The notes: generated by a model from the sequence alone, not told the origin. DNA of 64,000 nucleotides from an uncultured Acidimicrobiales bacterium (GCA_937930695.1 CALHCB010000031.1:2109-66108); one strand, 5' to 3'; shown: positions 1-64,000, numbered from the stretch's first letter. A program made the numbers and translations.

Positions 1-134
1 GGGGCAGTGACTTCGATCAGGGGGAAACGAACAACCTCAAAGCCACTCGCTTCGAGCATCTCGATCAGAGGTCCGCCCTGCTGCTCGGATCGACAGACGA
101 CGACACGCAACGAAGAGGGCGGCCGCGTCGTCAT
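1..134 (-). CDS. hemD: uroporphyrinogen-III synthase, N-terminal fragment (gene runs off the window start)
   Basis: Reverse-strand ATG at 134, 5 nt after the hemC stop, opens MTTRPPSSLRVVVCRSEQQGGPLIEMLEASGFEVVRFPLIEVTAP. This is a HemD-like N-terminus. The position after hemA-hemC fits. Truncated by the window edge. Confidence 0.55.
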   Translation of the reverse strand, partial: MTTRPPSSLRVVVCRSEQQGGPLIEMLEASGFEVVRFPLIEVTA

Positions 135-138
135 CGCG

Positions 139-1035
139 CTAGTCCTGGAGCGACAGACGAGATCGAAGCTCAACAGCAGCCCGAGTGCCGAGTTGTTGAA
201 AGCTGTTTGCGTCTGGCTCGATCAGGTGCACTCGCTCGACCCGGGACTCGTCAGGGGATGCAAGTACTGCGCGAAGTTCCATTCCGCTTTGGGTCAGCTG
301 CGCGTGGGCGCCGGCGGGAAGATCACAGTCGCCACCGAGTTCGATCAGAAAGCCGCGCTCGGCTTCGACCAACGCTCGAGAATCTGCGTGGTCGATCGCT
401 CCAAGCCGTTCTGCGAGCTCGGCATCATCGGAACGACACTCAACCGCCAACGCTCCTTGTCCAACCTGCGGAATCATGAGGTCGACCGGGAGGACATCGA
501 CAACATCAGGTGTGATCTCGAGTCGTTGTAGTGCCGCGGTTGCCATGATGATGGCTGCGTATTCGGACGCCTTGCCGAGCCGAGTCGCGATGTTGCCTCG
601 CAACCCGACGAACGACAGATCAGGTCGGACCTCCCCGAGTTGCACACGCCGGCGGTTTGACCCCGTGGCGACCATCGCATTCGGTTCGAGACTCTCGAGC
701 GTCGACCCAACGAGACAGTCGGTCGCATCGCCACGCTCAGGAAAAGCCCCGACTACGAGGCCCGCCGGTGTGACTGCCTGGAGATCCTTCGCAGAGTGAA
801 CCGCGAGATCGGCTTCGCCGGCCAGAACGATGTCTTGAATTTCCTTGCTGAACGCACCCTTGCCGCCAAGCTCAGAGATTGGGAGATCAAGACGCTTGTC
901 AGCAAACGTTGCAGTGTCGATCAACTCGATCGTCAGGGAAGGGTCCTCGGCGACAAGCAACGCGGAAACGTGTTGGGCCTGCCATATGGCGAGCGGGCTA
1001 CTGCGGGTTGCAATCCGCAGTGTGGAACCGCTCAC
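139..1035 (-). CDS. hemC: hydroxymethylbilane synthase (porphobilinogen deaminase)
   Basis: 298-aa ORF with RIATRSSPLAIWQA, GGKGAFSKEIQ and GLRGNIATRL motifs. GTG start overlaps the hemA stop (GTGA). Confidence 0.9.
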   Translation of the reverse strand: MSGSTLRIATRSSPLAIWQAQHVSALLVAEDPSLTIELIDTATFADKRLDLPISELGGKGAFSKEIQDIVLAGEADLAVHSAKDLQAVTPAGLVVGAFPERGDATDCLVGSTLESLEPNAMVATGSNRRRVQLGEVRPDLSFVGLRGNIATRLGKASEYAAIIMATAALQRLEITPDVVDVLPVDLMIPQVGQGALAVECRSDDAELAERLGAIDHADSRALVEAERGFLIELGGDCDLPAGAHAQLTQSGMELRAVLASPDESRVERVHLIEPDANSFQQLGTRAAVELRSRLSLQD

Positions 1036-2291
1036 GTCAGGTCGAACAAGTCGCGGAGCGACTCCGCAAGGCGGTCACCCCGTTTGGTTCCAGCCGAGCC
1101 ACGAAGTCGAACGGCCGGCTCGTGAAGAATCTTCGCCACAACGGCCTTCGTCAACGCTTCGACTGCGGCTTGAGTCTCCGCATCGAGATCAGCAAACCGG
1201 CCGGCCTGGCGATCGATCTCTTCGAGCCGCACAGCGTCGGCCCATCGGAACATCGAACCAAGAAGTGGTGAGACCTCCTGCGCACTTAGCTGCGTTCGCA
1301 AGTTGTCGAGATCTTCGTCGACGAGCAACTGGGCAGCCGCCGCAGCCTTCTGTCGCTCTTCGAGGCCGCGATTTGCAAAGGCTTGAAGGTCGCTCAAGAC
1401 CAGCAAACCAACATGATCAAGCTCGGCGACGGAGGGCTCGATATCGCGAGGTACCGCGAGGTCGAGCATCAGCATCGGACGATCTCGACCGGCCGATGCG
1501 GTGCGGGCCATATCTGCGCTGAGGACCTGCCCAGTGGCGCCGGTTGCGCAGATCACCACGTCTGCATCGCTCAGCGCCGTTTCGAAACTCTCGAAGGGAA
1601 CGGTGGTTGCACCGAGCGACGTCGCGACATCGTCTGCTCGCTCAGCGGTGCGATTCGAGACGACGATTTCGACGTTTGCGCTCCGGTGCAGTGCGTTCGC
1701 CACGCCTGCTCCAACCTCGCCAGCACCGACGAGCAACACGTTCTTTCCGTCGAGCTCGCCGAGGTGTTCGCGGACGAGACTGACCGCAGAGTGAGAGATC
1801 GAGGCGGTTCGTCGACCAATGGCCGTTTCGGTGCGAACTCGTTTGCCACAGCGGATGGCGGCTTCGAACAGTGGATCCAACAAGCGGCTGCAGGAGCCCT
1901 CGATGCGCGAAGTCTCCCATGCTGTCTTCAGTTGGCCGAGGATCTCGTGTTCCCCAAGGACCGCTGAGTCGAGTCCGGCGGCCACAGCAAACAGGTGACG
2001 AGTTGCCTGCTCGTTGTCATAGATGAAGAGGTGCTGGACAAAGTCGTCCACATCAACACTGGTGATCGTCGACAGACCATCCCGAAGTTCGGCGTATCCA
2101 TCGTGGAATCGTTCGACGTGAGCGAAGACCTCAACCCGATTGCACGTCGAGAGCACGACGGCTTCGTTGACGTGATCGCCAGCAACGAACCCAGCGAGCG
2201 CCTTGGGGAGAATGTCGCCGGACAGGCTCACTCGCTCGAGAACATCGAGCGGGGCTGACCGATGATTGATGCCAAAGGCGATGAGGGTCAT
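1032..2291 (-). CDS. hemA: glutamyl-tRNA reductase
   Basis: 419-aa ORF with GINHRSAPLDVLERV, LSTCNRVEVF and the NAD-binding LLVGAGEVG. Confidence 0.9.
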   Translation of the reverse strand: MTLIAFGINHRSAPLDVLERVSLSGDILPKALAGFVAGDHVNEAVVLSTCNRVEVFAHVERFHDGYAELRDGLSTITSVDVDDFVQHLFIYDNEQATRHLFAVAAGLDSAVLGEHEILGQLKTAWETSRIEGSCSRLLDPLFEAAIRCGKRVRTETAIGRRTASISHSAVSLVREHLGELDGKNVLLVGAGEVGAGVANALHRSANVEIVVSNRTAERADDVATSLGATTVPFESFETALSDADVVICATGATGQVLSADMARTASAGRDRPMLMLDLAVPRDIEPSVAELDHVGLLVLSDLQAFANRGLEERQKAAAAAQLLVDEDLDNLRTQLSAQEVSPLLGSMFRWADAVRLEEIDRQAGRFADLDAETQAAVEALTKAVVAKILHEPAVRLRGSAGTKRGDRLAESLRDLFDLT

Positions 2292-2445
2292 GAGGCTTCC
2301 AGGGAAGGGGCTGGATCAATGGGCAACGAGCCAGAACGATCCGCCGATGTATTCAACCGGGAAACCGCCACAATCCATCCCCAGTGTGACTCAAGAAGAG
2401 GTTCGGATTCGAGTCGGGAGACCGTGCCGTTGGTCACGCTGTCGC

Positions 2446-3234
2446 TCATGGCGTGCCGAGCGGGAGGCCGGTGCCGCGAGCGGCCGCCGTACTGCGCTGT
2501 TGATAGAAGCTCAGAATCTGCAGTTCGGTGGCCAGATCGACGCCGCGCACCTGCACGTGATCCGGCACGACAACCGGAACCGGCGTGAAGTTGAGCAGCG
2601 AGGCCAAGCCCGCATCGATCAGGTGTTGTGCTGCCTCCTGAGCGGCCGCAGCAGGCGTCGCGATAACGCCGACCGAGATCGCCTCTCGGGCGACGACGGC
2701 CGAGATGTCGTCGAAGTGCTCGACCACAACTCCGGCGACTGCAGAACCAACGATCGAACTGTCGATATCGACGAGGGCTTGCACCGGGAATCCCTGGGTA
2801 GCGAGGCCTTCGTAGTTGGCCAATGCTCGTCCAAGATTGCCGACACCCACGATGATGACTGGCCACTCTTGGTTCAGTCCCAGAACCACGCTGATCTCGT
2901 GGACCAAATACTTGACGTCGTATCCGACCCCTCGCGTGCCCGTGATACCAATACCGGCCAGATCCCTTCGGAGCGTCGCAGGATTGACCGCCGATAGATC
3001 AGCCAACGATTCAGACGACACGCTTGCCGCACCTTCCCCGGCAAGGCTCACGAGCCCTTGGAGGTAAACGGGAAGCCGAGAAACCGTTGCGTCGGACACG
3101 CGGCGAGCTGGTTCACCTGCTGATGCATCTGATTGGCGGGCCAGCGGCGATGGCGCGACCGAAGGCGTCGATTCTGAACTACCTTCGTTCGTCGCCTCAC
3201 CTGCTCTGGTCACCGGCCGCAGGGTAGGGAGCAC
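2446..3234 (-). CDS. rex: redox-sensing transcriptional repressor Rex
   Basis: 262-aa ORF with the SRLPVYLQGL winged-helix segment and Rossmann IIVGVGNLGRALANY. It lies upstream of hemACD, as in the Streptomyces rex-hemACD operon. The N-terminal ~50 aa are low complexity, so the GTG start is uncertain. Confidence 0.85.
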   Translation of the reverse strand: MLPTLRPVTRAGEATNEGSSESTPSVAPSPLARQSDASAGEPARRVSDATVSRLPVYLQGLVSLAGEGAASVSSESLADLSAVNPATLRRDLAGIGITGTRGVGYDVKYLVHEISVVLGLNQEWPVIIVGVGNLGRALANYEGLATQGFPVQALVDIDSSIVGSAVAGVVVEHFDDISAVVAREAISVGVIATPAAAAQEAAQHLIDAGLASLLNFTPVPVVVPDHVQVRGVDLATELQILSFYQQRSTAAARGTGLPLGTP

Positions 3235-3237
3235 GGC

Positions 3238-3253
3238 GCACTTTCACAAGTGC
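3238..3253. promoter_or_regulatory. palindrome GCACTT-tcac-AAGTGC containing a TTGTGAA half-site (minus strand), possible Rex operator
   Basis: Perfect 6+4+6 palindrome 4 nt upstream of the annotated rex GTG. The minus strand reads GCACTTGTGAAAGTGC and carries one exact half of the ROP consensus TTGTGAA-N4-TTCACAA. Confidence 0.25.
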
Positions 3254-3271
3254 ACGATCTCTTCGTGGGAA

Positions 3272-4810
3272 CTAATTCTGGCCGAGATCTCGGCGCCGGA
3301 TCTTGCCAACCGCCGTCGTCGGGATGGCCTCAACCACCTCAACTCTGGCTGGCACCTTGTAGCGAGCGAGACGGGCACGACATGCATTGCGGAGATCCTC
3401 GCTTCGGAGGGTCGAACCGGACTCGAGCACGACATACGCCACGACGGTTTCGTCGTGACCCGCGTTGGTTTCACCCACAACCGCGGCCAATGCCACCTCT
3501 GGGTGACTCTGCAACGCTTCCTCAACTTCGCCAGGGTGCACGTTGAACCCCGAGACAATGATGAGGTCCTTCAGGCGATCGACGATGGCGATGTAGCCCT
3601 CATCGTCAACGACGGCCAGGTCTCCGGTCCGGAGCCAACCAGACTCGCTCCGAGCGGATGCCGTCGCCGCGTCATCTCCCCAGTACCCCGGCGAAACGAT
3701 GGCTCCTCTGACCCAGATCTCTCCGGTGTCTCCGATGAGGACGTCGTCTTCGTCATCGTTCACGATCCGAACCTCGACCCCTGGCAACACCAGGCCAACC
3801 GATCCTCGGGGGGCTTCAGTCGCCATAGCGCTGCTCACGATTCCGCTGGTTTCGGTAAGCCCGTATCCCTCGTGAATCTCGATTCCGAATCGGTCGCGAA
3901 TCTGATTCCCCACCATCGGGTTGAGCTTGGACGCACCCGAAAGTGCCACGTTCACAGAGGCAAAGTCCTCGGGACCGGCCTCTTCTGTCGCCAGCAAAGA
4001 TGCCCACAGCGCTGGCGGTCCCGCCATCATCGTGACCTGATTGTCGCGGACCAGCGCAACGGTGCGATCCGCCCCCGAGAAGTCCTCGAGCACCAAGGTG
4101 GCGCCGAGACTCAGACACATGTTCAGCACGACGTTCAGTCCGAAGACATGAAAGAGAGGGATCACGCCAAGAACCCACTGATGGTTCTCTTCGAGACCCA
4201 ACGGAAGCGACCTCACCGAAGCCATGGACGCAGCAAAGTTCTCATGCGTCAGAATTGCGGGCTTCGGCGGTCCAGCGGTTCCCGACGTAAACAGCAGAGC
4301 CGCAGGATGATCGCCTTCTACGTGAACCAACGGGACCGGCACGCCGGTGTCCAACAGCGGCATGTTCGGACCCTCCGCAACGAACACTCGCTCACCGAAA
4401 TTTGGACAATCGGCATGTCCACTGACTGAGGCCCACGCGTCAGCGCCGCCAACTCCAACGACCACCGCTGCAGGACGAACTGCCGACATTTCGCTGAGGA
4501 GTTCTGGGCTCGGCGATTGAGGATTTAGCGGGACGATCACCAACCCAGCGGTCAGACACGCAAGGTAAGCAAGGACGAAGGTCTCAGAATTGCCCTCCAA
4601 GACGATCACCCGGTCACCCGGAGCGAGGCCAGCGGCGACGAGCCCGCCGCGCCAACGATCGGCTCGGGCCACAAGGTCGCCATAGGACGTCGGCGTTCCA
4701 GCAACGATGAGGGCTGGACGGTCAAGGGCCGGAGCGGGAAAGGACTCTGCGAGGTTCACTCCGGCCGATTTGAGCACAATCTGCGCCATGACACCCAGCA
4801 CGCGGACCAT
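3272..4810 (-). CDS. AMP-dependent acyl-CoA synthetase/ligase
   Basis: 512-aa ORF with the AMP-binding motifs LLFTSGTAGPPKPA, GYGLTETS and WLRTGD. The start could instead be the M8 codon at 4789. Confidence 0.85.
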   Translation of the reverse strand: MVRVLGVMAQIVLKSAGVNLAESFPAPALDRPALIVAGTPTSYGDLVARADRWRGGLVAAGLAPGDRVIVLEGNSETFVLAYLACLTAGLVIVPLNPQSPSPELLSEMSAVRPAAVVVGVGGADAWASVSGHADCPNFGERVFVAEGPNMPLLDTGVPVPLVHVEGDHPAALLFTSGTAGPPKPAILTHENFAASMASVRSLPLGLEENHQWVLGVIPLFHVFGLNVVLNMCLSLGATLVLEDFSGADRTVALVRDNQVTMMAGPPALWASLLATEEAGPEDFASVNVALSGASKLNPMVGNQIRDRFGIEIHEGYGLTETSGIVSSAMATEAPRGSVGLVLPGVEVRIVNDDEDDVLIGDTGEIWVRGAIVSPGYWGDDAATASARSESGWLRTGDLAVVDDEGYIAIVDRLKDLIIVSGFNVHPGEVEEALQSHPEVALAAVVGETNAGHDETVVAYVVLESGSTLRSEDLRNACRARLARYKVPARVEVVEAIPTTAVGKIRRRDLGQN

Positions 4811-4929
4811 GCCAACGGATTGGTGATCGTCGCGACAGGTTTCTTGCGTCGGAGGCTACGTCGGTTCGAATGAGCTCGAATTGAGTGAATCTCTCAAGCT
4901 GACATGAAATTCCGACGAAGTTATTCCTT

Positions 4930-5691
4930 GTGCTTCTTCCCCGATCACGCCCGCATGGGAACAGTTCGAGTCTTGCCAAGCCACTCAACTGGGTAGCTTC
5001 TGCCGCGCTAGTTGTCGCCCTCATGACCCTGACGACGGGTTTCGACATTGCGGTGCTTCCCAGCACCCAGGCGGCTGCGGACTCGATCGGCGACGAGTCA
5101 CGCTTCGTGAACAAGATCAATGAGGTGAGAGCGAGCGAAGGCCTCGCACCACTTTCACTCGACGCAGAACTCACCGCGCAGGCACGGATCTGGGCTGAGC
5201 AGCTCCGGGCTGACGACAACTTGTCACATGCGAACGACTTGTCGATCGGGGTGACGGCGAACTGGACCAAACTCGGCGAGAACGTCGGGGTCGGACCTGT
5301 TGACCAACTTGATGCGCTCTTTGAGGCGTTCGTTGCCAGTCCGGATCACTACGCGAACCTCATGGATCCCGACTTCCGCTTTGTCGGTGTCGGCGTGGTC
5401 TACGACGACGAAGGCCGGATGTGGACTGCCCACCGGTTCATGGCGATCGCTCCCCCGGCGCAGGTCGCTGCCGGATCAACCACCCAACCGGCACCAACGG
5501 CGGATCCACAATCTGACGCCCCGGAAGATCCTGCCCCTGAGGTACTCGCAAGCACGGATGAGACAGTAGCTCCCGCCCCTGGGGCAGCTGACGAAACTGA
5601 CGGTGCCGGAGCTGCATCGACACCAACGACCGCGGCGAACGCAACGTTGCTTGCCGGACTCATGGAGCAGTTGGGCCAACAGGGGTTCTAG
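4930..5691 (+). CDS. secreted CAP/SCP-domain protein with Ala/Pro/Thr-rich C-terminal tail
   Basis: 253-aa ORF with a signal-like N-terminus (WVASAALVVALMTL) and a CAP-domain-like core (RIWAEQL, LSHANDL, GENVG, HYANLMDP). Confidence 0.7.
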   Translation: MLLPRSRPHGNSSSLAKPLNWVASAALVVALMTLTTGFDIAVLPSTQAAADSIGDESRFVNKINEVRASEGLAPLSLDAELTAQARIWAEQLRADDNLSHANDLSIGVTANWTKLGENVGVGPVDQLDALFEAFVASPDHYANLMDPDFRFVGVGVVYDDEGRMWTAHRFMAIAPPAQVAAGSTTQPAPTADPQSDAPEDPAPEVLASTDETVAPAPGAADETDGAGAASTPTTAANATLLAGLMEQLGQQGF

Positions 5692-5737
5692 CTGATTGCG
5701 GCGACTCGCCGCTCCGAGCGCGATCAACGCGCTCGCT

Positions 5738-5827
5738 TCAGCGAGCGAGAACGAACAGCTGAAGCACGCCGGCCCCCAGAATGACCAGCAAAAGAATCGC
5801 CATAGTGATGACCGTTGACGGACGCAT
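5738..5827 (-). CDS. 29-aa single-pass membrane peptide (hypothetical)
   Basis: ATG lies 1 nt after the upstream TGA. A strong SD (AGAGGAG) sits 7 nt upstream, inside the end of the preceding gene. The product MRPSTVITMAILLLVILGAGVLQLFVLAR is one clean TM helix. Confidence 0.4.
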   Translation of the reverse strand: MRPSTVITMAILLLVILGAGVLQLFVLAR

Positions 5828-5828
5828 G

Positions 5829-6719
5829 TCAGTGCTCCTCTGGTTGTGGCGGAATCGTGGTTGGTCGGGCCGTGATGGTGACGGGGGACGCAACACGACC
5901 TGGCCCCTCGGCAGCTCGCAGCCGCACTGCATCACCTTCGGACAGTTCGAGATCGAAGGCCGCCGAGCCGCGATCGACCGAGAGCATCGTGAGCCCGTGA
6001 CCGTCAACCATCAGTCCGATACTTCCGGTTGGGATGGCGCCGAAATGGTCAACTCGTTGCGCAGTTCGTTTCGACCGGCCACCTGTGATCTCCACGAAGT
6101 CTGACCATGCATCAAACTCGGTTGGATCGACATTGAGCTGCACGTTGCCGTAGCGATCGATCCACAGCACTTCTGCTGCGATCGAGCCATCGTCGTCTGT
6201 TTGACTGACCGGAAGGACTCCCGGCAAAAGGAGTGCCGGGTCGATTACGGTTCCGAGCTCGCTCATGGGGACGCCCAAACACAGGTGGGCGGCGACCGGA
6301 GCGAAGACATCACGTCCAGGATTCGTGGCTGCAGGACTCGTCAGTTGATAGTCAGGGTTCTCCAGCACGACCGCTCCCGTCGCGCCGCCAACAAGCGAGA
6401 CAGCTGGTGCAAACAGGCCATTGTCGGGGCCGACAAGGTAGGCCCCGCCATGCGCCACTTCGATCGCAACGGCCTTTCGCTCGCTGCCAGCGCCGGGGTC
6501 GACAACGCCCAACACAACCCCTGGGGCTAGATACTGAACCGACCGAGCGAGCGCGAGTCCAGCTGCCCGAACATCGTGGGTCTCGATGTCGTGGCTCACA
6601 TCGACAACAGCGACCTGCGGTGCCAGGGACCGGATGATCGAATGGATCACTCCGACGGACTCATCGACCCGACCAAGATCACTCAGGAACGAAATCGTGC
6701 CAAACGCCAAGGTTGTCAT
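5829..6719 (-). CDS. SAM hydrolase / SAM-dependent halogenase family protein (DUF62)
   Basis: 296-aa ORF. The N-terminus ISFLSDLGRVDESVGVIHSII and GVVDPGAGSERKAVAIEV are typical of S-adenosyl-L-methionine hydroxide adenosyltransferase-family proteins. Confidence 0.75.
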   Translation of the reverse strand: MTTLAFGTISFLSDLGRVDESVGVIHSIIRSLAPQVAVVDVSHDIETHDVRAAGLALARSVQYLAPGVVLGVVDPGAGSERKAVAIEVAHGGAYLVGPDNGLFAPAVSLVGGATGAVVLENPDYQLTSPAATNPGRDVFAPVAAHLCLGVPMSELGTVIDPALLLPGVLPVSQTDDDGSIAAEVLWIDRYGNVQLNVDPTEFDAWSDFVEITGGRSKRTAQRVDHFGAIPTGSIGLMVDGHGLTMLSVDRGSAAFDLELSEGDAVRLRAAEGPGRVASPVTITARPTTIPPQPEEH

Positions 6720-7513
6720 GCCCGGCCCAGCTCGTTGGAACGGTCAGCCGCAGCGACCACCGCATCAATGATGGCGCCCCGGACACTCTGTTGTTCGAGC
6801 ACTCGAAGGCCAGCCGCCGTTGTGCCGTTGGGCGTTGTCACATCGCCGCGCAACTCACTGGCTGGCTTTTCCGAACTCATGAGCATCGCTGCCGCGCCCG
6901 CCATCGTCTGGTGCGCGAGCAACTTGGCGGTGGCCCGAGGCAGACCGGCGGCCACGCCGCCATCGACCATCGCCTCGGCGATCAAGAAGTAGTACGCCGG
7001 GCCAGAACCCGACAGTCCCGTCACGGCATCGAGCTGAGCTTCGGTGACGATGGCGACCGATCCAACAGACTCCAGAAGCGACTGCGCCCACGCAAGATCA
7101 TCCGCCACCGCATTCGATCCCGCAGCAAGACCAGAAGCGCCCTGGCCGACAAGAGCGGGTGTATTTGGCATCACCCGCAGGACAGCAGTTCCTTCGGGCA
7201 ACACCGCCTCGATCGCCGAGGTTGTGATTCCTGCTGCGATCGACATGACACGCCGCGGACTCTTCAGCGTGCGGGCTACGTCGAGAACCAGATGAGGTTT
7301 GACCGCCAGCACCGTGTCGACATTGGCCAATGGTGCCGAAGCCATCTGACACTCCGGCAACAAGGAGTCCAGCTCCGTGATACGTGCCTCGCTGACTTCA
7401 ACGATCGTGATGTCGCTGGCCGAGATGCGTGACGAATCGATCATCCCTTGGGCCAGGGCAACGCCCATCTGGCCGCCGCCGATCATCTGCATCCGAGTTT
7501 CACCGGTGGTCAT
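6716..7513 (-). CDS. proC: pyrroline-5-carboxylate reductase
   Basis: 265-aa ORF with the Rossmann motif MIGGGQMGVALAQG and a ProC-like C-terminal dimerisation region (TTPNGTTAAGLRVLE). The true start may be the ATG at 7492. Confidence 0.85.
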   Translation of the reverse strand: MTTGETRMQMIGGGQMGVALAQGMIDSSRISASDITIVEVSEARITELDSLLPECQMASAPLANVDTVLAVKPHLVLDVARTLKSPRRVMSIAAGITTSAIEAVLPEGTAVLRVMPNTPALVGQGASGLAAGSNAVADDLAWAQSLLESVGSVAIVTEAQLDAVTGLSGSGPAYYFLIAEAMVDGGVAAGLPRATAKLLAHQTMAGAAAMLMSSEKPASELRGDVTTPNGTTAAGLRVLEQQSVRGAIIDAVVAAADRSNELGRA

Positions 7514-7566
7514 GGTGAATCACGCTACCCGCATCGGCTGATCGAGAGCATCCGACGCTTCTGTGG

Positions 7567-7632
7567 GTCAGACGGGTGAGGCCGACCGAAAGGTCTTCCC
7601 CGACCCCAGTCAATCGACGCCCCCCGTCTGAC
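7567..7632 (-). promoter_or_regulatory. structured leader element upstream of proC (10-bp closing stem plus inner tetraloop hairpin)
   Basis: GTCAGACGGG (7567-7576) is perfectly complementary to CCCGTCTGAC (7623-7632). The inner hairpin GACC-GAAA-GGTC is at 7584-7595. The element lies between the candidate promoter and the proC start. Confidence 0.3.
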
Positions 7633-7641
7633 GATAAAGGT

Positions 7642-7669
7642 AGTTTAACGTATATTACAGTAGTTTCAA
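7642..7669 (-). promoter_or_regulatory. candidate sigma-70-type promoter TTGAAA-N16-TAAACT for proC
   Basis: This is the only strongly AT-rich stretch in the region. The minus strand reads TTGAAActactgtaatatacgtTAAACT and overlaps the stop of the upstream YbjN-like gene. Confidence 0.3.
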
Positions 7670-8145
7670 CCTGTCGGTTTCGCCTGCCCGAATCTGGTGG
7701 CGAAACCGATCCGCAACGCGGGGCGGAAGAACTGTTCGACCCACACGTACATCGAGCCGAGGATCCGATCGAGCTCGTCGGGGTCACACGCTTGCGCATC
7801 GTCGAGACGGCCCTGGAGAAAGATCGCTCCTTCTTCACCAATCGCGAAGCTCGCCCCATACAGCCCCAGGTTGCGCTTGAGGAGGTGTGCGTAGAACTCC
7901 GCCTCATTCTCATCTGGAGCGGGCATCACGTACGTCTCGTAGGTCAGCGTCCTCTGGCGCAGTTCGAAACGAATCGTGAAGACATCTTTTTCGTCTCCGA
8001 GAAGACGGACGAACCAACGCCGACCCTCCCCTGGCACTCGATCGACAGCGTCAACAATCGGGTTCTCGTTCAGTTGCTCTCGAAACCACGAATCGATCGA
8101 GGCGTCGAGCACTTCCAGTTCTTGTTCACTTCTCGGCCCAGGCAT
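7666..8145 (-). CDS. YbjN-domain protein
   Basis: The ORF 7666..8256 is trimmed to the ATG at 8145 (MPGPRSEQELEV), which lies 5 nt after the mshA stop. A YbjN-like gene commonly follows mshA in actinobacteria. Confidence 0.65.
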   Translation of the reverse strand: MPGPRSEQELEVLDASIDSWFREQLNENPIVDAVDRVPGEGRRWFVRLLGDEKDVFTIRFELRQRTLTYETYVMPAPDENEAEFYAHLLKRNLGLYGASFAIGEEGAIFLQGRLDDAQACDPDELDRILGSMYVWVEQFFRPALRIGFATRFGQAKPTG

Positions 8146-8150
8146 CCGGG

Positions 8151-9407
8151 TCAGATGTCGCTGCCGACGCGGGCTCGCGGCGCCTCGCACGGAACCGGAG
8201 GTCGCTGGGCCAGCGTGCCATAGAGATGACGGAGCCGGGCCGAAGCGGTGGACCATGCGTAGGTACGTGCCCGGCCTGCAGCCGAGACCGACAAACGGCG
8301 AGCCAAGACGGGGTCGGCCAAAATGGCATCCGCCCAGGCTGCATAGTCGTCGGGGTCACGACTCTCGACGAGATATCCGGTTCGGCCATGTTCGACCAAC
8401 GTCAACAATCCGCCAACAGCGGATGCAACGACGGGAACACCGCACGCCGCGGCTTCCAACGCAACCAGACCGAAGGATTCGGATCGAGAGGGCACCAAAC
8501 AGACGTCGGCGGCCCGGTAGTAGGTCGACAACAGGTGGTGCGGCTGAGGCGGAATGAATCGCACTCGATCGGTCAGTCCCTCATCGGAAATCAGCTGACG
8601 CACGCGGTCAACCTCGCCGGAACCACCCTCGCCACTCGCACCGCCAACAATCCACAGACGGGCGTCATCACGCTCGAGGCGAGCCAAGGCTCCGACGGCA
8701 ACGTCGACACCCTTGAGCGGCTGAATTCTCCCCACGAAGAGAAGCAAAGGACGGTCATCGGTGCCCAGCGCCCACCGAGCGCCGGCCTGATTGCCGGGAG
8801 AGAAGTAAGCGTGATCCACACCTGGTGGCACGATCTCGATCCGTTCGGGATCAGCGTCGTAATAGTGCTCGAGCTGTTCGGCCTCGGCTGAACAGTTGGC
8901 GAGTACCGCATCCGCGCAGGCCATGACTTCGGCCTCGGCACGAGCTCGTCGCTCTGGCTCTGGATCGCCACTGATCGCTTTGACGCGCGCCAGGGTGTGG
9001 AAGGTCGTAACAAGCGGCACGCCCAGACGCCGCTTGAGCATTTGACCGGCAACGCCCGACAACCAGTAATTGGCGTGGAGCACATCGGGCTGGAAGGTCT
9101 CGAGATCGCGAGCTACTTCTTCGGCGAAGTCGGACACCAACGGCTCGAGATCTTCTTTCGTCGCATCGAATGGCCCGGCCGTGACGTGGACGACCTCGAA
9201 TCCTGGCTCGACGAGCACCCGTTCAGGAAGATCATCGCGCCATCGACGGACGTAAACCCGGCATTCGACCCCAGCCTGAGCCAGTGACGTGACGAGTTCA
9301 CGAACATAGACATTCATTCCTCCACCATCGCCCGTACCGGGTTGAGCCAGCGGAGATGTGTGGAGCGACAAAACAGCGACGCGACGCACGAACGAGTCCA
9401 ACCTCAT
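8151..9407 (-). CDS. mshA: D-inositol-3-phosphate glycosyltransferase (mycothiol biosynthesis)
   Basis: 418-aa GT4 glycosyltransferase with the MshA-type N-terminus VAVLSLHTSPLAQPGTGDGGGMNVYVREL and a C-terminal E..FGLV.LEA motif. Confidence 0.85.
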   Translation of the reverse strand: MRLDSFVRRVAVLSLHTSPLAQPGTGDGGGMNVYVRELVTSLAQAGVECRVYVRRWRDDLPERVLVEPGFEVVHVTAGPFDATKEDLEPLVSDFAEEVARDLETFQPDVLHANYWLSGVAGQMLKRRLGVPLVTTFHTLARVKAISGDPEPERRARAEAEVMACADAVLANCSAEAEQLEHYYDADPERIEIVPPGVDHAYFSPGNQAGARWALGTDDRPLLLFVGRIQPLKGVDVAVGALARLERDDARLWIVGGASGEGGSGEVDRVRQLISDEGLTDRVRFIPPQPHHLLSTYYRAADVCLVPSRSESFGLVALEAAACGVPVVASAVGGLLTLVEHGRTGYLVESRDPDDYAAWADAILADPVLARRLSVSAAGRARTYAWSTASARLRHLYGTLAQRPPVPCEAPRARVGSDI

Positions 9408-9778
9408 CGTTCGCCGATCTGTTCCCGATTCGATTCGTCGACGGCGAGGAAGCTTCGATACACGCCGAGAAGCGCTCCCTTTTGCTCGCCCGACAATTCG
9501 GTTGCCCGCCGAATCGCAGCTTCCACATCAGAGGGTTCGGGGCTGCGTTCTGCGTCGAGAATGCCCGCCTGGACATACAACGTCTCCGACGAGATCTCGA
9601 GCGCCTTGGCGATCTGCTGGAGAATCTCTGCTGATGGCCGGCGAAGTCCGCGCTCAATCTGACTCAAGTACGGATTCGATACGCCCGCCATCTCGGCGAG
9701 TCGCCGAACGGAGAGCTCGGCCAAACGCCGCTGCTCTTTGATGAAGGCGCCGAGATGTTTCGCCTGGTCTTTCTCCAT
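9404..9778 (-). CDS. XRE-family helix-turn-helix transcriptional regulator
   Basis: The ORF is trimmed to the ATG at 9778 (MEKDQAKHLGAFIKEQRRLAELSVRRLAEMAGVSNPYLSQIERGLRRPS). It has a classic Cro/C1 HTH. Its stop overlaps the mshA start. Confidence 0.75.
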   Translation of the reverse strand: MEKDQAKHLGAFIKEQRRLAELSVRRLAEMAGVSNPYLSQIERGLRRPSAEILQQIAKALEISSETLYVQAGILDAERSPEPSDVEAAIRRATELSGEQKGALLGVYRSFLAVDESNREQIGER

Positions 9779-9785
9779 CAGCGCA

Positions 9786-10502
9786 TCACTCGAGAATGGA
9801 GTCCACGCTGGCTTCTCCATCGCGATAGCGGCGGCCGATCTCTCCTTGAATCGCATCAATGCGTTCGTGAAGTTGTCGGCGGATCGAGGAGAGCTCGAGT
9901 TCGAAGGCTCGAATACGCTCGAAGAGCTCACGGAGATCGCCGTCGGTGAGGGACTCGATATTCGACAACAGCGTCGGCGATGCCAGCGTGTCGAGTGTCT
10001 TGACCAATTCACCCGCTACCTCTCCGGGTTCGTTCACCGCAACGGCGCGACCTCCCGGGACCGACGTTCCCGAAGACGCTGGGTCACTGAGAATGTCGGG
10101 CATATCGAAGAGCAAGGCAGACATGTCTCCGTCGCCCTGCGCGGTCCCGGAACGTCGGCCGGTTTCATGGCCCACAATGTCGAGCCTGCCCTGCGCTACG
10201 CGGCGGACAAGCGAGATATCACCTTCGACCTGGCTGCATTCGATTCGGATACGACGAAGCTGATCGATCGGTCGAGTAGTGAGACCCTTGAGGATCTCGG
10301 AATCAAGCAGGCGTTCGAGCTGTGGGATCACGTCGCCAAAGGGTACCGCCAGCCACCTGAACTCACCAGATCGGGCCCCCTGGAGCGGGATTTCGTCGTG
10401 GGGCAGTAACGACCGAACGGAGCGTCCCTCAGACGAGCAAAAGCCACAGCGGAGCGGCGAGTAGATAACTGTCGAGACGGCGAAGTGCCGGGGCCCATGC
10501 AT
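9786..10502 (-). CDS. RsiG-like anti-sigma factor candidate (two c-di-GMP-binding helix motifs)
   Basis: Contains EGDISLVRRVAQGRLD, an exact E-x3-S-x2-R-x3-Q-x3-D motif. Also contains ELELSSIRRQLHERID, the same motif with Q replaced by H. The start is uncertain: the ATG at 10502 overlaps the upstream gene by 74 nt, and the next candidate is the GTG at 10331. Confidence 0.6.
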   Translation of the reverse strand: MHGPRHFAVSTVIYSPLRCGFCSSEGRSVRSLLPHDEIPLQGARSGEFRWLAVPFGDVIPQLERLLDSEILKGLTTRPIDQLRRIRIECSQVEGDISLVRRVAQGRLDIVGHETGRRSGTAQGDGDMSALLFDMPDILSDPASSGTSVPGGRAVAVNEPGEVAGELVKTLDTLASPTLLSNIESLTDGDLRELFERIRAFELELSSIRRQLHERIDAIQGEIGRRYRDGEASVDSILE

Positions 10503-11313
10503 CACCTCGAGGCAGCACGGCAGAACCCGCAATCTGGCCGACCGGACAGCAGATAGCCGTGAGCACGACGAAAAGCGGCAGCGTGGTCGCATCGAATGGT
10601 TCGGGAAGCACGAGGTAGAAGGCGAAGCCGGCAATCCCAAGCGTCACGATTCCGGCGATGGGCCCTTCCACTGCGTTCGCAGAACCCGTGCCGACCAAGA
10701 AATCCCCCGCCTCATACGCACTGACCAGCACGACAAGCGCGATCGCGGCCTCGGGGAACCAACCAGCCAGCGCCCCGAGCGAACCAGCGGCCAGCCCGAC
10801 CGGCAACGAAGATCGAATCGTGACCTCAGACATTCTGAGCACAGCCAGCCGTCGAGCCTCTGCGGTCTTCGCCTTGTGGCGAACACCAAGCCCGCAATAG
10901 GCAAGCGCACCGACAGCAGAGAGGGCAAGGGTCAGACCCAGCCCGAAGGTGCCGAAGAAGGCGCCCGTGGCCGTCACTCCTGCCAGAAGCGCACTCACGC
11001 GACGATCAGCGGTCGTGTGCTGGGCCCAGGCGTGACCGGCCTGTAGGCCAGCAACGATGGCAACGCCACCCACAAGCACAACAACGGCGAACGGCGACAC
11101 CCGATTCGCGACCAAAAGCGCAGCGAACCAGAGGACCCCGAGCGTGACCTTGGGCCCATCCGTTCGGTACGGAACACTAAAGCGTTGTTGGCGCCATCGA
11201 GCTTCTCGAGCCCTGGTTCGCCGAGTGAGTTCTGCGGAACGCTTTGCCTTCAACCCAGAAACAACGCCGGGTCGACCTGATTCTGAGCGGGTCCCAGTTT
11301 TGCTTGACGTCAT
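10429..11313 (-). CDS. polytopic membrane protein, distantly CdsA (phosphatidate cytidylyltransferase)-like
   Basis: 294-aa ORF with a basic N-terminal region followed by about 7 hydrophobic helices. The C-terminal ALRRLDSYL resembles the CdsA DR.DS signature. Its start overlaps the moaD stop. Confidence 0.55.
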   Translation of the reverse strand: MTSSKTGTRSESGRPGVVSGLKAKRSAELTRRTRAREARWRQQRFSVPYRTDGPKVTLGVLWFAALLVANRVSPFAVVVLVGGVAIVAGLQAGHAWAQHTTADRRVSALLAGVTATGAFFGTFGLGLTLALSAVGALAYCGLGVRHKAKTAEARRLAVLRMSEVTIRSSLPVGLAAGSLGALAGWFPEAAIALVVLVSAYEAGDFLVGTGSANAVEGPIAGIVTLGIAGFAFYLVLPEPFDATTLPLFVVLTAICCPVGQIAGSAVLPRGDAWAPALRRLDSYLLAAPLWLLLV

Positions 11314-11546
11314 CCGCCGGAAACCGGGGGAAGCACCGCCACTTCGTCTCGATCCGTGACCGGCTCAGATCCCTGAGCGGGTGAACCGTTGAGCCAGACC
11401 TTGGATCCCGCCAGGATCACGCTGAATGACTCTCCGAAGTCACGCTTGGCCTGTTCCAATACTTCGTCGACGGTGCCGCCAGGAATCGTCGACGTACTCG
11501 CCCCCGCAACTTCTCGAGCCTGCGCGAACAATCGAAGAACAGCCAC
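11310..11546 (-). CDS. moaD: MoaD/ThiS-family sulfur carrier protein
   Basis: 78-aa ORF with a ubiquitin-like fold pattern, ending in the diagnostic PPVSGG C-terminal Gly-Gly. Confidence 0.8.
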   Translation of the reverse strand: MAVLRLFAQAREVAGASTSTIPGGTVDEVLEQAKRDFGESFSVILAGSKVWLNGSPAQGSEPVTDRDEVAVLPPVSGG

Positions 11547-11617
11547 GATGAGGAGTCTAGGTCAGGGCCTACCGTCCCGAACTTCGAGACGAGGAGAAGG
11601 GTCCAGTTGCATCGCGA

Positions 11618-12262
11618 GTGTCATCGGCGGCCACTAGGTTCCAATCGGTGAGCGTTCCCACCACCACCTTGCTGCTCGTCCGCCATGGCCAGTCGACCTG
11701 GAATGCTGATGGCCGTTGGCAAGGGCAGGCCGATCCGCCACTCTCCGAACTTGGCATCCATCAAGCCCAGACAGCCGCTACTCGACTCGGAACCGTCGAT
11801 GCCATCGTCACCTCACCCCAGGAACGGGCCGCCATGACCGCGGCAATCATTTCCGAAGCACTTGGTGTCGGCCCGATCTTCACCATCGACGATCTACGCG
11901 AACGAAGTGCGGGGCCCTGGTCTGGCCTGACCAAGGCCGACATCGAAGTCGAGTGGCCCGGCTGGCTCGATGCAGGCAAACGTCCGGACGGGTTCGAGCC
12001 AGATGATGTTCTCGGTCCTCGTGTCGACGCCGCGCTGCGCATGTGCGTGGCCGAACAACCCGGCGCCACGATTCTTGTCTTGTGCCATGGCGGAGTGATC
12101 CACAACTTCGAAACCGCTCACGGTTTGCAAGACGGACGCATCCCGAACCTCTCCGGTCGGATCGTGACCACGAGCGGGCTCGACGGCCCATGGCAACTCG
12201 GCGAACAGCTCCAGCTCCTCGACGAGGGCATGGCCACCGGCGGAGAACGCCACCGAATTTGA
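11618..12262 (+). CDS. histidine phosphatase family protein (phosphoglycerate mutase-like)
   Basis: 214-aa ORF with the catalytic LLLVRHGQSTWN (RHG) motif and a later CHGGVI His motif. Confidence 0.8.
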   Translation: MSSAATRFQSVSVPTTTLLLVRHGQSTWNADGRWQGQADPPLSELGIHQAQTAATRLGTVDAIVTSPQERAAMTAAIISEALGVGPIFTIDDLRERSAGPWSGLTKADIEVEWPGWLDAGKRPDGFEPDDVLGPRVDAALRMCVAEQPGATILVLCHGGVIHNFETAHGLQDGRIPNLSGRIVTTSGLDGPWQLGEQLQLLDEGMATGGERHRI

Positions 12263-12282
12263 CGCCACCGGCGTCGCGCCTT

Positions 12283-12339
12283 CGACCCGGAACCCCAACA
12301 GCGACCCGGAACCCCAACAGCGACATGGAACCCCAACAG
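12283..12339. repeat. 3 x 19-bp tandem repeat CGACCCGGAACCCCAACAG; the third copy carries the ATG of the next gene
   Basis: Copies lie at 12283-12301, 12302-12320 (identical) and 12321-12339 (CC changed to AT, which creates the ATG at 12325). Confidence 0.9.
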
Positions 12340-12882
12340 CTCAGCTTCGTCCCAACTCAGCAAGATCACGATTCCGCGGACGACGTCAACGTCGCTATTG
12401 CGCCGCTTCCGCCATTGTCGATCAACGTCACCCGCAGTCCAAAGCGTCGAAAATCAGCCCAGGCTTCGATGCGCGATGGCGTTCTGGAAATCCGAATTCC
12501 TGGGCGTTCGACTCAGACTGAAGAGCGAGAGTTCGTCGAATACTTCCGGGATCGCTTCGAACGAGAGCGCTCTGCGACCGTCACCGATCTCACCGACCGA
12601 GCCGAACAACTTGCCCGCTCCTACGAGCTTGCAACGCCTGATGAAATCAAATGGGTGGGCAACCAGAAGAGCCGCTGGGGATCCTGCACACCCGCCGACA
12701 AAACCATCCGGCTGAGCAATCGGATGGCGCGCTTTCCGACGTGGGTTATCGACTACGTCATCGTCCACGAACTCGCGCACCTCACTGAGCCGAACCACGA
12801 CGCTGCGTTCTGGTCGCTCGTGAACCGCTATCCACTCACTGAGCGGGCCCGCGGCTATCTCATGGCAAAGTCAGAGGGATGA
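12325..12882 (+). CDS. YgjP-like (DUF45) metal-dependent hydrolase
   Basis: The ORF 12043..12882 is trimmed to the ATG at 12325. The region upstream is Arg-rich and looks non-coding. The C-terminal WGSC, IVHELAHLTEPNH (HExxH) motifs are typical of DUF45/WLM-like peptidases. Confidence 0.75.
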   Translation: MEPQQLSFVPTQQDHDSADDVNVAIAPLPPLSINVTRSPKRRKSAQASMRDGVLEIRIPGRSTQTEEREFVEYFRDRFERERSATVTDLTDRAEQLARSYELATPDEIKWVGNQKSRWGSCTPADKTIRLSNRMARFPTWVIDYVIVHELAHLTEPNHDAAFWSLVNRYPLTERARGYLMAKSEG

Positions 12883-13061
12883 GCCAGACGCCAACGTTGC
12901 TGGCCCGTCGAGCTCAGCGAGCGTCGCATCGACTTGGTTGAGTTCCATTTCCAACCCATCGAGGTCTGCCATTGTCGGCAGAGGAACGGGCAACTCAACA
13001 GGCGCTGGACTGCTCTCATTCATCACACCGAAAGGATAGCGGGGCGGCCAGCTGCAGGGCT

Positions 13062-14240
13062 CTAGCCGTCGGTTTCGCTTACCGCGGGCCGGCCCACCGT
13101 GAGCGGTTGTCGAGCAAACACGGCTTCATTCGGATCTGTCTCGGCACCGACGATGGACTCGCTCAACTCCCCTTCGGTGCTCAAGACAACAACCTGCGTC
13201 TGCTCGGTGTCACTCCGAATGAACGCAAGGCGAGTTCCGTCAAACGACAGTCGTCGGATGTCCTGGCCGGGCCCACCGACCGATGCGGTGAACACGACGG
13301 CACTGCTGCCCAGTTCACGCACGACCAGATCAGTTGTGGCCACCACTCCGTCACTTCGATACGTCAGCACCGTGTAGGCAACCTGGGTCGCGTCGGGGTT
13401 CAGGTCAACCGCCCCGTACGTCGGTCGTCGGTCCACCGCGCACGGAGGCGCTGATGGGCCGCCCACATCGACGACCTCACCGCTCGAGTTCCAGAACACA
13501 AGGTCGCCGCAAGCGGTGTCCGAGACAACCACGGCGTGCAACCCCTCGCTGGCGGATAGGTCGACAAGAACCTGCCCCTCCCCGAGCACTGCGAATGGCG
13601 CCCGTTCTCCATCGACCAATTTGATCCGGTCGACCGAGTTTCCATCGACCACGACCAAGGCGTGTGCTTCGAGCGTGGAATCGATGAATCCCACGTCGAG
13701 GAGCTGCGCTCCCTCGGCGAGAACTGTGCCCAGGTCATCCGAGGGTCGGAACCAGGTCACCGTCTGGATCGACGCCCCGTCTTCGCCTTCCACTTGGTCC
13801 TGCACGACAACACCGCCGAAGAAGTCGTCCACGACTCGATCAGGAACGACTGTTCCGCTGCCAAAACTGAGGGGGATTGCACTGGCTTGATCGAGCGGTC
13901 CGTCGAAGACCGACGCTCGATCCACACCGACGATCACCAGCGATGGCAGATAGCCGTCGGGGCGAGGAGGTGAGAACACCGGCAGTGGCGCGGCTTCGAT
14001 TTCCGCGTTGGCTTCATCAGCCGCGGCATCGCTCTCGGATGGATCGAGTGCGTCACCTGACTGCGTCGCGTCGGTTCGGGGAGCGGGTGAACCAACACCG
14101 AGATCAGGTTCACCGATCTCTGCACACGCCGCACCGACCAGCAAGAGGGCACCAACGAACGCGGTCATCGTCAGCGCGCTCCCTTTGGTGCGAACAGCGA
14201 CTCGACGAGCTACAGATGGGGCGTTGGAGAACAGAGGCAT
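13062..14240 (-). CDS. secreted protein or lipoprotein, beta-rich (hypothetical)
   Basis: 392-aa ORF with a signal peptide and lipobox-like LLLVGAAC. An acidic linker is followed by a repetitive beta-strand-like sequence that may form a beta-propeller. Confidence 0.6.
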   Translation of the reverse strand: MPLFSNAPSVARRVAVRTKGSALTMTAFVGALLLVGAACAEIGEPDLGVGSPAPRTDATQSGDALDPSESDAAADEANAEIEAAPLPVFSPPRPDGYLPSLVIVGVDRASVFDGPLDQASAIPLSFGSGTVVPDRVVDDFFGGVVVQDQVEGEDGASIQTVTWFRPSDDLGTVLAEGAQLLDVGFIDSTLEAHALVVVDGNSVDRIKLVDGERAPFAVLGEGQVLVDLSASEGLHAVVVSDTACGDLVFWNSSGEVVDVGGPSAPPCAVDRRPTYGAVDLNPDATQVAYTVLTYRSDGVVATTDLVVRELGSSAVVFTASVGGPGQDIRRLSFDGTRLAFIRSDTEQTQVVVLSTEGELSESIVGAETDPNEAVFARQPLTVGRPAVSETDG

Positions 14241-14391
14241 TCACTCCCATGGTGTCACCCTCAGACACCGTGGCGGGGGCACTCAGCGAGACGGCCCAGA
14301 ATGCCCCCGAGGTGTGCAGCGGCGCTACCCGTTGCAACAACCAGGAACCCCAGCGACAGCATCGCGGTTCCGGGCCACTAGCCTCGTCTGC

Positions 14392-14466
14392 GCCCCTGTG
14401 GCGCAGCCTGGTTAGCGCAGTGGACTTTTAATCCATTGGTCGTGGGTTCGAATCCCACCGGGGGCA
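14392..14466 (+). tRNA. tRNA-Lys (anticodon TTT)
   Basis: Hand-folded cloverleaf. Acceptor GCCCCTG/CGGGGGC, D-arm GCGC/GCGC, anticodon loop CTTTTAA, T-arm GTGGG-TTCGAAT-CCCAC, discriminator A. Confidence 0.9.
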
Positions 14467-14537
14467 CGTGGAATCATTGTCGGAACCGTCTGGCCGATAG
14501 CGAGACCAACAGTCACAACGCAGCGCGGGAGATCAAC

Positions 14538-14954
14538 GTGCCAAAACAATCCATCGATCTCGATACACCGTTTCGCAAGGGCGAGAACGTCCTGACGACG
14601 CGGGACCTTCGCGGTGCCCCCGAGGGAACTGTCGGTCGTATCAAGTTGATGAACGGGTTGAGCGACTACAACGGCGGCGAGCCTTGGTTTCGCTACTGGG
14701 TCCGGTTCGAGGACGGAACGTTGCTTGGCCAAGTCAGTCACGAGGATCTCGTTCGGCCATCGCAGGTCGGCGAGTGGCATGAACGTGTCGAGGCACAGGC
14801 TCGGGCGGCAGAGGACGCAGCAAATGCCGCATCGTCCCCAGCCGAGGCGTCAGCTGATGGTGCCCCAGCGTCCGGCGAGTCTGGAGTCGCTGCCCTCATA
14901 CCCTCAGCACTTCTCGAGCGCAGCCGAGCGGCCAAGGCACGTCTCCTGGGATGA
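14538..14954 (+). CDS. hypothetical protein
   Basis: The ORF is trimmed to the GTG at 14538, which is preceded by a GGGAGA SD. The upstream part of the ORF overlaps the tRNA. The stop overlaps the next gene start (ATGA). Confidence 0.55.
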   Translation: MPKQSIDLDTPFRKGENVLTTRDLRGAPEGTVGRIKLMNGLSDYNGGEPWFRYWVRFEDGTLLGQVSHEDLVRPSQVGEWHERVEAQARAAEDAANAASSPAEASADGAPASGESGVAALIPSALLERSRAAKARLLG

Positions 14955-15940
14955 TTCGGCCCCGAAAGGCTCCATGGGCGGTCGCGATCTGCGCGCTTGC
15001 CGTAACGAGCTGTGGAGAGGTCGAAGATTACGTTGGACCGCCTGCTGTGGATGAGCAGGTCCAAGAATCCGAATCGGACGAGACAACATCTGGTGTCGGT
15101 TCCTCAACAGATAGTGGTGACGGGTCTGGCGACCCCACAACGACTTCTCTCGATGACAACGACCAAGATGGCGCACCGACAACGGCGCAAGACGGCTCCG
15201 AAGACTCGACGACAACTGATAGCGAGTCTGAGTCTGAGGAGCGGACTCCAACTCTCGAGTATGACTTGGTCGCCACGTACCCTCACGACGCTGGTGCCTT
15301 CACTCAGGGTCTGGCCTACGCCGATGGTGTCATCATCGAGGGAACCGGAATGTACGGCGAGTCGACGCGTCGCCGAGTTGGTCTGACCAATGGCGAAGTG
15401 TCGTCGGCAGTTCGGATCGATGACGATCTGTTTGGCGCAGGGTTGGCCCTGATCGGGGACGGAACGCTGATTCAACTCACCTGGCGAGAGGGTGTCGCTA
15501 TCTTGGCCGACACGGTCACGCTGCAGGAGTTCGACCGCTTCAACTACAGCGGCGAGGGCTGGGGATTGTGCAGCGATGGTGAGCGGCTCATCATGAGCGA
15601 CGGCACATCCGAACTGACGCTGCGAGATCCGATGAGCTTCGCCGAGGCTGGCGTCCTCGAGGTCACCCGCGACGGCGAGCCACTCGACAGTCTCAACGAG
15701 TTGGAATGCGTGGGATCTGACATCTGGGCCAATGTGTGGCTCACGAACGAGATCGTCCGGATCGACGGACAGACCGGTGAGGTCACCGGAGCGGTTGATC
15801 TCACAGCATTGGTTCCTGCCGGTCCGCTCGGAAGCGAAGACGTGCTCAACGGAATCGCATTCAACGACGAAACCGGCACGTTCTATGTCACGGGAAAGAG
15901 CTGGGACGTGTTGTACGAGCTCGCGATCTCTGCTCCGTGA
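14951..15940 (+). CDS. glutaminyl-peptide cyclotransferase (beta-propeller type), lipoprotein
   Basis: 329-aa ORF with lipobox LAVTSC, an acidic Ser/Thr/Asp linker and the QC core YPHDAGAFTQGLAY...EGTGMYGES. Confidence 0.85.
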   Translation: MIRPRKAPWAVAICALAVTSCGEVEDYVGPPAVDEQVQESESDETTSGVGSSTDSGDGSGDPTTTSLDDNDQDGAPTTAQDGSEDSTTTDSESESEERTPTLEYDLVATYPHDAGAFTQGLAYADGVIIEGTGMYGESTRRRVGLTNGEVSSAVRIDDDLFGAGLALIGDGTLIQLTWREGVAILADTVTLQEFDRFNYSGEGWGLCSDGERLIMSDGTSELTLRDPMSFAEAGVLEVTRDGEPLDSLNELECVGSDIWANVWLTNEIVRIDGQTGEVTGAVDLTALVPAGPLGSEDVLNGIAFNDETGTFYVTGKSWDVLYELAISAP

Positions 15941-16941
15941 AGCCGGTCGAACACCCACGTTTCGGTATCGACGAAAAGCTCCGAACACTGTTCCGTTGGA
16001 TGGGACCAGCGAGCCTCGCCATGCTCTTTGGCGCGACGAGCTGCTCGACGACAACGGAGAGCTCGCCACCGGTCCCCATGCCGGCAACAACCTCGGAGCT
16101 GACCTCGCCGTCGCCCACAAACGAACCAGAAGCAACGGTGGAAACGACCGAAACAACCGTCGGCGCCCCGGAGATCGCCGGGACCATTCCACTCGTCGGT
16201 AGCTATACGGCCCAGATCATGGCGAGGTATCCACATGACCCGACTGCCTTTACCCAAGGTCTCGAATTCCACGACGGCCAACTCCTCGAGTCGACGGGCC
16301 AATATGGCGACAGCGATCGTCGGTGGGTTGACCCGACAACCGGCGAGATCCTCGACGTTGTTCTCCTCAGTAACGAATTCTTCGGTGAAGGAATCACTCT
16401 CGTCGATGACACAGTTTTTCAATTGACCTGGAAGGCACAACGAGTGATCCGCGCCGACCGAACAAGCCTCGGTGAACTCACGACGAACACCTACGACGGT
16501 GAAGGTTGGGGCTTGTGCCTCCTTCACCCCGGGCTCCCGGATCCGACAATTCTCGACCCGGTCGAGGGTGGACCGATCTTGGTCATGTCCAACGGCTCGT
16601 CTGAGCTGACCTTTCGAGACCCGGAAACGTTCGAACAGCTCGGCACCGTGCAAGTTGTCGACGGGTCAGGAGCCGAGGTCGCTGCGCTGAACGAACTGGA
16701 GTGTGTCGGCGGACAGGTCCTTGCCAACATCTATGGACTCGACGTCATCGTTGCCATCGATGCCCAAACCGGCTCGGTCGATGCAGTGATCGATGCCGCC
16801 GCGCTCCGACCAGCGACCGCCCCCGTCGGTGACTTCGACTACGTGCTCAACGGAATCGCGTTCAATCGCGAACGCGGCACATACTTCCTCACCGGCAAAT
16901 GGTGGGACACCCTCTATGAGGTTGAGTTTGTCGCTTCCTGA
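15937..16941 (+). CDS. glutaminyl-peptide cyclotransferase paralog, lipoprotein
   Basis: 334-aa ORF with lipobox FGATSC and the QC core YPHDPTAFTQGLEF...ESTGQYGDS. It is a tandem paralog of the preceding gene. An alternative start is the ATG at 16000. Confidence 0.85.
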   Translation: MKPVEHPRFGIDEKLRTLFRWMGPASLAMLFGATSCSTTTESSPPVPMPATTSELTSPSPTNEPEATVETTETTVGAPEIAGTIPLVGSYTAQIMARYPHDPTAFTQGLEFHDGQLLESTGQYGDSDRRWVDPTTGEILDVVLLSNEFFGEGITLVDDTVFQLTWKAQRVIRADRTSLGELTTNTYDGEGWGLCLLHPGLPDPTILDPVEGGPILVMSNGSSELTFRDPETFEQLGTVQVVDGSGAEVAALNELECVGGQVLANIYGLDVIVAIDAQTGSVDAVIDAAALRPATAPVGDFDYVLNGIAFNRERGTYFLTGKWWDTLYEVEFVAS

Positions 16942-17651
16942 GGCGGCGCGGCGTCACCGAAGACGGTGGGAAGGTGCTCGACCATCCGCTGGTGGATCTC
17001 TTCTCCGGCAGGCGACAGCAGGTGATCAGCCCCGGGAATCAGCCATAGATCGCCGACACCAGCGATCATCCTGACCATCTCGCTGGACTGATGAGGCAGG
17101 ATCGTGTCGTTCGTTCCATGAACGAAGAGAAGATTGCGATCGCTCAGCCGATCGGCGTTCTCACAACCCGCTGACTGAGTTGCAAACGTCACGACACCGG
17201 GAACCGATAGCGCATCAAGGTGCGCTGCAGCCTGCACCGCGACCGCTCCCCCGAACGAGTGGCCAAGGATGACGAACTGCATGCCCCCGTGCCGGGCTGC
17301 GAGTTCCATGGCCGCCAGCGTGTCGTGGACGCACATCGGAAGATCGTTTGGACGCCGGTAGCTGACTCTGAGGACGCCGATTCCGTCCTCGGCAAGTGAA
17401 CGACCCAACCGGTGATACACACCGCCGTCTGGGCCAAGAAGCCCACCCATTGCTCCACCCACACACACGACAACCCGTTCGGCATCGGCAGGTCCGTGCC
17501 ACAACAAGGACAGCAACCCCCGCGAGGTGTAGAGCTCGAGATGATCAAGGCCATCGTCGATCGCCACGGTCTGCATCGCAAGCGTGCCGAGCGCATCGAG
17601 CGGTGTCGCATCGTCAGGTTCTTCGCTCGTCGGCGTTGGGTTTTCCACCAT
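16914..17651 (-). CDS. alpha/beta hydrolase
   Basis: 245-aa ORF with the nucleophile elbow GHSFGG and later D and H residues (FVHGTNDTILP, GADHLL) consistent with a catalytic triad. Confidence 0.75.
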   Translation of the reverse strand: MVENPTPTSEEPDDATPLDALGTLAMQTVAIDDGLDHLELYTSRGLLSLLWHGPADAERVVVCVGGAMGGLLGPDGGVYHRLGRSLAEDGIGVLRVSYRRPNDLPMCVHDTLAAMELAARHGGMQFVILGHSFGGAVAVQAAAHLDALSVPGVVTFATQSAGCENADRLSDRNLLFVHGTNDTILPHQSSEMVRMIAGVGDLWLIPGADHLLSPAGEEIHQRMVEHLPTVFGDAAPPQEATNSTS

Positions 17652-17753
17652 GACGAGTTCCTAGCAGCGTCAACTCCTCGATGCCGATTCGGCAATCACT
17701 CCCACCGCTATCGCCCTCGCCAGACTCTGGTGCACCCGGTAGCTTGGCGGACG

Positions 17754-18344
17754 ATGCGTTGGCTCGTCGTGTGTTCGACCCCCCAACCTGACTCGATTGT
17801 CCACGAAGCGTTGCACCATGTCGTCACCGGACTTCAAACCGCTGACCATCACGTCGACGTCATCCACATCGAGCAGGATGAATTCGAGGTCTGCATGAGC
17901 GCGGACGAGCATCGCAACTACGCCACCGTCGCAGAACAGCACCCCGATCCGATGGTGGCCGCACACATTGAATTTCTCCTCAACGCCGATGGGCTGGTCT
18001 TTGTCTTCCCGACCCAATGGTCGGTCCCCGCTGCACTGAAAGGTTGGTGCGAACGGATTCTGCTTCCGGGCGTTGCCTTCGTGCTGCATCCAACGTCCCA
18101 ACTCATCAAGCCAAACCTACGCAACATCCGACATCTCGCCGTCGTCACGACGAACCCCAAGCGAGCTCATCACCGGCTTGGGGTTGGTGATCCGGCACGC
18201 CGGTTGATCATGCGTTCGATCCGGGCGATTTGTCATCGTCGATGCCGGACGAAGTGGCTTTCGTTGTACGACTGCGACCAGACAGATGCCGTCCGCAGTA
18301 GGGCGTTCCTCGACAACATCACCGCAACGTTCGAGGCGTTGTAG
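17754..18344 (+). CDS. flavodoxin-fold NAD(P)H dehydrogenase (quinone)-like protein
   Basis: The ORF is trimmed to the ATG at 17754 (MRWLVVCSTPQPDS). VFVFPTQWSVPAALKGWCERI matches the Flavodoxin_2 signature. Confidence 0.65.
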   Translation: MRWLVVCSTPQPDSIVHEALHHVVTGLQTADHHVDVIHIEQDEFEVCMSADEHRNYATVAEQHPDPMVAAHIEFLLNADGLVFVFPTQWSVPAALKGWCERILLPGVAFVLHPTSQLIKPNLRNIRHLAVVTTNPKRAHHRLGVGDPARRLIMRSIRAICHRRCRTKWLSLYDCDQTDAVRSRAFLDNITATFEAL

Positions 18345-18922
18345 TGGAGCGAGTTCTCGTGGTGGTCACGCACCCAAAGCCCGAGGCGTTCATTCGGTCT
18401 GCCCTGGATCGCGTCCTCAAAGGGCTCACTGCGAGTGGAGTTGAGGTACGGCTCGTCGACCTTGATGAAGAGGGGTTCGGGCCCTCGCCCAGGCCGGAAG
18501 AGGCGACTGATCCCCTCATCGCTGCTGCTTCACTCGCCGAGCACGTCGACAATCTCGCGTGGTGCACGCAGCTGGTATTGGTGTACCCGACCTGGTTCGG
18601 TGGGCCGCCGGCTCGAATGCTCGGTTGGTTCGACCGGCTTTGGCGTCCCAACGTTGGCCTGGATGCATCTGGGCGGCGAAAGAACATCCGCCGAATCGAT
18701 GCGGTCACCACGCACGGATCACCGGCTCGAATCAACTTCCTCCAGGGCAACGGCGGACGAATGATGATCAACCGTGAGCTCAGATTGCGCTGCCACCGTC
18801 TCTGTCGCGTTGGTTGGAACGCGTTGTATTCACTCGATCGGATCAGTTATGAGGAACGACAAAACTGGCTCGACGAAATCGAGGCGGCGTTCGGCCCGGC
18901 CGCCATACAGCCGGAGCCCTAA
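18344..18922 (+). CDS. flavodoxin-fold NAD(P)H dehydrogenase (quinone)-like protein, tandem paralog
   Basis: GTG start overlaps the previous stop (TAGTG). Contains VLVVVTHPKPEAF and VLVYPTWFGGPPARMLGWFDRL. Confidence 0.7.
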   Translation: MERVLVVVTHPKPEAFIRSALDRVLKGLTASGVEVRLVDLDEEGFGPSPRPEEATDPLIAAASLAEHVDNLAWCTQLVLVYPTWFGGPPARMLGWFDRLWRPNVGLDASGRRKNIRRIDAVTTHGSPARINFLQGNGGRMMINRELRLRCHRLCRVGWNALYSLDRISYEERQNWLDEIEAAFGPAAIQPEP

Positions 18923-18955
18923 ACCGACCTCAACAGCGCGCAGAGCCCTCACCCA

Positions 18956-19888
18956 CTAGCTCGCGTCGACAAGTGCGTCGGCCCGTCTCGCCCGACGTTC
19001 TTTCATCCGACCAGCCACCTTGGCGGTCTTGGTGATGTAGGCCATCAGACGTTCTTGAGCCTGCGCTCCTTCGGCGTCGAGCCCTCCAACGTTTGCGATG
19101 TCCCAGAAACCCAACACCACAGGCTCGAGAATTCCCTCGTAGTGGTTTACGAAGTCGTAGATCCCGGCATTCGCGATCAACTTGGAGTGGGCCGCAAAGT
19201 CCGGGATGCCGGTTCCCGGCATCGCGAAGTTGGTGACCTGCCGTTCCAGCGCCGCCATCATTTCTGATGGATTGCGTTCGAATCCGGCTTGGGCGAGATC
19301 GCGATAGAAGAGAAAGTGGTGGTTCTCGTCAGCGGCGACCCGTCGCAAGATGTCGTAACCAACACGGTCATAGGGCTCGATCGCTCGTCCGGTGTTGCGA
19401 TGGGAGATACGGGTCGCCAGTTCCTGAAGCGTGACGTAACACATCCCGTCCGCAGCTGAGGTGGGCTCGGGCACCTCGCCGCCACACATCTGGACCATGC
19501 GACCACGCTCCAACTCAACCGGATCAATCGACCGGCTGACGGTGAGGTAGTCGCGAATCACCGTGGCATGCCTGCCTTCTTCAGCGGTCCAGCGGCGCAC
19601 CCACTCACCCCAAGCCTCGTCCTTGCCGAACATTCGCTCAATGTCTCGGAAGTAGTACGGCAGGTTGTCCTCGGTGAGCAGATTCACGAACAGAGCGCTT
19701 CGAACCTCCGGCGGAAGATTCGCTTCTTCGGGAGACCATTCGTAGTCTTCCTCGAAGTCGCGACCTCGGCTCCACGGCACAAACGTGTGCGGGTGCCACT
19801 CTTTCACCGTTGAGATATGACGCTCGAGCAGTTGCTCAGCAACGGGCAGCAGATCGCCGAGGAACTCGACGTCGGAATCGATGACCAT
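18956..19888 (-). CDS. acyl-ACP desaturase (DesA-type di-iron)
   Basis: 310-aa ORF with the di-iron motifs EEGRHATVIRDY and ENHHFLFY and an N-terminus typical of actinobacterial DesA1/DesA2. Confidence 0.85.
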   Translation of the reverse strand: MVIDSDVEFLGDLLPVAEQLLERHISTVKEWHPHTFVPWSRGRDFEEDYEWSPEEANLPPEVRSALFVNLLTEDNLPYYFRDIERMFGKDEAWGEWVRRWTAEEGRHATVIRDYLTVSRSIDPVELERGRMVQMCGGEVPEPTSAADGMCYVTLQELATRISHRNTGRAIEPYDRVGYDILRRVAADENHHFLFYRDLAQAGFERNPSEMMAALERQVTNFAMPGTGIPDFAAHSKLIANAGIYDFVNHYEGILEPVVLGFWDIANVGGLDAEGAQAQERLMAYITKTAKVAGRMKERRARRADALVDAS

Positions 19889-19893
19889 ACTTC

Positions 19894-19917
19894 AGCCTAC
19901 CTACTGGTCGGTAGGCT
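19894..19917. promoter_or_regulatory. inverted repeat AGCCTACC-N8-GGTAGGCT in the desaturase/ligase divergent region
   Basis: Perfect 8-bp arms at 19894-19901 and 19910-19917, 6 nt upstream of the desaturase ATG. Confidence 0.35.
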
Positions 19918-19965
19918 GGCACGGCGTCGTCAAAGATTCCTCTGAATCCGGGGCAGACTGACGCT

Positions 19966-20955
19966 GTGACCGACTCGAGCTCTGCGAACCGGAGGAAATT
20001 CATCGCTCCGATGAAGGCCGTGACTCGAGGAATCCCCGCAGGTGACGAGTGGATCTCTGACCTGAAGTGGGACGGCATGCGACTCCAGGTCAACATCTTC
20101 GACAACGAGCCAACGCTGTGGTCGGGCTCAGGCCGCAACGTCACCTCGCACTTTCCCGAACTCGCAACCATCACATCCGCAGTCGGGCTGAACGCCGTTC
20201 TCGATGGTGAGGCCGTCGTCTTCGACGGCACCCGCCCAAGCTTTCATCGACTCCAGAATCGCATCCATGTCGCCACACCAACCGCCGCTCTGGTCGAGAG
20301 CCACCCCGTCTTCTTCCTTGCCTTTGATCTCCTGGCGCTCGACGACCAAGAACTCTTCGATGTTCCGTTGGTCGACCGTCGTCGGCTTCTCCGTCAGGTC
20401 CTCGACGAGGGACCAGCATGGCGAGTTCCCTCCTACAGCGAGGGCGACCCCAAAGACCTGTTCGAACTCGCGAAAGACCGAGAGCTGGAAGGCATTGTCT
20501 GCAAGCGACGAACGAGCAAGTATCGGCCGGGTCAGCGATCCCCAGATTGGATCAAGATCAAGATTCGAGCCAGACAGGAGTTCGTAATAGGTGGCTGGCT
20601 CCCCGGCAGCGGCGGCCTTGACGGCACCGTTGGGAGCGTGCTCGTCGGTGTGTACCAGGGCTCCGATCTCGTTTTTGCCGGAGGAGTCGGATCAGGACTC
20701 CGCGATGACACTCGCCGAAGGCTGCTCGATGAGTTGTCGTCAACGGAAGCATGCCCGTTCGTCGACATTCCCGTCCTCGACAAGACACCTCAATGGGTCG
20801 AGCCAACAATGGTGGCCGAAGTCGAGTACAGCCTCTGGGCCGCCGACGGCGTGCTCTGGCATCCGACGTTTTGCGGGCTCCGGATCGACAAGGATCCCCA
20901 GGATGTGGTCCGGGAGACACCGGCAGCCCCGGATCCGGTCGACGACGTGGAATAG
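19966..20955 (+). CDS. ATP-dependent DNA ligase (LigC / LigD ligase-domain type)
   Basis: 329-aa ORF with the adenylation motif I KWDGMRLQ and further ligase motifs (LDGEAVVF, EGIVCKR, DWIKIK). Confidence 0.85.
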   Translation: MTDSSSANRRKFIAPMKAVTRGIPAGDEWISDLKWDGMRLQVNIFDNEPTLWSGSGRNVTSHFPELATITSAVGLNAVLDGEAVVFDGTRPSFHRLQNRIHVATPTAALVESHPVFFLAFDLLALDDQELFDVPLVDRRRLLRQVLDEGPAWRVPSYSEGDPKDLFELAKDRELEGIVCKRRTSKYRPGQRSPDWIKIKIRARQEFVIGGWLPGSGGLDGTVGSVLVGVYQGSDLVFAGGVGSGLRDDTRRRLLDELSSTEACPFVDIPVLDKTPQWVEPTMVAEVEYSLWAADGVLWHPTFCGLRIDKDPQDVVRETPAAPDPVDDVE

Positions 20956-20964
20956 TTGAGGGCA

Positions 20965-21312
20965 ATGGGACAGGCCGGAGAGGAACGTGTACGTGTCGCA
21001 TTCCCTGCGAACGCGAACTATGCGCCAGTCGGCAGGGTTGCCGTCGCGGGTCTGGCCTTGCGACTCGGGGTCGATGTTGGCCAGGTGGAGAACCTTCGAC
21101 TCGCCGTGAGCACGTCGATCGCGGCGCTCGCAGGCGGCGGCACCGTGACGCTGATCGCGACGTGGACCGATGACGAGCTACGGCTCGATCTTGAGAATCC
21201 TCTTGCCGAACCGCGCACCGACGACACGCGCGATCTTGTTGCCGAGCTGTCGCAGCTGGTCACCGAAGCCAGCGTCGGTGCCACACACATTTCGCTCTCG
21301 GTGAACCGGTAA
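20965..21312 (+). CDS. hypothetical protein, anti-sigma (RsbW/HATPase N-terminal)-like
   Basis: VAFPANANYAPVGRVAVAGLALRLGVDVGQVENLRLAVSTSIAAL resembles the N-terminal helices of RsbW-type anti-sigma kinases. No ATP-lid region is present. It starts 10 nt after the ligase stop. Confidence 0.45.
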   Translation: MGQAGEERVRVAFPANANYAPVGRVAVAGLALRLGVDVGQVENLRLAVSTSIAALAGGGTVTLIATWTDDELRLDLENPLAEPRTDDTRDLVAELSQLVTEASVGATHISLSVNR

Positions 21313-21356
21313 TCCACCACGGTCAGGGTGCCCCCTGGATCATGGGCCTGGTGTCG

Positions 21357-21815
21357 TCAGCCGCTCGACCCGAAGCCGTCGCTCCCTCGATCATCGGGCC
21401 CCGGAGGCAGTTCATCGACCTCCACGAAGGCGAGCGCAGGCACAGGGAGCACGAGGAGCTGGGCAATGCGTTGGCCGCGCTCGATGCGGACACGCTCTGA
21501 CCCTGCGTTCGTCATGATGACCTTGATCTCCCCCCGATATCCCGAGTCGATCAATCCAGGGGCGTTGAGCACGGTCAGCCCGTGGTTCGCCGCAAGTCCT
21601 GATCTCGGGAGCACGAGTCCGCAGGCTCCTTCCGGAATGGCCACGGCGAATCCTGTCGGCACCACGAGGCGTTCGCCCGGTTCGAGGGAGCAATCAACCC
21701 GCGATGGAAGATCAGCCGCAGCGTCACCACCCCGGACTCGCCGTGGCGCTTCGAGATCGGGATCAAGCCGAAGCAACGGCACATCGGGAAACGACAGAGG
21801 CACGGGCGAGGACAC
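21357..21815 (-). CDS. dut: dUTP diphosphatase
   Basis: 152-aa ORF with the dUTPase motifs PRSGLA and GLIDSGYRGEI. Confidence 0.9.
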   Translation of the reverse strand: MSSPVPLSFPDVPLLRLDPDLEAPRRVRGGDAAADLPSRVDCSLEPGERLVVPTGFAVAIPEGACGLVLPRSGLAANHGLTVLNAPGLIDSGYRGEIKVIMTNAGSERVRIERGQRIAQLLVLPVPALAFVEVDELPPGPDDRGSDGFGSSG

Positions 21816-21904
21816 AGCGGAACTCTAGCGACCCTCTCTCCGTCGAGCGGACCGTCCGAATCTGACAAAACCCTGCGTCGTCTATCCAGGAGTAGTGTGA
21901 TCGG

Positions 21905-22459
21905 GTGCTCGCCTGGATGGACCTTGAAATGACCGGCCTGGAGCCGGCAAAACACGTGATCGTCGAGATTGCGACGCTCATCACCGACGACGAGTTGAAC
22001 ATCGTCGCGGAAGGGCCGGAGCTCGTCATCCACGCCACCGAAGCTGAGCTCGCCGGGATGGAACAGGTCGTGGTCGACATGCACACGAAGTCTGGACTGC
22101 TCGATCAGATTCGGGCTTCGACAATGACGCTCGAAGAAGCAGGTGCACAAACGCTTGCCTTTCTCAAAGAGCACATCCCCGAGCGCACCGTGCCCCTTTG
22201 CGGCAACTCGATCGGCATGGATCGACGGTTCCTCGACGCCTATCTCCCAGAGATCGAGAACTACCTCCATTACCGCTCGGTCGACGTGTCGACCATCAAG
22301 GAGCTGTCGCGTCGTTGGTATCCCGACACGCTGAACGAGGCACCACGCAAGGCGGTTGCGCACCGCGCGCTCGATGACATTCGCGAGAGCATCGAAGAGC
22401 TTCGTCACTACCGCGAGACGGTTTTTCGGGCGCCGAACGCAGGTCCGGCGGCCTCCTGA
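21905..22459 (+). CDS. orn: oligoribonuclease
   Basis: 184-aa ORF with the DEDDh motifs WMDLEMTGL and a C-terminal HRALDDIRESI. Confidence 0.9.
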   Translation: MLAWMDLEMTGLEPAKHVIVEIATLITDDELNIVAEGPELVIHATEAELAGMEQVVVDMHTKSGLLDQIRASTMTLEEAGAQTLAFLKEHIPERTVPLCGNSIGMDRRFLDAYLPEIENYLHYRSVDVSTIKELSRRWYPDTLNEAPRKAVAHRALDDIRESIEELRHYRETVFRAPNAGPAAS

Positions 22460-22492
22460 GGCGGCAGCGAGCCGCCAGTCAGTTCGCCGGAC

Positions 22493-23260
22493 TCAGCACA
22501 GCTCGATCCGCGCCGTTGCAGCAACAAAAGCCTCGGAACCGTCCGGGTCGCTCGCGTGCCACCACACCGTGGTTCCCCACTCTTCAGTGAGCGGATCAAT
22601 GGCGTCGACCGCTTCCAATTCGACCGAATGCCCAGAGTTGATCCCTGCGCCGTATTCGATGATGGCGCGAAACGACGGAGGCCGCCGATCATCAGTCAGG
22701 CGCTCCTCGATCACGGCCCAGTACGCCGCGTTGTTCATGTGACGTTGTGTGTCGAAGTCGACCGCCCGTGTGGGCCACGATTCGCGAGTCCCGCTCCCGT
22801 CTGACTTTGGGAGAACAAGCGATGCCCCAACCGTTCGGTCACCAGCCGCCGGCCCGTAAATCTCAAGGAATTGATCGGTGAGTCCCAGCGGCCGAAGCCG
22901 AACCGGATCGATGTGGATCCAGAGCGTTGCGACTTCGTAGTGCGCTCCCGCTGACCCAAGCACCTGAATCCGACGTTCTGCCCACCGGCGACCAAGCCCT
23001 CCACAAAATGTGGTGAGAGAGAGTTCCTCCGCCAGCACCGCATGATGATGCACGCGCACCTCGGTTTTACGAACCACCCAGGCGGTGGACTCGTCGAGTT
23101 CGGCGTCGGTCGTGTCGTCGCTCGACACGTCCTGGGTGTATCGCGTCAAGGCGTCGAGTCGAAAACATCCTCCCGGATCGACATCGCCGAGCCGGACCTT
23201 TCTCGTGGCAGAAAACTTCCGGCCAATAGAGGGAACTGGGCCCATATCGGGTGTGGTCAC
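22493..23260 (-). CDS. acyl-ACP thioesterase family protein
   Basis: 255-aa ORF with a double hot-dog layout (two repeats, each starting with R..DVD..G / VDFD...HMNNAAY). Confidence 0.65.
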   Translation of the reverse strand: MTTPDMGPVPSIGRKFSATRKVRLGDVDPGGCFRLDALTRYTQDVSSDDTTDAELDESTAWVVRKTEVRVHHHAVLAEELSLTTFCGGLGRRWAERRIQVLGSAGAHYEVATLWIHIDPVRLRPLGLTDQFLEIYGPAAGDRTVGASLVLPKSDGSGTRESWPTRAVDFDTQRHMNNAAYWAVIEERLTDDRRPPSFRAIIEYGAGINSGHSVELEAVDAIDPLTEEWGTTVWWHASDPDGSEAFVAATARIELC

Positions 23261-23391
23261 ATGCGTAGTAAATCAGTCGTTGCTCAGAAATCTTTCTTGA
23301 CGATGCCGTAATTCGGTTGACAGTCCGTTCCCTTCGTAGTTCCCTTTCCCAAGACAGCGAACCGCCCCTCTTCCCAGAAAGGACACCGACG

Positions 23392-23640
23392 ATGATGAAC
23401 ATGAACTCACCACAGCAGTTCCGCACCGCCCTCGTAGCGACGCCGCGCGTTTCCCGTCCGGTGACCTATCTGGGCCATGCGGCTGCCACAGACACCGGTA
23501 TGTGCGCCCAAATCGCCGAGCGCGGTCTCACCATGACCACGTCCGCCATTTGCGCCCATACCAAGTCCTTCGTCGGCGCGTGGAATGTCAATCCGGCATT
23601 TGCCCACAAGGACCACTCCCAGCGTGAGAGACCGACCTGA
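23392..23640 (+). CDS. 82-codon leader ORF (uORF) of the WhiB7-like gene
   Basis: ATG-ATG start preceded by AGAAAGGA. The stop lies 26 nt upstream of a perfect intrinsic terminator. The last codons contain CTCCCAGCG, identical to part of the terminator 3' arm. Confidence 0.45.
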   Translation: MMNMNSPQQFRTALVATPRVSRPVTYLGHAAATDTGMCAQIAERGLTMTTSAICAHTKSFVGAWNVNPAFAHKDHSQRERPT

Positions 23641-23665
23641 TTTATCGAACACAGGTCAAGGACTC

Positions 23666-23708
23666 AGAACCGCTGGGAGCACAAGCTCCCAGCGGTTCTT
23701 TCGTTTTT
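23666..23708 (+). terminator. intrinsic terminator / attenuator in the whiB7-like leader
   Basis: Perfect 15-bp stem AGAACCGCTGGGAGC-acaa-GCTCCCAGCGGTTCT followed by TTCGTTTTT, 120 nt upstream of the WhiB start. Confidence 0.8.
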
Positions 23709-23828
23709 CGGCCGCATTTCCACCCACAAGGCGTCGACGCACCGGTCGAACGCCGCACACATCCACCACCTAGCAACCGCTTGAGCGCCTTCCTCTGAAG
23801 CGCAACTCCGAAATTTGAGGGGACCACA

Positions 23829-24260
23829 ATGACCATCACCATCGAACCGAAACCTCCCAGTACCCAGTCCGGCGTTGGCACGCCGGTTGCAATGCCTGTC
23901 ACCATCGCCAGCTCGTTCGACGAGCCGGTCCGGGGATTGACGAGCCCCATGGCCGAAAGCTGGTGGACAGCTGCGGCTTGTCGTGAAGTGCCGGGAGCCG
24001 GCGACATGTTCTTCTCTGAGGAGTTGCAGGACATCGCTGCATCCAAGCGAGTCTGCGCCGAGTGCCCGGTGATCGCACCGTGTCTCGAAGGCGCAATCAC
24101 GCGGCGCGAGCCATGGGGTGTCTGGGGTGGACAGTTGTTCCTCAACGGGAAGATCTTGGCCAAAAAGCGGCGTCGGGGTCGTCCTCCGAAGAACCCACGG
24201 CCCGAGGACTTGATCCCGGACATCCCCGTGCCCGACCACTTGCAAAAGCTGATTGCGTAG
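23829..24260 (+). CDS. whiB7: WhiB-family transcription factor with C-terminal AT-hook (WhiB7/WblC-like)
   Basis: Cys pattern C-x24-C-x2-C-x5-C (CREV...CAECPVIAPC), the EPWGVWGG turn, and a C-terminal KKRRRGRPPKNPRP AT-hook. A GAGGGGA SD sits upstream of the ATG. Confidence 0.85.
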   Translation: MTITIEPKPPSTQSGVGTPVAMPVTIASSFDEPVRGLTSPMAESWWTAAACREVPGAGDMFFSEELQDIAASKRVCAECPVIAPCLEGAITRREPWGVWGGQLFLNGKILAKKRRRGRPPKNPRPEDLIPDIPVPDHLQKLIA

Positions 24261-24323
24261 CAATCAGCCCATATGACAGTTGATTGCATCGCTCAACAGC
24301 ACAGCAATCAGCCCATATGACAG
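24259..24323. repeat. two perfect 21-bp direct repeats AGCAATCAGCCCATATGACAG, each paired with an upstream GATTGC arm
   Basis: Copies at 24259-24279 and 24303-24323. Palindrome GCTGATTGC-gta-GCAATCAGC (24248-24268) straddles the WhiB stop codon. A second arm GTTGATTGC (24279-24287) pairs with 24304-24312. Confidence 0.85.
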
Positions 24324-24518
24324 CTGACGTTTCGGGAGTTTCTGAGGACGAGTGACGACATCGTCGAGCCCTTCCAACAGCGCTCCCGAAGACACCCGAG
24401 CTGGCACCTCCGACGCACTGCGGTGAAGAGGAGGTGCCAGACTCGCGTTGAGAAGTTGTTCTCACGTTGTTCATGGCCCGCGGGAATTGCAGTGACCCAC
24501 GATCGGTTTGGAGTCGTT

Positions 24519-25109
24519 ATGAGTGAAGAGTTTCCTTCAGCTGACGACGGCACGTCGGGCGCGACCGAAGAGCGCACCGCACGTTCCTGGATCACCCCGG
24601 TGGCGATTGGGTTCGTCGTACTGATCGGACTCGTCGCGGTCTTTGCTGGTGGTGATTCGACCAGTGCCGACCCATCGGGAGATCTCGCCACTCTCTCCGA
24701 ATTCCCTCTCGCCCTCCCTGACGGGTCAGAAACGACACTGGCTCGTCATGCTGGCGAACCTCTTGTCTTGAACTACTTCGCCGCGTGGTGCCCACCCTGT
24801 GCGGCCGAACTGCCAGACTTCGAGGCGGTCAGCCAGCAACGACTCGATGAGGTGACCTTTGTTGGCATCAGCCGCGACAACACCCTCGGCGCTTGGGAAG
24901 GCTTGATCGAACAGACCGGTGTGACCTTTGAGACTCTGTACGAGGGTGGTGTCCGCGGCTCGTTTGAAGAGGTCGGCGGGCTCGCCATGCCCACCACGGT
25001 GTTCATCACTGCAGACGGTGAGATCGCTCAAGTCTTCAGCGGCCCATTGAATGACGAGTTGCTCAATGACCTCATTGACGAGCATCTCACAACCGAAGGA
25101 ACGAACTAA
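24519..25109 (+). CDS. TlpA/ResA-family thiol-disulfide oxidoreductase (membrane-anchored thioredoxin)
   Basis: The ORF is trimmed to the ATG at 24519, which has a GGAG SD. It has a TM anchor (WITPVAIGFVVLIGLVAVF) and the active site WCPPC. Confidence 0.8.
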   Translation: MSEEFPSADDGTSGATEERTARSWITPVAIGFVVLIGLVAVFAGGDSTSADPSGDLATLSEFPLALPDGSETTLARHAGEPLVLNYFAAWCPPCAAELPDFEAVSQQRLDEVTFVGISRDNTLGAWEGLIEQTGVTFETLYEGGVRGSFEEVGGLAMPTTVFITADGEIAQVFSGPLNDELLNDLIDEHLTTEGTN

Positions 25110-26032
25110 TGGGTGATCTCTTCGATCCATTCGCATTCGGCGTCGGCATGGTTGCCCTCGTCAACCCTTGCGGCTTCGCTCTCTTGCCCGCCTACCTCGG
25201 GTTCTTCCTGGGTCAGGACGATGGCGATCAGCGTCGAATTGTTGCGTTGAACCGAGCGCAGGGCGTCGGGTTCGCCATGACGATCGGCTTCCTGACCGTG
25301 TTCGGCCTTCTCGGACTCGTCTTCACCGGCCTGTGGCAAGCGATCGTCGAATGGCTTCCGTACTTCAATGTCGCACTCGGAATCGGTCTGTTCGTTCTCG
25401 GCATCGCCATGTTGCGGGGCTTCCAGCTGGTCATCAAGATCCCGAAGCTCGAGAAAGGGACCGACTCCACGTCGTTCAGCTCGATGTTCCTCTTCGGCGT
25501 CTCCTATGCCCTCGCATCATTGTCGTGCACCATCGGGCTCTTCCTCACCGCAGTCGGGACCAGCTCTGCTGCCGGAAGCTTTGGTGAGCGGCTCGGAGGC
25601 TTCATCTCCTATGGGCTCGGCATGGGTCTCTTGGCGAGTGTGCTGACGCTGGCGGTTGCCTTCGGTAAGCGGGGCCTCGTCAACCGAGTGCGGTCGATCC
25701 TTCCGAAGATCAACATGATCTCTGCGGTCCTACTGCTTGTCGTTGGGCCCTACATGATCGCCTACGGCATCTGGGAGATTCAGGTGCTGGATGACCCCAC
25801 CACCGTTACTCCGTGGCTCGACAGCATCATCGGCGGGGCGCTCGGATTCCAGTCAGACATGTCGACGTGGTTCGCCGCTGAGTTGTCCCTCTTCGGTCGT
25901 ACCTTCACTCGCACCGGCCTGCTCGGCTGGTTCTTCTTTGGCATCAACGCCATCCTGATCGTCCTCGGTCTGAACGCTCGCAAGAGCGCTCCCAAATCAG
26001 ACGGCAAAGCCAAAGAGGCTGTGAGCGCTTAG
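25109..26032 (+). CDS. ccdA: cytochrome c biogenesis protein CcdA (DsbD-like thiol transporter)
   Basis: 307-aa polytopic membrane ORF with the conserved NPCGFALLP and SLSCTIG Cys motifs. The ATG overlaps the tlpA stop. Confidence 0.85.
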   Translation: MGDLFDPFAFGVGMVALVNPCGFALLPAYLGFFLGQDDGDQRRIVALNRAQGVGFAMTIGFLTVFGLLGLVFTGLWQAIVEWLPYFNVALGIGLFVLGIAMLRGFQLVIKIPKLEKGTDSTSFSSMFLFGVSYALASLSCTIGLFLTAVGTSSAAGSFGERLGGFISYGLGMGLLASVLTLAVAFGKRGLVNRVRSILPKINMISAVLLLVVGPYMIAYGIWEIQVLDDPTTVTPWLDSIIGGALGFQSDMSTWFAAELSLFGRTFTRTGLLGWFFFGINAILIVLGLNARKSAPKSDGKAKEAVSA

Positions 26033-26086
26033 ACAACCAGAACGGGCGCTTCGCAATCACTTCGCTTGTTCCTCTAGTCTCATCTC

Positions 26087-26743
26087 TTGGTCAAAGACGG
26101 TTGGTTCTGGCAAGAGGTCTCTCACGAACCGGTGACGTTCGGGGAGCTTCTTGATCGACCGGGCGTCATCGAGACGCTCGATCTGCGCCGCAAGATCGGT
26201 TTTTGTGCGTTCCATGGCGGAAACCTCGAGCGCTACACCGACCAAATCGCATCAGAGGCTGCAGCCCGAGCTGATGCATCGTTCTACGGCGTGCTCCAGC
26301 CAACGGGGATGCGCCAACACATTCCGTCGACAAAGGTCGATCCTGCTGAGTCCGAGAAGCTGAGCGCCTTCATTGACCATTGCGACGTCGTGATTGCCAT
26401 CCACGGCTACGGACTGCGCGGCCGTTGGACGGACCTTCTGTTCGGAGGGACGAACCGCGAGCTCGCCAGCCACGTCGCGTGGCATGTTCGGCGCTCGCTT
26501 CCCCAGTACCAAGTGATCGATGACCTTGATCGAATCCCCAAGGGCCTCAAGGGGCAACATGCCAAAAATCCGTGCAATCTCTCGCGACACGGCGGCCTGC
26601 AAATCGAGCTTCCCCCGCGGGTACGCGGACTGACTCCGATGGCAAGGCACTGGCCCGGCCACGATCCCCGGACACGTCGCTTTCCCCATATTGGTCATCT
26701 CGTCGACGGGCTGGTGGTCGCGGCTCAGACGTGGCCGGCATAG
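26087..26743 (+). CDS. poly-gamma-glutamate hydrolase family protein
   Basis: 218-aa ORF. FHGGNLERYTDQIA and VVIAIHGYG match the PF05908-type (YjqB-like) zinc hydrolase pattern. Confidence 0.65.
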   Translation: MVKDGWFWQEVSHEPVTFGELLDRPGVIETLDLRRKIGFCAFHGGNLERYTDQIASEAAARADASFYGVLQPTGMRQHIPSTKVDPAESEKLSAFIDHCDVVIAIHGYGLRGRWTDLLFGGTNRELASHVAWHVRRSLPQYQVIDDLDRIPKGLKGQHAKNPCNLSRHGGLQIELPPRVRGLTPMARHWPGHDPRTRRFPHIGHLVDGLVVAAQTWPA

Positions 26744-26752
26744 GGTCGATGG

Positions 26753-27679
26753 GTGCAGTTCCGAATCTTCACCGAACCCCAACAAGGTGCCAGCTACAGC
26801 CAGCTGCTCGCCGTCGCTCAAGCCGCCGAATCCCACGGATTCGACGGCTTTTTCCGATCGGACCATTTCATGGTTATGGGAGACGGCGATGGAATGCCGG
26901 GACCCACACACGCATGGGTCACCCTGGCGGCTCTCGCTCGTGACACCTCGACGATTCGGCTCGGGACGCTGGTGAGCCCGATCACGTTCTATCGGCCGGG
27001 TCCCCTAGCCATCTCCGTCGCTCAGGTCGACGAAATGAGCGGTGGGCGCGTCGAGCTGGGTATCGGAGCTGGCTGGTATGAGGCCGAGCACGCCGCGTAC
27101 GGCATCCCATTCCCCGCAACCGGCGAGCGGATGAGTCGGCTGGAAGAAGCGGTCGAACAAATCGTTGGGTTGTGGACCACGCCGATGGGTGAGACCTACT
27201 CACACGACGGGGTCTTTCATCAGATGACCGACTCACCCGCACTACCAAAGCCTGTGCAAGCTCCGCACCCGCCGATCATCATCGGTGGCCGAGGGAAGAA
27301 GCGGACACCCGCCCTCGCGGCTCGGTACGCCTCGGACTTCAACCTTCCCTTCGGCCCGCCCGCCGACACGGTCGAAATCATGGATCGAGTCCGGGCAGCG
27401 TGCGAAACGATCGGGCGAGATCCGGACGAGATCACCTATTCGGTTGCCCAGGTGTTGTGCGTTGGCGAAACCGAGGCTGACGTCGATCGCCGAGCGGCTG
27501 TGATCGGACGCGAACCCGACGAGCTGCGGGAGAACGGAATGGCCGGAACGGTCGACCAGGTGCAGGCCAAGGTCGAAGAGTTCGCCGCTCTCGGAGTTGA
27601 GCGCATGTACTTGCAGGTGCTCGACCTTGCCGACCTCGACCACATCGACCTGGCCAGCACCACGCTCATCAAGGGCTGA
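26753..27679 (+). CDS. LLM-class F420-dependent oxidoreductase
   Basis: 308-aa ORF. The N-terminus MQFRIFTEPQQGASYSQLLAVAQAAESHGFDGFFRSDHF is typical of the Rv1855c-type luciferase-like family. Confidence 0.85.
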   Translation: MQFRIFTEPQQGASYSQLLAVAQAAESHGFDGFFRSDHFMVMGDGDGMPGPTHAWVTLAALARDTSTIRLGTLVSPITFYRPGPLAISVAQVDEMSGGRVELGIGAGWYEAEHAAYGIPFPATGERMSRLEEAVEQIVGLWTTPMGETYSHDGVFHQMTDSPALPKPVQAPHPPIIIGGRGKKRTPALAARYASDFNLPFGPPADTVEIMDRVRAACETIGRDPDEITYSVAQVLCVGETEADVDRRAAVIGREPDELRENGMAGTVDQVQAKVEEFAALGVERMYLQVLDLADLDHIDLASTTLIKG

Positions 27680-28304
27680 GCCGAACCATCGTCCAAGCCC
27701 CGGCAGGGTCTCGTTCGTATCGCAATCGATCATGGAGCCGGCTGGGCCGGCCCTGCCAGAATTCGATTGTCGTCGGAATCACTCGATAACCGCCCCAGTG
27801 GGGCGGGCGCTCGACGACGTCTCCAAACTCTCGGTCGAGCGCAATCATGCGCTCGTCGAGCACCTCACGCGTCGAAATCTCCGCACTCTGCTCTGACGCC
27901 CAGGCACCGAGCTGGGCGGTGCGGGGCCGAACGCCGAAGTAGGCATCGGACTCTGACGGGGCAAGCCGGGTCGCCATCCCCGTGATGCAAACCTGTCGAT
28001 GAAGTCCGAGCCAGGGAAAGGTCAGGGCAACTCTCGGCTCGAGGTCGAGATGAGCCCCTTTGTTGCTCGCGTAGTTCGTATAGAACTCGAAACCTCGCTG
28101 GGCCGACGCGTTTTCCGAAAGACCCTTCAACAAGAGATGTCGGGCCCACGGAGCCCCGTGCGCATCGACCGTAGACACAACCATGGCATTCGGTTCGTCG
28201 AGTTCTGCTGCAACCGCCTGCGCCAACCACTGATCGAACTGAACGAACGGGTCAGCGGCGGCGGAAGCCTCGTCGAACCCCTGTTCAGAATAGTCACGAC
28301 GCAT
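27669..28304 (-). CDS. pdxH: pyridoxamine 5'-phosphate oxidase
   Basis: The C-terminal 211 aa of the long ORF 27669..29243 (MRRDYSEQG...FEFYTNYASNKG...IEFWQGRPSRLHDRLRY) form a complete PdxH. The upstream part of that ORF is antisense to the ABC ATPase. Confidence 0.85.
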   Translation of the reverse strand: MRRDYSEQGFDEASAAADPFVQFDQWLAQAVAAELDEPNAMVVSTVDAHGAPWARHLLLKGLSENASAQRGFEFYTNYASNKGAHLDLEPRVALTFPWLGLHRQVCITGMATRLAPSESDAYFGVRPRTAQLGAWASEQSAEISTREVLDERMIALDREFGDVVERPPHWGGYRVIPTTIEFWQGRPSRLHDRLRYERDPAGAWTMVRLSP

Positions 28305-28433
28305 CCGGGCCAGGTCCGGTCGATTCTCGTTCTCGTTCACCTCCACAGTGTGGCCGATGACGATTGGTTCTCCCTCGAGGCACAAGGTGGGGAGACTGCT
28401 CAGGGTCCCGACTACGATCGCAATGTGGGTTCG

Positions 28434-29324
28434 ATCGACGTGCAAGAGCTCACCGTCCGACTCGATTCGTCCATCATCGTCGACCGCGCCACCTTTGGCG
28501 TCGAACCAGGCGAAGTGGTTGCCCTCCTCGGACCGAACGGTGCCGGAAAGACCACGACGATCGAAACCATCGAGGGGTACCACAAACCCACGAGCGGCAG
28601 CGTCCGCATCCTCGGACTCGACCCGCACCGCGATCGTTCCACCCTGGCAAACCGTTGGGGCGTTATGCCACAGAGCGGCGGCCTCCCCATGGGTCTCACC
28701 GTCTCGGAGGCCGTCGAACTGTTCGCCGGTCTGCACGGTTCTGAACTGAATACCGCAAGCCTGCTCCGCACCTGCGGGTTGGCAGACAAGGCAAAGCGCC
28801 GATGGCGCCGAATGTCGGGCGGTGAGCAACAACGCCTCTCGCTCGCTCTCGCCCTCTGCGGTGGGCACGACGTGATGCTCTTGGACGAACCGACCGCTGC
28901 ACTCGACGGCGAGGGTCGACAAGCGGTGCTTGATCTCATTCGTACGCGTGCCAGCGAGGGATCCGCGGTTCTTCTCACCACCCATCGGTTCGACGACGTC
29001 GAACAGGTCGCGGACCGGGTCGTCGTGCTGCACCACGGACGAGTGGTCACAAGCGGGTCGGTCGCCGAACTCACGACCGGGCAACCTCATGTTCGATTCG
29101 TCACCGAGGCGGGCCTCGATGTTGGATCGCTCGCCACCGAACTCCAGGCGCCGGTGACGGAGATCGAGGCGGGAACCTACCAAATCGATTGCGAACCCAG
29201 CCCACCAGTTGCTCAGGCACTGACCAACTGGCTTGCTCGTCAATCGCTTGTTCCTCGATCGATTGAGTCGGGCACGCGTTCGCTCGAAGAACTGATCAAC
29301 GAGCTAACGAGGGACGCGCCGTGA
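28434..29324 (+). CDS. ABC transporter ATP-binding protein
   Basis: Walker A GPNGAGKTT, signature MSGGEQQR, Walker B LLDEPT. The GTG at 28434 was chosen because it lies just before IDVQELTV. The start is uncertain, and the GTG at 28350 is also in frame. Confidence 0.85.
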   Translation: MDVQELTVRLDSSIIVDRATFGVEPGEVVALLGPNGAGKTTTIETIEGYHKPTSGSVRILGLDPHRDRSTLANRWGVMPQSGGLPMGLTVSEAVELFAGLHGSELNTASLLRTCGLADKAKRRWRRMSGGEQQRLSLALALCGGHDVMLLDEPTAALDGEGRQAVLDLIRTRASEGSAVLLTTHRFDDVEQVADRVVVLHHGRVVTSGSVAELTTGQPHVRFVTEAGLDVGSLATELQAPVTEIEAGTYQIDCEPSPPVAQALTNWLARQSLVPRSIESGTRSLEELINELTRDAP

Positions 29325-30055
29325 GCACTTCCAGGAGCATCGATCGACTACGAGTGCTGACGAAGGCAGACCTTCGCGTGGCATTTCGGGACGGCGAGCA
29401 ACTTCTGCTCACGCTCGGACTACCCGTGCTCTTCCTCGTCTTCTTTTCGCTCGTCGATGTGCTTCCCACGGGAACAAACGAACCCGTCGACTATCTGGCC
29501 CCAGGAATCCTCGCCTTGGCCCTGATGTCCGCCGCCTTCGTCCGCCTCGCTATCGGCATCGGCTTCGACATCGGCTTTGGCGCCATACGTCGATTCGGGG
29601 TCACTCCGCTGCGTGTCGAGGAGTTCATCGGCGCCAAGCTCGCCACGACGGTCGTGTTGTTCATCTTCCAGCTCATCGTTCTGGTGACCACCGCACTGCT
29701 TCTCGGATGGAGTCCACGCGTCTCGGCGCTGGTCGTACCTGCCATGCTTCTCGGACTCGTTGCGTTCGTCGGCCTGGCGTTCGTTCTCACGGGTCTGGTC
29801 GACGGCCTTGGTGCCCTCGCAGCAGCCAACGCGCTCTACGTTGTGCTGCTGCTCCTGAGCGGCATCGTTTTTGAGCTCGACCGTCTTCCCGGCTGGCTCG
29901 TCATCGTTGTGAAACTGCTTCCCTCAACTGCTCTTGCCGAGCTTCTTCGATCCACGTTGGGCAGCTCGGCCGGACCGAGTTGGGCCTGGCTTTGTCTCGC
30001 TGGATGGGCGATTGGCACCCCGATCCTTGGCTCACGCCTGTTCCGCTGGAGTTAG
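29321..30055 (+). CDS. ABC-2 type transporter permease
   Basis: 244-aa ORF with about 6 TM helices. The start overlaps the ATPase stop. Confidence 0.75.
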   Translation: MSTSRSIDRLRVLTKADLRVAFRDGEQLLLTLGLPVLFLVFFSLVDVLPTGTNEPVDYLAPGILALALMSAAFVRLAIGIGFDIGFGAIRRFGVTPLRVEEFIGAKLATTVVLFIFQLIVLVTTALLLGWSPRVSALVVPAMLLGLVAFVGLAFVLTGLVDGLGALAAANALYVVLLLLSGIVFELDRLPGWLVIVVKLLPSTALAELLRSTLGSSAGPSWAWLCLAGWAIGTPILGSRLFRWS

Positions 30056-31119
30056 GACGTTGCGTCGACCGACCAGCGATGGGCCACGGTCACTGAATCC
30101 GCACCGAGCAGCACCTCGGTCTGGTCTGGGCTGACCGGGCAGGAGATCCGATGCTGTTCATGGGCCACGATCCGGACTCCCGGCGCGAGCTGGCTCAGCA
30201 ACTTGGGCACCATACGGGCAGTCACGTCCGCGGGCAGAAACAACAGGACAACCGTCGCGGAGTTGAGATCAGTGGTCTCGCCGTCCCCCTCAAGGATCGT
30301 CACCTGCGACGCAAGCATGGCGTCGGCGACGCGTTCTCTTGCGGTGGCCACAAGTTCAGGGTCACTGTCGATTCCGGTGCTCCGACAGCCGCGGCGTCGA
30401 GCGGCTTCGATCACGAGCCGGCCATCGCCGCATCCGATATCGATCACGTGGTCGGTTGGACCAATTTCTGCGAACTCGAACAGCGCGTCGAGCAACGAGG
30501 CCGGAGTGCTCAGGAACGGGCCCAGCTGCCCTTCTTCCACCCGGTTCCGTAGTCTGAGTCGCTCAGCAACAAGCCGAAGCGGACGGGTCACGAAGTAGAG
30601 CGGCCACAGAGCCGATGGCAGATCAACGGCACGCCAATCTGCATCGTTCGGCCGAAAGACCGCAGGAAGTTGTTGGAGCTTGGAAGCCGAGGTCCAACGA
30701 ATGTTCAAGACGGTGGTCACGTCGCCCGGTTTGGCCACGGTCAGCACCTGACTCATACGTCGAAACGATTCTCGAGCCGCCCCGGTCCACGGTTCCCACC
30801 TCCGATAGCCCGCCGTCTCCGCAGCGTCCCCGAAGCGACGGGCCTCGTCGAAGGATCCAACCACGGCTTCAAGCGCGTTGATCTGGTCTGCACCATTGGA
30901 CGCCGGACGCAGCTCAGCAGAAATTCGCGTCGTGTCCAGGAGCGACTGGAGTCGACCTTGTTCGTCGGTCACCGCCGCTGCGATATGTCGACACGCCTCG
31001 AGAGCCGCACGCGCCGTGCCATCGGTCGTGTCTGTCGCCAACGCACGGTTGGCCCACTCGACCAGAGTTCGGCTGTAGACCGCTTCCGCCAAGGCAGCGT
31101 CGTTTGGAGCGGTCGTCAT
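30052..31119 (-). CDS. class I SAM-dependent methyltransferase with ~190-aa N-terminal domain of unknown function
   Basis: 355-aa ORF with motif I VIDIGCGDG and post-I GIDSD. It starts 13 nt after the ctaG stop on the same strand. Confidence 0.7.
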   Translation of the reverse strand: MTTAPNDAALAEAVYSRTLVEWANRALATDTTDGTARAALEACRHIAAAVTDEQGRLQSLLDTTRISAELRPASNGADQINALEAVVGSFDEARRFGDAAETAGYRRWEPWTGAARESFRRMSQVLTVAKPGDVTTVLNIRWTSASKLQQLPAVFRPNDADWRAVDLPSALWPLYFVTRPLRLVAERLRLRNRVEEGQLGPFLSTPASLLDALFEFAEIGPTDHVIDIGCGDGRLVIEAARRRGCRSTGIDSDPELVATARERVADAMLASQVTILEGDGETTDLNSATVVLLFLPADVTARMVPKLLSQLAPGVRIVAHEQHRISCPVSPDQTEVLLGADSVTVAHRWSVDATS

Positions 31120-31132
31120 GGCTGACGTCAGC

Positions 31133-32056
31133 TCAGCTGGGCGGTTCGACGGGGGCCGACGTCGTGACGAACACGTCGTTGACCGCTTCGAACGTCAAGT
31201 CTGTTGTTGGCTTATGCCTGTCGAGGCGAGCCTGGCGGTCCTCTGCCTGTTCTACCGCAGCCCACCGACCGAAGATCACCACGATGATCCCCCAGATCAG
31301 GAAGCCTCCGCCGAGCTTCATGATCGCTCCGGCAGCCTGTTGGTCGGTCAGAACATCGACTCCCCACAGACGAGCTGGCGTGTCGTAGTGGCGGTAGACG
31401 ACGCCGGTAGCGAAGACCAACCAGCCCCCGGGCACCGTAGGCACGATCGACATCGCGAACAGATAGATGCATTGGCCGAGCGGAGAGAGCCGCCATTCCT
31501 TCACCGGTCCGATGATGGGCATCCACATGAGAAGGCCTGAGGCGAATACCAAGAGATGGAAACCGAAGTGAACGGCGCCAGAGTCTGCAGACCACTGGAC
31601 AACTCGAGACCAATGCAACCACATGGTGAGGGCATTGAAGATGAGGCCGGCCACAACCGGCTTCGACAGCTTGCGGATGGCCGAGGAGAGGCTCGAACCG
31701 GGCCGGACGAGCAGTTCAAAGACCCATCGAGGTGTGGCGAGAACAAACGCTGCAGGGATCAGGAGAGAGAGCGCGAGGTGCTGCACCATGTGGACTGAGT
31801 AGAGATGGTCCTCAGCGACATCGTGCACTGGCCAGTCTGACGCAATCCAGATACCAAGGATGCCGACCGCGAACCATCGCTTTTGCCCGGCAGTAATCGC
31901 AGGTAAGCCAGCCGCAATCGCCTTTGGCTGGAGAACTCGGCTGGCGTACCAACCAATGGCGAGCGCGCCGAGGACAAGAAACCAGACTTCCGGGTGGGCC
32001 GTCCATGGGACGGACGCCTCCGCCGATGCCTGGGCCGCGATTCCGCCTGCGGCCAT
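31133..32056 (-). CDS. ctaG: cytochrome c oxidase assembly factor CtaG (Bacillus caa3 type)
   Basis: The ORF is trimmed to the ATG at 32056, 5 nt after the subunit IV stop. It is a polytopic membrane protein with HMVQHLALSLLIP-type His motifs, as in the Caa3_CtaG family. Confidence 0.7.
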   Translation of the reverse strand: MAAGGIAAQASAEASVPWTAHPEVWFLVLGALAIGWYASRVLQPKAIAAGLPAITAGQKRWFAVGILGIWIASDWPVHDVAEDHLYSVHMVQHLALSLLIPAAFVLATPRWVFELLVRPGSSLSSAIRKLSKPVVAGLIFNALTMWLHWSRVVQWSADSGAVHFGFHLLVFASGLLMWMPIIGPVKEWRLSPLGQCIYLFAMSIVPTVPGGWLVFATGVVYRHYDTPARLWGVDVLTDQQAAGAIMKLGGGFLIWGIIVVIFGRWAAVEQAEDRQARLDRHKPTTDLTFEAVNDVFVTTSAPVEPPS

Positions 32057-32061
32057 TGGGG

Positions 32062-32415
32062 TCAGAAGACCTGGTCGAACGATGCGAAGACGATGAAGTA
32101 CACCAGCAGCGCCAAGATCGTCGCTGAACCGAATGCCCAGGTAAAGAGCCGACCATTGAGCATCTTCATGTCGAAATAGAGGTGCATGAAAATGCCGCAG
32201 ACCAACAGGAACTTGAAGACCATCATCACGATCAGCGGGACGACGAGGGCTGGGCCCTCCAAGCCGAGATAGGACCAAGCGACCTCCACCGCAGTGAGAA
32301 TCGCCAGGATCACAAAGACGATCCAGTACTGCTTCTCGGTTGGGTGCGCGCCGTGATCATCGTGGCCGTGATCGCCTGCGTGGCTATCGGTGTGATCGAT
32401 CGTTGTGTCAGTCAT
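32062..32415 (-). CDS. ctaF: cytochrome c oxidase subunit IV (prokaryotic COX4/CyoD-like)
   Basis: 117-aa protein with 3 TM helices directly after ctaE. It has a His/Asp-rich N-terminus. Confidence 0.7.
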   Translation of the reverse strand: MTDTTIDHTDSHAGDHGHDDHGAHPTEKQYWIVFVILAILTAVEVAWSYLGLEGPALVVPLIVMMVFKFLLVCGIFMHLYFDMKMLNGRLFTWAFGSATILALLVYFIVFASFDQVF

Positions 32416-32434
32416 CGCTGCGGTCTCCCCGAGC

Positions 32435-33175
32435 TCAAGGAATCAGGTAGACGATCGTGAAGATGAGAACCCACACGACGTCGACGAAGTGCCAGTACAG
32501 ACCCACAAGCTCAACCGTTTCGGCTCGATCCGAATTGAGTTTGCCTCGCAAGGAGAGCAAGAGCAGGGACATCAACATGATGATGCCTCCCGTCACGTGC
32601 ACACCGTGAAAGCCAGTGAGGGTGTAGAAGGCAGAACCAAAGAGGCTTCCGTTGAAGGTCAGACCTTCGTTGTAGAACGCCGTGAACTCATAGACCTGAC
32701 CGGCGATGAAGGTTGAGCCGAGAATGGCCGTCGTGGCCAGCCAGATGCGCTGATTCTTGTAGTCGCCTTCTTCGGTGGCCTTGTGAGCCAGCACCATGCA
32801 GAGCGAGCTCATCAACAGGATGAACGAGCTCAACGAGGTGAAGGGAATGTCGAACAACGGCTCGACGGAGCCCTGCTCCTGCATCTCTTCGACCAAGACC
32901 GAGTTGTCGATGCCGGCGACCACAAACGGGTTGCCAGCGACGAGCTCTGTCAAGAACCGAGTCTTGAGAATCAGATAGGTCGAGATCAGGGCACCAAAGA
33001 GCAGACACTCCGAACCCAAGAAGAGCCACATCGCCAACTTCATGTTGGAGAGACCAAGGCTCGACGTATGTCCGCCGTGGTCATCGTGATCGTCGTGGGA
33101 CTCGGCATCAATCATGGTTTGACCGTCAGCGGCCTCTTCGAGATTGGGAATTTCCGGGTCTTGGAGGTCGGTCAT
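32435..33175 (-). CDS. ctaE: cytochrome c oxidase subunit III
   Basis: 246-aa ORF. The C-terminal FYTLTGFHGVHVTGG...YWHFVDVVWV is the COX3 signature. The start overlaps the ctaD stop. Confidence 0.9.
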   Translation of the reverse strand: MTDLQDPEIPNLEEAADGQTMIDAESHDDHDDHGGHTSSLGLSNMKLAMWLFLGSECLLFGALISTYLILKTRFLTELVAGNPFVVAGIDNSVLVEEMQEQGSVEPLFDIPFTSLSSFILLMSSLCMVLAHKATEEGDYKNQRIWLATTAILGSTFIAGQVYEFTAFYNEGLTFNGSLFGSAFYTLTGFHGVHVTGGIIMLMSLLLLSLRGKLNSDRAETVELVGLYWHFVDVVWVLIFTIVYLIP

Positions 33176-35136
33176 GCTCCCGCACCTACTGGTTCGTGAT
33201 CATCGTGACCGTGATCGTGTGGAATGTCGAGATCGTCTGCAGGCTCCAGGGCCCAGCCGTACATCGAAGCGACAAGAAGGAACGCACCGGGGATACAGAG
33301 CCAGAGCGAGAAGATGAGGCCGTAGCCAATGATGGGCAAGCTGCCAGCGAGAAGAATCGGCCAGTACGACGGTGCGGGAAGATGCACGCCTTCACCATTG
33401 CCCGGCTGGGCAATCTCTTCAGCTGCGGCGACTCGACGGAGACGGCCGTGCTCGTCTTCTGCGTACTTGCGGTGCCACCAGTCGTCGAGTGACGACACGT
33501 GGGGGTCAACATCAAAGTTGTGCTCAGGGGCCGGTGACTGGATGGACCACTCGATGGTGCGCCCATCCCATGGATCGGGACCGCAGTCGGGGCGGCCAGC
33601 AGCTTTCCAGGCTCGGTGAGACAGCAGCGCGTTCACCAAGACCAACAACGTGCCGACTGCCAGGATGAACGACCCGATGGTGGCAACGAAGTTCCAGAAG
33701 GTGAATCCCATTGCGTCGTCGTAGGTCTGCATACGGCGCGGCATGCCTTGAAGCCCGAGGACGTGCATAGGACCGAAGGTCAGGTTGAAACCAATGACCA
33801 TCAGCCAGAAGTTCCACAGACCCATCTTCTCGTTCATCTTGTAGCCAAATGCCTTTGGCCACCAGAAGTAGAAGCCGGCCATGAAGCCGAAGAGTGCACC
33901 ACCGAAGAGCACGTAATGGAAGTGAGCCACGATGTAGTAGGTGTCGGTCTGTTGGGTGTCGGAAGGGGCGATGGCGTGAGAGACGCCTGACAGGCCACCG
34001 ATGGTGAACTGTGTGACAAGCCCGAGTGAGAACAACATGGCGGTGTTCAGGGTGAGTTTTCCGCCCCATAACGTCGCGATCCAGTTCAAGATCTTCACAC
34101 CAGTTGGAACCGCAATGAACATGGTGGCCACCGAAAAGGCAGTGACCGACAGTGGGCCGAGTCCGGAGACGAACATGTGGTGCGCCCACACGCCCCAACC
34201 CATGAAGCCGATGGCGATGCCGGAGAAGACCATGAACGGATAGCCGAAGATTGGCTTGCGGGCGAAGGTCGGGATGACCTCGGAGACGATGCCGAACGCA
34301 GGGAGGATCATCAGGTACACCTCGGGGTGACCGAAGATCCAGAACAGATGCTGCCAAAGCAGCGGATCCGAGCCCTGCTGAACGTTGAAGAAGTTGCCCT
34401 CGAACACCCGGTCCATGAGCAACAGGATCTGAGCCACGGTGAGAACGGGAATGGCGAAGAGCAGAAGGAACTGGGTAACCAACGTCATCCACACGAAGAC
34501 CGGCATCTTCATGAGGCTCATGCCCGGAGCTCGCATGTTCAGGACGGTGGTGATCAGGTTGATGGCACCGGTAAGCGAGCCGATACCGGCGATCAGCAGA
34601 CCGACGTTCCAGAAGTCAATGCCCGTCGAAGGTGAGTAGACAATGCCGTTGTTCGGTGCGTAGTTGAACCAACCACCGTTGGCGCCACCTCCGAGGAACC
34701 AGCTCGTGTTGAGCATCACGCCACCGAAGAAGAACACCCAGAAGCTGAATGCGTTGATTCGGGGGAACGCAACGTCTCGAGCACCAACTTGCAGCGGCAT
34801 CAAGAAGTTGGCAAATGCTGCACCAATCGGCATCACAACCAAGAACACCATCACGGTGCCGTGCATGGTGAAGATGCGGTTGTATTGATCCGCAGACAGG
34901 AAACTTGAATTGGGTGTCGCGAGTTGCACCCGGATCGCCAGCGCAGCGGCGCCGCCGATCAGAAGGAAGAACATGGCGGCGGCGCCGTACATGATCCCGA
35001 TCTTCTTGTGGTCGACTGTGGTCAGCCAGTCTTTGAGACCGGTGGCTTCGCGGGGTCGCGAAAATGCGCCGAGCGGATTGTTCGCAAGACCTTCATTACC
35101 TGAAGGAAGTGCGAGCGGTTCCTCGATGATCGCCAT
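33172..35136 (-). CDS. ctaD: cytochrome c oxidase subunit I
   Basis: 654-aa ORF with all canonical ligand motifs: FTMHGTVMVF, WIFGHPEVY, WAHHMF and VAHFHYV. Confidence 0.95.
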   Translation of the reverse strand: MAIIEEPLALPSGNEGLANNPLGAFSRPREATGLKDWLTTVDHKKIGIMYGAAAMFFLLIGGAAALAIRVQLATPNSSFLSADQYNRIFTMHGTVMVFLVVMPIGAAFANFLMPLQVGARDVAFPRINAFSFWVFFFGGVMLNTSWFLGGGANGGWFNYAPNNGIVYSPSTGIDFWNVGLLIAGIGSLTGAINLITTVLNMRAPGMSLMKMPVFVWMTLVTQFLLLFAIPVLTVAQILLLMDRVFEGNFFNVQQGSDPLLWQHLFWIFGHPEVYLMILPAFGIVSEVIPTFARKPIFGYPFMVFSGIAIGFMGWGVWAHHMFVSGLGPLSVTAFSVATMFIAVPTGVKILNWIATLWGGKLTLNTAMLFSLGLVTQFTIGGLSGVSHAIAPSDTQQTDTYYIVAHFHYVLFGGALFGFMAGFYFWWPKAFGYKMNEKMGLWNFWLMVIGFNLTFGPMHVLGLQGMPRRMQTYDDAMGFTFWNFVATIGSFILAVGTLLVLVNALLSHRAWKAAGRPDCGPDPWDGRTIEWSIQSPAPEHNFDVDPHVSSLDDWWHRKYAEDEHGRLRRVAAAEEIAQPGNGEGVHLPAPSYWPILLAGSLPIIGYGLIFSLWLCIPGAFLLVASMYGWALEPADDLDIPHDHGHDDHEPVGAGA

Positions 35137-35154
35137 GGATCAGTCAGCTCCTGC

Positions 35155-36633
35155 TCAATCGAGAGTCGCCAAATAGGCGACAAGATGGTCGAGATCTTCT
35201 TCGGACAGTGCCGGGAACGCCGGCATTCCACGCAGGTCTTCAGGCGCCATGGCCTTCTGATCTGGGGCATTCGCAATCCATCGCTTCAGGATTGCGGCAT
35301 TCAATCGGTAGTCACCGTCGGGATTGCCGTCGTCGACCGAGAGCTCGAAGTACTCGCCGACATCGATGTTGTCGTCGTCGGCATCAATGCCTGCGTACTG
35401 GCTGTAGATGGCTCCGGCAAAGACCGTACGAGTCGCAAAGTGCGTGAGGTTCGGTGCGGCACCAGCGGTGAGCGCTGATTCGAAATCCTTGACCGTGCCT
35501 GGCTCCAGGTCCGGCAGCTCTTCACCCTCGACGACAGGTGGGCCGTAGGAGAGATTGCCGTCGTTCACGACGTGGCACGACATGCAATTCGCCTGGAAGA
35601 GCTGATAGCCAGCCCAGACCTCTTCGTCAGATTCGGAGGGCACCTCGGCGAGACCGAGCTGGTTGTCGAGCCAGGCATCGAACTCTTCACCGGACAGCGC
35701 AACCGAACTCATTCGCATGCGAGCGTGAGAAAGACCGCAGTACTCGGTGCACCAGCCGGTGTATTCACCGGGCTCATCGGCTTCGAGGGACCAGGTATGG
35801 ATTCGGCCCGGCACGGTGTCTCGCTTGCCGTTGAGCCGCGGAATCCAGAAGGAATGGATGACGTCGCGGGACGTCAATTCGAGGTCGATCTGTTCACCAG
35901 CAGGGATCACGAGCTGATTCGCGATCACCAGATCGTCATCGTCGAGCGCAATGTTGAGGGGCCACTCAGCATCATCAAGATCGCCGCCGGCACCGTTCGG
36001 TCCGTAGATCTCACCGTCGCCATCGACGTCTTCGAAGAAGCCGTCGCAGTCGATGTCATAGCGGTATTCCCACCACCACTGCTGGCCAATGACCATCACG
36101 TCGAGCTCGCCCGAGCGAGCGCCATCGGCATTCGCACGACACTCGCCAGCTGCTGGGTCGCTGTTGGTTTCTTCGAGCTCCCAGATTCCCACAACTGTCG
36201 GGATGGAGATCGCGGCGAGGAGAACCGCCGGAGCAATCGTCCAGCCGATCTCGAGCTTGAAGTTGCCGTGGACCTGCTCGGGAAGATCGTCCTCGTCGTA
36301 GTCCTCGGGCTTCACACGATTCTTCATCGCGAGCCCGATCGTTCCGAAGACGACCAAGACGAAAACGATCGCCATGATGACCCAGATGGGCTGCATCAAC
36401 TTGTCGATGGCCTCGGCCCGGGGACCACGAGGCTCGAACGTATTGAGCGGTTTGTCCTCGGCACAGGCCGAAACGAGAAGTGCGAGCGCTCCAACAAGAG
36501 CGGTCTTCTTCAATGACATGAGTGCGGGGATGCGGGGCATGACCTTCCCAAGAGTTGTGCTCATGGAGACGGAGTGCAAAGTCGAGCGGGTCTGGTCGAT
36601 TGTCACGTTCGTGTCGTTCACGTTCGTGCTCAT
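35155..36633 (-). CDS. ctaC: cytochrome c oxidase subunit II with fused C-terminal cytochrome c domain (caa3 type)
   Basis: CuA motif HSFWIP...CTEYCGLSHARM and heme-c motif CMSCH. The start was chosen at the ATG at 36633, which overlaps the upstream stop (TGATG) and has a GGAGG SD. The ATG at 36540 is an alternative. The Arg-rich part of the ORF further upstream was rejected. Confidence 0.9.
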   Translation of the reverse strand: MSTNVNDTNVTIDQTRSTLHSVSMSTTLGKVMPRIPALMSLKKTALVGALALLVSACAEDKPLNTFEPRGPRAEAIDKLMQPIWVIMAIVFVLVVFGTIGLAMKNRVKPEDYDEDDLPEQVHGNFKLEIGWTIAPAVLLAAISIPTVVGIWELEETNSDPAAGECRANADGARSGELDVMVIGQQWWWEYRYDIDCDGFFEDVDGDGEIYGPNGAGGDLDDAEWPLNIALDDDDLVIANQLVIPAGEQIDLELTSRDVIHSFWIPRLNGKRDTVPGRIHTWSLEADEPGEYTGWCTEYCGLSHARMRMSSVALSGEEFDAWLDNQLGLAEVPSESDEEVWAGYQLFQANCMSCHVVNDGNLSYGPPVVEGEELPDLEPGTVKDFESALTAGAAPNLTHFATRTVFAGAIYSQYAGIDADDDNIDVGEYFELSVDDGNPDGDYRLNAAILKRWIANAPDQKAMAPEDLRGMPAFPALSEEDLDHLVAYLATLD

Positions 36634-37418
36634 CAACCCTCCCCGTCCTCGGAGTGTTCCTCGGAATGATCTTCTTCGTGATGTTCGAAGCTGCGCTGCC
36701 CGACGGCGGCGCCAACGATGCCACTGACGAGGACCACAACGGCCCCTGCGGCAACGATTCCGTTCATGACGTTGCGCGTCACGTCCATCTTCGAAAGGGC
36801 GACAGCGCCAAAGAAGACGATGATCGCAACGACGGCGCCAGCGACGACGGCGCCGTTGGCGGAAGTCGCAAGGAAGACACGGGAGAAGCCGACGGCGATC
36901 ACGGCGATGACGAGACACGCCATCATCGGTATTTCGACGGGACCCAGAACCCGGCGTCGAATCACCTCGTTGACTTCAGGATCTCCAGTGGCTCGATCCG
37001 ACCAGGCCAGCACGACCCAGTTCAGACCCGCAGCAGCGAGCACGGCAAGCCCGAGAATGAAGAAGGCCTGACTTACGGCGAGCCCGATGATGACCGAGGC
37101 GATGCCAAAGGCAGTCACCGGTGCCCAGAGGCTGGGACCAGAAGGCGGCGTCAGATTCGGAACGTGGCTGGCACCGATTCGATGGGCCATTGCGTCGGCA
37201 TCACCATCACGAGTGATGATTGTGGTGACACCAAGAGCGAACGCGGACAGGGCCGCTCCAATGAGAATCGTGTAGCCGAGGTGATCGCCAACACCACCCT
37301 TGTAGCCAGCACTGACGACGCCGATCGGCTCGCCACCGGTGACCAGCCCATAGACAATCGCGCCGAAGAGCGCGACTCCCGCCAAGCCGAAGAAATATCG
37401 AGAACCCCAAGTAAGCAT
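36633..37418 (-). CDS. hypothetical polytopic membrane protein with His/Glu-rich C-terminal tail
   Basis: 261-aa ORF with about 6 predicted TM helices and the tail FEHHEEDHSEEHSEDGEG. It is wedged between the subunit III-like gene and ctaC with overlapping or short junctions. Confidence 0.6.
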   Translation of the reverse strand: MLTWGSRYFFGLAGVALFGAIVYGLVTGGEPIGVVSAGYKGGVGDHLGYTILIGAALSAFALGVTTIITRDGDADAMAHRIGASHVPNLTPPSGPSLWAPVTAFGIASVIIGLAVSQAFFILGLAVLAAAGLNWVVLAWSDRATGDPEVNEVIRRRVLGPVEIPMMACLVIAVIAVGFSRVFLATSANGAVVAGAVVAIIVFFGAVALSKMDVTRNVMNGIVAAGAVVVLVSGIVGAAVGQRSFEHHEEDHSEEHSEDGEG

Positions 37419-37427
37419 CGTCAGTCC

Positions 37428-38045
37428 CTACTTTGTGATGTAGATGGCGTACCAAACAGCGAGGTACAGCACGACGGCGACGGTCCAGAACGTTGCGACT
37501 CCATAGAGTCCCTCAACGTCCTTCGAGTTGTATTCCCCACCAAGGGTTCGCAGACCCATGGCGACGGTGTACAGCATGGCCGCACCCATCACCGCCAGGT
37601 GCGTTCCGATAAGGGCATACAGCAACGGAGGCCGTTCGAGGACATCGCCCCGGATCGGCATCTCGAGAATGGTGAGCAGGTAGGCCGTCTGGGCCATGTA
37701 GGCAAAGCCGAACATGAGGCTCAAGCCCAACGCGATGTAGGTGTTGGCGCGGTCATCAGCCTTGATCGAAGCGACCGCCCACACCATGGCCACCACCGAC
37801 ATGCACAGCGTCATCGCCATCATGTTCGGTTGGGTCAACGGAATGTTCACTCCGTCGGGAAGCCACCGCTCGCCCTGCGCGATAACGCCGGCTCGGGTTT
37901 CCAGATAGATGCCGAGCAGGCCGGCCATCCCCATGGTGACGGCTGCCGATGCGAGCATCGTGCCGATGAGAAGAAGGCGAGGTCGGGCGGGTTCTGCCGC
38001 AACAACGCGCTCGGGAATTACGTCGTACACCGTGACGTCTGTCAT
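37428..38045 (-). CDS. heme-copper oxidase subunit III-like membrane protein
   Basis: 205-aa ORF with about 5 TM helices. The C-terminal YGVATFWTVAVVLYLAVWYAIY echoes the COX3 YWHFVDVVW region. The start overlaps the upstream stop by 1 nt. Confidence 0.65.
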   Translation of the reverse strand: MTDVTVYDVIPERVVAAEPARPRLLLIGTMLASAAVTMGMAGLLGIYLETRAGVIAQGERWLPDGVNIPLTQPNMMAMTLCMSVVAMVWAVASIKADDRANTYIALGLSLMFGFAYMAQTAYLLTILEMPIRGDVLERPPLLYALIGTHLAVMGAAMLYTVAMGLRTLGGEYNSKDVEGLYGVATFWTVAVVLYLAVWYAIYITK

Positions 38046-39769
38046 CAGGCGTCTCCTCCGCTCGATGCGTCAACCGGTTCGCCAGCCTCGATGACCTCAG
38101 CTGAATCCTCAGCAGCGGTTTCAGGAGCCAGGTTGAAATCGTCGTCCAGTAGCGGTGTGGACGAGGAGACCACCGGAGCGGTCGAGAAGTTGCCGAGCGG
38201 CGGCGGGCTGACTGTCGCCCACTCAAGAGTTGTGCCCTTCCAAGGTTCAACTGCGGAGCCTCGTCCCGCACTTGCACCAAGGATCTGGAGAAGAAGAAGC
38301 GCTGCGCCACCGGCCAAGAGAACCGCGCCGATACCGGCAACAAGGTTCAGGGCTTCCACGCCAGAGTCGGGATCTTCGGCAATGAGAGGAAGAGCGGGCT
38401 GGGAGAGGAAGCCACTGACCAGCAAGGGAACACCCCAGACGACAGCGCCGCCGGCAGCAGCGAGCGATGCGAGGAGGCCAAGACGATCCTCGACGACTCG
38501 ACCCCAGATCTTGTGACCCCAATGATTGACTCCGGCGATGATGCCGAGAAGCGCTGCGCCGAGCGTCATGGCTCGAATTCCCTCGTGGAACGCCGACCCA
38601 TTCAGGCTCCAGGCGGAGTCCAGATTGATGTCAGCGTCAAAGTTTGTGTTCAGGAAGCCAACAATTGGTTCGACGTTGGGAAGGATTGAGGCGAGGGCGG
38701 CGAGCAGCAACACGACGCCTCCGAGCAGACCAGCAATCAGAGGCGTACGAACCTTGAAAGCACCGGTCTTCATGCTCTCGCCTGCCAGGCCGAGCACCGA
38801 GAGAATGGGAATGGCGCTCAGAAGAATGAGAACAACGAGGGCGCCGTTGTCGAAGGCAACAGGTCGTCCTCGCCCGCCGAAGCTGAAGAAGTCGCCTGCG
38901 AATGAGTAGATCGCCAGGATGCCCAGGGCGCCCATGACGGAGCGATGAAATCGCACGACCTTGCCGGTGTGCACGCTGATTGCATCGACGGCAATTCCCA
39001 GGGTCGGAATACCAACCCAGAAGATGGCTGGAGCGAGGCTCACGCTGTAGAGCACCGAGACCAGACCGGAACGGCTGGTGTCGGTCGGCAAGTAGCCGTA
39101 CTTCACATCGAGGTACGCCAAGAGGAGCTCGGCCATCACGAGCGGAAGGGCCAGTATTCCCGTGATGCTGAAGACCAGGAACGCCCAGGTGCTTACCGGG
39201 GAACGCTCGAGGGTCATGCCGGGTGCTCGGGCTCCGAGAATCGTCGACGCCACACAAATGAGGGCCCAAACGATTGCGCCGATCATGGCGCCAAGCGCCA
39301 AGGTCCACAGGACTACATAGTCGGTACGGCCGCCGCTGGGGCCGCCGTTCATGATGTAGGCGAGGACCAGAATTCCGGTCGAGACGAGCCAGGTCCAGAA
39401 TGCGGTGGCCGCACCACGACTGAAGGCGAGGGCGGATGCCCCAATCTGCAAGGGAGTGATGTAGATGGCGAGCCCGACGAAGAGCGGGACGATGCCGCCG
39501 AACATCATGAGGTCACGGCCAAGGGACCACAGCTGGGTGAACTGATCGGTGTCTTCAACGATGTCGAGGCTGGCGAGATCGGCGTGCTCAAAGCCAGCAA
39601 TGGCGCTCGCAACGATGCCGGCGAGCAGGAAGAGGGCTCCGCTGAACATCCACATTCGGCCTACAGCCTTGTGGTCACCGGTTCCGAAAATGTCGGTAAC
39701 AGCAGCAGTGGACTCGGCGCCGTCAGCGGCAGGCGCGTCGGCCTCGGGGCGGGTGTCAGTCATTGCCAT
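38045..39769 (-). CDS. heme-copper oxidase subunit I-like protein lacking most canonical metal ligands
   Basis: 574-aa ORF that appears collinear with CtaD by eye (DHKAVGRMWM, PLQIGASALAFSR, ARAPGMTLE, EPWKGTTLEWATVSPPP). GHPEVY is replaced by LAPAIF, and the WAHHMF region has no His. The TM2 His is absent and HFHY is replaced by AFHE. Confidence 0.8.
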   Translation of the reverse strand: MAMTDTRPEADAPAADGAESTAAVTDIFGTGDHKAVGRMWMFSGALFLLAGIVASAIAGFEHADLASLDIVEDTDQFTQLWSLGRDLMMFGGIVPLFVGLAIYITPLQIGASALAFSRGAATAFWTWLVSTGILVLAYIMNGGPSGGRTDYVVLWTLALGAMIGAIVWALICVASTILGARAPGMTLERSPVSTWAFLVFSITGILALPLVMAELLLAYLDVKYGYLPTDTSRSGLVSVLYSVSLAPAIFWVGIPTLGIAVDAISVHTGKVVRFHRSVMGALGILAIYSFAGDFFSFGGRGRPVAFDNGALVVLILLSAIPILSVLGLAGESMKTGAFKVRTPLIAGLLGGVVLLLAALASILPNVEPIVGFLNTNFDADINLDSAWSLNGSAFHEGIRAMTLGAALLGIIAGVNHWGHKIWGRVVEDRLGLLASLAAAGGAVVWGVPLLVSGFLSQPALPLIAEDPDSGVEALNLVAGIGAVLLAGGAALLLLQILGASAGRGSAVEPWKGTTLEWATVSPPPLGNFSTAPVVSSSTPLLDDDFNLAPETAAEDSAEVIEAGEPVDASSGGDA

Positions 39770-39997
39770 GGACGAAGGGACCTCAGCGCGGAGAAGGGGA
39801 AAACACGGTCGAAGAGAGCAACTTCGGGCTCAGCGACCCGGCGTTGCGCCGACGGAATTAGCAAACGAACCCAAGAGTGCGCGGCTAGGCCCGGACGACC
39901 GGTCGGTACTGTAACCGACCACGCAGTCAGATTCGAACTCCCAGGACGGGAGATCTCGACAGATACGCAAGTGACACCGACAGGATCGGGCGACACC

Positions 39998-40924
39998 TCA
40001 GCCAACGCCCCACCCAACGAGCTGGTCGATCGCCACCGCTGCGAACAGCACGGTGAGATGGGTGATCGAGAATCCGAAGTAGCGAATTGCTTTGGTGTCG
40101 AGTCGCGATGTGTCCGTTTCTCGGATCAAATCAAGGGCACCCAATGAGAACAAGGCACCAACAACAACCGCACTGCCGAGATAGATCCAGCCCATATCGG
40201 CAACCGGCCACAACGCAAGACTGACTGCCCACACGATGAGGGAATAGACAAAGATTTGGATCGCGGTCGATCGATGCCCAGCAACGACCGGCATCATCGG
40301 AACGCTGGCTGCCGCGTAGTCAGATTCATAGCGAATCGCCAGGGCCCAGAAGTGCGGCGGGGTCCAGAAAAACACCACAAGAAAGAGCAGTACGGCGGGC
40401 CAGGCCACCGTATTTGTCACTGCAGACCAACCAATGAGAACCGGTGCAGCGCCCGCAGCGCCACCGATCACAATGTTCTGTGTCGACGTCCGCTTCAACC
40501 AGATCGTGTAAACAAAGACGTAAAAGCAGCAGGCGGCCACCGCGAGCACCGCTGAGAGAAGGTTGACGAAGGCCCAGAGCCAGAAGAACGAGACAGTTTC
40601 GAGCCCGATCGCGAACGTGAGGCCCTGCTGTGGTGTGAGCTCACCAGTAACCAAGGGGCGTTTGTTGGTTCGCTCCATCAAGGCGTCGATATCTCGATCG
40701 ACGTACATGTTGATGGCGTTGGCACCGCCGGCAGACATTGTTCCGCCGATGACAGTGGCAACAACGAGCCAAAGATCGGGAAGTCCGCGCTGAGCCAACA
40801 CCATTGTTGGAACGGTGCTCACGAGCAACAGCTCGATGATTCGCGGTTTGGTAAGCGCAATATAAGCCCAGGCCCGCGACCGGGTGTTCACAGCGGTCAG
40901 CACCACGGCGTTGAGGGTACCCAC
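39998..40924 (-). CDS. ctaB: protoheme IX farnesyltransferase (heme O synthase)
   Basis: 308-aa UbiA-family ORF containing YIALTKPRIIELL and GANAINMYVDRDIDALMERTNKRP. Confidence 0.9.
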   Translation of the reverse strand: MGTLNAVVLTAVNTRSRAWAYIALTKPRIIELLLVSTVPTMVLAQRGLPDLWLVVATVIGGTMSAGGANAINMYVDRDIDALMERTNKRPLVTGELTPQQGLTFAIGLETVSFFWLWAFVNLLSAVLAVAACCFYVFVYTIWLKRTSTQNIVIGGAAGAAPVLIGWSAVTNTVAWPAVLLFLVVFFWTPPHFWALAIRYESDYAAASVPMMPVVAGHRSTAIQIFVYSLIVWAVSLALWPVADMGWIYLGSAVVVGALFSLGALDLIRETDTSRLDTKAIRYFGFSITHLTVLFAAVAIDQLVGWGVG

Positions 40925-41045
40925 AGCGCGGCGTTCGCGCGAAAGCCTGTGACGGAATTGCCATGTCCCACTGCCTTCGGTGCCGTCGCAACCGCGCTGT
41001 TCTGCCGGTCTGCCGCTCTGGGGCGATTGCCTCTAGCGTGATTTC

Positions 41046-41963
41046 GTGGATTCTCGACGACACGAACAGCTGTCGCGTGCAGTGGTGGTAGCCGGGATCT
41101 TGCTCGCGGTCATCATGTTCACCGGTGCCGCAGTGCGGCTCACCGAGTCCGGCCTTGGATGCCAAGACTGGCCGACCTGCGAAGACAATCAACTCGTCCC
41201 CGAGTGGGGATACCACGGGGCCATCGAGTTCGGAAATCGGCTGATTTCCTTCGTCGTCTCCATCGCCGTCGGTGTTGTTGTCGTACGGGCCCGCCGAATC
41301 CCCGAGCACCCCGAGTTCCTTCGCTGGGCGCTGAGTTTGGTGGCAATCGTCCTGGTGCAGATCGTGCTCGGTGGCATCACGGTGCTCGTTGATCTCCACC
41401 CGATGTTCGTCGGCGTTCACTTCCTGCTGTCCATTTTGTCGATCTGGCAGGCCGCAATGTTGTGGCATCGAATCATGATTTCGGGGCATCATGGTCGCAC
41501 GCTCCCACCTGCACCCCTACGAACTCGCGGGTTGCTCATTGTCGGGCTTGCCGTTGTTGTCCTCGTCTTGGGAACGCTCGTGACGGGCACAGGCCCTCAT
41601 GGCGGCGACTCCGAGGCAGAGCGGCTCAGTCTCGACCTCGAGTCCATTGTGCGACTGCACAGCATCAGCGTGTGGATCATGCTCGCCGCAACTGTTGAAT
41701 TCGCCGCCCGGCTGCGCCGTGGCGGTCATGCCCTCGGCTCGGTGCAGCGCACGTTGGCCCTGATCCTGGTGCAAGGCGGGATCGGCTACGTGCAATATGC
41801 ACGAGGAGTTCCTCCGCTTTTGGTCGAACTCCACGTCATCGGGTCCGTTGCTGTCTGGTTCGCCGTGGTGCGCCAATACCTCTCCCTCACCGAAACCTTG
41901 CCAGACTGGTTCCGCTATGAGTCGTCAACTACCTCCACATCAGTGGCCGCTCCGGGCTCGTAG
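41046..41963 (+). CDS. ctaA: heme A synthase (COX15/CtaA)
   Basis: 305-aa polytopic ORF with the Cys pair [10 protein letters not shown] and conserved His-containing helices ([27 protein letters not shown]). Divergent from ctaB. Confidence 0.85.
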
Positions 41964-41974
41964 GTCACTTCACC

Positions 41975-42268
41975 ATGTCTGACATCGAAACACTGGAAAT
42001 CATCGAGGTCGAGAACGAGACCATCACGGACGAAGACCGTCCTTGGAAGGTCATCGTGTGGAACGACCCCATCAATCTGATGGTGTATGTCACCTTCGTG
42101 ATCCAGAAGCTGTTCGGCTACAGCAAAGAGAAGGCCACCAAGATGATGCTCGACGTGCACGAAAAAGGGCGGGCCGTCGTATCGAGCGGCACCAGAGTCG
42201 AAGCGGAGCGGGACGTGAAACGGCTCCACACGCACGGATTGTGGGCCACGATGGAACACGACGAGTAG
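41975..42268 (+). CDS. clpS: ATP-dependent Clp protease adaptor ClpS
   Basis: 97-aa [49 protein letters not shown] is a textbook ClpS core. Confidence 0.9.
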
Positions 42269-42276
42269 GCAGGACC

Positions 42277-42777
42277 ATGGGACTGTTTCGCAAACGATTC
42301 GTCAGCCGGGAATCAGACGGCACCTACACCATTCGATTTCCCGAGCACATCCGCGAGCTATTGGTTGCCTTGTCCGGCCAGCTCGATTCCGCGCTTCATC
42401 AGGACGACAACCCGGACCTGGCACGTCTCTTCCCTACCGCATACGCGAATGACCCCGAACGCGATGCCGGATATCAGGTTTTTGCCCGAGGCGAACTGAT
42501 CGAGCACCGCAGGGAGGCCATCGCTCTGTTGGCTGAGACTGCAAACAAGCCATCGGTCACCGAAGACGAACTCACCTCGTGGATGCACGTCGTGAACGAC
42601 GTTCGGTTGGTCCTTGGCACTCGCCTCGACGTCGGCGAGGACAGCCACGAAGTCGACGAAGACCACCCAGATGCCGATCTTCATGAGCTCTACCACCTTC
42701 TCGCAGCGGTCCTGAGCGAAATCATTGACGGACTCAGCAGCGCCCTCGATGACGAGGGCACGGTCTTCGGAGACTGA
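42277..42777 (+). CDS. DUF2017-domain protein (clpS-associated)
   Basis: The ORF is trimmed to the ATG at 42277 (MGLFRKRF). An acidic ~166-aa protein at the conserved position downstream of actinobacterial clpS. Confidence 0.65.
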   Translation: MGLFRKRFVSRESDGTYTIRFPEHIRELLVALSGQLDSALHQDDNPDLARLFPTAYANDPERDAGYQVFARGELIEHRREAIALLAETANKPSVTEDELTSWMHVVNDVRLVLGTRLDVGEDSHEVDEDHPDADLHELYHLLAAVLSEIIDGLSSALDDEGTVFGD

Positions 42778-42993
42778 CAGTCGACGCGAACGCACCGCCT
42801 CGCTTACCAGACGAAGTCGCAAGAACCGGGGCTGCTGGGCAGCCCGTGCTCGTCGCGTTCGGTGGAAACACGTGCGGCGCCTGCCATCCGGTCGACGAAA
42901 CGGAGCGATCGACAAGAAATATTTCGGTGGAGCTAGGCGGTTTGCGCTGGTAGATTGAGCGCCGCTTTCCGGGCTTTTGGGCTCGGAATGCGG

Positions 42994-43066
42994 GCCCCCA
43001 TCGTTCAGTGGCCTAGGACACCTGCCTTTCACGCAGGCAACACGGGTTCGAATCCCGTTGGGGGTG
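42994..43066 (+). tRNA. tRNA-Glu (anticodon TTC)
   Basis: Hand-folded. Acceptor GCCCCCA/TGGGGGT (G1-U72, as in other actinobacterial tRNA-Glu), anticodon loop CTTTCAC, T-arm ACGGG-TTCGAAT-CCCGT. Confidence 0.9.
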
Positions 43067-43127
43067 CTCCAACTATCGCTATGATCGTTGGGCCCGGTGA
43101 GGACGTGTCTTCGCCGAGTTAATTACT

Positions 43128-43202
43128 GGTCCCGTAGTGCAGTCTGGAGTGCACGCCGCCCTGTCAAGGCGGAGGTCGCGAGTTCAAATCTCGTCGGGAC
43201 CG
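43128..43202 (+). tRNA. tRNA-Asp (anticodon GTC)
   Basis: Hand-folded. Acceptor GGTCCCG/CGGGACC, anticodon loop CTGTCAA, T-arm GCGAG-TTCAAAT-CTCGT. Confidence 0.9.
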
Positions 43203-43290
43203 CTAGAACCTCGGAGTTTCTTGAGAAGGGCTCTTGCTCCTTTCAGGAAGTCGCTCGTTGGTTCGTGGGGATCTACGAAGATCCCCGAGG

Positions 43291-43363
43291 GGTCGGGTAG
43301 CTCAGTTGGCAGAGCATTCGCCTGAAAAGCGAAGGGTCACCGGATCGACGCCGGTCCCGACCA
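43291..43363 (+). tRNA. tRNA-Phe (anticodon GAA)
   Basis: Hand-folded. Acceptor GGTCGGG/CCCGACC, D-arm GCTC/GAGC, anticodon loop CTGAAAA, T-arm ACCGG-ATCGACG-CCGGT. The T-loop begins with an atypical A at position 54. Confidence 0.85.
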
Positions 43364-43371
43364 CACGTAAC

Positions 43372-43407
43372 GTGTCCGGACTCGAGTCCGGGCACGTTTG
43401 CCGTTTT
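43372..43407 (+). terminator. probable intrinsic terminator after the tRNA Glu-Asp-Phe cluster
   Basis: GTGTCCGGAC-tcga-GTCCGGGCAC (10-bp stem with one mismatch) followed by GTTTGCCGTTTT. Confidence 0.55.
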
Positions 43408-43546
43408 CGCCCGATGCTGCCCCGCCAATATGTGGCGGGCGAGCGTGCCGACGCGATTCCCGAAAATGGACACGGCGCGACAACGGGTGAATCGTTTTGG
43501 CTGATTTTCTTGTCGATGAGCTCCTGAGCCGATTCAATGAGCAGTA

Positions 43547-43957
43547 ATGAATTCGCCGCAGAACACTCCAATGTCCGACGAGCACAAAGCCGCTTTGGCC
43601 AAAGGTCGCAACGAAGGTCGAGCAGTGCGGGCCTATCTCGAAGCGATCGACCAGCACCGGCCAAAGCGAGGACGTAAGCGAACTCCAGAGTCAATCGGAA
43701 AGCGTCTGGAGAAGATCGCGGTCGAATTGGACACCGTCGATCCCCTGAAACGGTTGACGCTCATCCAAGAACGCATTGATCTCGAAGCAGAATTGGAAAA
43801 GATGGGCAAGGTCGTCGATTTGACCGCCCTCGAATCGGACTTCATTGCCGTTGCTGGTGCGTACGCCGACCGGAAAGGCATCTCGTTCCAGGCATTTCGC
43901 GAGCTCGGTGTGAGTTCCGCAGTGCTGAAACAGGCCAAGATTTCCAAGCGCGACTAG
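43547..43957 (+). CDS. hypothetical basic protein with AT-hook-like KRGRKR segment
   Basis: 136-aa ORF with predicted helical/coiled-coil character (EERIDLEAELEKM) and PKRGRKRTP. Confidence 0.55.
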   Translation: MNSPQNTPMSDEHKAALAKGRNEGRAVRAYLEAIDQHRPKRGRKRTPESIGKRLEKIAVELDTVDPLKRLTLIQERIDLEAELEKMGKVVDLTALESDFIAVAGAYADRKGISFQAFRELGVSSAVLKQAKISKRD

Positions 43958-44027
43958 CTCACGAGCGGATCAAGCGGCTGGACGCGCGCACCGGAATTCG
44001 CCCCAACAAGCGCAACCATGCCGTGAC

Positions 44028-45461
44028 TCAGAGAATTTCTTCGCCTCGATACGAGGCTGCCGGGTTGCCACTGGACAACTTGGCGGCATCGGTGCAGAAG
44101 GCCGCCACCTGGCGGTCGATCAACCCGGTGAGCGATGTCGCGTCGCTGACCAAGGCGGCCAATTCATCACGAGAACCGGGGAAATCGGCATCGTCCCCGA
44201 GTCGTGCAATGAGGGCCGATCCGTCTGCGGTTCCTGCTCGCAAATCAAGGGCAGTTGCGACCGCGTGTTGCTTGATCAGTTCGTGGGCTGTTTCTCGCCC
44301 CATCTCGTTGCGAATGGCATGCATCAACAGGGTTGGCGTCGCGAGAAACGGCAAGTACCGATCCAATTCGGCCGCAACGACACCTTCAAATACACCGAAG
44401 TCGTTCAACACTGCGAACGTCGTTTCGATCAGGCCGTCCAGTGCAAAGAACGCATCAGGCAACACCACCCGACGCACGACCGAACACGCCACATCTCCCT
44501 CGTTCCATTGGTCCCCCGACAGCCCACTCGCCATCGTGAGGTGACCCTTGAGAATCAGCGCGAGACCGTTGATTCGCTCGCAGCTTCTGGTGTTCATCTT
44601 GTGTGGCATCGCAGATGAGCCAACTTGGCCGGGTCGGAAGCCTTCGGTTGCCAGATCGTGGCCGGCCATCAGACGGATCGACGTCGCAATGTTTGCCGGG
44701 CCAGCCGCAAGCTGCACCAATGAGGCAACGACGGCAAAGTCCATTGAGCGGGGATAGACCTGGGAGACCGCATTGGCCACTCTTGGAACACCCAGGTGTT
44801 GGGCAACTCGCGCTTCGAGTTCAGCGGCCCGGTCGGCACTTCCGAGCAAGTCGAGCTGGTCTTGCTGGGAGCCAACAGGTCCTTTGATCCCACGAATCGC
44901 AAACGTTTGACGTATGTGGCGGACCTGTTCGATGGCCACCATCAATTCCTCGCCAAACTGGGCAAAGCGCTTTCCGACCGTGGTCGGTTGTGCCGGCACA
45001 TTATGGGTACGTCCCACGATGATCGTGTCCGCATGCGCAGCTGCGAGCTCGGCCAGTCGGGCTACGAGCGCGGTCGCCCGATTCTCAACCAGTTCCAACG
45101 CCCGAAAGACCTGGAGCTGTTCGACGTTTTCGGTGGCATCTCGAGACGTCAAACCCTTGTGGAGATCCTCGTGACCGGCCAACTGGCAGAACTCGTCCAG
45201 CCGAGCCTTGACATCGTGACGTGTCTCTATTTCTCGACGTCGGATCGACTCGAGATCGATGTCGTCGAGAACGGCTCGATAATCATCGAGGGCAGAGGCG
45301 TCGACAGGGAGCCCAAGATCGATCTGCGCCTCAAGGACGGCGAGCCAGAACTGACGCTCAAGCCGCACTCGATTGACGGGGTCGAAGATCTCCACCATCG
45401 CTGAACTCGCGTAGCGGTCAGCCAAAACGTTCGGAATCGACATGTTGATCTCCTGATTCAC
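44028..45461 (-). CDS. purB: adenylosuccinate lyase
   Basis: 477-aa fumarase/lyase-family ORF. N-terminus LADRYASSAMVEIF, signature GSSAMPHKMNTRSCE. Confidence 0.9.
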   Translation of the reverse strand: MNQEINMSIPNVLADRYASSAMVEIFDPVNRVRLERQFWLAVLEAQIDLGLPVDASALDDYRAVLDDIDLESIRRREIETRHDVKARLDEFCQLAGHEDLHKGLTSRDATENVEQLQVFRALELVENRATALVARLAELAAAHADTIIVGRTHNVPAQPTTVGKRFAQFGEELMVAIEQVRHIRQTFAIRGIKGPVGSQQDQLDLLGSADRAAELEARVAQHLGVPRVANAVSQVYPRSMDFAVVASLVQLAAGPANIATSIRLMAGHDLATEGFRPGQVGSSAMPHKMNTRSCERINGLALILKGHLTMASGLSGDQWNEGDVACSVVRRVVLPDAFFALDGLIETTFAVLNDFGVFEGVVAAELDRYLPFLATPTLLMHAIRNEMGRETAHELIKQHAVATALDLRAGTADGSALIARLGDDADFPGSRDELAALVSDATSLTGLIDRQVAAFCTDAAKLSSGNPAASYRGEEIL

Positions 45462-45560
45462 AAGCCGGCGATCCAGGGTCCAACTAGCCCGCAGGCCAGA
45501 TCACCCAACTGAATCTCTCAAGCGACCCTCGAAATGGGCCGATCTTCGGAATGAACAAGT

Positions 45561-47036
45561 GTGCCCGATTACCACGAGGAACGGTTCGTGAACGGACGGT
45601 GTGACAACGATCCGCTGGATCAAGCGGAAGATGTATGCGACGGATGCGGAGGAGACTTCTGCGGGGCGTGCCTGCTGTACCCCCGAGGGAAGAAGCGACC
45701 TCCCGTCTGCAAAGCGTGTGCGATTGCCCGCGCCGGTCTCCGCTCCTCGAGCAAGAGCGTGAGCACAACGGGGAAGAAGCAGGTCCGTAAGCGCCGAAAG
45801 GAACTGGCGGCCGCAACTGAGAACGCCCCGCAAGACGGCTTTGTGTTCTTCGACGAACCAGGCTCCGATGTGATCCTTCGAGATGCATCGATCCTCAATC
45901 CGGTTGTGGAGGATGAGCCGAAATCCAAGCGTAAGAAGCGCAAGAAGAAGTCCAAAGATGCGCTTCCCGAACCACGTGGCAACGGAACTGCCGATCTGCA
46001 ACCTGCCGAAGACCCACCAGAAGTCGAAACCTGGGCCGAGGAAGACGCTGCCACCGACGCAACCGTCGCGGCCGCATCGTCGACCCGGCGGGGAAGCATC
46101 CCAGTAGAAGAGTTCCTCGAAGAGGCTGGCCGTGAGGACGAAGCGCCAGATCAGCCGCCTCCTCCCGCGAGCGCCGACGACGAGTCGAGTTCAGACGATC
46201 CTCCGCCGCCAGTGGCAGACGACGCGTCGCCGCTCAACGACAAACCGAGCGCCACCGAACTGCTGAGCCGTCTCAAGGAAGCCCAGCGAGTCGCACCGCT
46301 CGCCGGTGACGCAGGGGCCTCAGCTGACCCTGCAGACCCCTGGATCCCAGCGGCCGCAAACTCAACGACCACGGATGCGGGACCTCAGCAATCAGCCGAC
46401 GTCGACATCACGGTCAACCCGTTCGGAGACCCCACGCCAGCCCCCGCTGCTCGGGAGCGTATGGAAGCGTGGCAGCCGCCCGAAGTCACGCCGCAAACCG
46501 CGACCTCAGACCAGCGCGAACCCGAGATGTTCGTTGCGCCCGAGACACTCCCGGCGACACCGCTCGAAGAGCCGTCGGCTGTGGACGGGCCGCACCCCGC
46601 CGAGACAGGTCTCAGCTTCGCCCACGAACCCGACTTCGCACCCGATGTGTACGAGGACGTCGCCTTCGATCACAATCCGCAGTTTCAGGGCACGGATACC
46701 GACGTCCAACACGAAACATCGTTCGAGAACACGTCCTTCGAGAACACGTCCTTCGAGAACACTCCGGCGTCAAAACTGCTCGAGGCATCAGAACCTGACC
46801 CAATCGATGTACCCGCCCAACCTGTCGAGGTGCCGGAAGCGCTTCGACCAAAGGCCGACCTCGCCATTGCCGGCGCCCAGGTTGGCGGAGCATCAGGTCT
46901 GGGAGAGTCTCCCGCGTCGGAGACCAAGGCGGACACCGACGACGGCGGCAACTGGATTCCGCCCGCCCTGCGTGGCATGGCGCCCAAGGAAGTTCGCGAT
47001 GCCGAAGTCCTGCCCAAGCGACGGTCAGTCGACTGA
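45561..47036 (+). CDS. hypothetical protein: N-terminal Cys-rich zinc-finger-like module plus long acidic/Pro-rich disordered region
   Basis: 491-aa ORF with a GTG start. Contains CDNDPLDQAEDVCDGCGGDFCGACLLYPRGKKRPPVCKAC (7 Cys), then low-complexity sequence with a (TSFEN)x3 repeat. Confidence 0.6.
   Translation: MPDYHEERFVNGRCDNDPLDQAEDVCDGCGGDFCGACLLYPRGKKRPPVCKACAIARAGLRSSSKSVSTTGKKQVRKRRKELAAATENAPQDGFVFFDEPGSDVILRDASILNPVVEDEPKSKRKKRKKKSKDALPEPRGNGTADLQPAEDPPEVETWAEEDAATDATVAAASSTRRGSIPVEEFLEEAGREDEAPDQPPPPASADDESSSDDPPPPVADDASPLNDKPSATELLSRLKEAQRVAPLAGDAGASADPADPWIPAAANSTTTDAGPQQSADVDITVNPFGDPTPAPAARERMEAWQPPEVTPQTATSDQREPEMFVAPETLPATPLEEPSAVDGPHPAETGLSFAHEPDFAPDVYEDVAFDHNPQFQGTDTDVQHETSFENTSFENTSFENTPASKLLEASEPDPIDVPAQPVEVPEALRPKADLAIAGAQVGGASGLGESPASETKADTDDGGNWIPPALRGMAPKEVRDAEVLPKRRSVD
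46716..46760 (+). repeat. 3 x 15-bp in-frame tandem repeat encoding TSFEN-TSFEN-TSFEN
   Basis: ACATCGTTCGAGAAC, then ACGTCCTTCGAGAAC twice (46731-46745 and 46746-46760). Confidence 0.9.
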
Positions 47037-47071
47037 TCTCCCAACAGAAGGCTCTGTTGCCCAGCAGACAA

Positions 47072-50922
<3,851 letters not shown>

Positions 50923-50985
50923 GGGGGCTCCTCTTGCTATGTGGTTTCTGTCGTTGAGGTTGGGTCGTTGTTGGTCGTGGGTTTG

Positions 50986-51417
50986 TTAGCGACGGCGGCG
51001 GTAGACGGTTACTTCTTGGCTCACTGGGACGAGGTCACGGCGATGTTCTCGCCGGGTCTCTTCCTGAGCTTCTCGATGTTCACGCTCGATCTGTTCGAGC
51101 TGTTGTGCGTGCAGTCGGCGCGACTTGGCGAGCTCCTCGGTCACACGAGCAAGCGAGTGCTCGAGTGCCAACACTCGCTTGACTCCTGCAAGGTTGAGGC
51201 CCTCCTCGGTGAGGGACTGAATTCGCTGAAGAAGCGAGACGTCGGCATCGCTGTACCGACGGCTTCCCCCTCCAGTTCGAGCCGGACTCACCAATCCTTT
51301 GCGCTCGTAGATCCGCAACGTCTGGGGGTGCACGCCCGCGAGCTCAGCGGCGATGGAAATGACGTAGACGGCCCGACTGGACGGCTGTGCGCCGCTCCCT
51401 CCATCGGGCCGGCTCAT
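50986..51417 (-). CDS. hspR: heat-shock transcriptional repressor HspR (MerR family)
   Basis: 143-aa ORF with the MerR HTH YVISIAAELAGVHPQTLRIYERKGLVSPARTGGGSRRY. It is the last gene of dnaK-grpE-dnaJ-hspR. Confidence 0.85.
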   Translation of the reverse strand: MSRPDGGSGAQPSSRAVYVISIAAELAGVHPQTLRIYERKGLVSPARTGGGSRRYSDADVSLLQRIQSLTEEGLNLAGVKRVLALEHSLARVTEELAKSRRLHAQQLEQIEREHREAQEETRREHRRDLVPVSQEVTVYRRRR

Positions 51418-52580
51418 GATGTCGAACCTGGCTGCGCGACATCGTCGGTTTCAGCGACCGTCGATTCGAACGTGGCGGCCATCGCTTCGATCGCCGCTCG
51501 CTGATCATCAGAAAGGGTCGTCGGCACGTCAACTTCGACGGACACCAACAAGTCTCCCGTTGCCTTCTTGGCCGGAACGCCCTTGCCCTTTACCCGGAAG
51601 GTCTTGCCGCTGGCCGTTCCCGCTGGAACCTTCAGGGTGAGCGAACCACCATCGATCGTCGGGACCTTCACTCTGGTGCCAAGCGCCGCCTCGGCGAACG
51701 AGATGGGGAGCGTCACGGTGAGGTTCGAGCCCTTCCGTCCAAAGACCTCGTGCGCCGCAACTTTGACGGTGACAAAAAGATCACCCGGCCGGCCGCCGAA
51801 GGTGCCTGGACCTCCCCTGCCCTTCAACCGAATGCGCTGCCCTTCTTTCACACCCGCAGGAATCCGGACCTTCACTTGGCGCGGTCGACGCTCGGTGCCG
51901 GTTCCCCGACAGGTCGTGCACGGATCATCGACAACGCGACCCCTGCCTCCACATTGAGGGCAAGGCTGAGAGAGGCTGAAAAGACCCTGATTGTCGTCGA
52001 GAACACCTCGACCACCGCATCGAGAGCAGGATGACGGAGTCGTGCCAGGGCGTGAACCACTGCCGCTACACGTCGAACATGAAGCATCCGACGTCAGGTG
52101 CACCGATGTCGTGACGCCGGCAATTGATTCATCAAACGACAGATGAAGGTCCGCGTTGAGATCTTCACCTGGCTGGGCTCGGGGACCCTGGGGAGCCCGT
52201 TGTCGAGGGCCAGGTCCGCCGCCGCCAAAGACCCCACCGAGCAGATCACCAATGTCGACCCCGTCGAAGGAGAAGTTGCGGCCACCACCCATACCCGTGT
52301 CGGGCCCAAAGCCGCCCGGACGGGCACCGCCGAAGCCGCCACCAACGGGACCGAGGCGTCGAACGTCGTCGTATTCCTTGCGTTTGTCATCGTCGCCAAT
52401 GACGTCGTAGGCCTCGGAGATCTCCTTGAAACGCTCTTCGGCTTTGCTATCCCCAGCATTGGCATCCGGGTGGTATTTCCTTGCGAGCTTTCGGTACGAC
52501 TTCGTGATCTCCTTGTCGGTTGCGTCTTTCTTGACGTCCAACATCTTGTAGAAGTCCTTGTCGAGCCAGTCGTGTTGCAT
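51414..52580 (-). CDS. dnaJ: molecular chaperone DnaJ
   Basis: 388-aa ORF with a J-domain (HPD in KYHPDAN), a G/F-rich linker and four CxxCxG zinc-finger repeats. Confidence 0.95.
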   Translation of the reverse strand: MQHDWLDKDFYKMLDVKKDATDKEITKSYRKLARKYHPDANAGDSKAEERFKEISEAYDVIGDDDKRKEYDDVRRLGPVGGGFGGARPGGFGPDTGMGGGRNFSFDGVDIGDLLGGVFGGGGPGPRQRAPQGPRAQPGEDLNADLHLSFDESIAGVTTSVHLTSDASCSTCSGSGSRPGTTPSSCSRCGGRGVLDDNQGLFSLSQPCPQCGGRGRVVDDPCTTCRGTGTERRPRQVKVRIPAGVKEGQRIRLKGRGGPGTFGGRPGDLFVTVKVAAHEVFGRKGSNLTVTLPISFAEAALGTRVKVPTIDGGSLTLKVPAGTASGKTFRVKGKGVPAKKATGDLLVSVEVDVPTTLSDDQRAAIEAMAATFESTVAETDDVAQPGSTS

Positions 52581-52671
52581 GCTTCACCTCCTCCGAGGTC
52601 AGTTCTGTGTCAGTTTCTGTGTCTAGGGATTGGTTGTTGCACGCACGGTTTGCGTGCACGGTGTGCCGAGA

Positions 52672-53304
52672 TCAACCAAGGGTGCGGACCATGGCGGGCC
52701 GTACGACGTTGCCCTTCCAGCCGTACCCGACCCGAAGAACTTCAGCGACTACGGGGCCATCAGGACTTGCACCGTCTTCGTGCATGACGGCTTCGTGCAG
52801 CGCAGGATCGAATGGAGCATCGACCGGATCCAGCCGCTCGAGACCCTGCTTGATCAAGGCATCCAGGAGCGAGGTGCGAATGGGGTCGACATCTGCCGCC
52901 CCGTTCGCAATCGCTCCATCACATGCGTCGAGCACAGGCAGGAGCTCATTGACGAGGCCAGTGTTGGCACGGGCAATGGCATCGGCCTCGCGTTTGGCAA
53001 CGGCCTTGCGGTAGTTCTCGAACTCGGCTTGCAATCGCCGGAGCGAATCGAGATATTCGTCGCGCTCGACGCTGACTCTTTCGAGGTCAACCACGAGGTC
53101 TTCCACTGAAATCGGGCCAGTTGGCTGGTCCTCAGCTACCTCGGCCTGTTCGTGCAACGCGGCGTCGACAGCGTCGCCAATCGAGGAATCGCCCTCGGTG
53201 CCGGCTCCTGCCCCAAAGGACGAAACGTCATCGGCGGGAACACCCTCGGCGGGCGAGTCCGGGGCGGAATCCTCCGCCCCAGAGTCTTTCGGTGACGTGC
53301 TCAC
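52672..53304 (-). CDS. grpE: nucleotide exchange factor GrpE
   Basis: 210-aa ORF with [15 protein letters not shown] and the C-terminal FDPALHEAV motifs. The start overlaps the dnaK stop. Confidence 0.9.
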
Positions 53305-55154
53305 TCGGCATCCTCAGCGTCGGCCTCGTCGTCATCCTCGACGATCTCGGCATCGACAACCTCGTCGTCGTCGACAGGTTCAGAGGCCTCGGCATTGCTC
53401 GCGTCAGCTTCGGCCGCGGCCTGCTCATAGAGCTTGGTGCTGATGGCTTGGCTGGCGCCCAGGAGTGCTTCGGTCTTGTCCTTGATGGCTTCGACGTCTT
53501 CACCCGCAAGGGCTTCCTTCAACTCGGCGAGAGCTTCCTCGACGGGCTTGGTCTCATCATCGGACAGCGACTCGCCCTGCTCTCGAAGAAGCTTGTCGGT
53601 GTTGTACGCCAGGCTCTCTGCCCCATTGCGCACCTCGGCTTCCTCGCGACGCTTGGCGTCCTCTTCTGCGTGGAGCTCCGCGTCCTTCACCATCTGATCA
53701 ATGTCGTCCTTGGACAACGTCGACTGGCCGGTGATCGTGATCGACTGCTCTTTGTTGGTTGCCCGATCCTTGGCACTGACATGGACGATGCCGTTGGCAT
53801 CGATGTCGAAGGTGACCTCGACCTGGGGGATGCCACGAGGGGCCGGGGGCAGGTCGACCAGCTGGAACTTACCGAGCGTCTTGTTGTAGCCAGCCATTTC
53901 ACGCTCGCCTTGCAGCACGTGGATCTCCACCGAGGGCTGATTGTCCTCAGCAGTCGTGAACGTCTCGGACCGGCGGGTCGGGATCGTTGTGTTGCGCTCG
54001 ATGAGCTTGTGCATCACGCTGCCTTTGGTCTCGATACCGAGGCTGAGGGGCGTGACGTCGAGAAGCAGGATGTCCTTGACGTCTCCCTTGAGCACACCGG
54101 CCTGGACTGCAGCGCCAACGGCGACAACCTCATCGGGGTTCACCGACTTGTTTGCTTCCTTGCCGGTCAGGCTTTCGACGAGCTCGGACACCGCAGGCAT
54201 ACGAGTCGAACCGCCAACCATCACGACGTGATCGATGTCGGAGTAGCTGAGTCCTGCGTCCTTGACGGATGCCTCGACTGGCTTCTTCACTCGTTCGAGC
54301 AAGTCGGCGGTGATTTCCTGGAACTTGGAGCGACTAAGGGTCTCCTCCAGGTGGAGCGGGCCGTCTGCAGTCGCGGTGACGAAGGGAAGGTTGATCGACG
54401 TCGACTGTGTATTCGACAGCTCGATCTTGGCCTTCTCGGCTGCTTCCTTGAGGCGCTGAGCAGCCATCTTGTCCGCTCCGAGATCAACGCCATGGGCGTT
54501 CTTGAACTGAGCCACGAGCCAGTCAATGACTGCATCGTCCCAATCGTCGCCGCCGAGACTGGTGTCGCCCGAGGTCGACTTCACTTCAAAGACGCCATCA
54601 CCGATCTCGAGAATCGAGACGTCGAAGGTTCCGCCGCCAAGGTCGAACACGAGGATGGTCTGATCCTCGCCTTCCTTGTCGAGGCCATAGGCCAGCGCAG
54701 CAGCGGTCGGTTCGTTGATAATCCGCAGGACCTCAAGACCGGCAACTTGACCGGCCTCTTTGGTGGCAGTCCGTTGCGCATCATCGAAATAGGCCGGAAC
54801 CGTAATGACGGCCTGGGTGACCGAGTCTCCCAGGTAGGCCTCGGCGTCACGCTTGAGCTTCATCAACGTGCGAGCGCTGATCTCCTGGGAGTTGTACTTC
54901 TTGGAGTCGATATCGGTCGTCCAATTCGTGCCCATATGACGCTTCACGGACCGAATGGTGCGATCAGGGTTGGTAATCGCCTGACGTTTCGCCACCTCAC
55001 CAACGAGAACTTCACCGTCGTCCTTCGAGAATGCAACCACCGACGGGGTGGTACGGGCGCCTTCTGAGTTTGGAATCACGACCGGCTCGCCGGCTTCCAG
55101 CACGGCGACAACTGAGTTGGTGGTTCCGAGGTCGATGCCAACGGCCTTTGCCAT
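53301..55154 (-). CDS. dnaK: molecular chaperone DnaK
   Basis: The ORF is trimmed to the ATG at 55154 ([18 protein letters not shown]). All Hsp70 signatures are present. Confidence 0.95.
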
Positions 55155-55266
55155 GGTGTCTGTCCATTTCTGACTGCCGATGCAGTCGGTTACTGACGAG
55201 CTCGATGAGCTGGTCTCCAAGGGGGTTCTGGGGACTGTAGCCGATCTATTGACAATCGACTACATA

Positions 55267-55293
55267 AAGTTAAGTGCAAGACACTCAACTTTA
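55267..55293. promoter_or_regulatory. HAIR-like HspR operator AAAGTTAAGT-N7-ACTCAACTTT upstream of dnaK
   Basis: The inverted repeat has the same geometry as the HAIR consensus CTTGAGT-N7-ACTCAAG. It lies 113-139 nt upstream of the dnaK ATG. An extra half-site ACTCAACTTTT is at 55307-55317. Confidence 0.6.
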
Positions 55294-55460
55294 TTCCATG
55301 CACTCACTCAACTTTTATCGGCAGCGTGTCCATCGGTTTGAGCGAGTTGTCTTCAGACGTGCAGTTTTGCTCTGACTACCCTGTGCGCTAGGTCACTACT
55401 TTCAGCGTTCGGAGCGAACAACGTTCGAGCAAGCGGAGCGGGCAGGCGAACCCGCTGAAG

Positions 55461-56072
55461 GTGGAGATGGCAGGTCGGTGGTGGGTCGCGGCAGCGATCG
55501 TGGTGGGAGTTTCGACGTTTACGGGACCAAGCGCGCCCGTCGAGTTCGTAGATCAAGACGTGTTGACGTTGTCCGCTGTCGGGCGAAATGAGTCCGCGAT
55601 CCGGCCCATTCTCGGCGAAGGCGAGGCACTCGTTCGAGGCATCGACGCGCTTGATGAACTCGGATTCGCCTGGTCTGAAGCACTTCCCGACTGGACGATC
55701 GAGTTCCGGGCGGGTCGCGAAGAGCTCTTCGGATTGACCCACACCCAGGAGAACCGGATCGAGATTTTTGTTCGCGATGGCCAAAGCGACGCCTTTCTCC
55801 AACACGTGATCGCCCACGAGATCGGCCACGCCGTCGACGTCAGCCTCAACTCCACCGAAGACAGAGAGCGCTGGCAGCAGGCGCGACAAATCGAAGATGC
55901 GGATTGGTGGCCGGGATCGGGGGCGACTGACTTCGCTACCGGGGCAGGCGACTTCGCCGAAGGATTCGCCGTTTGGCTCACCGGGGCAGAGGGCTACCGG
56001 AGCGAACTCGGACCACCACCGACCGAACGTCAACTCGCGCTCATCGAAGAGCTCGCGGGGCAGGAAGGATGA
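55461..56072 (+). CDS. secreted HExxH metallopeptidase-like protein (hypothetical)
   Basis: 203-aa ORF with a signal-like N-terminus (WWVAAAIVVGVSTFTG), VIAHEIGHAVD and an AGDFAEGFAVW motif. Confidence 0.6.
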   Translation: MEMAGRWWVAAAIVVGVSTFTGPSAPVEFVDQDVLTLSAVGRNESAIRPILGEGEALVRGIDALDELGFAWSEALPDWTIEFRAGREELFGLTHTQENRIEIFVRDGQSDAFLQHVIAHEIGHAVDVSLNSTEDRERWQQARQIEDADWWPGSGATDFATGAGDFAEGFAVWLTGAEGYRSELGPPPTERQLALIEELAGQEG

Positions 56073-56851
56073 GCCTTCCAGCTACACCGCCCGCAACAAC
56101 ATCGGGGTCGCGGCCTCGGCTCTTGGGTATCGGCCTGACAGGGCTCGCCTCCCTGAGCGTTGGCGTCGTTGCGGTCGGAGTGACATCGGCGACTGCCACT
56201 GAACGGACAACAATCTCCATCGAGCTCGACGCCAGTTCTCGGTTCGATATTGCGGTCGCAGGGCAGGTCCAACTCGCTCCCGCGCTTGCCGCAGTCACGG
56301 CGAGTCCGACCACCCAACCGGTAGGTCCAACCATCAACTTGGACCAGCTCGCAGCGACGCCTCCGCCGACCGTGACCCAACCCGAGGTGCAACTCGTTGG
56401 CCTCGAGACGAATGCAGGACGTCGCGGGATGGCAGCCCTGGAACGCCTCGACTATCCATGGAGAGAGGCCCTCGCCGGATGGACCATCTCATTCCACGGA
56501 CCCAGGAGCGATGTCTCCGGGCTGACCTACTTCGATCGTCGTGAAATCCAACTCTTCCCTGCGAGCCGACACAGTGACACCCAACTCGCCCACGTCATGG
56601 CACACGAAGTTGGCCACGTCGTCGACTTCCTCTACGTGACCCCTTCGGAGAAGGAACAGTGGAGATCGGCGCGGGGGCTCGATGGACGAAGCTGGTATCC
56701 GAGCGGCACCACCAACGACTTCACGTCACCGGCTGGCGACTTCGCAGAAGCCTTCGCCTCCTGGCAGATCGGCGACAACTACCAGGCTCGGCTCGGCGGC
56801 AACCCAACGGCGGCCCAGATCGAGCTGCTTGCCACCATCACCGCTGGCTGA
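56069..56851 (+). CDS. secreted HExxH metallopeptidase-like protein, tandem paralog
   Basis: The ORF is trimmed to the ATG at 56069 (ATGA overlap, GGAAGG SD). Contains a signal/TM segment (LLGIGLTGLASLSVGVVAV), VMAHEVGHVVD and AGDFAEAFASW. Confidence 0.6.
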   Translation: MSLPATPPATTSGSRPRLLGIGLTGLASLSVGVVAVGVTSATATERTTISIELDASSRFDIAVAGQVQLAPALAAVTASPTTQPVGPTINLDQLAATPPPTVTQPEVQLVGLETNAGRRGMAALERLDYPWREALAGWTISFHGPRSDVSGLTYFDRREIQLFPASRHSDTQLAHVMAHEVGHVVDFLYVTPSEKEQWRSARGLDGRSWYPSGTTNDFTSPAGDFAEAFASWQIGDNYQARLGGNPTAAQIELLATITAG

Positions 56852-56888
56852 AACCAGCATCGTCGACAACGCACCGAGCTGGAACGAA

Positions 56889-56931
56889 GAGAACCGCGAC
56901 CCGAGGGTCGCGGTTCTCACAATCAGTTTTT
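56889..56931. terminator. probable bidirectional terminator between the HExxH gene pair and glnK
   Basis: Perfect 13-bp stem GAGAACCGCGACC-cgag-GGTCGCGGTTCTC, with a T-run (CAGTTTTT) downstream on the plus strand. Confidence 0.5.
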
Positions 56932-56937
56932 CACAGA

Positions 56938-57323
<386 letters not shown>

Positions 57324-57340
57324 CTAGTTCCGAATCCAGC

Positions 57341-58798
57341 TCAGACCGACGAAGCGACGAGCATGTCAGGACCGTAGCCCGGTGCACCATGCTCCGACAC
57401 GTCAAGTCCGGCGATCTCCTCTTCAGCGCTGACTCGAAGGAGTCCAGCGGCCTTGAGGCCTGCAAAGAGTGCTCCAGCAGCGACCGACACGAACGCCGCA
57501 ATAGCGACGACACCGATCAGCTGGGTGACGAGCAATGAAGCACCGCCACCGTAGAAGAGCCCAGCGCTTTCCTCAGCGCCGTTGATGGGTGAGGTCGTGG
57601 CGAGCAGTCCAGTGGCAATCAGGCCCCAGGCTCCACAAACACCGTGCACCGAGAAGGCGCCAACCGGGTCGTCAATACCCGCACGTTCAATGGCGAGGAC
57701 CGAGAGCACGACGATCGAGCCTGCAACCACACCAGTGAGCAGCGCTCCGAAGGCGGACACTTCGCCCACACCGGAGCAGATCGCAACAAGCCCAGCGAGC
57801 AAACCGTTACCAGCCATCGAGACATCAGGCTTCTTCATGGTGATCCACGAGGTGGCCATGGCACCCATCGCACCCGCTGCAGCAGCGAAGGCAGTGATGA
57901 CGGCAATAACAGGAACTGCCATATCGGCCTGCAGCTGCGAGCCAGGATTGAACCCAAACCAACCGATGAAGAGGATGAACACACCTGTGATGGCGAGCGG
58001 AACGCTATGGCCCGGCATCGCCTTCGGCTTGCCGTCAGCGGTGAACTTGCCGATCCGAGGACCAATGATGATGGCACCCATGAGAGCAGCGAAACCGCCG
58101 GTCATGTGCACAAGTCCAGATCCGGCGAAGTCGACGAATCCTGTAGCTCGACTGGAGAGGAATCCGCCGCCCCACTGCCAGCTGACAACGATCGGGTAGA
58201 TCAAACCGGTGAGAACCACCGAATAGAGGAGGTAGCCAATGAACTTGGTTCGACCCGCCACCGCCCCGGACACAATCGTCGCTGCCGTTGCTGCGAATGC
58301 AGCCTGGAAGAAGAAGTCGACCGGAATCGCAAGCGGATAGAAGCCGTCATCGGCGAGGGCCTCAGGGCCGACATCAACGAGATAGCTGCTGAAGAAGCCC
58401 GGAACCCACAATCCTGCAGAACCAATCCAACCGTTGAAGTCGCCCGGATAGGCGATGCCCCAACCGATGAAGGCAAACATCAACACGCCAATGCTGACGT
58501 CCATGAGATTCTTCATCATGATGTTGGCTGCGTTCTTCGCCCGAGTGAGACCGGCTTCGACGAGACCGAACCCAGCCTGCATCAAGAAGACGAGCACGGC
58601 GCAGATGAAGATGAAGATGTTGTCGAGCACCACCATGTTCATGGCTTCAGCCCCGGTTGCGGCTGTGCGGTCGTACTGCTCAGCCTGTGCCGATGCCGGC
58701 CCGGCGAGGAGCAACGCGCTCCCCAAACCTGCGACAGCGGCCATGCCGACTTTTGTTCGCAATCGCCGGCGGTTACCGGCTTCCCTGCGGTGACTCAT
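57341..58798 (-). CDS. amt: ammonium transporter
   Basis: 485-aa ORF with a signal peptide and Amt signatures (AGFGLVEAGLTRAKN, DFAGSGLVHMTGG, VHGVCGAWG). Confidence 0.9.
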   Translation of the reverse strand: MSHRREAGNRRRLRTKVGMAAVAGLGSALLLAGPASAQAEQYDRTAATGAEAMNMVVLDNIFIFICAVLVFLMQAGFGLVEAGLTRAKNAANIMMKNLMDVSIGVLMFAFIGWGIAYPGDFNGWIGSAGLWVPGFFSSYLVDVGPEALADDGFYPLAIPVDFFFQAAFAATAATIVSGAVAGRTKFIGYLLYSVVLTGLIYPIVVSWQWGGGFLSSRATGFVDFAGSGLVHMTGGFAALMGAIIIGPRIGKFTADGKPKAMPGHSVPLAITGVFILFIGWFGFNPGSQLQADMAVPVIAVITAFAAAAGAMGAMATSWITMKKPDVSMAGNGLLAGLVAICSGVGEVSAFGALLTGVVAGSIVVLSVLAIERAGIDDPVGAFSVHGVCGAWGLIATGLLATTSPINGAEESAGLFYGGGASLLVTQLIGVVAIAAFVSVAAGALFAGLKAAGLLRVSAEEEIAGLDVSEHGAPGYGPDMLVASSV

Positions 58799-58979
58799 GT
58801 TGTCTTCCTTCTTCCGTACCTGGGCCCGAGCCCATTTCCGTGGTCTGTACCGGGGATTCCCCGTCCGCTGCAGTCACAACCCTGGGACCGAAACAGCGTC
58901 TTGTTCCCCCGCTGGAGGACTTCGTTCATCAACCTAGGAGTGTCGTGTTTCCCGATCGTTCGGCTTGCGTGACGGAATG

Positions 58980-59031
58980 CTGACCACTGACTGAACGCAA
59001 TCTGAACACGTGCCTGAACGAGCATCTGAAC
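58980..59031. promoter_or_regulatory. array of five phased direct repeats CTGA(A/C)C at 11-12-bp spacing upstream of amt-glnK
   Basis: CTGACC at 58980, then CTGAAC at 58991, 59002, 59014 and 59026. The array lies 182-233 nt upstream of the amt ATG and directly after the stop of the winged-helix regulator gene. Confidence 0.45.
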
Positions 59032-59040
59032 GCTGTATGA

Positions 59041-59541
59041 CTAGGTCTGCAGGGCATAGCCCCGAGATCGGACGGTGCGCACCGTGAGTCCCAGAGGATC
59101 GAGACGGCGCCGTAGACGCATGATGTGGACGTCGAGAGAATTTCGATCCGCTGTGCCATTGGGCCAGCCAATGGCGGTGAGTCGATCTCGACTCACCACG
59201 ACACCAGGTCGTTCGAGGAATGCGCTGACGAGACGCGATTCGAGGGGCGGCAGTGCCACCCACATCGACCCAACACTCAACACCCCATCGGCACTCAACT
59301 CAGGAGGTGGTGGAGCTGGCTCGTCGTCGGAAGTTCCCTCGGCGAGCAGCTTCAGCGCCTGGGTTCGTGCCTCGACCTCTTTGCTGTCCGATGACAGGTA
59401 CGTCCAGTCCTCGAGAGGATCGGCACAGACCGGGGGTTGCGATACGGGGTCCACCAAGAGCAACCGCGGGCGCTTCGCCTCTCGAAGAGTGGCTCGACGA
59501 GACCTCTGCTCTGGCCAATTGAGCGTTTCGACGTGCATCAA
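59041..59541 (-). CDS. OmpR/PhoB-type winged-helix DNA-binding protein with truncated receiver-like N-terminus
   Basis: 166-aa ORF. The C-terminal ~80 aa are a Trans_reg_C domain (LESRLVSAFLERPGVVVSRDRL...SLDVHIMRLRRRL...VRSRGYAL). The N-terminal ~85 aa (PRLLLVDP) are too short for a full receiver domain. Confidence 0.7.
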   Translation of the reverse strand: MMHVETLNWPEQRSRRATLREAKRPRLLLVDPVSQPPVCADPLEDWTYLSSDSKEVEARTQALKLLAEGTSDDEPAPPPPELSADGVLSVGSMWVALPPLESRLVSAFLERPGVVVSRDRLTAIGWPNGTADRNSLDVHIMRLRRRLDPLGLTVRTVRSRGYALQT

Positions 59542-59759
59542 CGAAACGTAGTTTTGGCAGATTTCCGGTTTGTTTCCGCCACGTGACGACCAATGGGAAC
59601 TGATGGAGCGCGATCTTCGTTACCTATGTCGATGACCAACCGACCAGGGCCGCCAGGTTTGAATTTTTGACTGGGCCCGCCACTGACCAACCATGCGAAA
59701 TTCGCTAGTGTTGACGTCGCGCCGCCTCACTGGAGGTCGGCCAAACAGAGAGGGACCCC

Positions 59760-60947
59760 ATGGGACTGATGGACAAGCTCCGCAACGAGCTCGTTGACAT
59801 CATCGAGTGGATCGATGATTCAAGGACGACACTGGCGTGGAGGTTTCCGCGGTACCAGAACGAGATCAAGAACGGTGCGCAGCTGATCGTTCGTGAAGGC
59901 CAGAAAGCTGTCTTCGTCTATCGAGGCGCACTCGCAGATCAATTCGAACCTGGCCACTACGAGCTGACGACCGAGAACCTGCCGATCATGTCGACGCTCC
60001 AGGGATGGAAGCACGGCTTCGATAGCCCGTTCAGATCCGAGGTCTACTTCATCAATACCCGACCGGTGACCGACCTTCGGTGGGGCACCCCGCAACCGGT
60101 CACCGTTCGAGATCCTGACTTCAAGATGGTGCAGGTCCGGGCCAACGGCCTTTGTGTGGTCAAGGTTGACGACCCCGAGATCTTCCTCCGAGAGGTCATC
60201 GGCACCGACAGTTCCGTCGACATCGATGAGATCACCGAGCTGCTGCGGCGCGTCATCACGTTGGCCTTCGCCGACATGGTCACCGAGTCTGGTCTCGGTG
60301 CGATCGATCTTCAGGGCAAACAAATTGAGCTCTCCCAGAAGCTTCGAGAGTTCGTTGCCGAGCGAGTAGACGACGAGTACGGCCTCGCTATTCCCGACAT
60401 CACCATGAACATCTCGTTGCCTGACGAGATCACCCAGGCGATGACTCGTGGCGTTGCTCGTGGTGTTGAAGAGTCCGGGTTCCTCGACAACGTCGGCGAC
60501 CTGAATCGCTATCAGCAGGCGAAAGCAGCCGACGCGATGGTGATCGCCGCTGGCAACGAGAGCGGCGGCAACGCCATGGGCGACATGATGCAGATGGGCA
60601 TGGGTGTGGCCATGGCCGGGCAAATGGCTCAGAGCATGGGCGGAGCCATGCAGCCCCAGCAACAGCAACAGCCTCAACAGCAACAGGCGGCAGCACCACC
60701 ACCCTTGCCAAGCCAGGGTCCGATGTATCACGTGGCGATCAATGGCCAGCAGGCCGGTCCGTTCACGATCGAGCAGATGCGCGCCGGATTGGCCAACGGG
60801 CAGATGACCCCGACGAGTCAAGTCTGGACTACCGGGATGGCTGGCTGGTCTGCCGCCAACGTCGTGCCAGCGCTTGCGACGCTGTTCTCTGTTCCGCCGC
60901 CGCTCCCCACCGAGCCGCCACCGACACCGCCGCCGGCCCAGGGCTAG
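59760..60947 (+). CDS. SPFH (band-7)-domain protein with C-terminal GYF_2 domain (YdjI-like)
   Basis: 395-aa ORF. N-terminus MGLMDKLRNELVDIIEW...LIVREGQKAVFV, typical of the YdjI/virion-core-like SPFH family. A Gln/Pro-rich linker follows. The C-terminal YHVAINGQQAGPFTIEQMRAGLANGQMTPTSQVWTTGMAGW is GYF_2-like. Confidence 0.8.
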   Translation: MGLMDKLRNELVDIIEWIDDSRTTLAWRFPRYQNEIKNGAQLIVREGQKAVFVYRGALADQFEPGHYELTTENLPIMSTLQGWKHGFDSPFRSEVYFINTRPVTDLRWGTPQPVTVRDPDFKMVQVRANGLCVVKVDDPEIFLREVIGTDSSVDIDEITELLRRVITLAFADMVTESGLGAIDLQGKQIELSQKLREFVAERVDDEYGLAIPDITMNISLPDEITQAMTRGVARGVEESGFLDNVGDLNRYQQAKAADAMVIAAGNESGGNAMGDMMQMGMGVAMAGQMAQSMGGAMQPQQQQQPQQQQAAAPPPLPSQGPMYHVAINGQQAGPFTIEQMRAGLANGQMTPTSQVWTTGMAGWSAANVVPALATLFSVPPPLPTEPPPTPPPAQG

Positions 60948-60959
60948 GAGGAATCGACA

Positions 60960-62270
60960 ATGGAGGGATCGATTCCACCACAGCCCCCGAGCAGACCAGG
61001 ACCACCCGCGCCGCCACGGGCGCCAGCATCGCCACCGCCGATGCCAGGCGCGCCACCGCTCCCCACACCGCCGGCCCAGCCTGTCGCACCCACGCGCCCA
61101 GCGGCCCCGGTGCGGCCGCAAGCGACCCCGTCACCAACGGCGACCACCGCTCCCGAGGGGCAGCGCGACTTCAACTCATTCAACGCGCAACAGGATGTCG
61201 ACACCCGGCCGTGCGCGAACTGTGGAGGCCAACTCGAATTCCACATCGGCGACCAGAACCTTGCCTGCCCACATTGTGGACATTCTCAAGCCATCGAACA
61301 TGCCGAGGGAGCGGCTGTTGTTGAGCAGAGCTGGGCCTCGCTGCAGATGAACCAGATGTCTGGCCGGGCCATGAGCCACGCCGAAGGCGAGAAGGAAGTC
61401 GTGTGCCAGAACTGTGGGGGCCACACCACGTTCATCGGCACCATGACCAGCACCCGTTGTCCATATTGCGCAACCCCGGTGCAACGTACGGACATTCACG
61501 AGGCCCCGGACCGCCTCAATGTCGATGGCGTGCTGCCCTTTGGCGTGACAGACAAAGCGGCCAGCGACATCGTCGACGGATGGATTTCAAAGCGCTGGTT
61601 CGCTCCGACAGAGTTCAAGAAGTATTCGACGGCTGGTTCGTTCGAGAGCGTGTACGCCGCCTATTTCACCTACGACGCCCAAGCAACAACCGACTACACA
61701 GGTGAACGAGGCAATCGACACACGCGGACCGTCGGGCATGGAGACAACAAGCGCACCGAGACCTACACGGTCTGGCACCGGGCCAACGGTCGAGTCCACA
61801 ACTCCTTTGATGACATCACGATTCTCGCCAACACCGGCTTCACCGAGAAGTACGTGACTCGGCTCGATCCGTGGCCTTCCCAGAACATGCAGCCCTACAA
61901 CCGCGATTTCATCGCCGGTCACTTGTGTCGGACCTATGACCGAGATGTCGAGGAGTGTTACGGGCAGGCTCGCCAGGTGATGGACAACACGATCGACTCG
62001 ACCATCCGGCGCGACATTGGCGGTGATGAGCAGCGAATCCACAACCGACAGACGCACTTGGCAAACGTCACATACAAGCATGTGCTGTTGCCGATCTGGC
62101 TTTTGACGGTGATCTACGACGGCCAGCCGTGGCAGGTCTTCATCAACGGTGCCACCGGCGAAATCCACGGCGAACGTCCTTGGAGCAAGGTGAAGATCCT
62201 TGCCACCGTGATCACGGTTATCGTCTTGATCGTGCTACTGGTCGTTCTCAACAACGTGCTGCGGAGCTGA
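60960..62270 (+). CDS. double zinc-ribbon protein with Pro-rich N-terminus and C-terminal TM anchor (YdjG-like)
   Basis: 436-aa ORF with an AGGAGG SD. Two CxxC...CxxC ribbons (CANCGG...CPHCGH and CQNCGG...CPYCAT). C-terminal TM helix ILATVITVIVLIVLLVVL. Confidence 0.7.
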   Translation: MEGSIPPQPPSRPGPPAPPRAPASPPPMPGAPPLPTPPAQPVAPTRPAAPVRPQATPSPTATTAPEGQRDFNSFNAQQDVDTRPCANCGGQLEFHIGDQNLACPHCGHSQAIEHAEGAAVVEQSWASLQMNQMSGRAMSHAEGEKEVVCQNCGGHTTFIGTMTSTRCPYCATPVQRTDIHEAPDRLNVDGVLPFGVTDKAASDIVDGWISKRWFAPTEFKKYSTAGSFESVYAAYFTYDAQATTDYTGERGNRHTRTVGHGDNKRTETYTVWHRANGRVHNSFDDITILANTGFTEKYVTRLDPWPSQNMQPYNRDFIAGHLCRTYDRDVEECYGQARQVMDNTIDSTIRRDIGGDEQRIHNRQTHLANVTYKHVLLPIWLLTVIYDGQPWQVFINGATGEIHGERPWSKVKILATVITVIVLIVLLVVLNNVLRS

Positions 62271-62274
62271 GGTC

Positions 62275-62790
62275 ATGCTGTTCGTGATCGCCATCGTCAT
62301 TGCTGTGGTCGCTGTGGCTGGCGCCGGCGTGGCCTTTGCAGCCGGTGCGATCTCGAAGAATGCCAAGGCGCAGAATCAAGTAGCGCCCGGAGTCGCAACC
62401 AATGCACCGGAAAATTGGTTCGGCTCCCACGATCCCGAAGCAAAACTGCATCGACGAGTGCGCGATGCAGCGCACGGCCTTCGCCTGACGGCAAAGAACG
62501 ATCCGAATATGGTCGAAACGGTTGCTTCTGTTGACCGTGAAGCGGTCAACCTCGACGACCAAATCGTTGCCGCATCCCACTTGCCAGAAGACCTCAAACC
62601 CGAGGCCCTGGCCGGTCTCGAAGAGGCCGTGTCGCAGTTCGAGGAGATCACCGCCGGGCTGATCACTCGGACGTCGGGGCTCGGGAATGACAACGTCAAA
62701 GCGGAGCTCGACGATCTCGCTGAACGGCTCGATCTCGTTGCCGAAGCTCGGGCTGAACTCGACGAACAAGACGGTCAAGCGACCATCTGA
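62275..62790 (+). CDS. hypothetical single-pass membrane protein with coiled-coil C-terminus
   Basis: 171-aa ORF starting 5 nt after the previous stop. N-terminal TM helix MLFVIAIVIAVVAVAGAGVAFAAG, then an acidic helical region. Confidence 0.5.
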   Translation: MLFVIAIVIAVVAVAGAGVAFAAGAISKNAKAQNQVAPGVATNAPENWFGSHDPEAKLHRRVRDAAHGLRLTAKNDPNMVETVASVDREAVNLDDQIVAASHLPEDLKPEALAGLEEAVSQFEEITAGLITRTSGLGNDNVKAELDDLAERLDLVAEARAELDEQDGQATI

Positions 62791-62863
62791 GCCAAACCAC
62801 GTTCCGTTCTGGGGACAAAAGGCTCGCTGGAGCTGTGGCTCAGGGCCGTTGGGGACTAGCTTG

Positions 62864-64000
62864 ATGGGCGCTATGGACGCACCAGCTAGCGATGATCTCG
62901 CCCTCGAAGAACCGAATCGCCTCAAAGCCAGCCACGTCTGGTTGAGTGTCGGAGCCGTCATCGCATTTGTGACGGTGCTTTCCGGCATCGCCGCGACGGT
63001 GTTTCAGTTCCACGACGACTCCGAAGTGCAGCGCGAGGTGTTCGAGAACATCCCCTCGGCCTGGCGCCTGGCCTTCTACACCGTCATCCCGCTTCTGATC
63101 CTCTGGGGATCAGTGCAGCTCTCGTACCGAGTGAAGAATTGGGAGCGAGGCGCTCCGGACAATCGGAAGACCACCCCGAAGAACTTCAAGCGCCGCCTTG
63201 GTGACTTTCGGGCCGGCATCTACATGCAGACCCTCATGCGTGACCCCGCCGCGGGCATCATGCACAGCCTCATCTACTTCAACTTCATCATCCTGCTTGC
63301 GGTTACCACGGTCCTCGAGATCAACCACCAGGTCCCCGAAAGTCTGAAGTTCCTCAATGGCAACGTGTACCGCGGATACGCCCTTGTCGGCGATCTTGCC
63401 GGACTCGGCTTCCTCGCAGGCATGGTGCTGGCCATTCTTCGCCGCTATGGGCCGAAGTCGATGCGGCCCTATCGGATTGCCATCAAGTCCAAGCCCGAAC
63501 ACATGGTCATCAACGGTGTGCTGTTCTCCATCGGCGTCACCGGCTTCGGGGCCGAAGCATTCCGCATCGCCCACCAATTCGAGGTTGCAGAAGCTGCTGG
63601 CCTCGAGGGTCCGACCTTCGAGAAGTGGAGTGTCATCGGCTATCCACTCGCTCAGGCTGTCGATGGCCTTTCCAATCTCGGAGCGTGGCACCAGGGCTGG
63701 TGGATTGCTCACGTCCTGAGTTTCTGCGCCTTCATCGCCATCATCCCCGGAACCATGCTTCGCCACATGTTCACCTCTCCTGCGAACATGTACCTCAAGG
63801 ACCGCGAGCGTCCCAAGGGCGCCATGCGAGCCATGCCTGACCTGGAGAACACCGAGCTTGAGAGCTTCGGTGCCAGCACCATCGAGAGCTTCACGTGGAA
63901 GCAGCTCATGGACACCGATGCGTGCACCATGTGTGGCCGGTGCACCTCGGTCTGCCCGGCAAACGGAACTGGCAAAGCCCTTGACCCGCGAGAAATCGTC
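62864..64000 (+). CDS. membrane-bound (Fe-S)-binding reductase, 5' part (runs off the window end)
   Basis: An open frame runs from the ATG at 62864 to the window end (379 codons with no stop). It is absent from the ORF track because it has no stop. It has N-terminal TM helices and then CTMCGRCTSVCP, a 4Fe-4S ferredoxin motif. Confidence 0.75.
   Translation, partial: MGAMDAPASDDLALEEPNRLKASHVWLSVGAVIAFVTVLSGIAATVFQFHDDSEVQREVFENIPSAWRLAFYTVIPLLILWGSVQLSYRVKNWERGAPDNRKTTPKNFKRRLGDFRAGIYMQTLMRDPAAGIMHSLIYFNFIILLAVTTVLEINHQVPESLKFLNGNVYRGYALVGDLAGLGFLAGMVLAILRRYGPKSMRPYRIAIKSKPEHMVINGVLFSIGVTGFGAEAFRIAHQFEVAEAAGLEGPTFEKWSVIGYPLAQAVDGLSNLGAWHQGWWIAHVLSFCAFIAIIPGTMLRHMFTSPANMYLKDRERPKGAMRAMPDLENTELESFGASTIESFTWKQLMDTDACTMCGRCTSVCPANGTGKALDPREIV

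Follow-up and report, generated by a model that had tools for sequence, protein, structure and literature searches.

Several respiratory complexes contain cofactor-poor structural partners: CydB or CydA′ in cytochrome bd, ActF in alternative complex III, and the inactive peptidase-like "core" proteins of mitochondrial bc1. In haem-copper oxidases (HCOs) we know of no inactive paralogous partner subunit. The gene acoP of Acidithiobacillus ferrooxidans, a member of the rus operon that we take to precede coxB directly, offers another kind of accessory. Its product is a membrane-anchored cupredoxin that sits tightly on the aa3 oxidase and is needed for optimal activity (PMC4059628). Divergent families of the HCO superfamily have also been mined from genomes and metagenomes; five of them (eNOR, bNOR, sNOR, gNOR and nNOR) lack the active-site Tyr, yet are described with a binuclear haem-metal site, in which one active-site His is an Asp in gNOR, and NO reduction has been proposed or shown for them (PMC11214002).

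We analysed the window, a whole stretch of 64,000 nucleotides from an uncultured Acidimicrobiales bacterium (GCA_937930695.1 CALHCB010000031.1:2109-66108). In this marine Acidimicrobiia genome, a module of three conserved genes lies directly 5′ of the operon for a normal caa3 cytochrome oxidase; no published description of the module was found in the searchable literature. The genes concerned are, in window coordinates:

psI, 38045..39769, minus strand: 574 aa, HCO subunit I paralogue with 12 TM helices
psIII, 37428..38045, minus strand: 205 aa, oxidase subunit III paralogue of the 5-TM type
X, 36633..37418, minus strand: 261 aa, predicted 7 TM
ctaC, 35155..36636, minus strand: caa3-type subunit II with COX2_TM, CuA cupredoxin and a fused cytochrome c (CMSCH)
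ctaD, 33172..35136, minus strand: genuine subunit I with a C-terminal subunit-IV-like extension (PF12270)
ctaE, 32435..33175, minus strand: genuine subunit III
ctaF, 32062..32415, minus strand: COX4_pro-type subunit IV
ctaG, 31133..32056, minus strand: Caa3_CtaG assembly factor
ctaB, 39998..40924, minus strand: haem O synthase, conserved neighbour
ctaA, 41046..41963, plus strand: haem A synthase (COX15-CtaA), divergent, conserved neighbour

The psI stop overlaps the psIII start by 1 nt, X follows psIII after 9 nt, and the X stop overlaps the ctaC ATG (TGATG). Beyond X the row continues in one direction with ctaC, ctaD, ctaE, ctaF, ctaG and a methyltransferase gene, all gaps being 19 nt or less (the ctaG start, ATG 32056, 5 nt past the ctaF stop, was placed from the sequence and the length of relatives). 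Both the three ORFs with their coordinates and junctions and the run of nine co-directional genes, psI through the methyltransferase, were recovered as given in a preliminary description of this DNA. That description had the module heading the operon, which is not the case: ctaB precedes psI by 228 nt on the same strand, and lies upstream in essentially all relatives too. The adjoining caa3 oxidase is, as had been claimed, genuine and intact, with CuA, haem c and, in CtaD, the complete set of subunit I ligand and channel residues.

The overlapping or near-abutting codons at the psI/psIII and X/ctaC junctions agree with co-expression in proportion to the structural subunits. Operon position alone cannot tell a subunit from an assembly role, because ctaB and ctaG share the row. 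The module lies between the haem A synthesis genes (ctaA/ctaB) and the structural genes, and could thus be an assembly platform or chaperone that transiently holds new CtaC or CtaD outside the mature enzyme. We consider this unlikely, though worth weighing, as we do its variant in which the outer tail of X presents copper during haem A and copper insertion. About 24 TM helices over three proteins would be large for a chaperone, the codon overlap with ctaC suggests a subunit-like stoichiometry, and no bacterial oxidase assembly factor is known as a subunit I/III paralogue (review PMC9145763).

Homology of psI to subunit I extends over its full length. BLASTP aligned it with the CtaD of the window at 24% identity (E 9e-32), recovering every motif pair on which the earlier claim of collinearity was based, and Pfam COX1 (PF00115) matched at 3e-33. 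The structure predicted by AlphaFold (pLDDT 91, pTM 0.90) has a subunit I fold, as anticipated: its top Foldseek matches were CtaD, CyoB and caa3 subunit I (TM 0.72–0.77, ~0.77 to CtaD), the best being mycobacterial and corynebacterial CtaD. Against the NCBIfam equivalog for CtaD (TIGR02891) it scored 144.4 bits, far under the cut-off of 670.75. With the A-family CtaD/CtaE of actinobacteria, psI and psIII have in common the 12-TM/5-TM folds, a PLQxGA motif and the cytoplasmic-face motifs DHKxxG, R..GM, W..K..G and EW..SP..NF. About half of the psI positions conserved at 90% or more are common to CtaD and fall in cytoplasmic-face motifs and helix-kink prolines, apparently as expected of a preserved scaffold and not of a catalytic core.

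What psI lacks relative to CtaD are the haem and CuB ligands, the His-Tyr pair, the D and K channels and the propionate Arg pair. These losses held in two alignments, one of 121 sequences and one of 81 psI with 67 CtaD sequences. The low-spin haem His of TM2 and TM10 are Gly84 and Ala400 in the window, and Gly/Ser and Ala/Gly in 69 close relatives; the high-spin haem a3 His position is Ile398. The segment GHPEVY reads LAPAIF, with Ala246 in place of the CuB His; the cross-link Tyr is kept in 59 of the 69 relatives, its partner His in none. The segment of the CuB HH pair is His-free in the window, the partners being G-D by BLASTP or F-S by MAFFT; these vary by alignment and are non-ligand residues in every one. 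D132, N139 and E286 of the D-channel are all Ala, K362 of the K-channel is Val, and the haem-propionate Arg pair (PRR) is gone. None of these ligands and channel residues occurs in any of 83 close relatives, and no family member examined retains the high-spin haem and CuB His ligands. The preliminary description was right about the loss of the six canonical His but allowed that one, in AFHE, might survive; when the family is aligned with the shared (D/G)T and WxxK motifs as anchors and no indels, this residue (H395) pairs with an Ile three positions before the haem a3 His, leaving zero of six in the window. Judged by its sequence, psI is incapable of O2 reduction or proton pumping by the known mechanism. 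The psI family differs from the NOR families: the binuclear site is gone from every member examined, and the clade of the window lacks the low-spin haem site as well.

Residual redox activity, with haem, copper or quinone bound through non-canonical ligands and electrons passed to CtaC, is highly improbable. Four His (H33, H267, H395 and H416) are conserved in the window's clade, but H33, H267 and H416 sit at cytoplasmic helix ends, no two His face each other, and all four lie off the canonical ligand positions; the low-spin haem His and the Arg pair are absent throughout this clade. Charged residues at the former haem and CuB ligand sites (R85, D/E86, D/E293, H395, D/E396 and R399), conserved in the close clade, could instead point to an autonomous membrane function (ion translocation or sensing, for example) apart from the oxidase. 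They are, however, not conserved in a more distant clade with the same synteny, and may be only salt bridges filling the vacated cofactor cavities. The earlier suggestion of a proton- or ion-conducting accessory is disfavoured: across the family, Ala, Ser, Gly, Val or Thr stand at all of the canonical D- and K-channel positions. In ~90 loci the module strictly adjoins ctaC, which argues further for an oxidase link, and we regard autonomy as quite unlikely, even though a related module exists without neighbouring ctaC/ctaD.

The second protein had been called subunit-III-like. Window psIII itself misses the Pfam COX3 cut-off (PF00510, 18.4 bits, GA 23.8), but many psIII orthologues carry this domain and the family profile matches CtaE (hhalign 97.6%, E 2.7e-12), which makes psIII, at the family level, a clear subunit III homologue by sequence.

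The third gene had been presented as a plain polytopic membrane protein, which captured its membrane nature and missed both a likeness to subunit IV and the remnant of a cupredoxin. X is predicted to have its N-terminus inside and its C-terminus outside. Neither window X nor its 56-member alignment gave a Pfam match. Residues 70–138 align with the subunit-IV-like C-terminal extension of CtaD (hhalign 91.6%, E 8e-7; five membrane families used as controls all gave ≤3%), including the PSYWP motif; the TM3-4 hairpin carries PSLWAP in the window and PSYWgP as family consensus. Among X relatives, P0419 exceeds the PF12270 (Cyt_c_ox_IV) threshold (31.1 bits, GA 26.9), while L091 X scores 21.2 and P0406 and P0459 score 18.4 and 18.2 bits, below GA. 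Unlike CtaF, X has three extra TM helices, and its ancestral form ended in a cupredoxin domain. Longer relatives still carry this domain (PF13473 or PF00127), and 6 of 51 representatives of at least 311 aa have the motif C-x2-H-x2-4-M. Window X ends 21 residues past TM7, without any cupredoxin domain, which weighs again against a redox-active module; its His/acidic tail, FEHHEEDHSEEHSEDGEG, matches the linker preceding the cupredoxin in the longer relatives. Window X is probably the stump of a membrane-anchored cupredoxin whose N-terminal helices resemble subunit IV. The cupredoxin-bearing relatives recall AcoP in domain type and in their position directly upstream of ctaC, a likeness that does not extend to window X, which is cupredoxin-free. 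As an oxidase-bound accessory, AcoP serves as a precedent for a partner role, but it spans the membrane with a single TM helix, and subunit I/III paralogues are absent beside it.

The tail bears on the copper-presenting variant of an assembly role. Of the 78 X orthologues, 71 have two or more His within their last 30 residues, a stretch that holds a median of 9.5 acidic residues, and the tail is predicted outside, where CuA gets loaded. This His-rich segment is nevertheless a linker remnant, found also in relatives that still bear the cupredoxin.

Species genomes that encode a relative number at least 184, and each of them carries the label Acidimicrobiia or unclassified Actinomycetota. The survey of distribution and synteny proposed at the outset showed the order ctaB-psI-psIII-X-ctaC-D-E-F-G in all ~90 loci with enough DNA. 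The wholesale loss of catalytic residues and an evolution rate of psI about twice that of CtaD might suggest that the module is what remains of a second oxidase operon, functionless and decaying, a reading to which we give almost no credence. The ORFs are intact in the ~90 loci and constant in length in at least 184 species, dozens of positions in the module are invariant, and the predicted psI fold is of high confidence. The dN/dS ratios (psI 0.07–0.27, psIII 0.03–0.22, X 0.06–0.25) fall in the same range as those of ctaC and ctaE, the genuine subunits II and III. The three genes are under purifying selection. A pseudogene or decaying operon is contradicted by these values (0.03–0.27 overall) and by the intact ORFs.

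The relatives form a graded series: a bis-His haem site with a blue-copper X, the haem site only, and, as in the window, neither. In loci L087–L089, which have the same synteny, psI has both low-spin haem His and D132 (in L087 the Arg pair in addition), and X has a cupredoxin with an H...C-x2-H-x3-M motif; in L090 the haem His are kept and the cupredoxin is degenerate. A separate metagenomic locus, L092, has a less degenerate module without adjoining ctaC/ctaD, its X-like protein keeping C-x2-H-x2-4-M. Because this version stands without ctaC/ctaD, the ancestral module may work alone, a point against a role as oxidase partner. Its flanks, ctaB and a CtaG-like gene, are also compatible with an assembly role. 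The bis-His site, Arg pair and type-1 copper motif retained in relatives outside the window's clade speak for a redox-active module, and these less degenerate relatives may themselves pass electrons to CtaC. The preliminary view of a catalytically dead oxidase-like module beside an active caa3 oxidase stands as regards the missing ligands, to which the loss of the channels and the conservation can be added, and falls short in having missed the redox-site-bearing relatives. Because these keep bis-His and type-1 copper sites in the same gene order, the module is recast as the probable terminal stage in the decay of a redox accessory, not a "dead" duplicate that arose de novo.

With one haem site and a blue-copper domain still present in less decayed relatives, the family has the look of an oxidase partner module that is as yet undescribed. 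We tentatively favour, with doubt slightly outweighing confidence, the reading that psI, psIII and X are the end point, stripped of cofactors, of a partner module that ancestrally carried haem and blue copper, and that they now serve the caa3 oxidase as a structural partner. The older accessory would have combined a low-spin haem (bis-His, in psI) with a membrane-tethered type-1 copper domain (in X), its genes lying between those for haem A synthesis and ctaC. In the window's lineage all redox ligands would have been lost while purifying selection kept the three proteins, packed against ctaC. They may form a stable membrane subcomplex, as subunits I, III and IV do, that docks on active CtaCDEF as a permanent non-redox pseudo-protomer, stabilising or organising the complex, with the His/acid-rich tail of X exposed outside, close to the CuA/cytochrome c domain of CtaC. 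As with CydB/CydA′, ActF and the bc1 core proteins, a duplicated catalytic subunit would have lost its cofactors and been kept as a partner of the active one; whereas solved structures show the partnership in those systems, we infer complex formation, docking and a structural role for psI, psIII and X.

A bolder and less likely extension is that the caa3 oxidases of Acidimicrobiia are obligate asymmetric assemblies, CtaCDEF plus a cofactor-free I/III/IV-like pseudo-protomer that is the fossil of an unrecognised HCO branch. If so, the surviving members of this branch would have only a low-spin haem and a tethered type-1 copper, and may form a new electron-entry or electron-relay complex. Against the favoured reading of a structural partner, residual evolutionary-rate covariation of psI with CtaC, CtaD and CtaE was weak (~0.15), and only psIII–X, at 0.41, reached the level of true oxidase pairs.

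The three genes considered here encode psI (a 574-aa subunit-I-like paralogue), psIII (205 aa, subunit-III-like) and X (a 261-aa membrane protein), together called the module. They adjoin the genes of a genuine caa3 oxidase (ctaC, ctaD, ctaE and ctaF) in the following row:

40924..39998, minus strand: ctaB, haem O synthase; a gap of 228 nt separates it from psI
39769..38045, minus strand: psI, 574 aa
38045..37428, minus strand: psIII, 205 aa; 1-nt overlap with psI
37418..36633, minus strand: X, 261 aa; 9 nt after psIII
36636..35155, minus strand: ctaC; its start overlaps the stop of X (TGATG)
35136..33172, minus strand: ctaD, subunit I
33175..32435, minus strand: ctaE, subunit III
32415..32062, minus strand: ctaF, subunit IV
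32056..31133, minus strand: ctaG, assembly factor
31119..30052, minus strand: SAM-dependent methyltransferase
41046..41963, plus strand: ctaA, haem A synthase, divergent from the ctaB-methyltransferase row

The genuine oxidase in the window is complete. CtaC shows the CuA motif and is fused to a cytochrome c (CMSCH). In CtaD none of the six His is missing, and the GHPEVY pair, the D-channel residues D132, N139 and E286, K362 of the K-channel and the PRR pair of the haem propionates are in place. The last ~115 residues of CtaD (window 33172-33520) form a fused two-helix extension that resembles actinobacterial subunit IV (PF12270, residues 574-631) and is kept in relatives. With the separate COX4_pro-type ctaF, the active oxidase thus has two kinds of subunit-IV element. 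The methyltransferase (window 30052-31119, minus strand; 355 aa, SAM-dependent domain C-terminal) begins 13 nt after ctaG and adjoins it only in the three closest relatives (L007-L009). Its top NCBIfam likeness is an archaeal protein-lysine N-methyltransferase, with a score far under the cut-off.

Few membrane enzymes have been studied as well as the haem-copper oxidases, in which six His ligands define subunit I. The preliminary description of this locus had read psI as apparently collinear with CtaD, oxidase-like and stripped of all but at most one of the canonical His, and these points were borne out. psI matches Pfam COX1 (3e-33), and BLASTP aligns it with the window CtaD all the way between the DHK motif and the C-terminal EW..SPP..NF (24% identity, E 9e-32). 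An AlphaFold model built from a 49-sequence alignment has twelve long helices (mean pLDDT 91, pTM 0.90), and in Foldseek its top PDB matches (TM 0.72-0.77) come from the bcc-aa3 supercomplexes of mycobacteria and corynebacteria (CtaD), from E. coli (CyoB) and from T. thermophilus (caa3). In the BLASTP and family alignments, the TM2 His is replaced by Gly, GHPEVY by LAPAIF, and the CuB His pair by non-ligand residues whichever alignment is used; both TM10 His and the Arg pair are missing. D132, N139 and E286 have become Ala, and K362 Val. The score against TIGR02891 is 144 bits, against a cut-off of 671. Judged by its sequence, psI falls outside subunit I on every catalytic mark of membership. 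The one His thought possibly to survive (AFHE) was rejected as a haem ligand: with the alignment anchored, without indels, on the shared (D/G)T and WxxK motifs, H395 is matched with Ile, three positions short of the haem a3 His. We regard residual redox activity of the module as very improbable. An autonomous ion-related function is distinctly improbable, the canonical channel residues all being absent from psI.

In the close clade, conservation reaches 90% or more at about 90 positions of psI, and about half of these are identical in CtaD. The shared positions cluster in cytoplasmic-face motifs (the N-terminal DHKxxG; PLQxG..AF.R; R..GM....P...W; W..K..G; W.G.T.EW...SP....NF) and at helix-kink prolines (P209, P247 and P255). 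Among the residues conserved in this clade alone are charged ones where cofactors once sat: R85 and D/E86 adjoin the missing TM2 His, D/E293 adjoins the missing CuB pair, and H395, D/E396 and R399 surround the missing TM10 His. These charges could form a salt-bridge network that fills the vacant cofactor cavities.

Alone, the window psIII is a weak match to subunit III (Pfam, 18.4 bits; BLASTP against CtaE, E 1e-5). Its proposed subunit-III-like nature was confirmed at the family level, where the psIII profile matches CtaE (hhalign 97.6%, E 2.7e-12) and PF00510 is found in many orthologues. For X, the preliminary description as a polytopic membrane protein stands, with seven TM helices predicted; a likeness to subunit IV and the loss of a cupredoxin are added here. 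The window X had no match in Pfam or NCBIfam and no meaningful match in the PDB, by sequence profile or by Foldseek, and scanning its family member by member against Pfam gave sub-threshold noise only. The link emerged only through hhalign and the longer relatives recovered by an exhaustive profile search.

Residues 70-138 of X form the TM3-4 hairpin, where the window has PSLWAP and the family consensus PSYWgP. They align with the C-terminal extension of the window CtaD that resembles subunit IV (hhalign 91.6%, E 8e-7), compared with 3% or less for five other membrane families of the operon used as controls. The profile search returned 963 clusters of X relatives; among the best 150, 51 have representatives of at least 311 aa and therefore additional C-terminal sequence. 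This extension was present in 10/10 long relatives scanned and matched Cupredoxin_1 (PF13473) in seven, four of them above the Pfam cut-off; two of the seven also matched the plastocyanin/azurin family. The type-1 copper motif is intact in 6 of the 51 long representatives (for example VQHNLH...FICDVHPTNMQG), and the N-terminal 120 residues of some long relatives match Cyt_c_ox_IV (PF12270), with 31.1 bits, above the cut-off, in the relative P0419. By the positive-inside rule, the N-terminus of X is predicted to lie inside and its C-terminus outside, compatible with an outward-facing cupredoxin. The His- and acid-rich tail of the window X (FEHHEEDHSEEHSEDGEG) matches the linker (GEREFEHHGDEHHEEEE...) found ahead of the cupredoxin in long relatives. 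From the hairpin match, the tail-linker match and the cupredoxin-bearing relatives, we conclude that the window X is an anchor resembling subunit IV, its blue-copper domain lost. Modelled alone, X reached a pTM of 0.58, which suggests helices in need of partners.

P0419 itself comes from a 3.4-kb contig (JGI sample 3300041965) and combines a clear PF12270 N-terminus with an intact type-1 copper cupredoxin. No COX1-like or COX3-like gene precedes it on this short contig, and X-type proteins may also occur outside the three-gene module.

Relatives of the module form a graded series. Second-tier psI proteins commonly have Gln in place of the His of CuB and haem a3 (W.F.QP.VY, GAWAQ, TAQ.HY), and a subset keeps both low-spin haem His. 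Three loci of relatives combine window-like synteny, a psI with the bis-His haem site and D132, and an X with a C-terminal cupredoxin:

L087:3173-6581
L089:2-3212
L090:447-3924

L087, L088 and L089 share the synteny of the window; their psI proteins have TLHGE (TM2 His), AQ(M/V)H (second TM10 His) and GAxDIAFPR (D132), with the ARR pair in addition in L087, and the cupredoxin of their X has an intact type-1 motif. In L090 the haem His are kept and the cupredoxin Cys is lost. A stand-alone version lies on a 9.4-kb JGI metagenome contig (L092:2983-7956), in the order ctaB, CtaG-like (opposite strand), COX1-like P0114, COX3-like and a 327-aa X-like protein, then Fur and ZnuA; neither ctaC nor ctaD occurs on the whole contig. 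P0114 is the psI relative closest to genuine CtaD in these motifs, with both low-spin haem His and no CuB His; in the cupredoxin domain of the X-like protein the type-1 copper motif (FQCDIHPGQMKG) is intact. The L092 module may be an autonomous haem and blue-copper complex.

Metal sites are far easier lost than regained, so ligand retention was taken as ancestral, and we infer that the series runs from retention to loss. On the simplest reading, the ancestor would have held one haem and one blue copper, its binuclear centre lost early. Later, in different lineages, the copper site and the cupredoxin domain would have gone, and last the haem site, with the window as the fully cofactor-free end.

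A protein search found about 80 close psI homologues (42-71% identity) and a second tier at 29-36%. When one genome per species was scanned, at least 184 genomes encoded a relative; the best 80 all bear the MAG labels Acidimicrobiia, Acidimicrobiales or unclassified Actinomycetota, among them one MAG labelled Rhabdothermincola sp. (L083). Cluster names, searched for a cultured host, yielded MAG or metagenome labels only. The order ctaB-psI-psIII-X-ctaC-ctaD-ctaE-ctaF-ctaG held in all loci of the best 80 and in six further contigs wherever the DNA sufficed, with ctaA-ClpS-DUF2017 on the opposite strand; some 60 loci are complete. Identity to the window across loci was 59-94% for CtaD, 30-70% for psI, 29-86% for psIII and 31-76% for X. 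Over 28 locus pairs (Nei-Gojobori), dN/dS was 0.07-0.27 for psI, 0.03-0.22 for psIII and 0.06-0.25 for X, compared with 0.04-0.25 for ctaC, 0.03-0.22 for ctaE and 0.02-0.10 for ctaD. Such conservation and purifying selection indicate a module that is functional in some sense rather than a decaying remnant. That the three genes are junk is barely credible, given dN/dS values in the range of ctaC and ctaE.

Our leading, still tentative, reading is that psI, psIII and X would assemble into a I/III/IV-like membrane subcomplex that would stay bound to the caa3 oxidase as a permanent non-redox partner. It draws on the module's invariable place next to ctaC, where stop and start codons overlap, on selective constraint like that of subunits, on the retention of scaffold rather than catalytic features, and on cofactor-poor paralogous partner subunits, which are a general pattern in other respiratory enzymes. 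AcoP, an oxidase-bound membrane cupredoxin, offers a precedent (PMC4059628). Evolutionary-rate covariation among nine genes gives weak support to such a partnership: 0.41 for psIII-X and 0.44 for ctaC-ctaD, with about 0.15 for psI against the oxidase subunits. A role of the module as an assembly or copper-presenting platform is unlikely, though worth naming; a review of oxidase assembly proteins includes nothing like it (PMC9145763).

psI and psIII are homologous to CtaD and CtaE, and X probably to CtaF. For eNOR, bNOR, sNOR, gNOR and nNOR, recently described members of the haem-copper oxidase superfamily, a binuclear haem-metal active site is given (PMC11214002); psI of the window is cofactor-free. 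The preliminary description knew of no function for such a module, and we likewise found no description of it in the full-text literature, with most subscription journals outside the scope of the search. We rate the module as an undescribed cofactor-free accessory lineage of a well-known superfamily, with haem and blue copper in relatives. Class-wide, selected I/III/IV paralogues without a cofactor site, locked beside an active oxidase, have apparently not been described so far. A structural pseudo-protomer, if the module is one, would be without precedent in the haem-copper oxidase superfamily and, because intermediate stages are still present in living lineages, a clear natural example of the stepwise conversion of a redox module into a scaffold. 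The less degenerate relatives, with one bis-His haem, no binuclear centre and a tethered blue copper, could represent a new type of electron-transfer complex. Databases name proteins of these types 'cbb3-type cytochrome c oxidase subunit I', 'cytochrome c oxidase subunit 3' and 'hypothetical protein'. Since module genes carry oxidase names, oxidases may be overcounted in metabolic reconstructions of the abundant marine and soil Acidimicrobiia. One comparative table counts coxA by KEGG only, so psI is indistinguishable there (PMC11697166).

As to co-transcription, the one run that may be of RNA (X5) yielded an uninformative scatter of fragments, 2-4x deep and alike over psI, ctaD and neighbouring genes; the other runs containing the locus are DNA-type or untyped metagenomes. 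A promoter scan of the locus found no sigma-70-like sites, as expected in a high-GC actinobacterium, and a terminator scan found nothing beyond weak hairpins in the 228-nt ctaB-psI gap. Long antisense ORFs overlap psI, psIII and X (window 36555-38516, plus strand, 653 aa; 38945-40147, plus strand, 400 aa). Their third-position GC is fairly high, which is typical in high-GC genomes and is no evidence of genes.

An Rfam scan of the window found four tRNAs only, and no RNA element near the module. Three form a cluster ~1 kb past ctaA (42994-43364, plus strand; Glu-TTC, Asp-GTC and Phe-GAA), and tRNA-Lys lies at 14392-14467. A long ORF at 53121-55067 (plus strand) matches Pfam NAD-GH (PF10712; E 4e-121), a family that we take to be an artefact, the translated antisense strand of dnaK. 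The minus strand probably carries the gene proper, dnaK, which would lie upstream of dnaJ (51414-52580), a MerR/HspR-like regulator (50986-51417) and clpB (48409-50922). The ORF at 24423-25109 (plus strand) encodes a 228-aa Redoxin/AhpC-TSA/thioredoxin-like protein; after it comes a 307-aa protein without a Pfam match. Together they could serve cytochrome c maturation as a ResA/CcdA-like pair.
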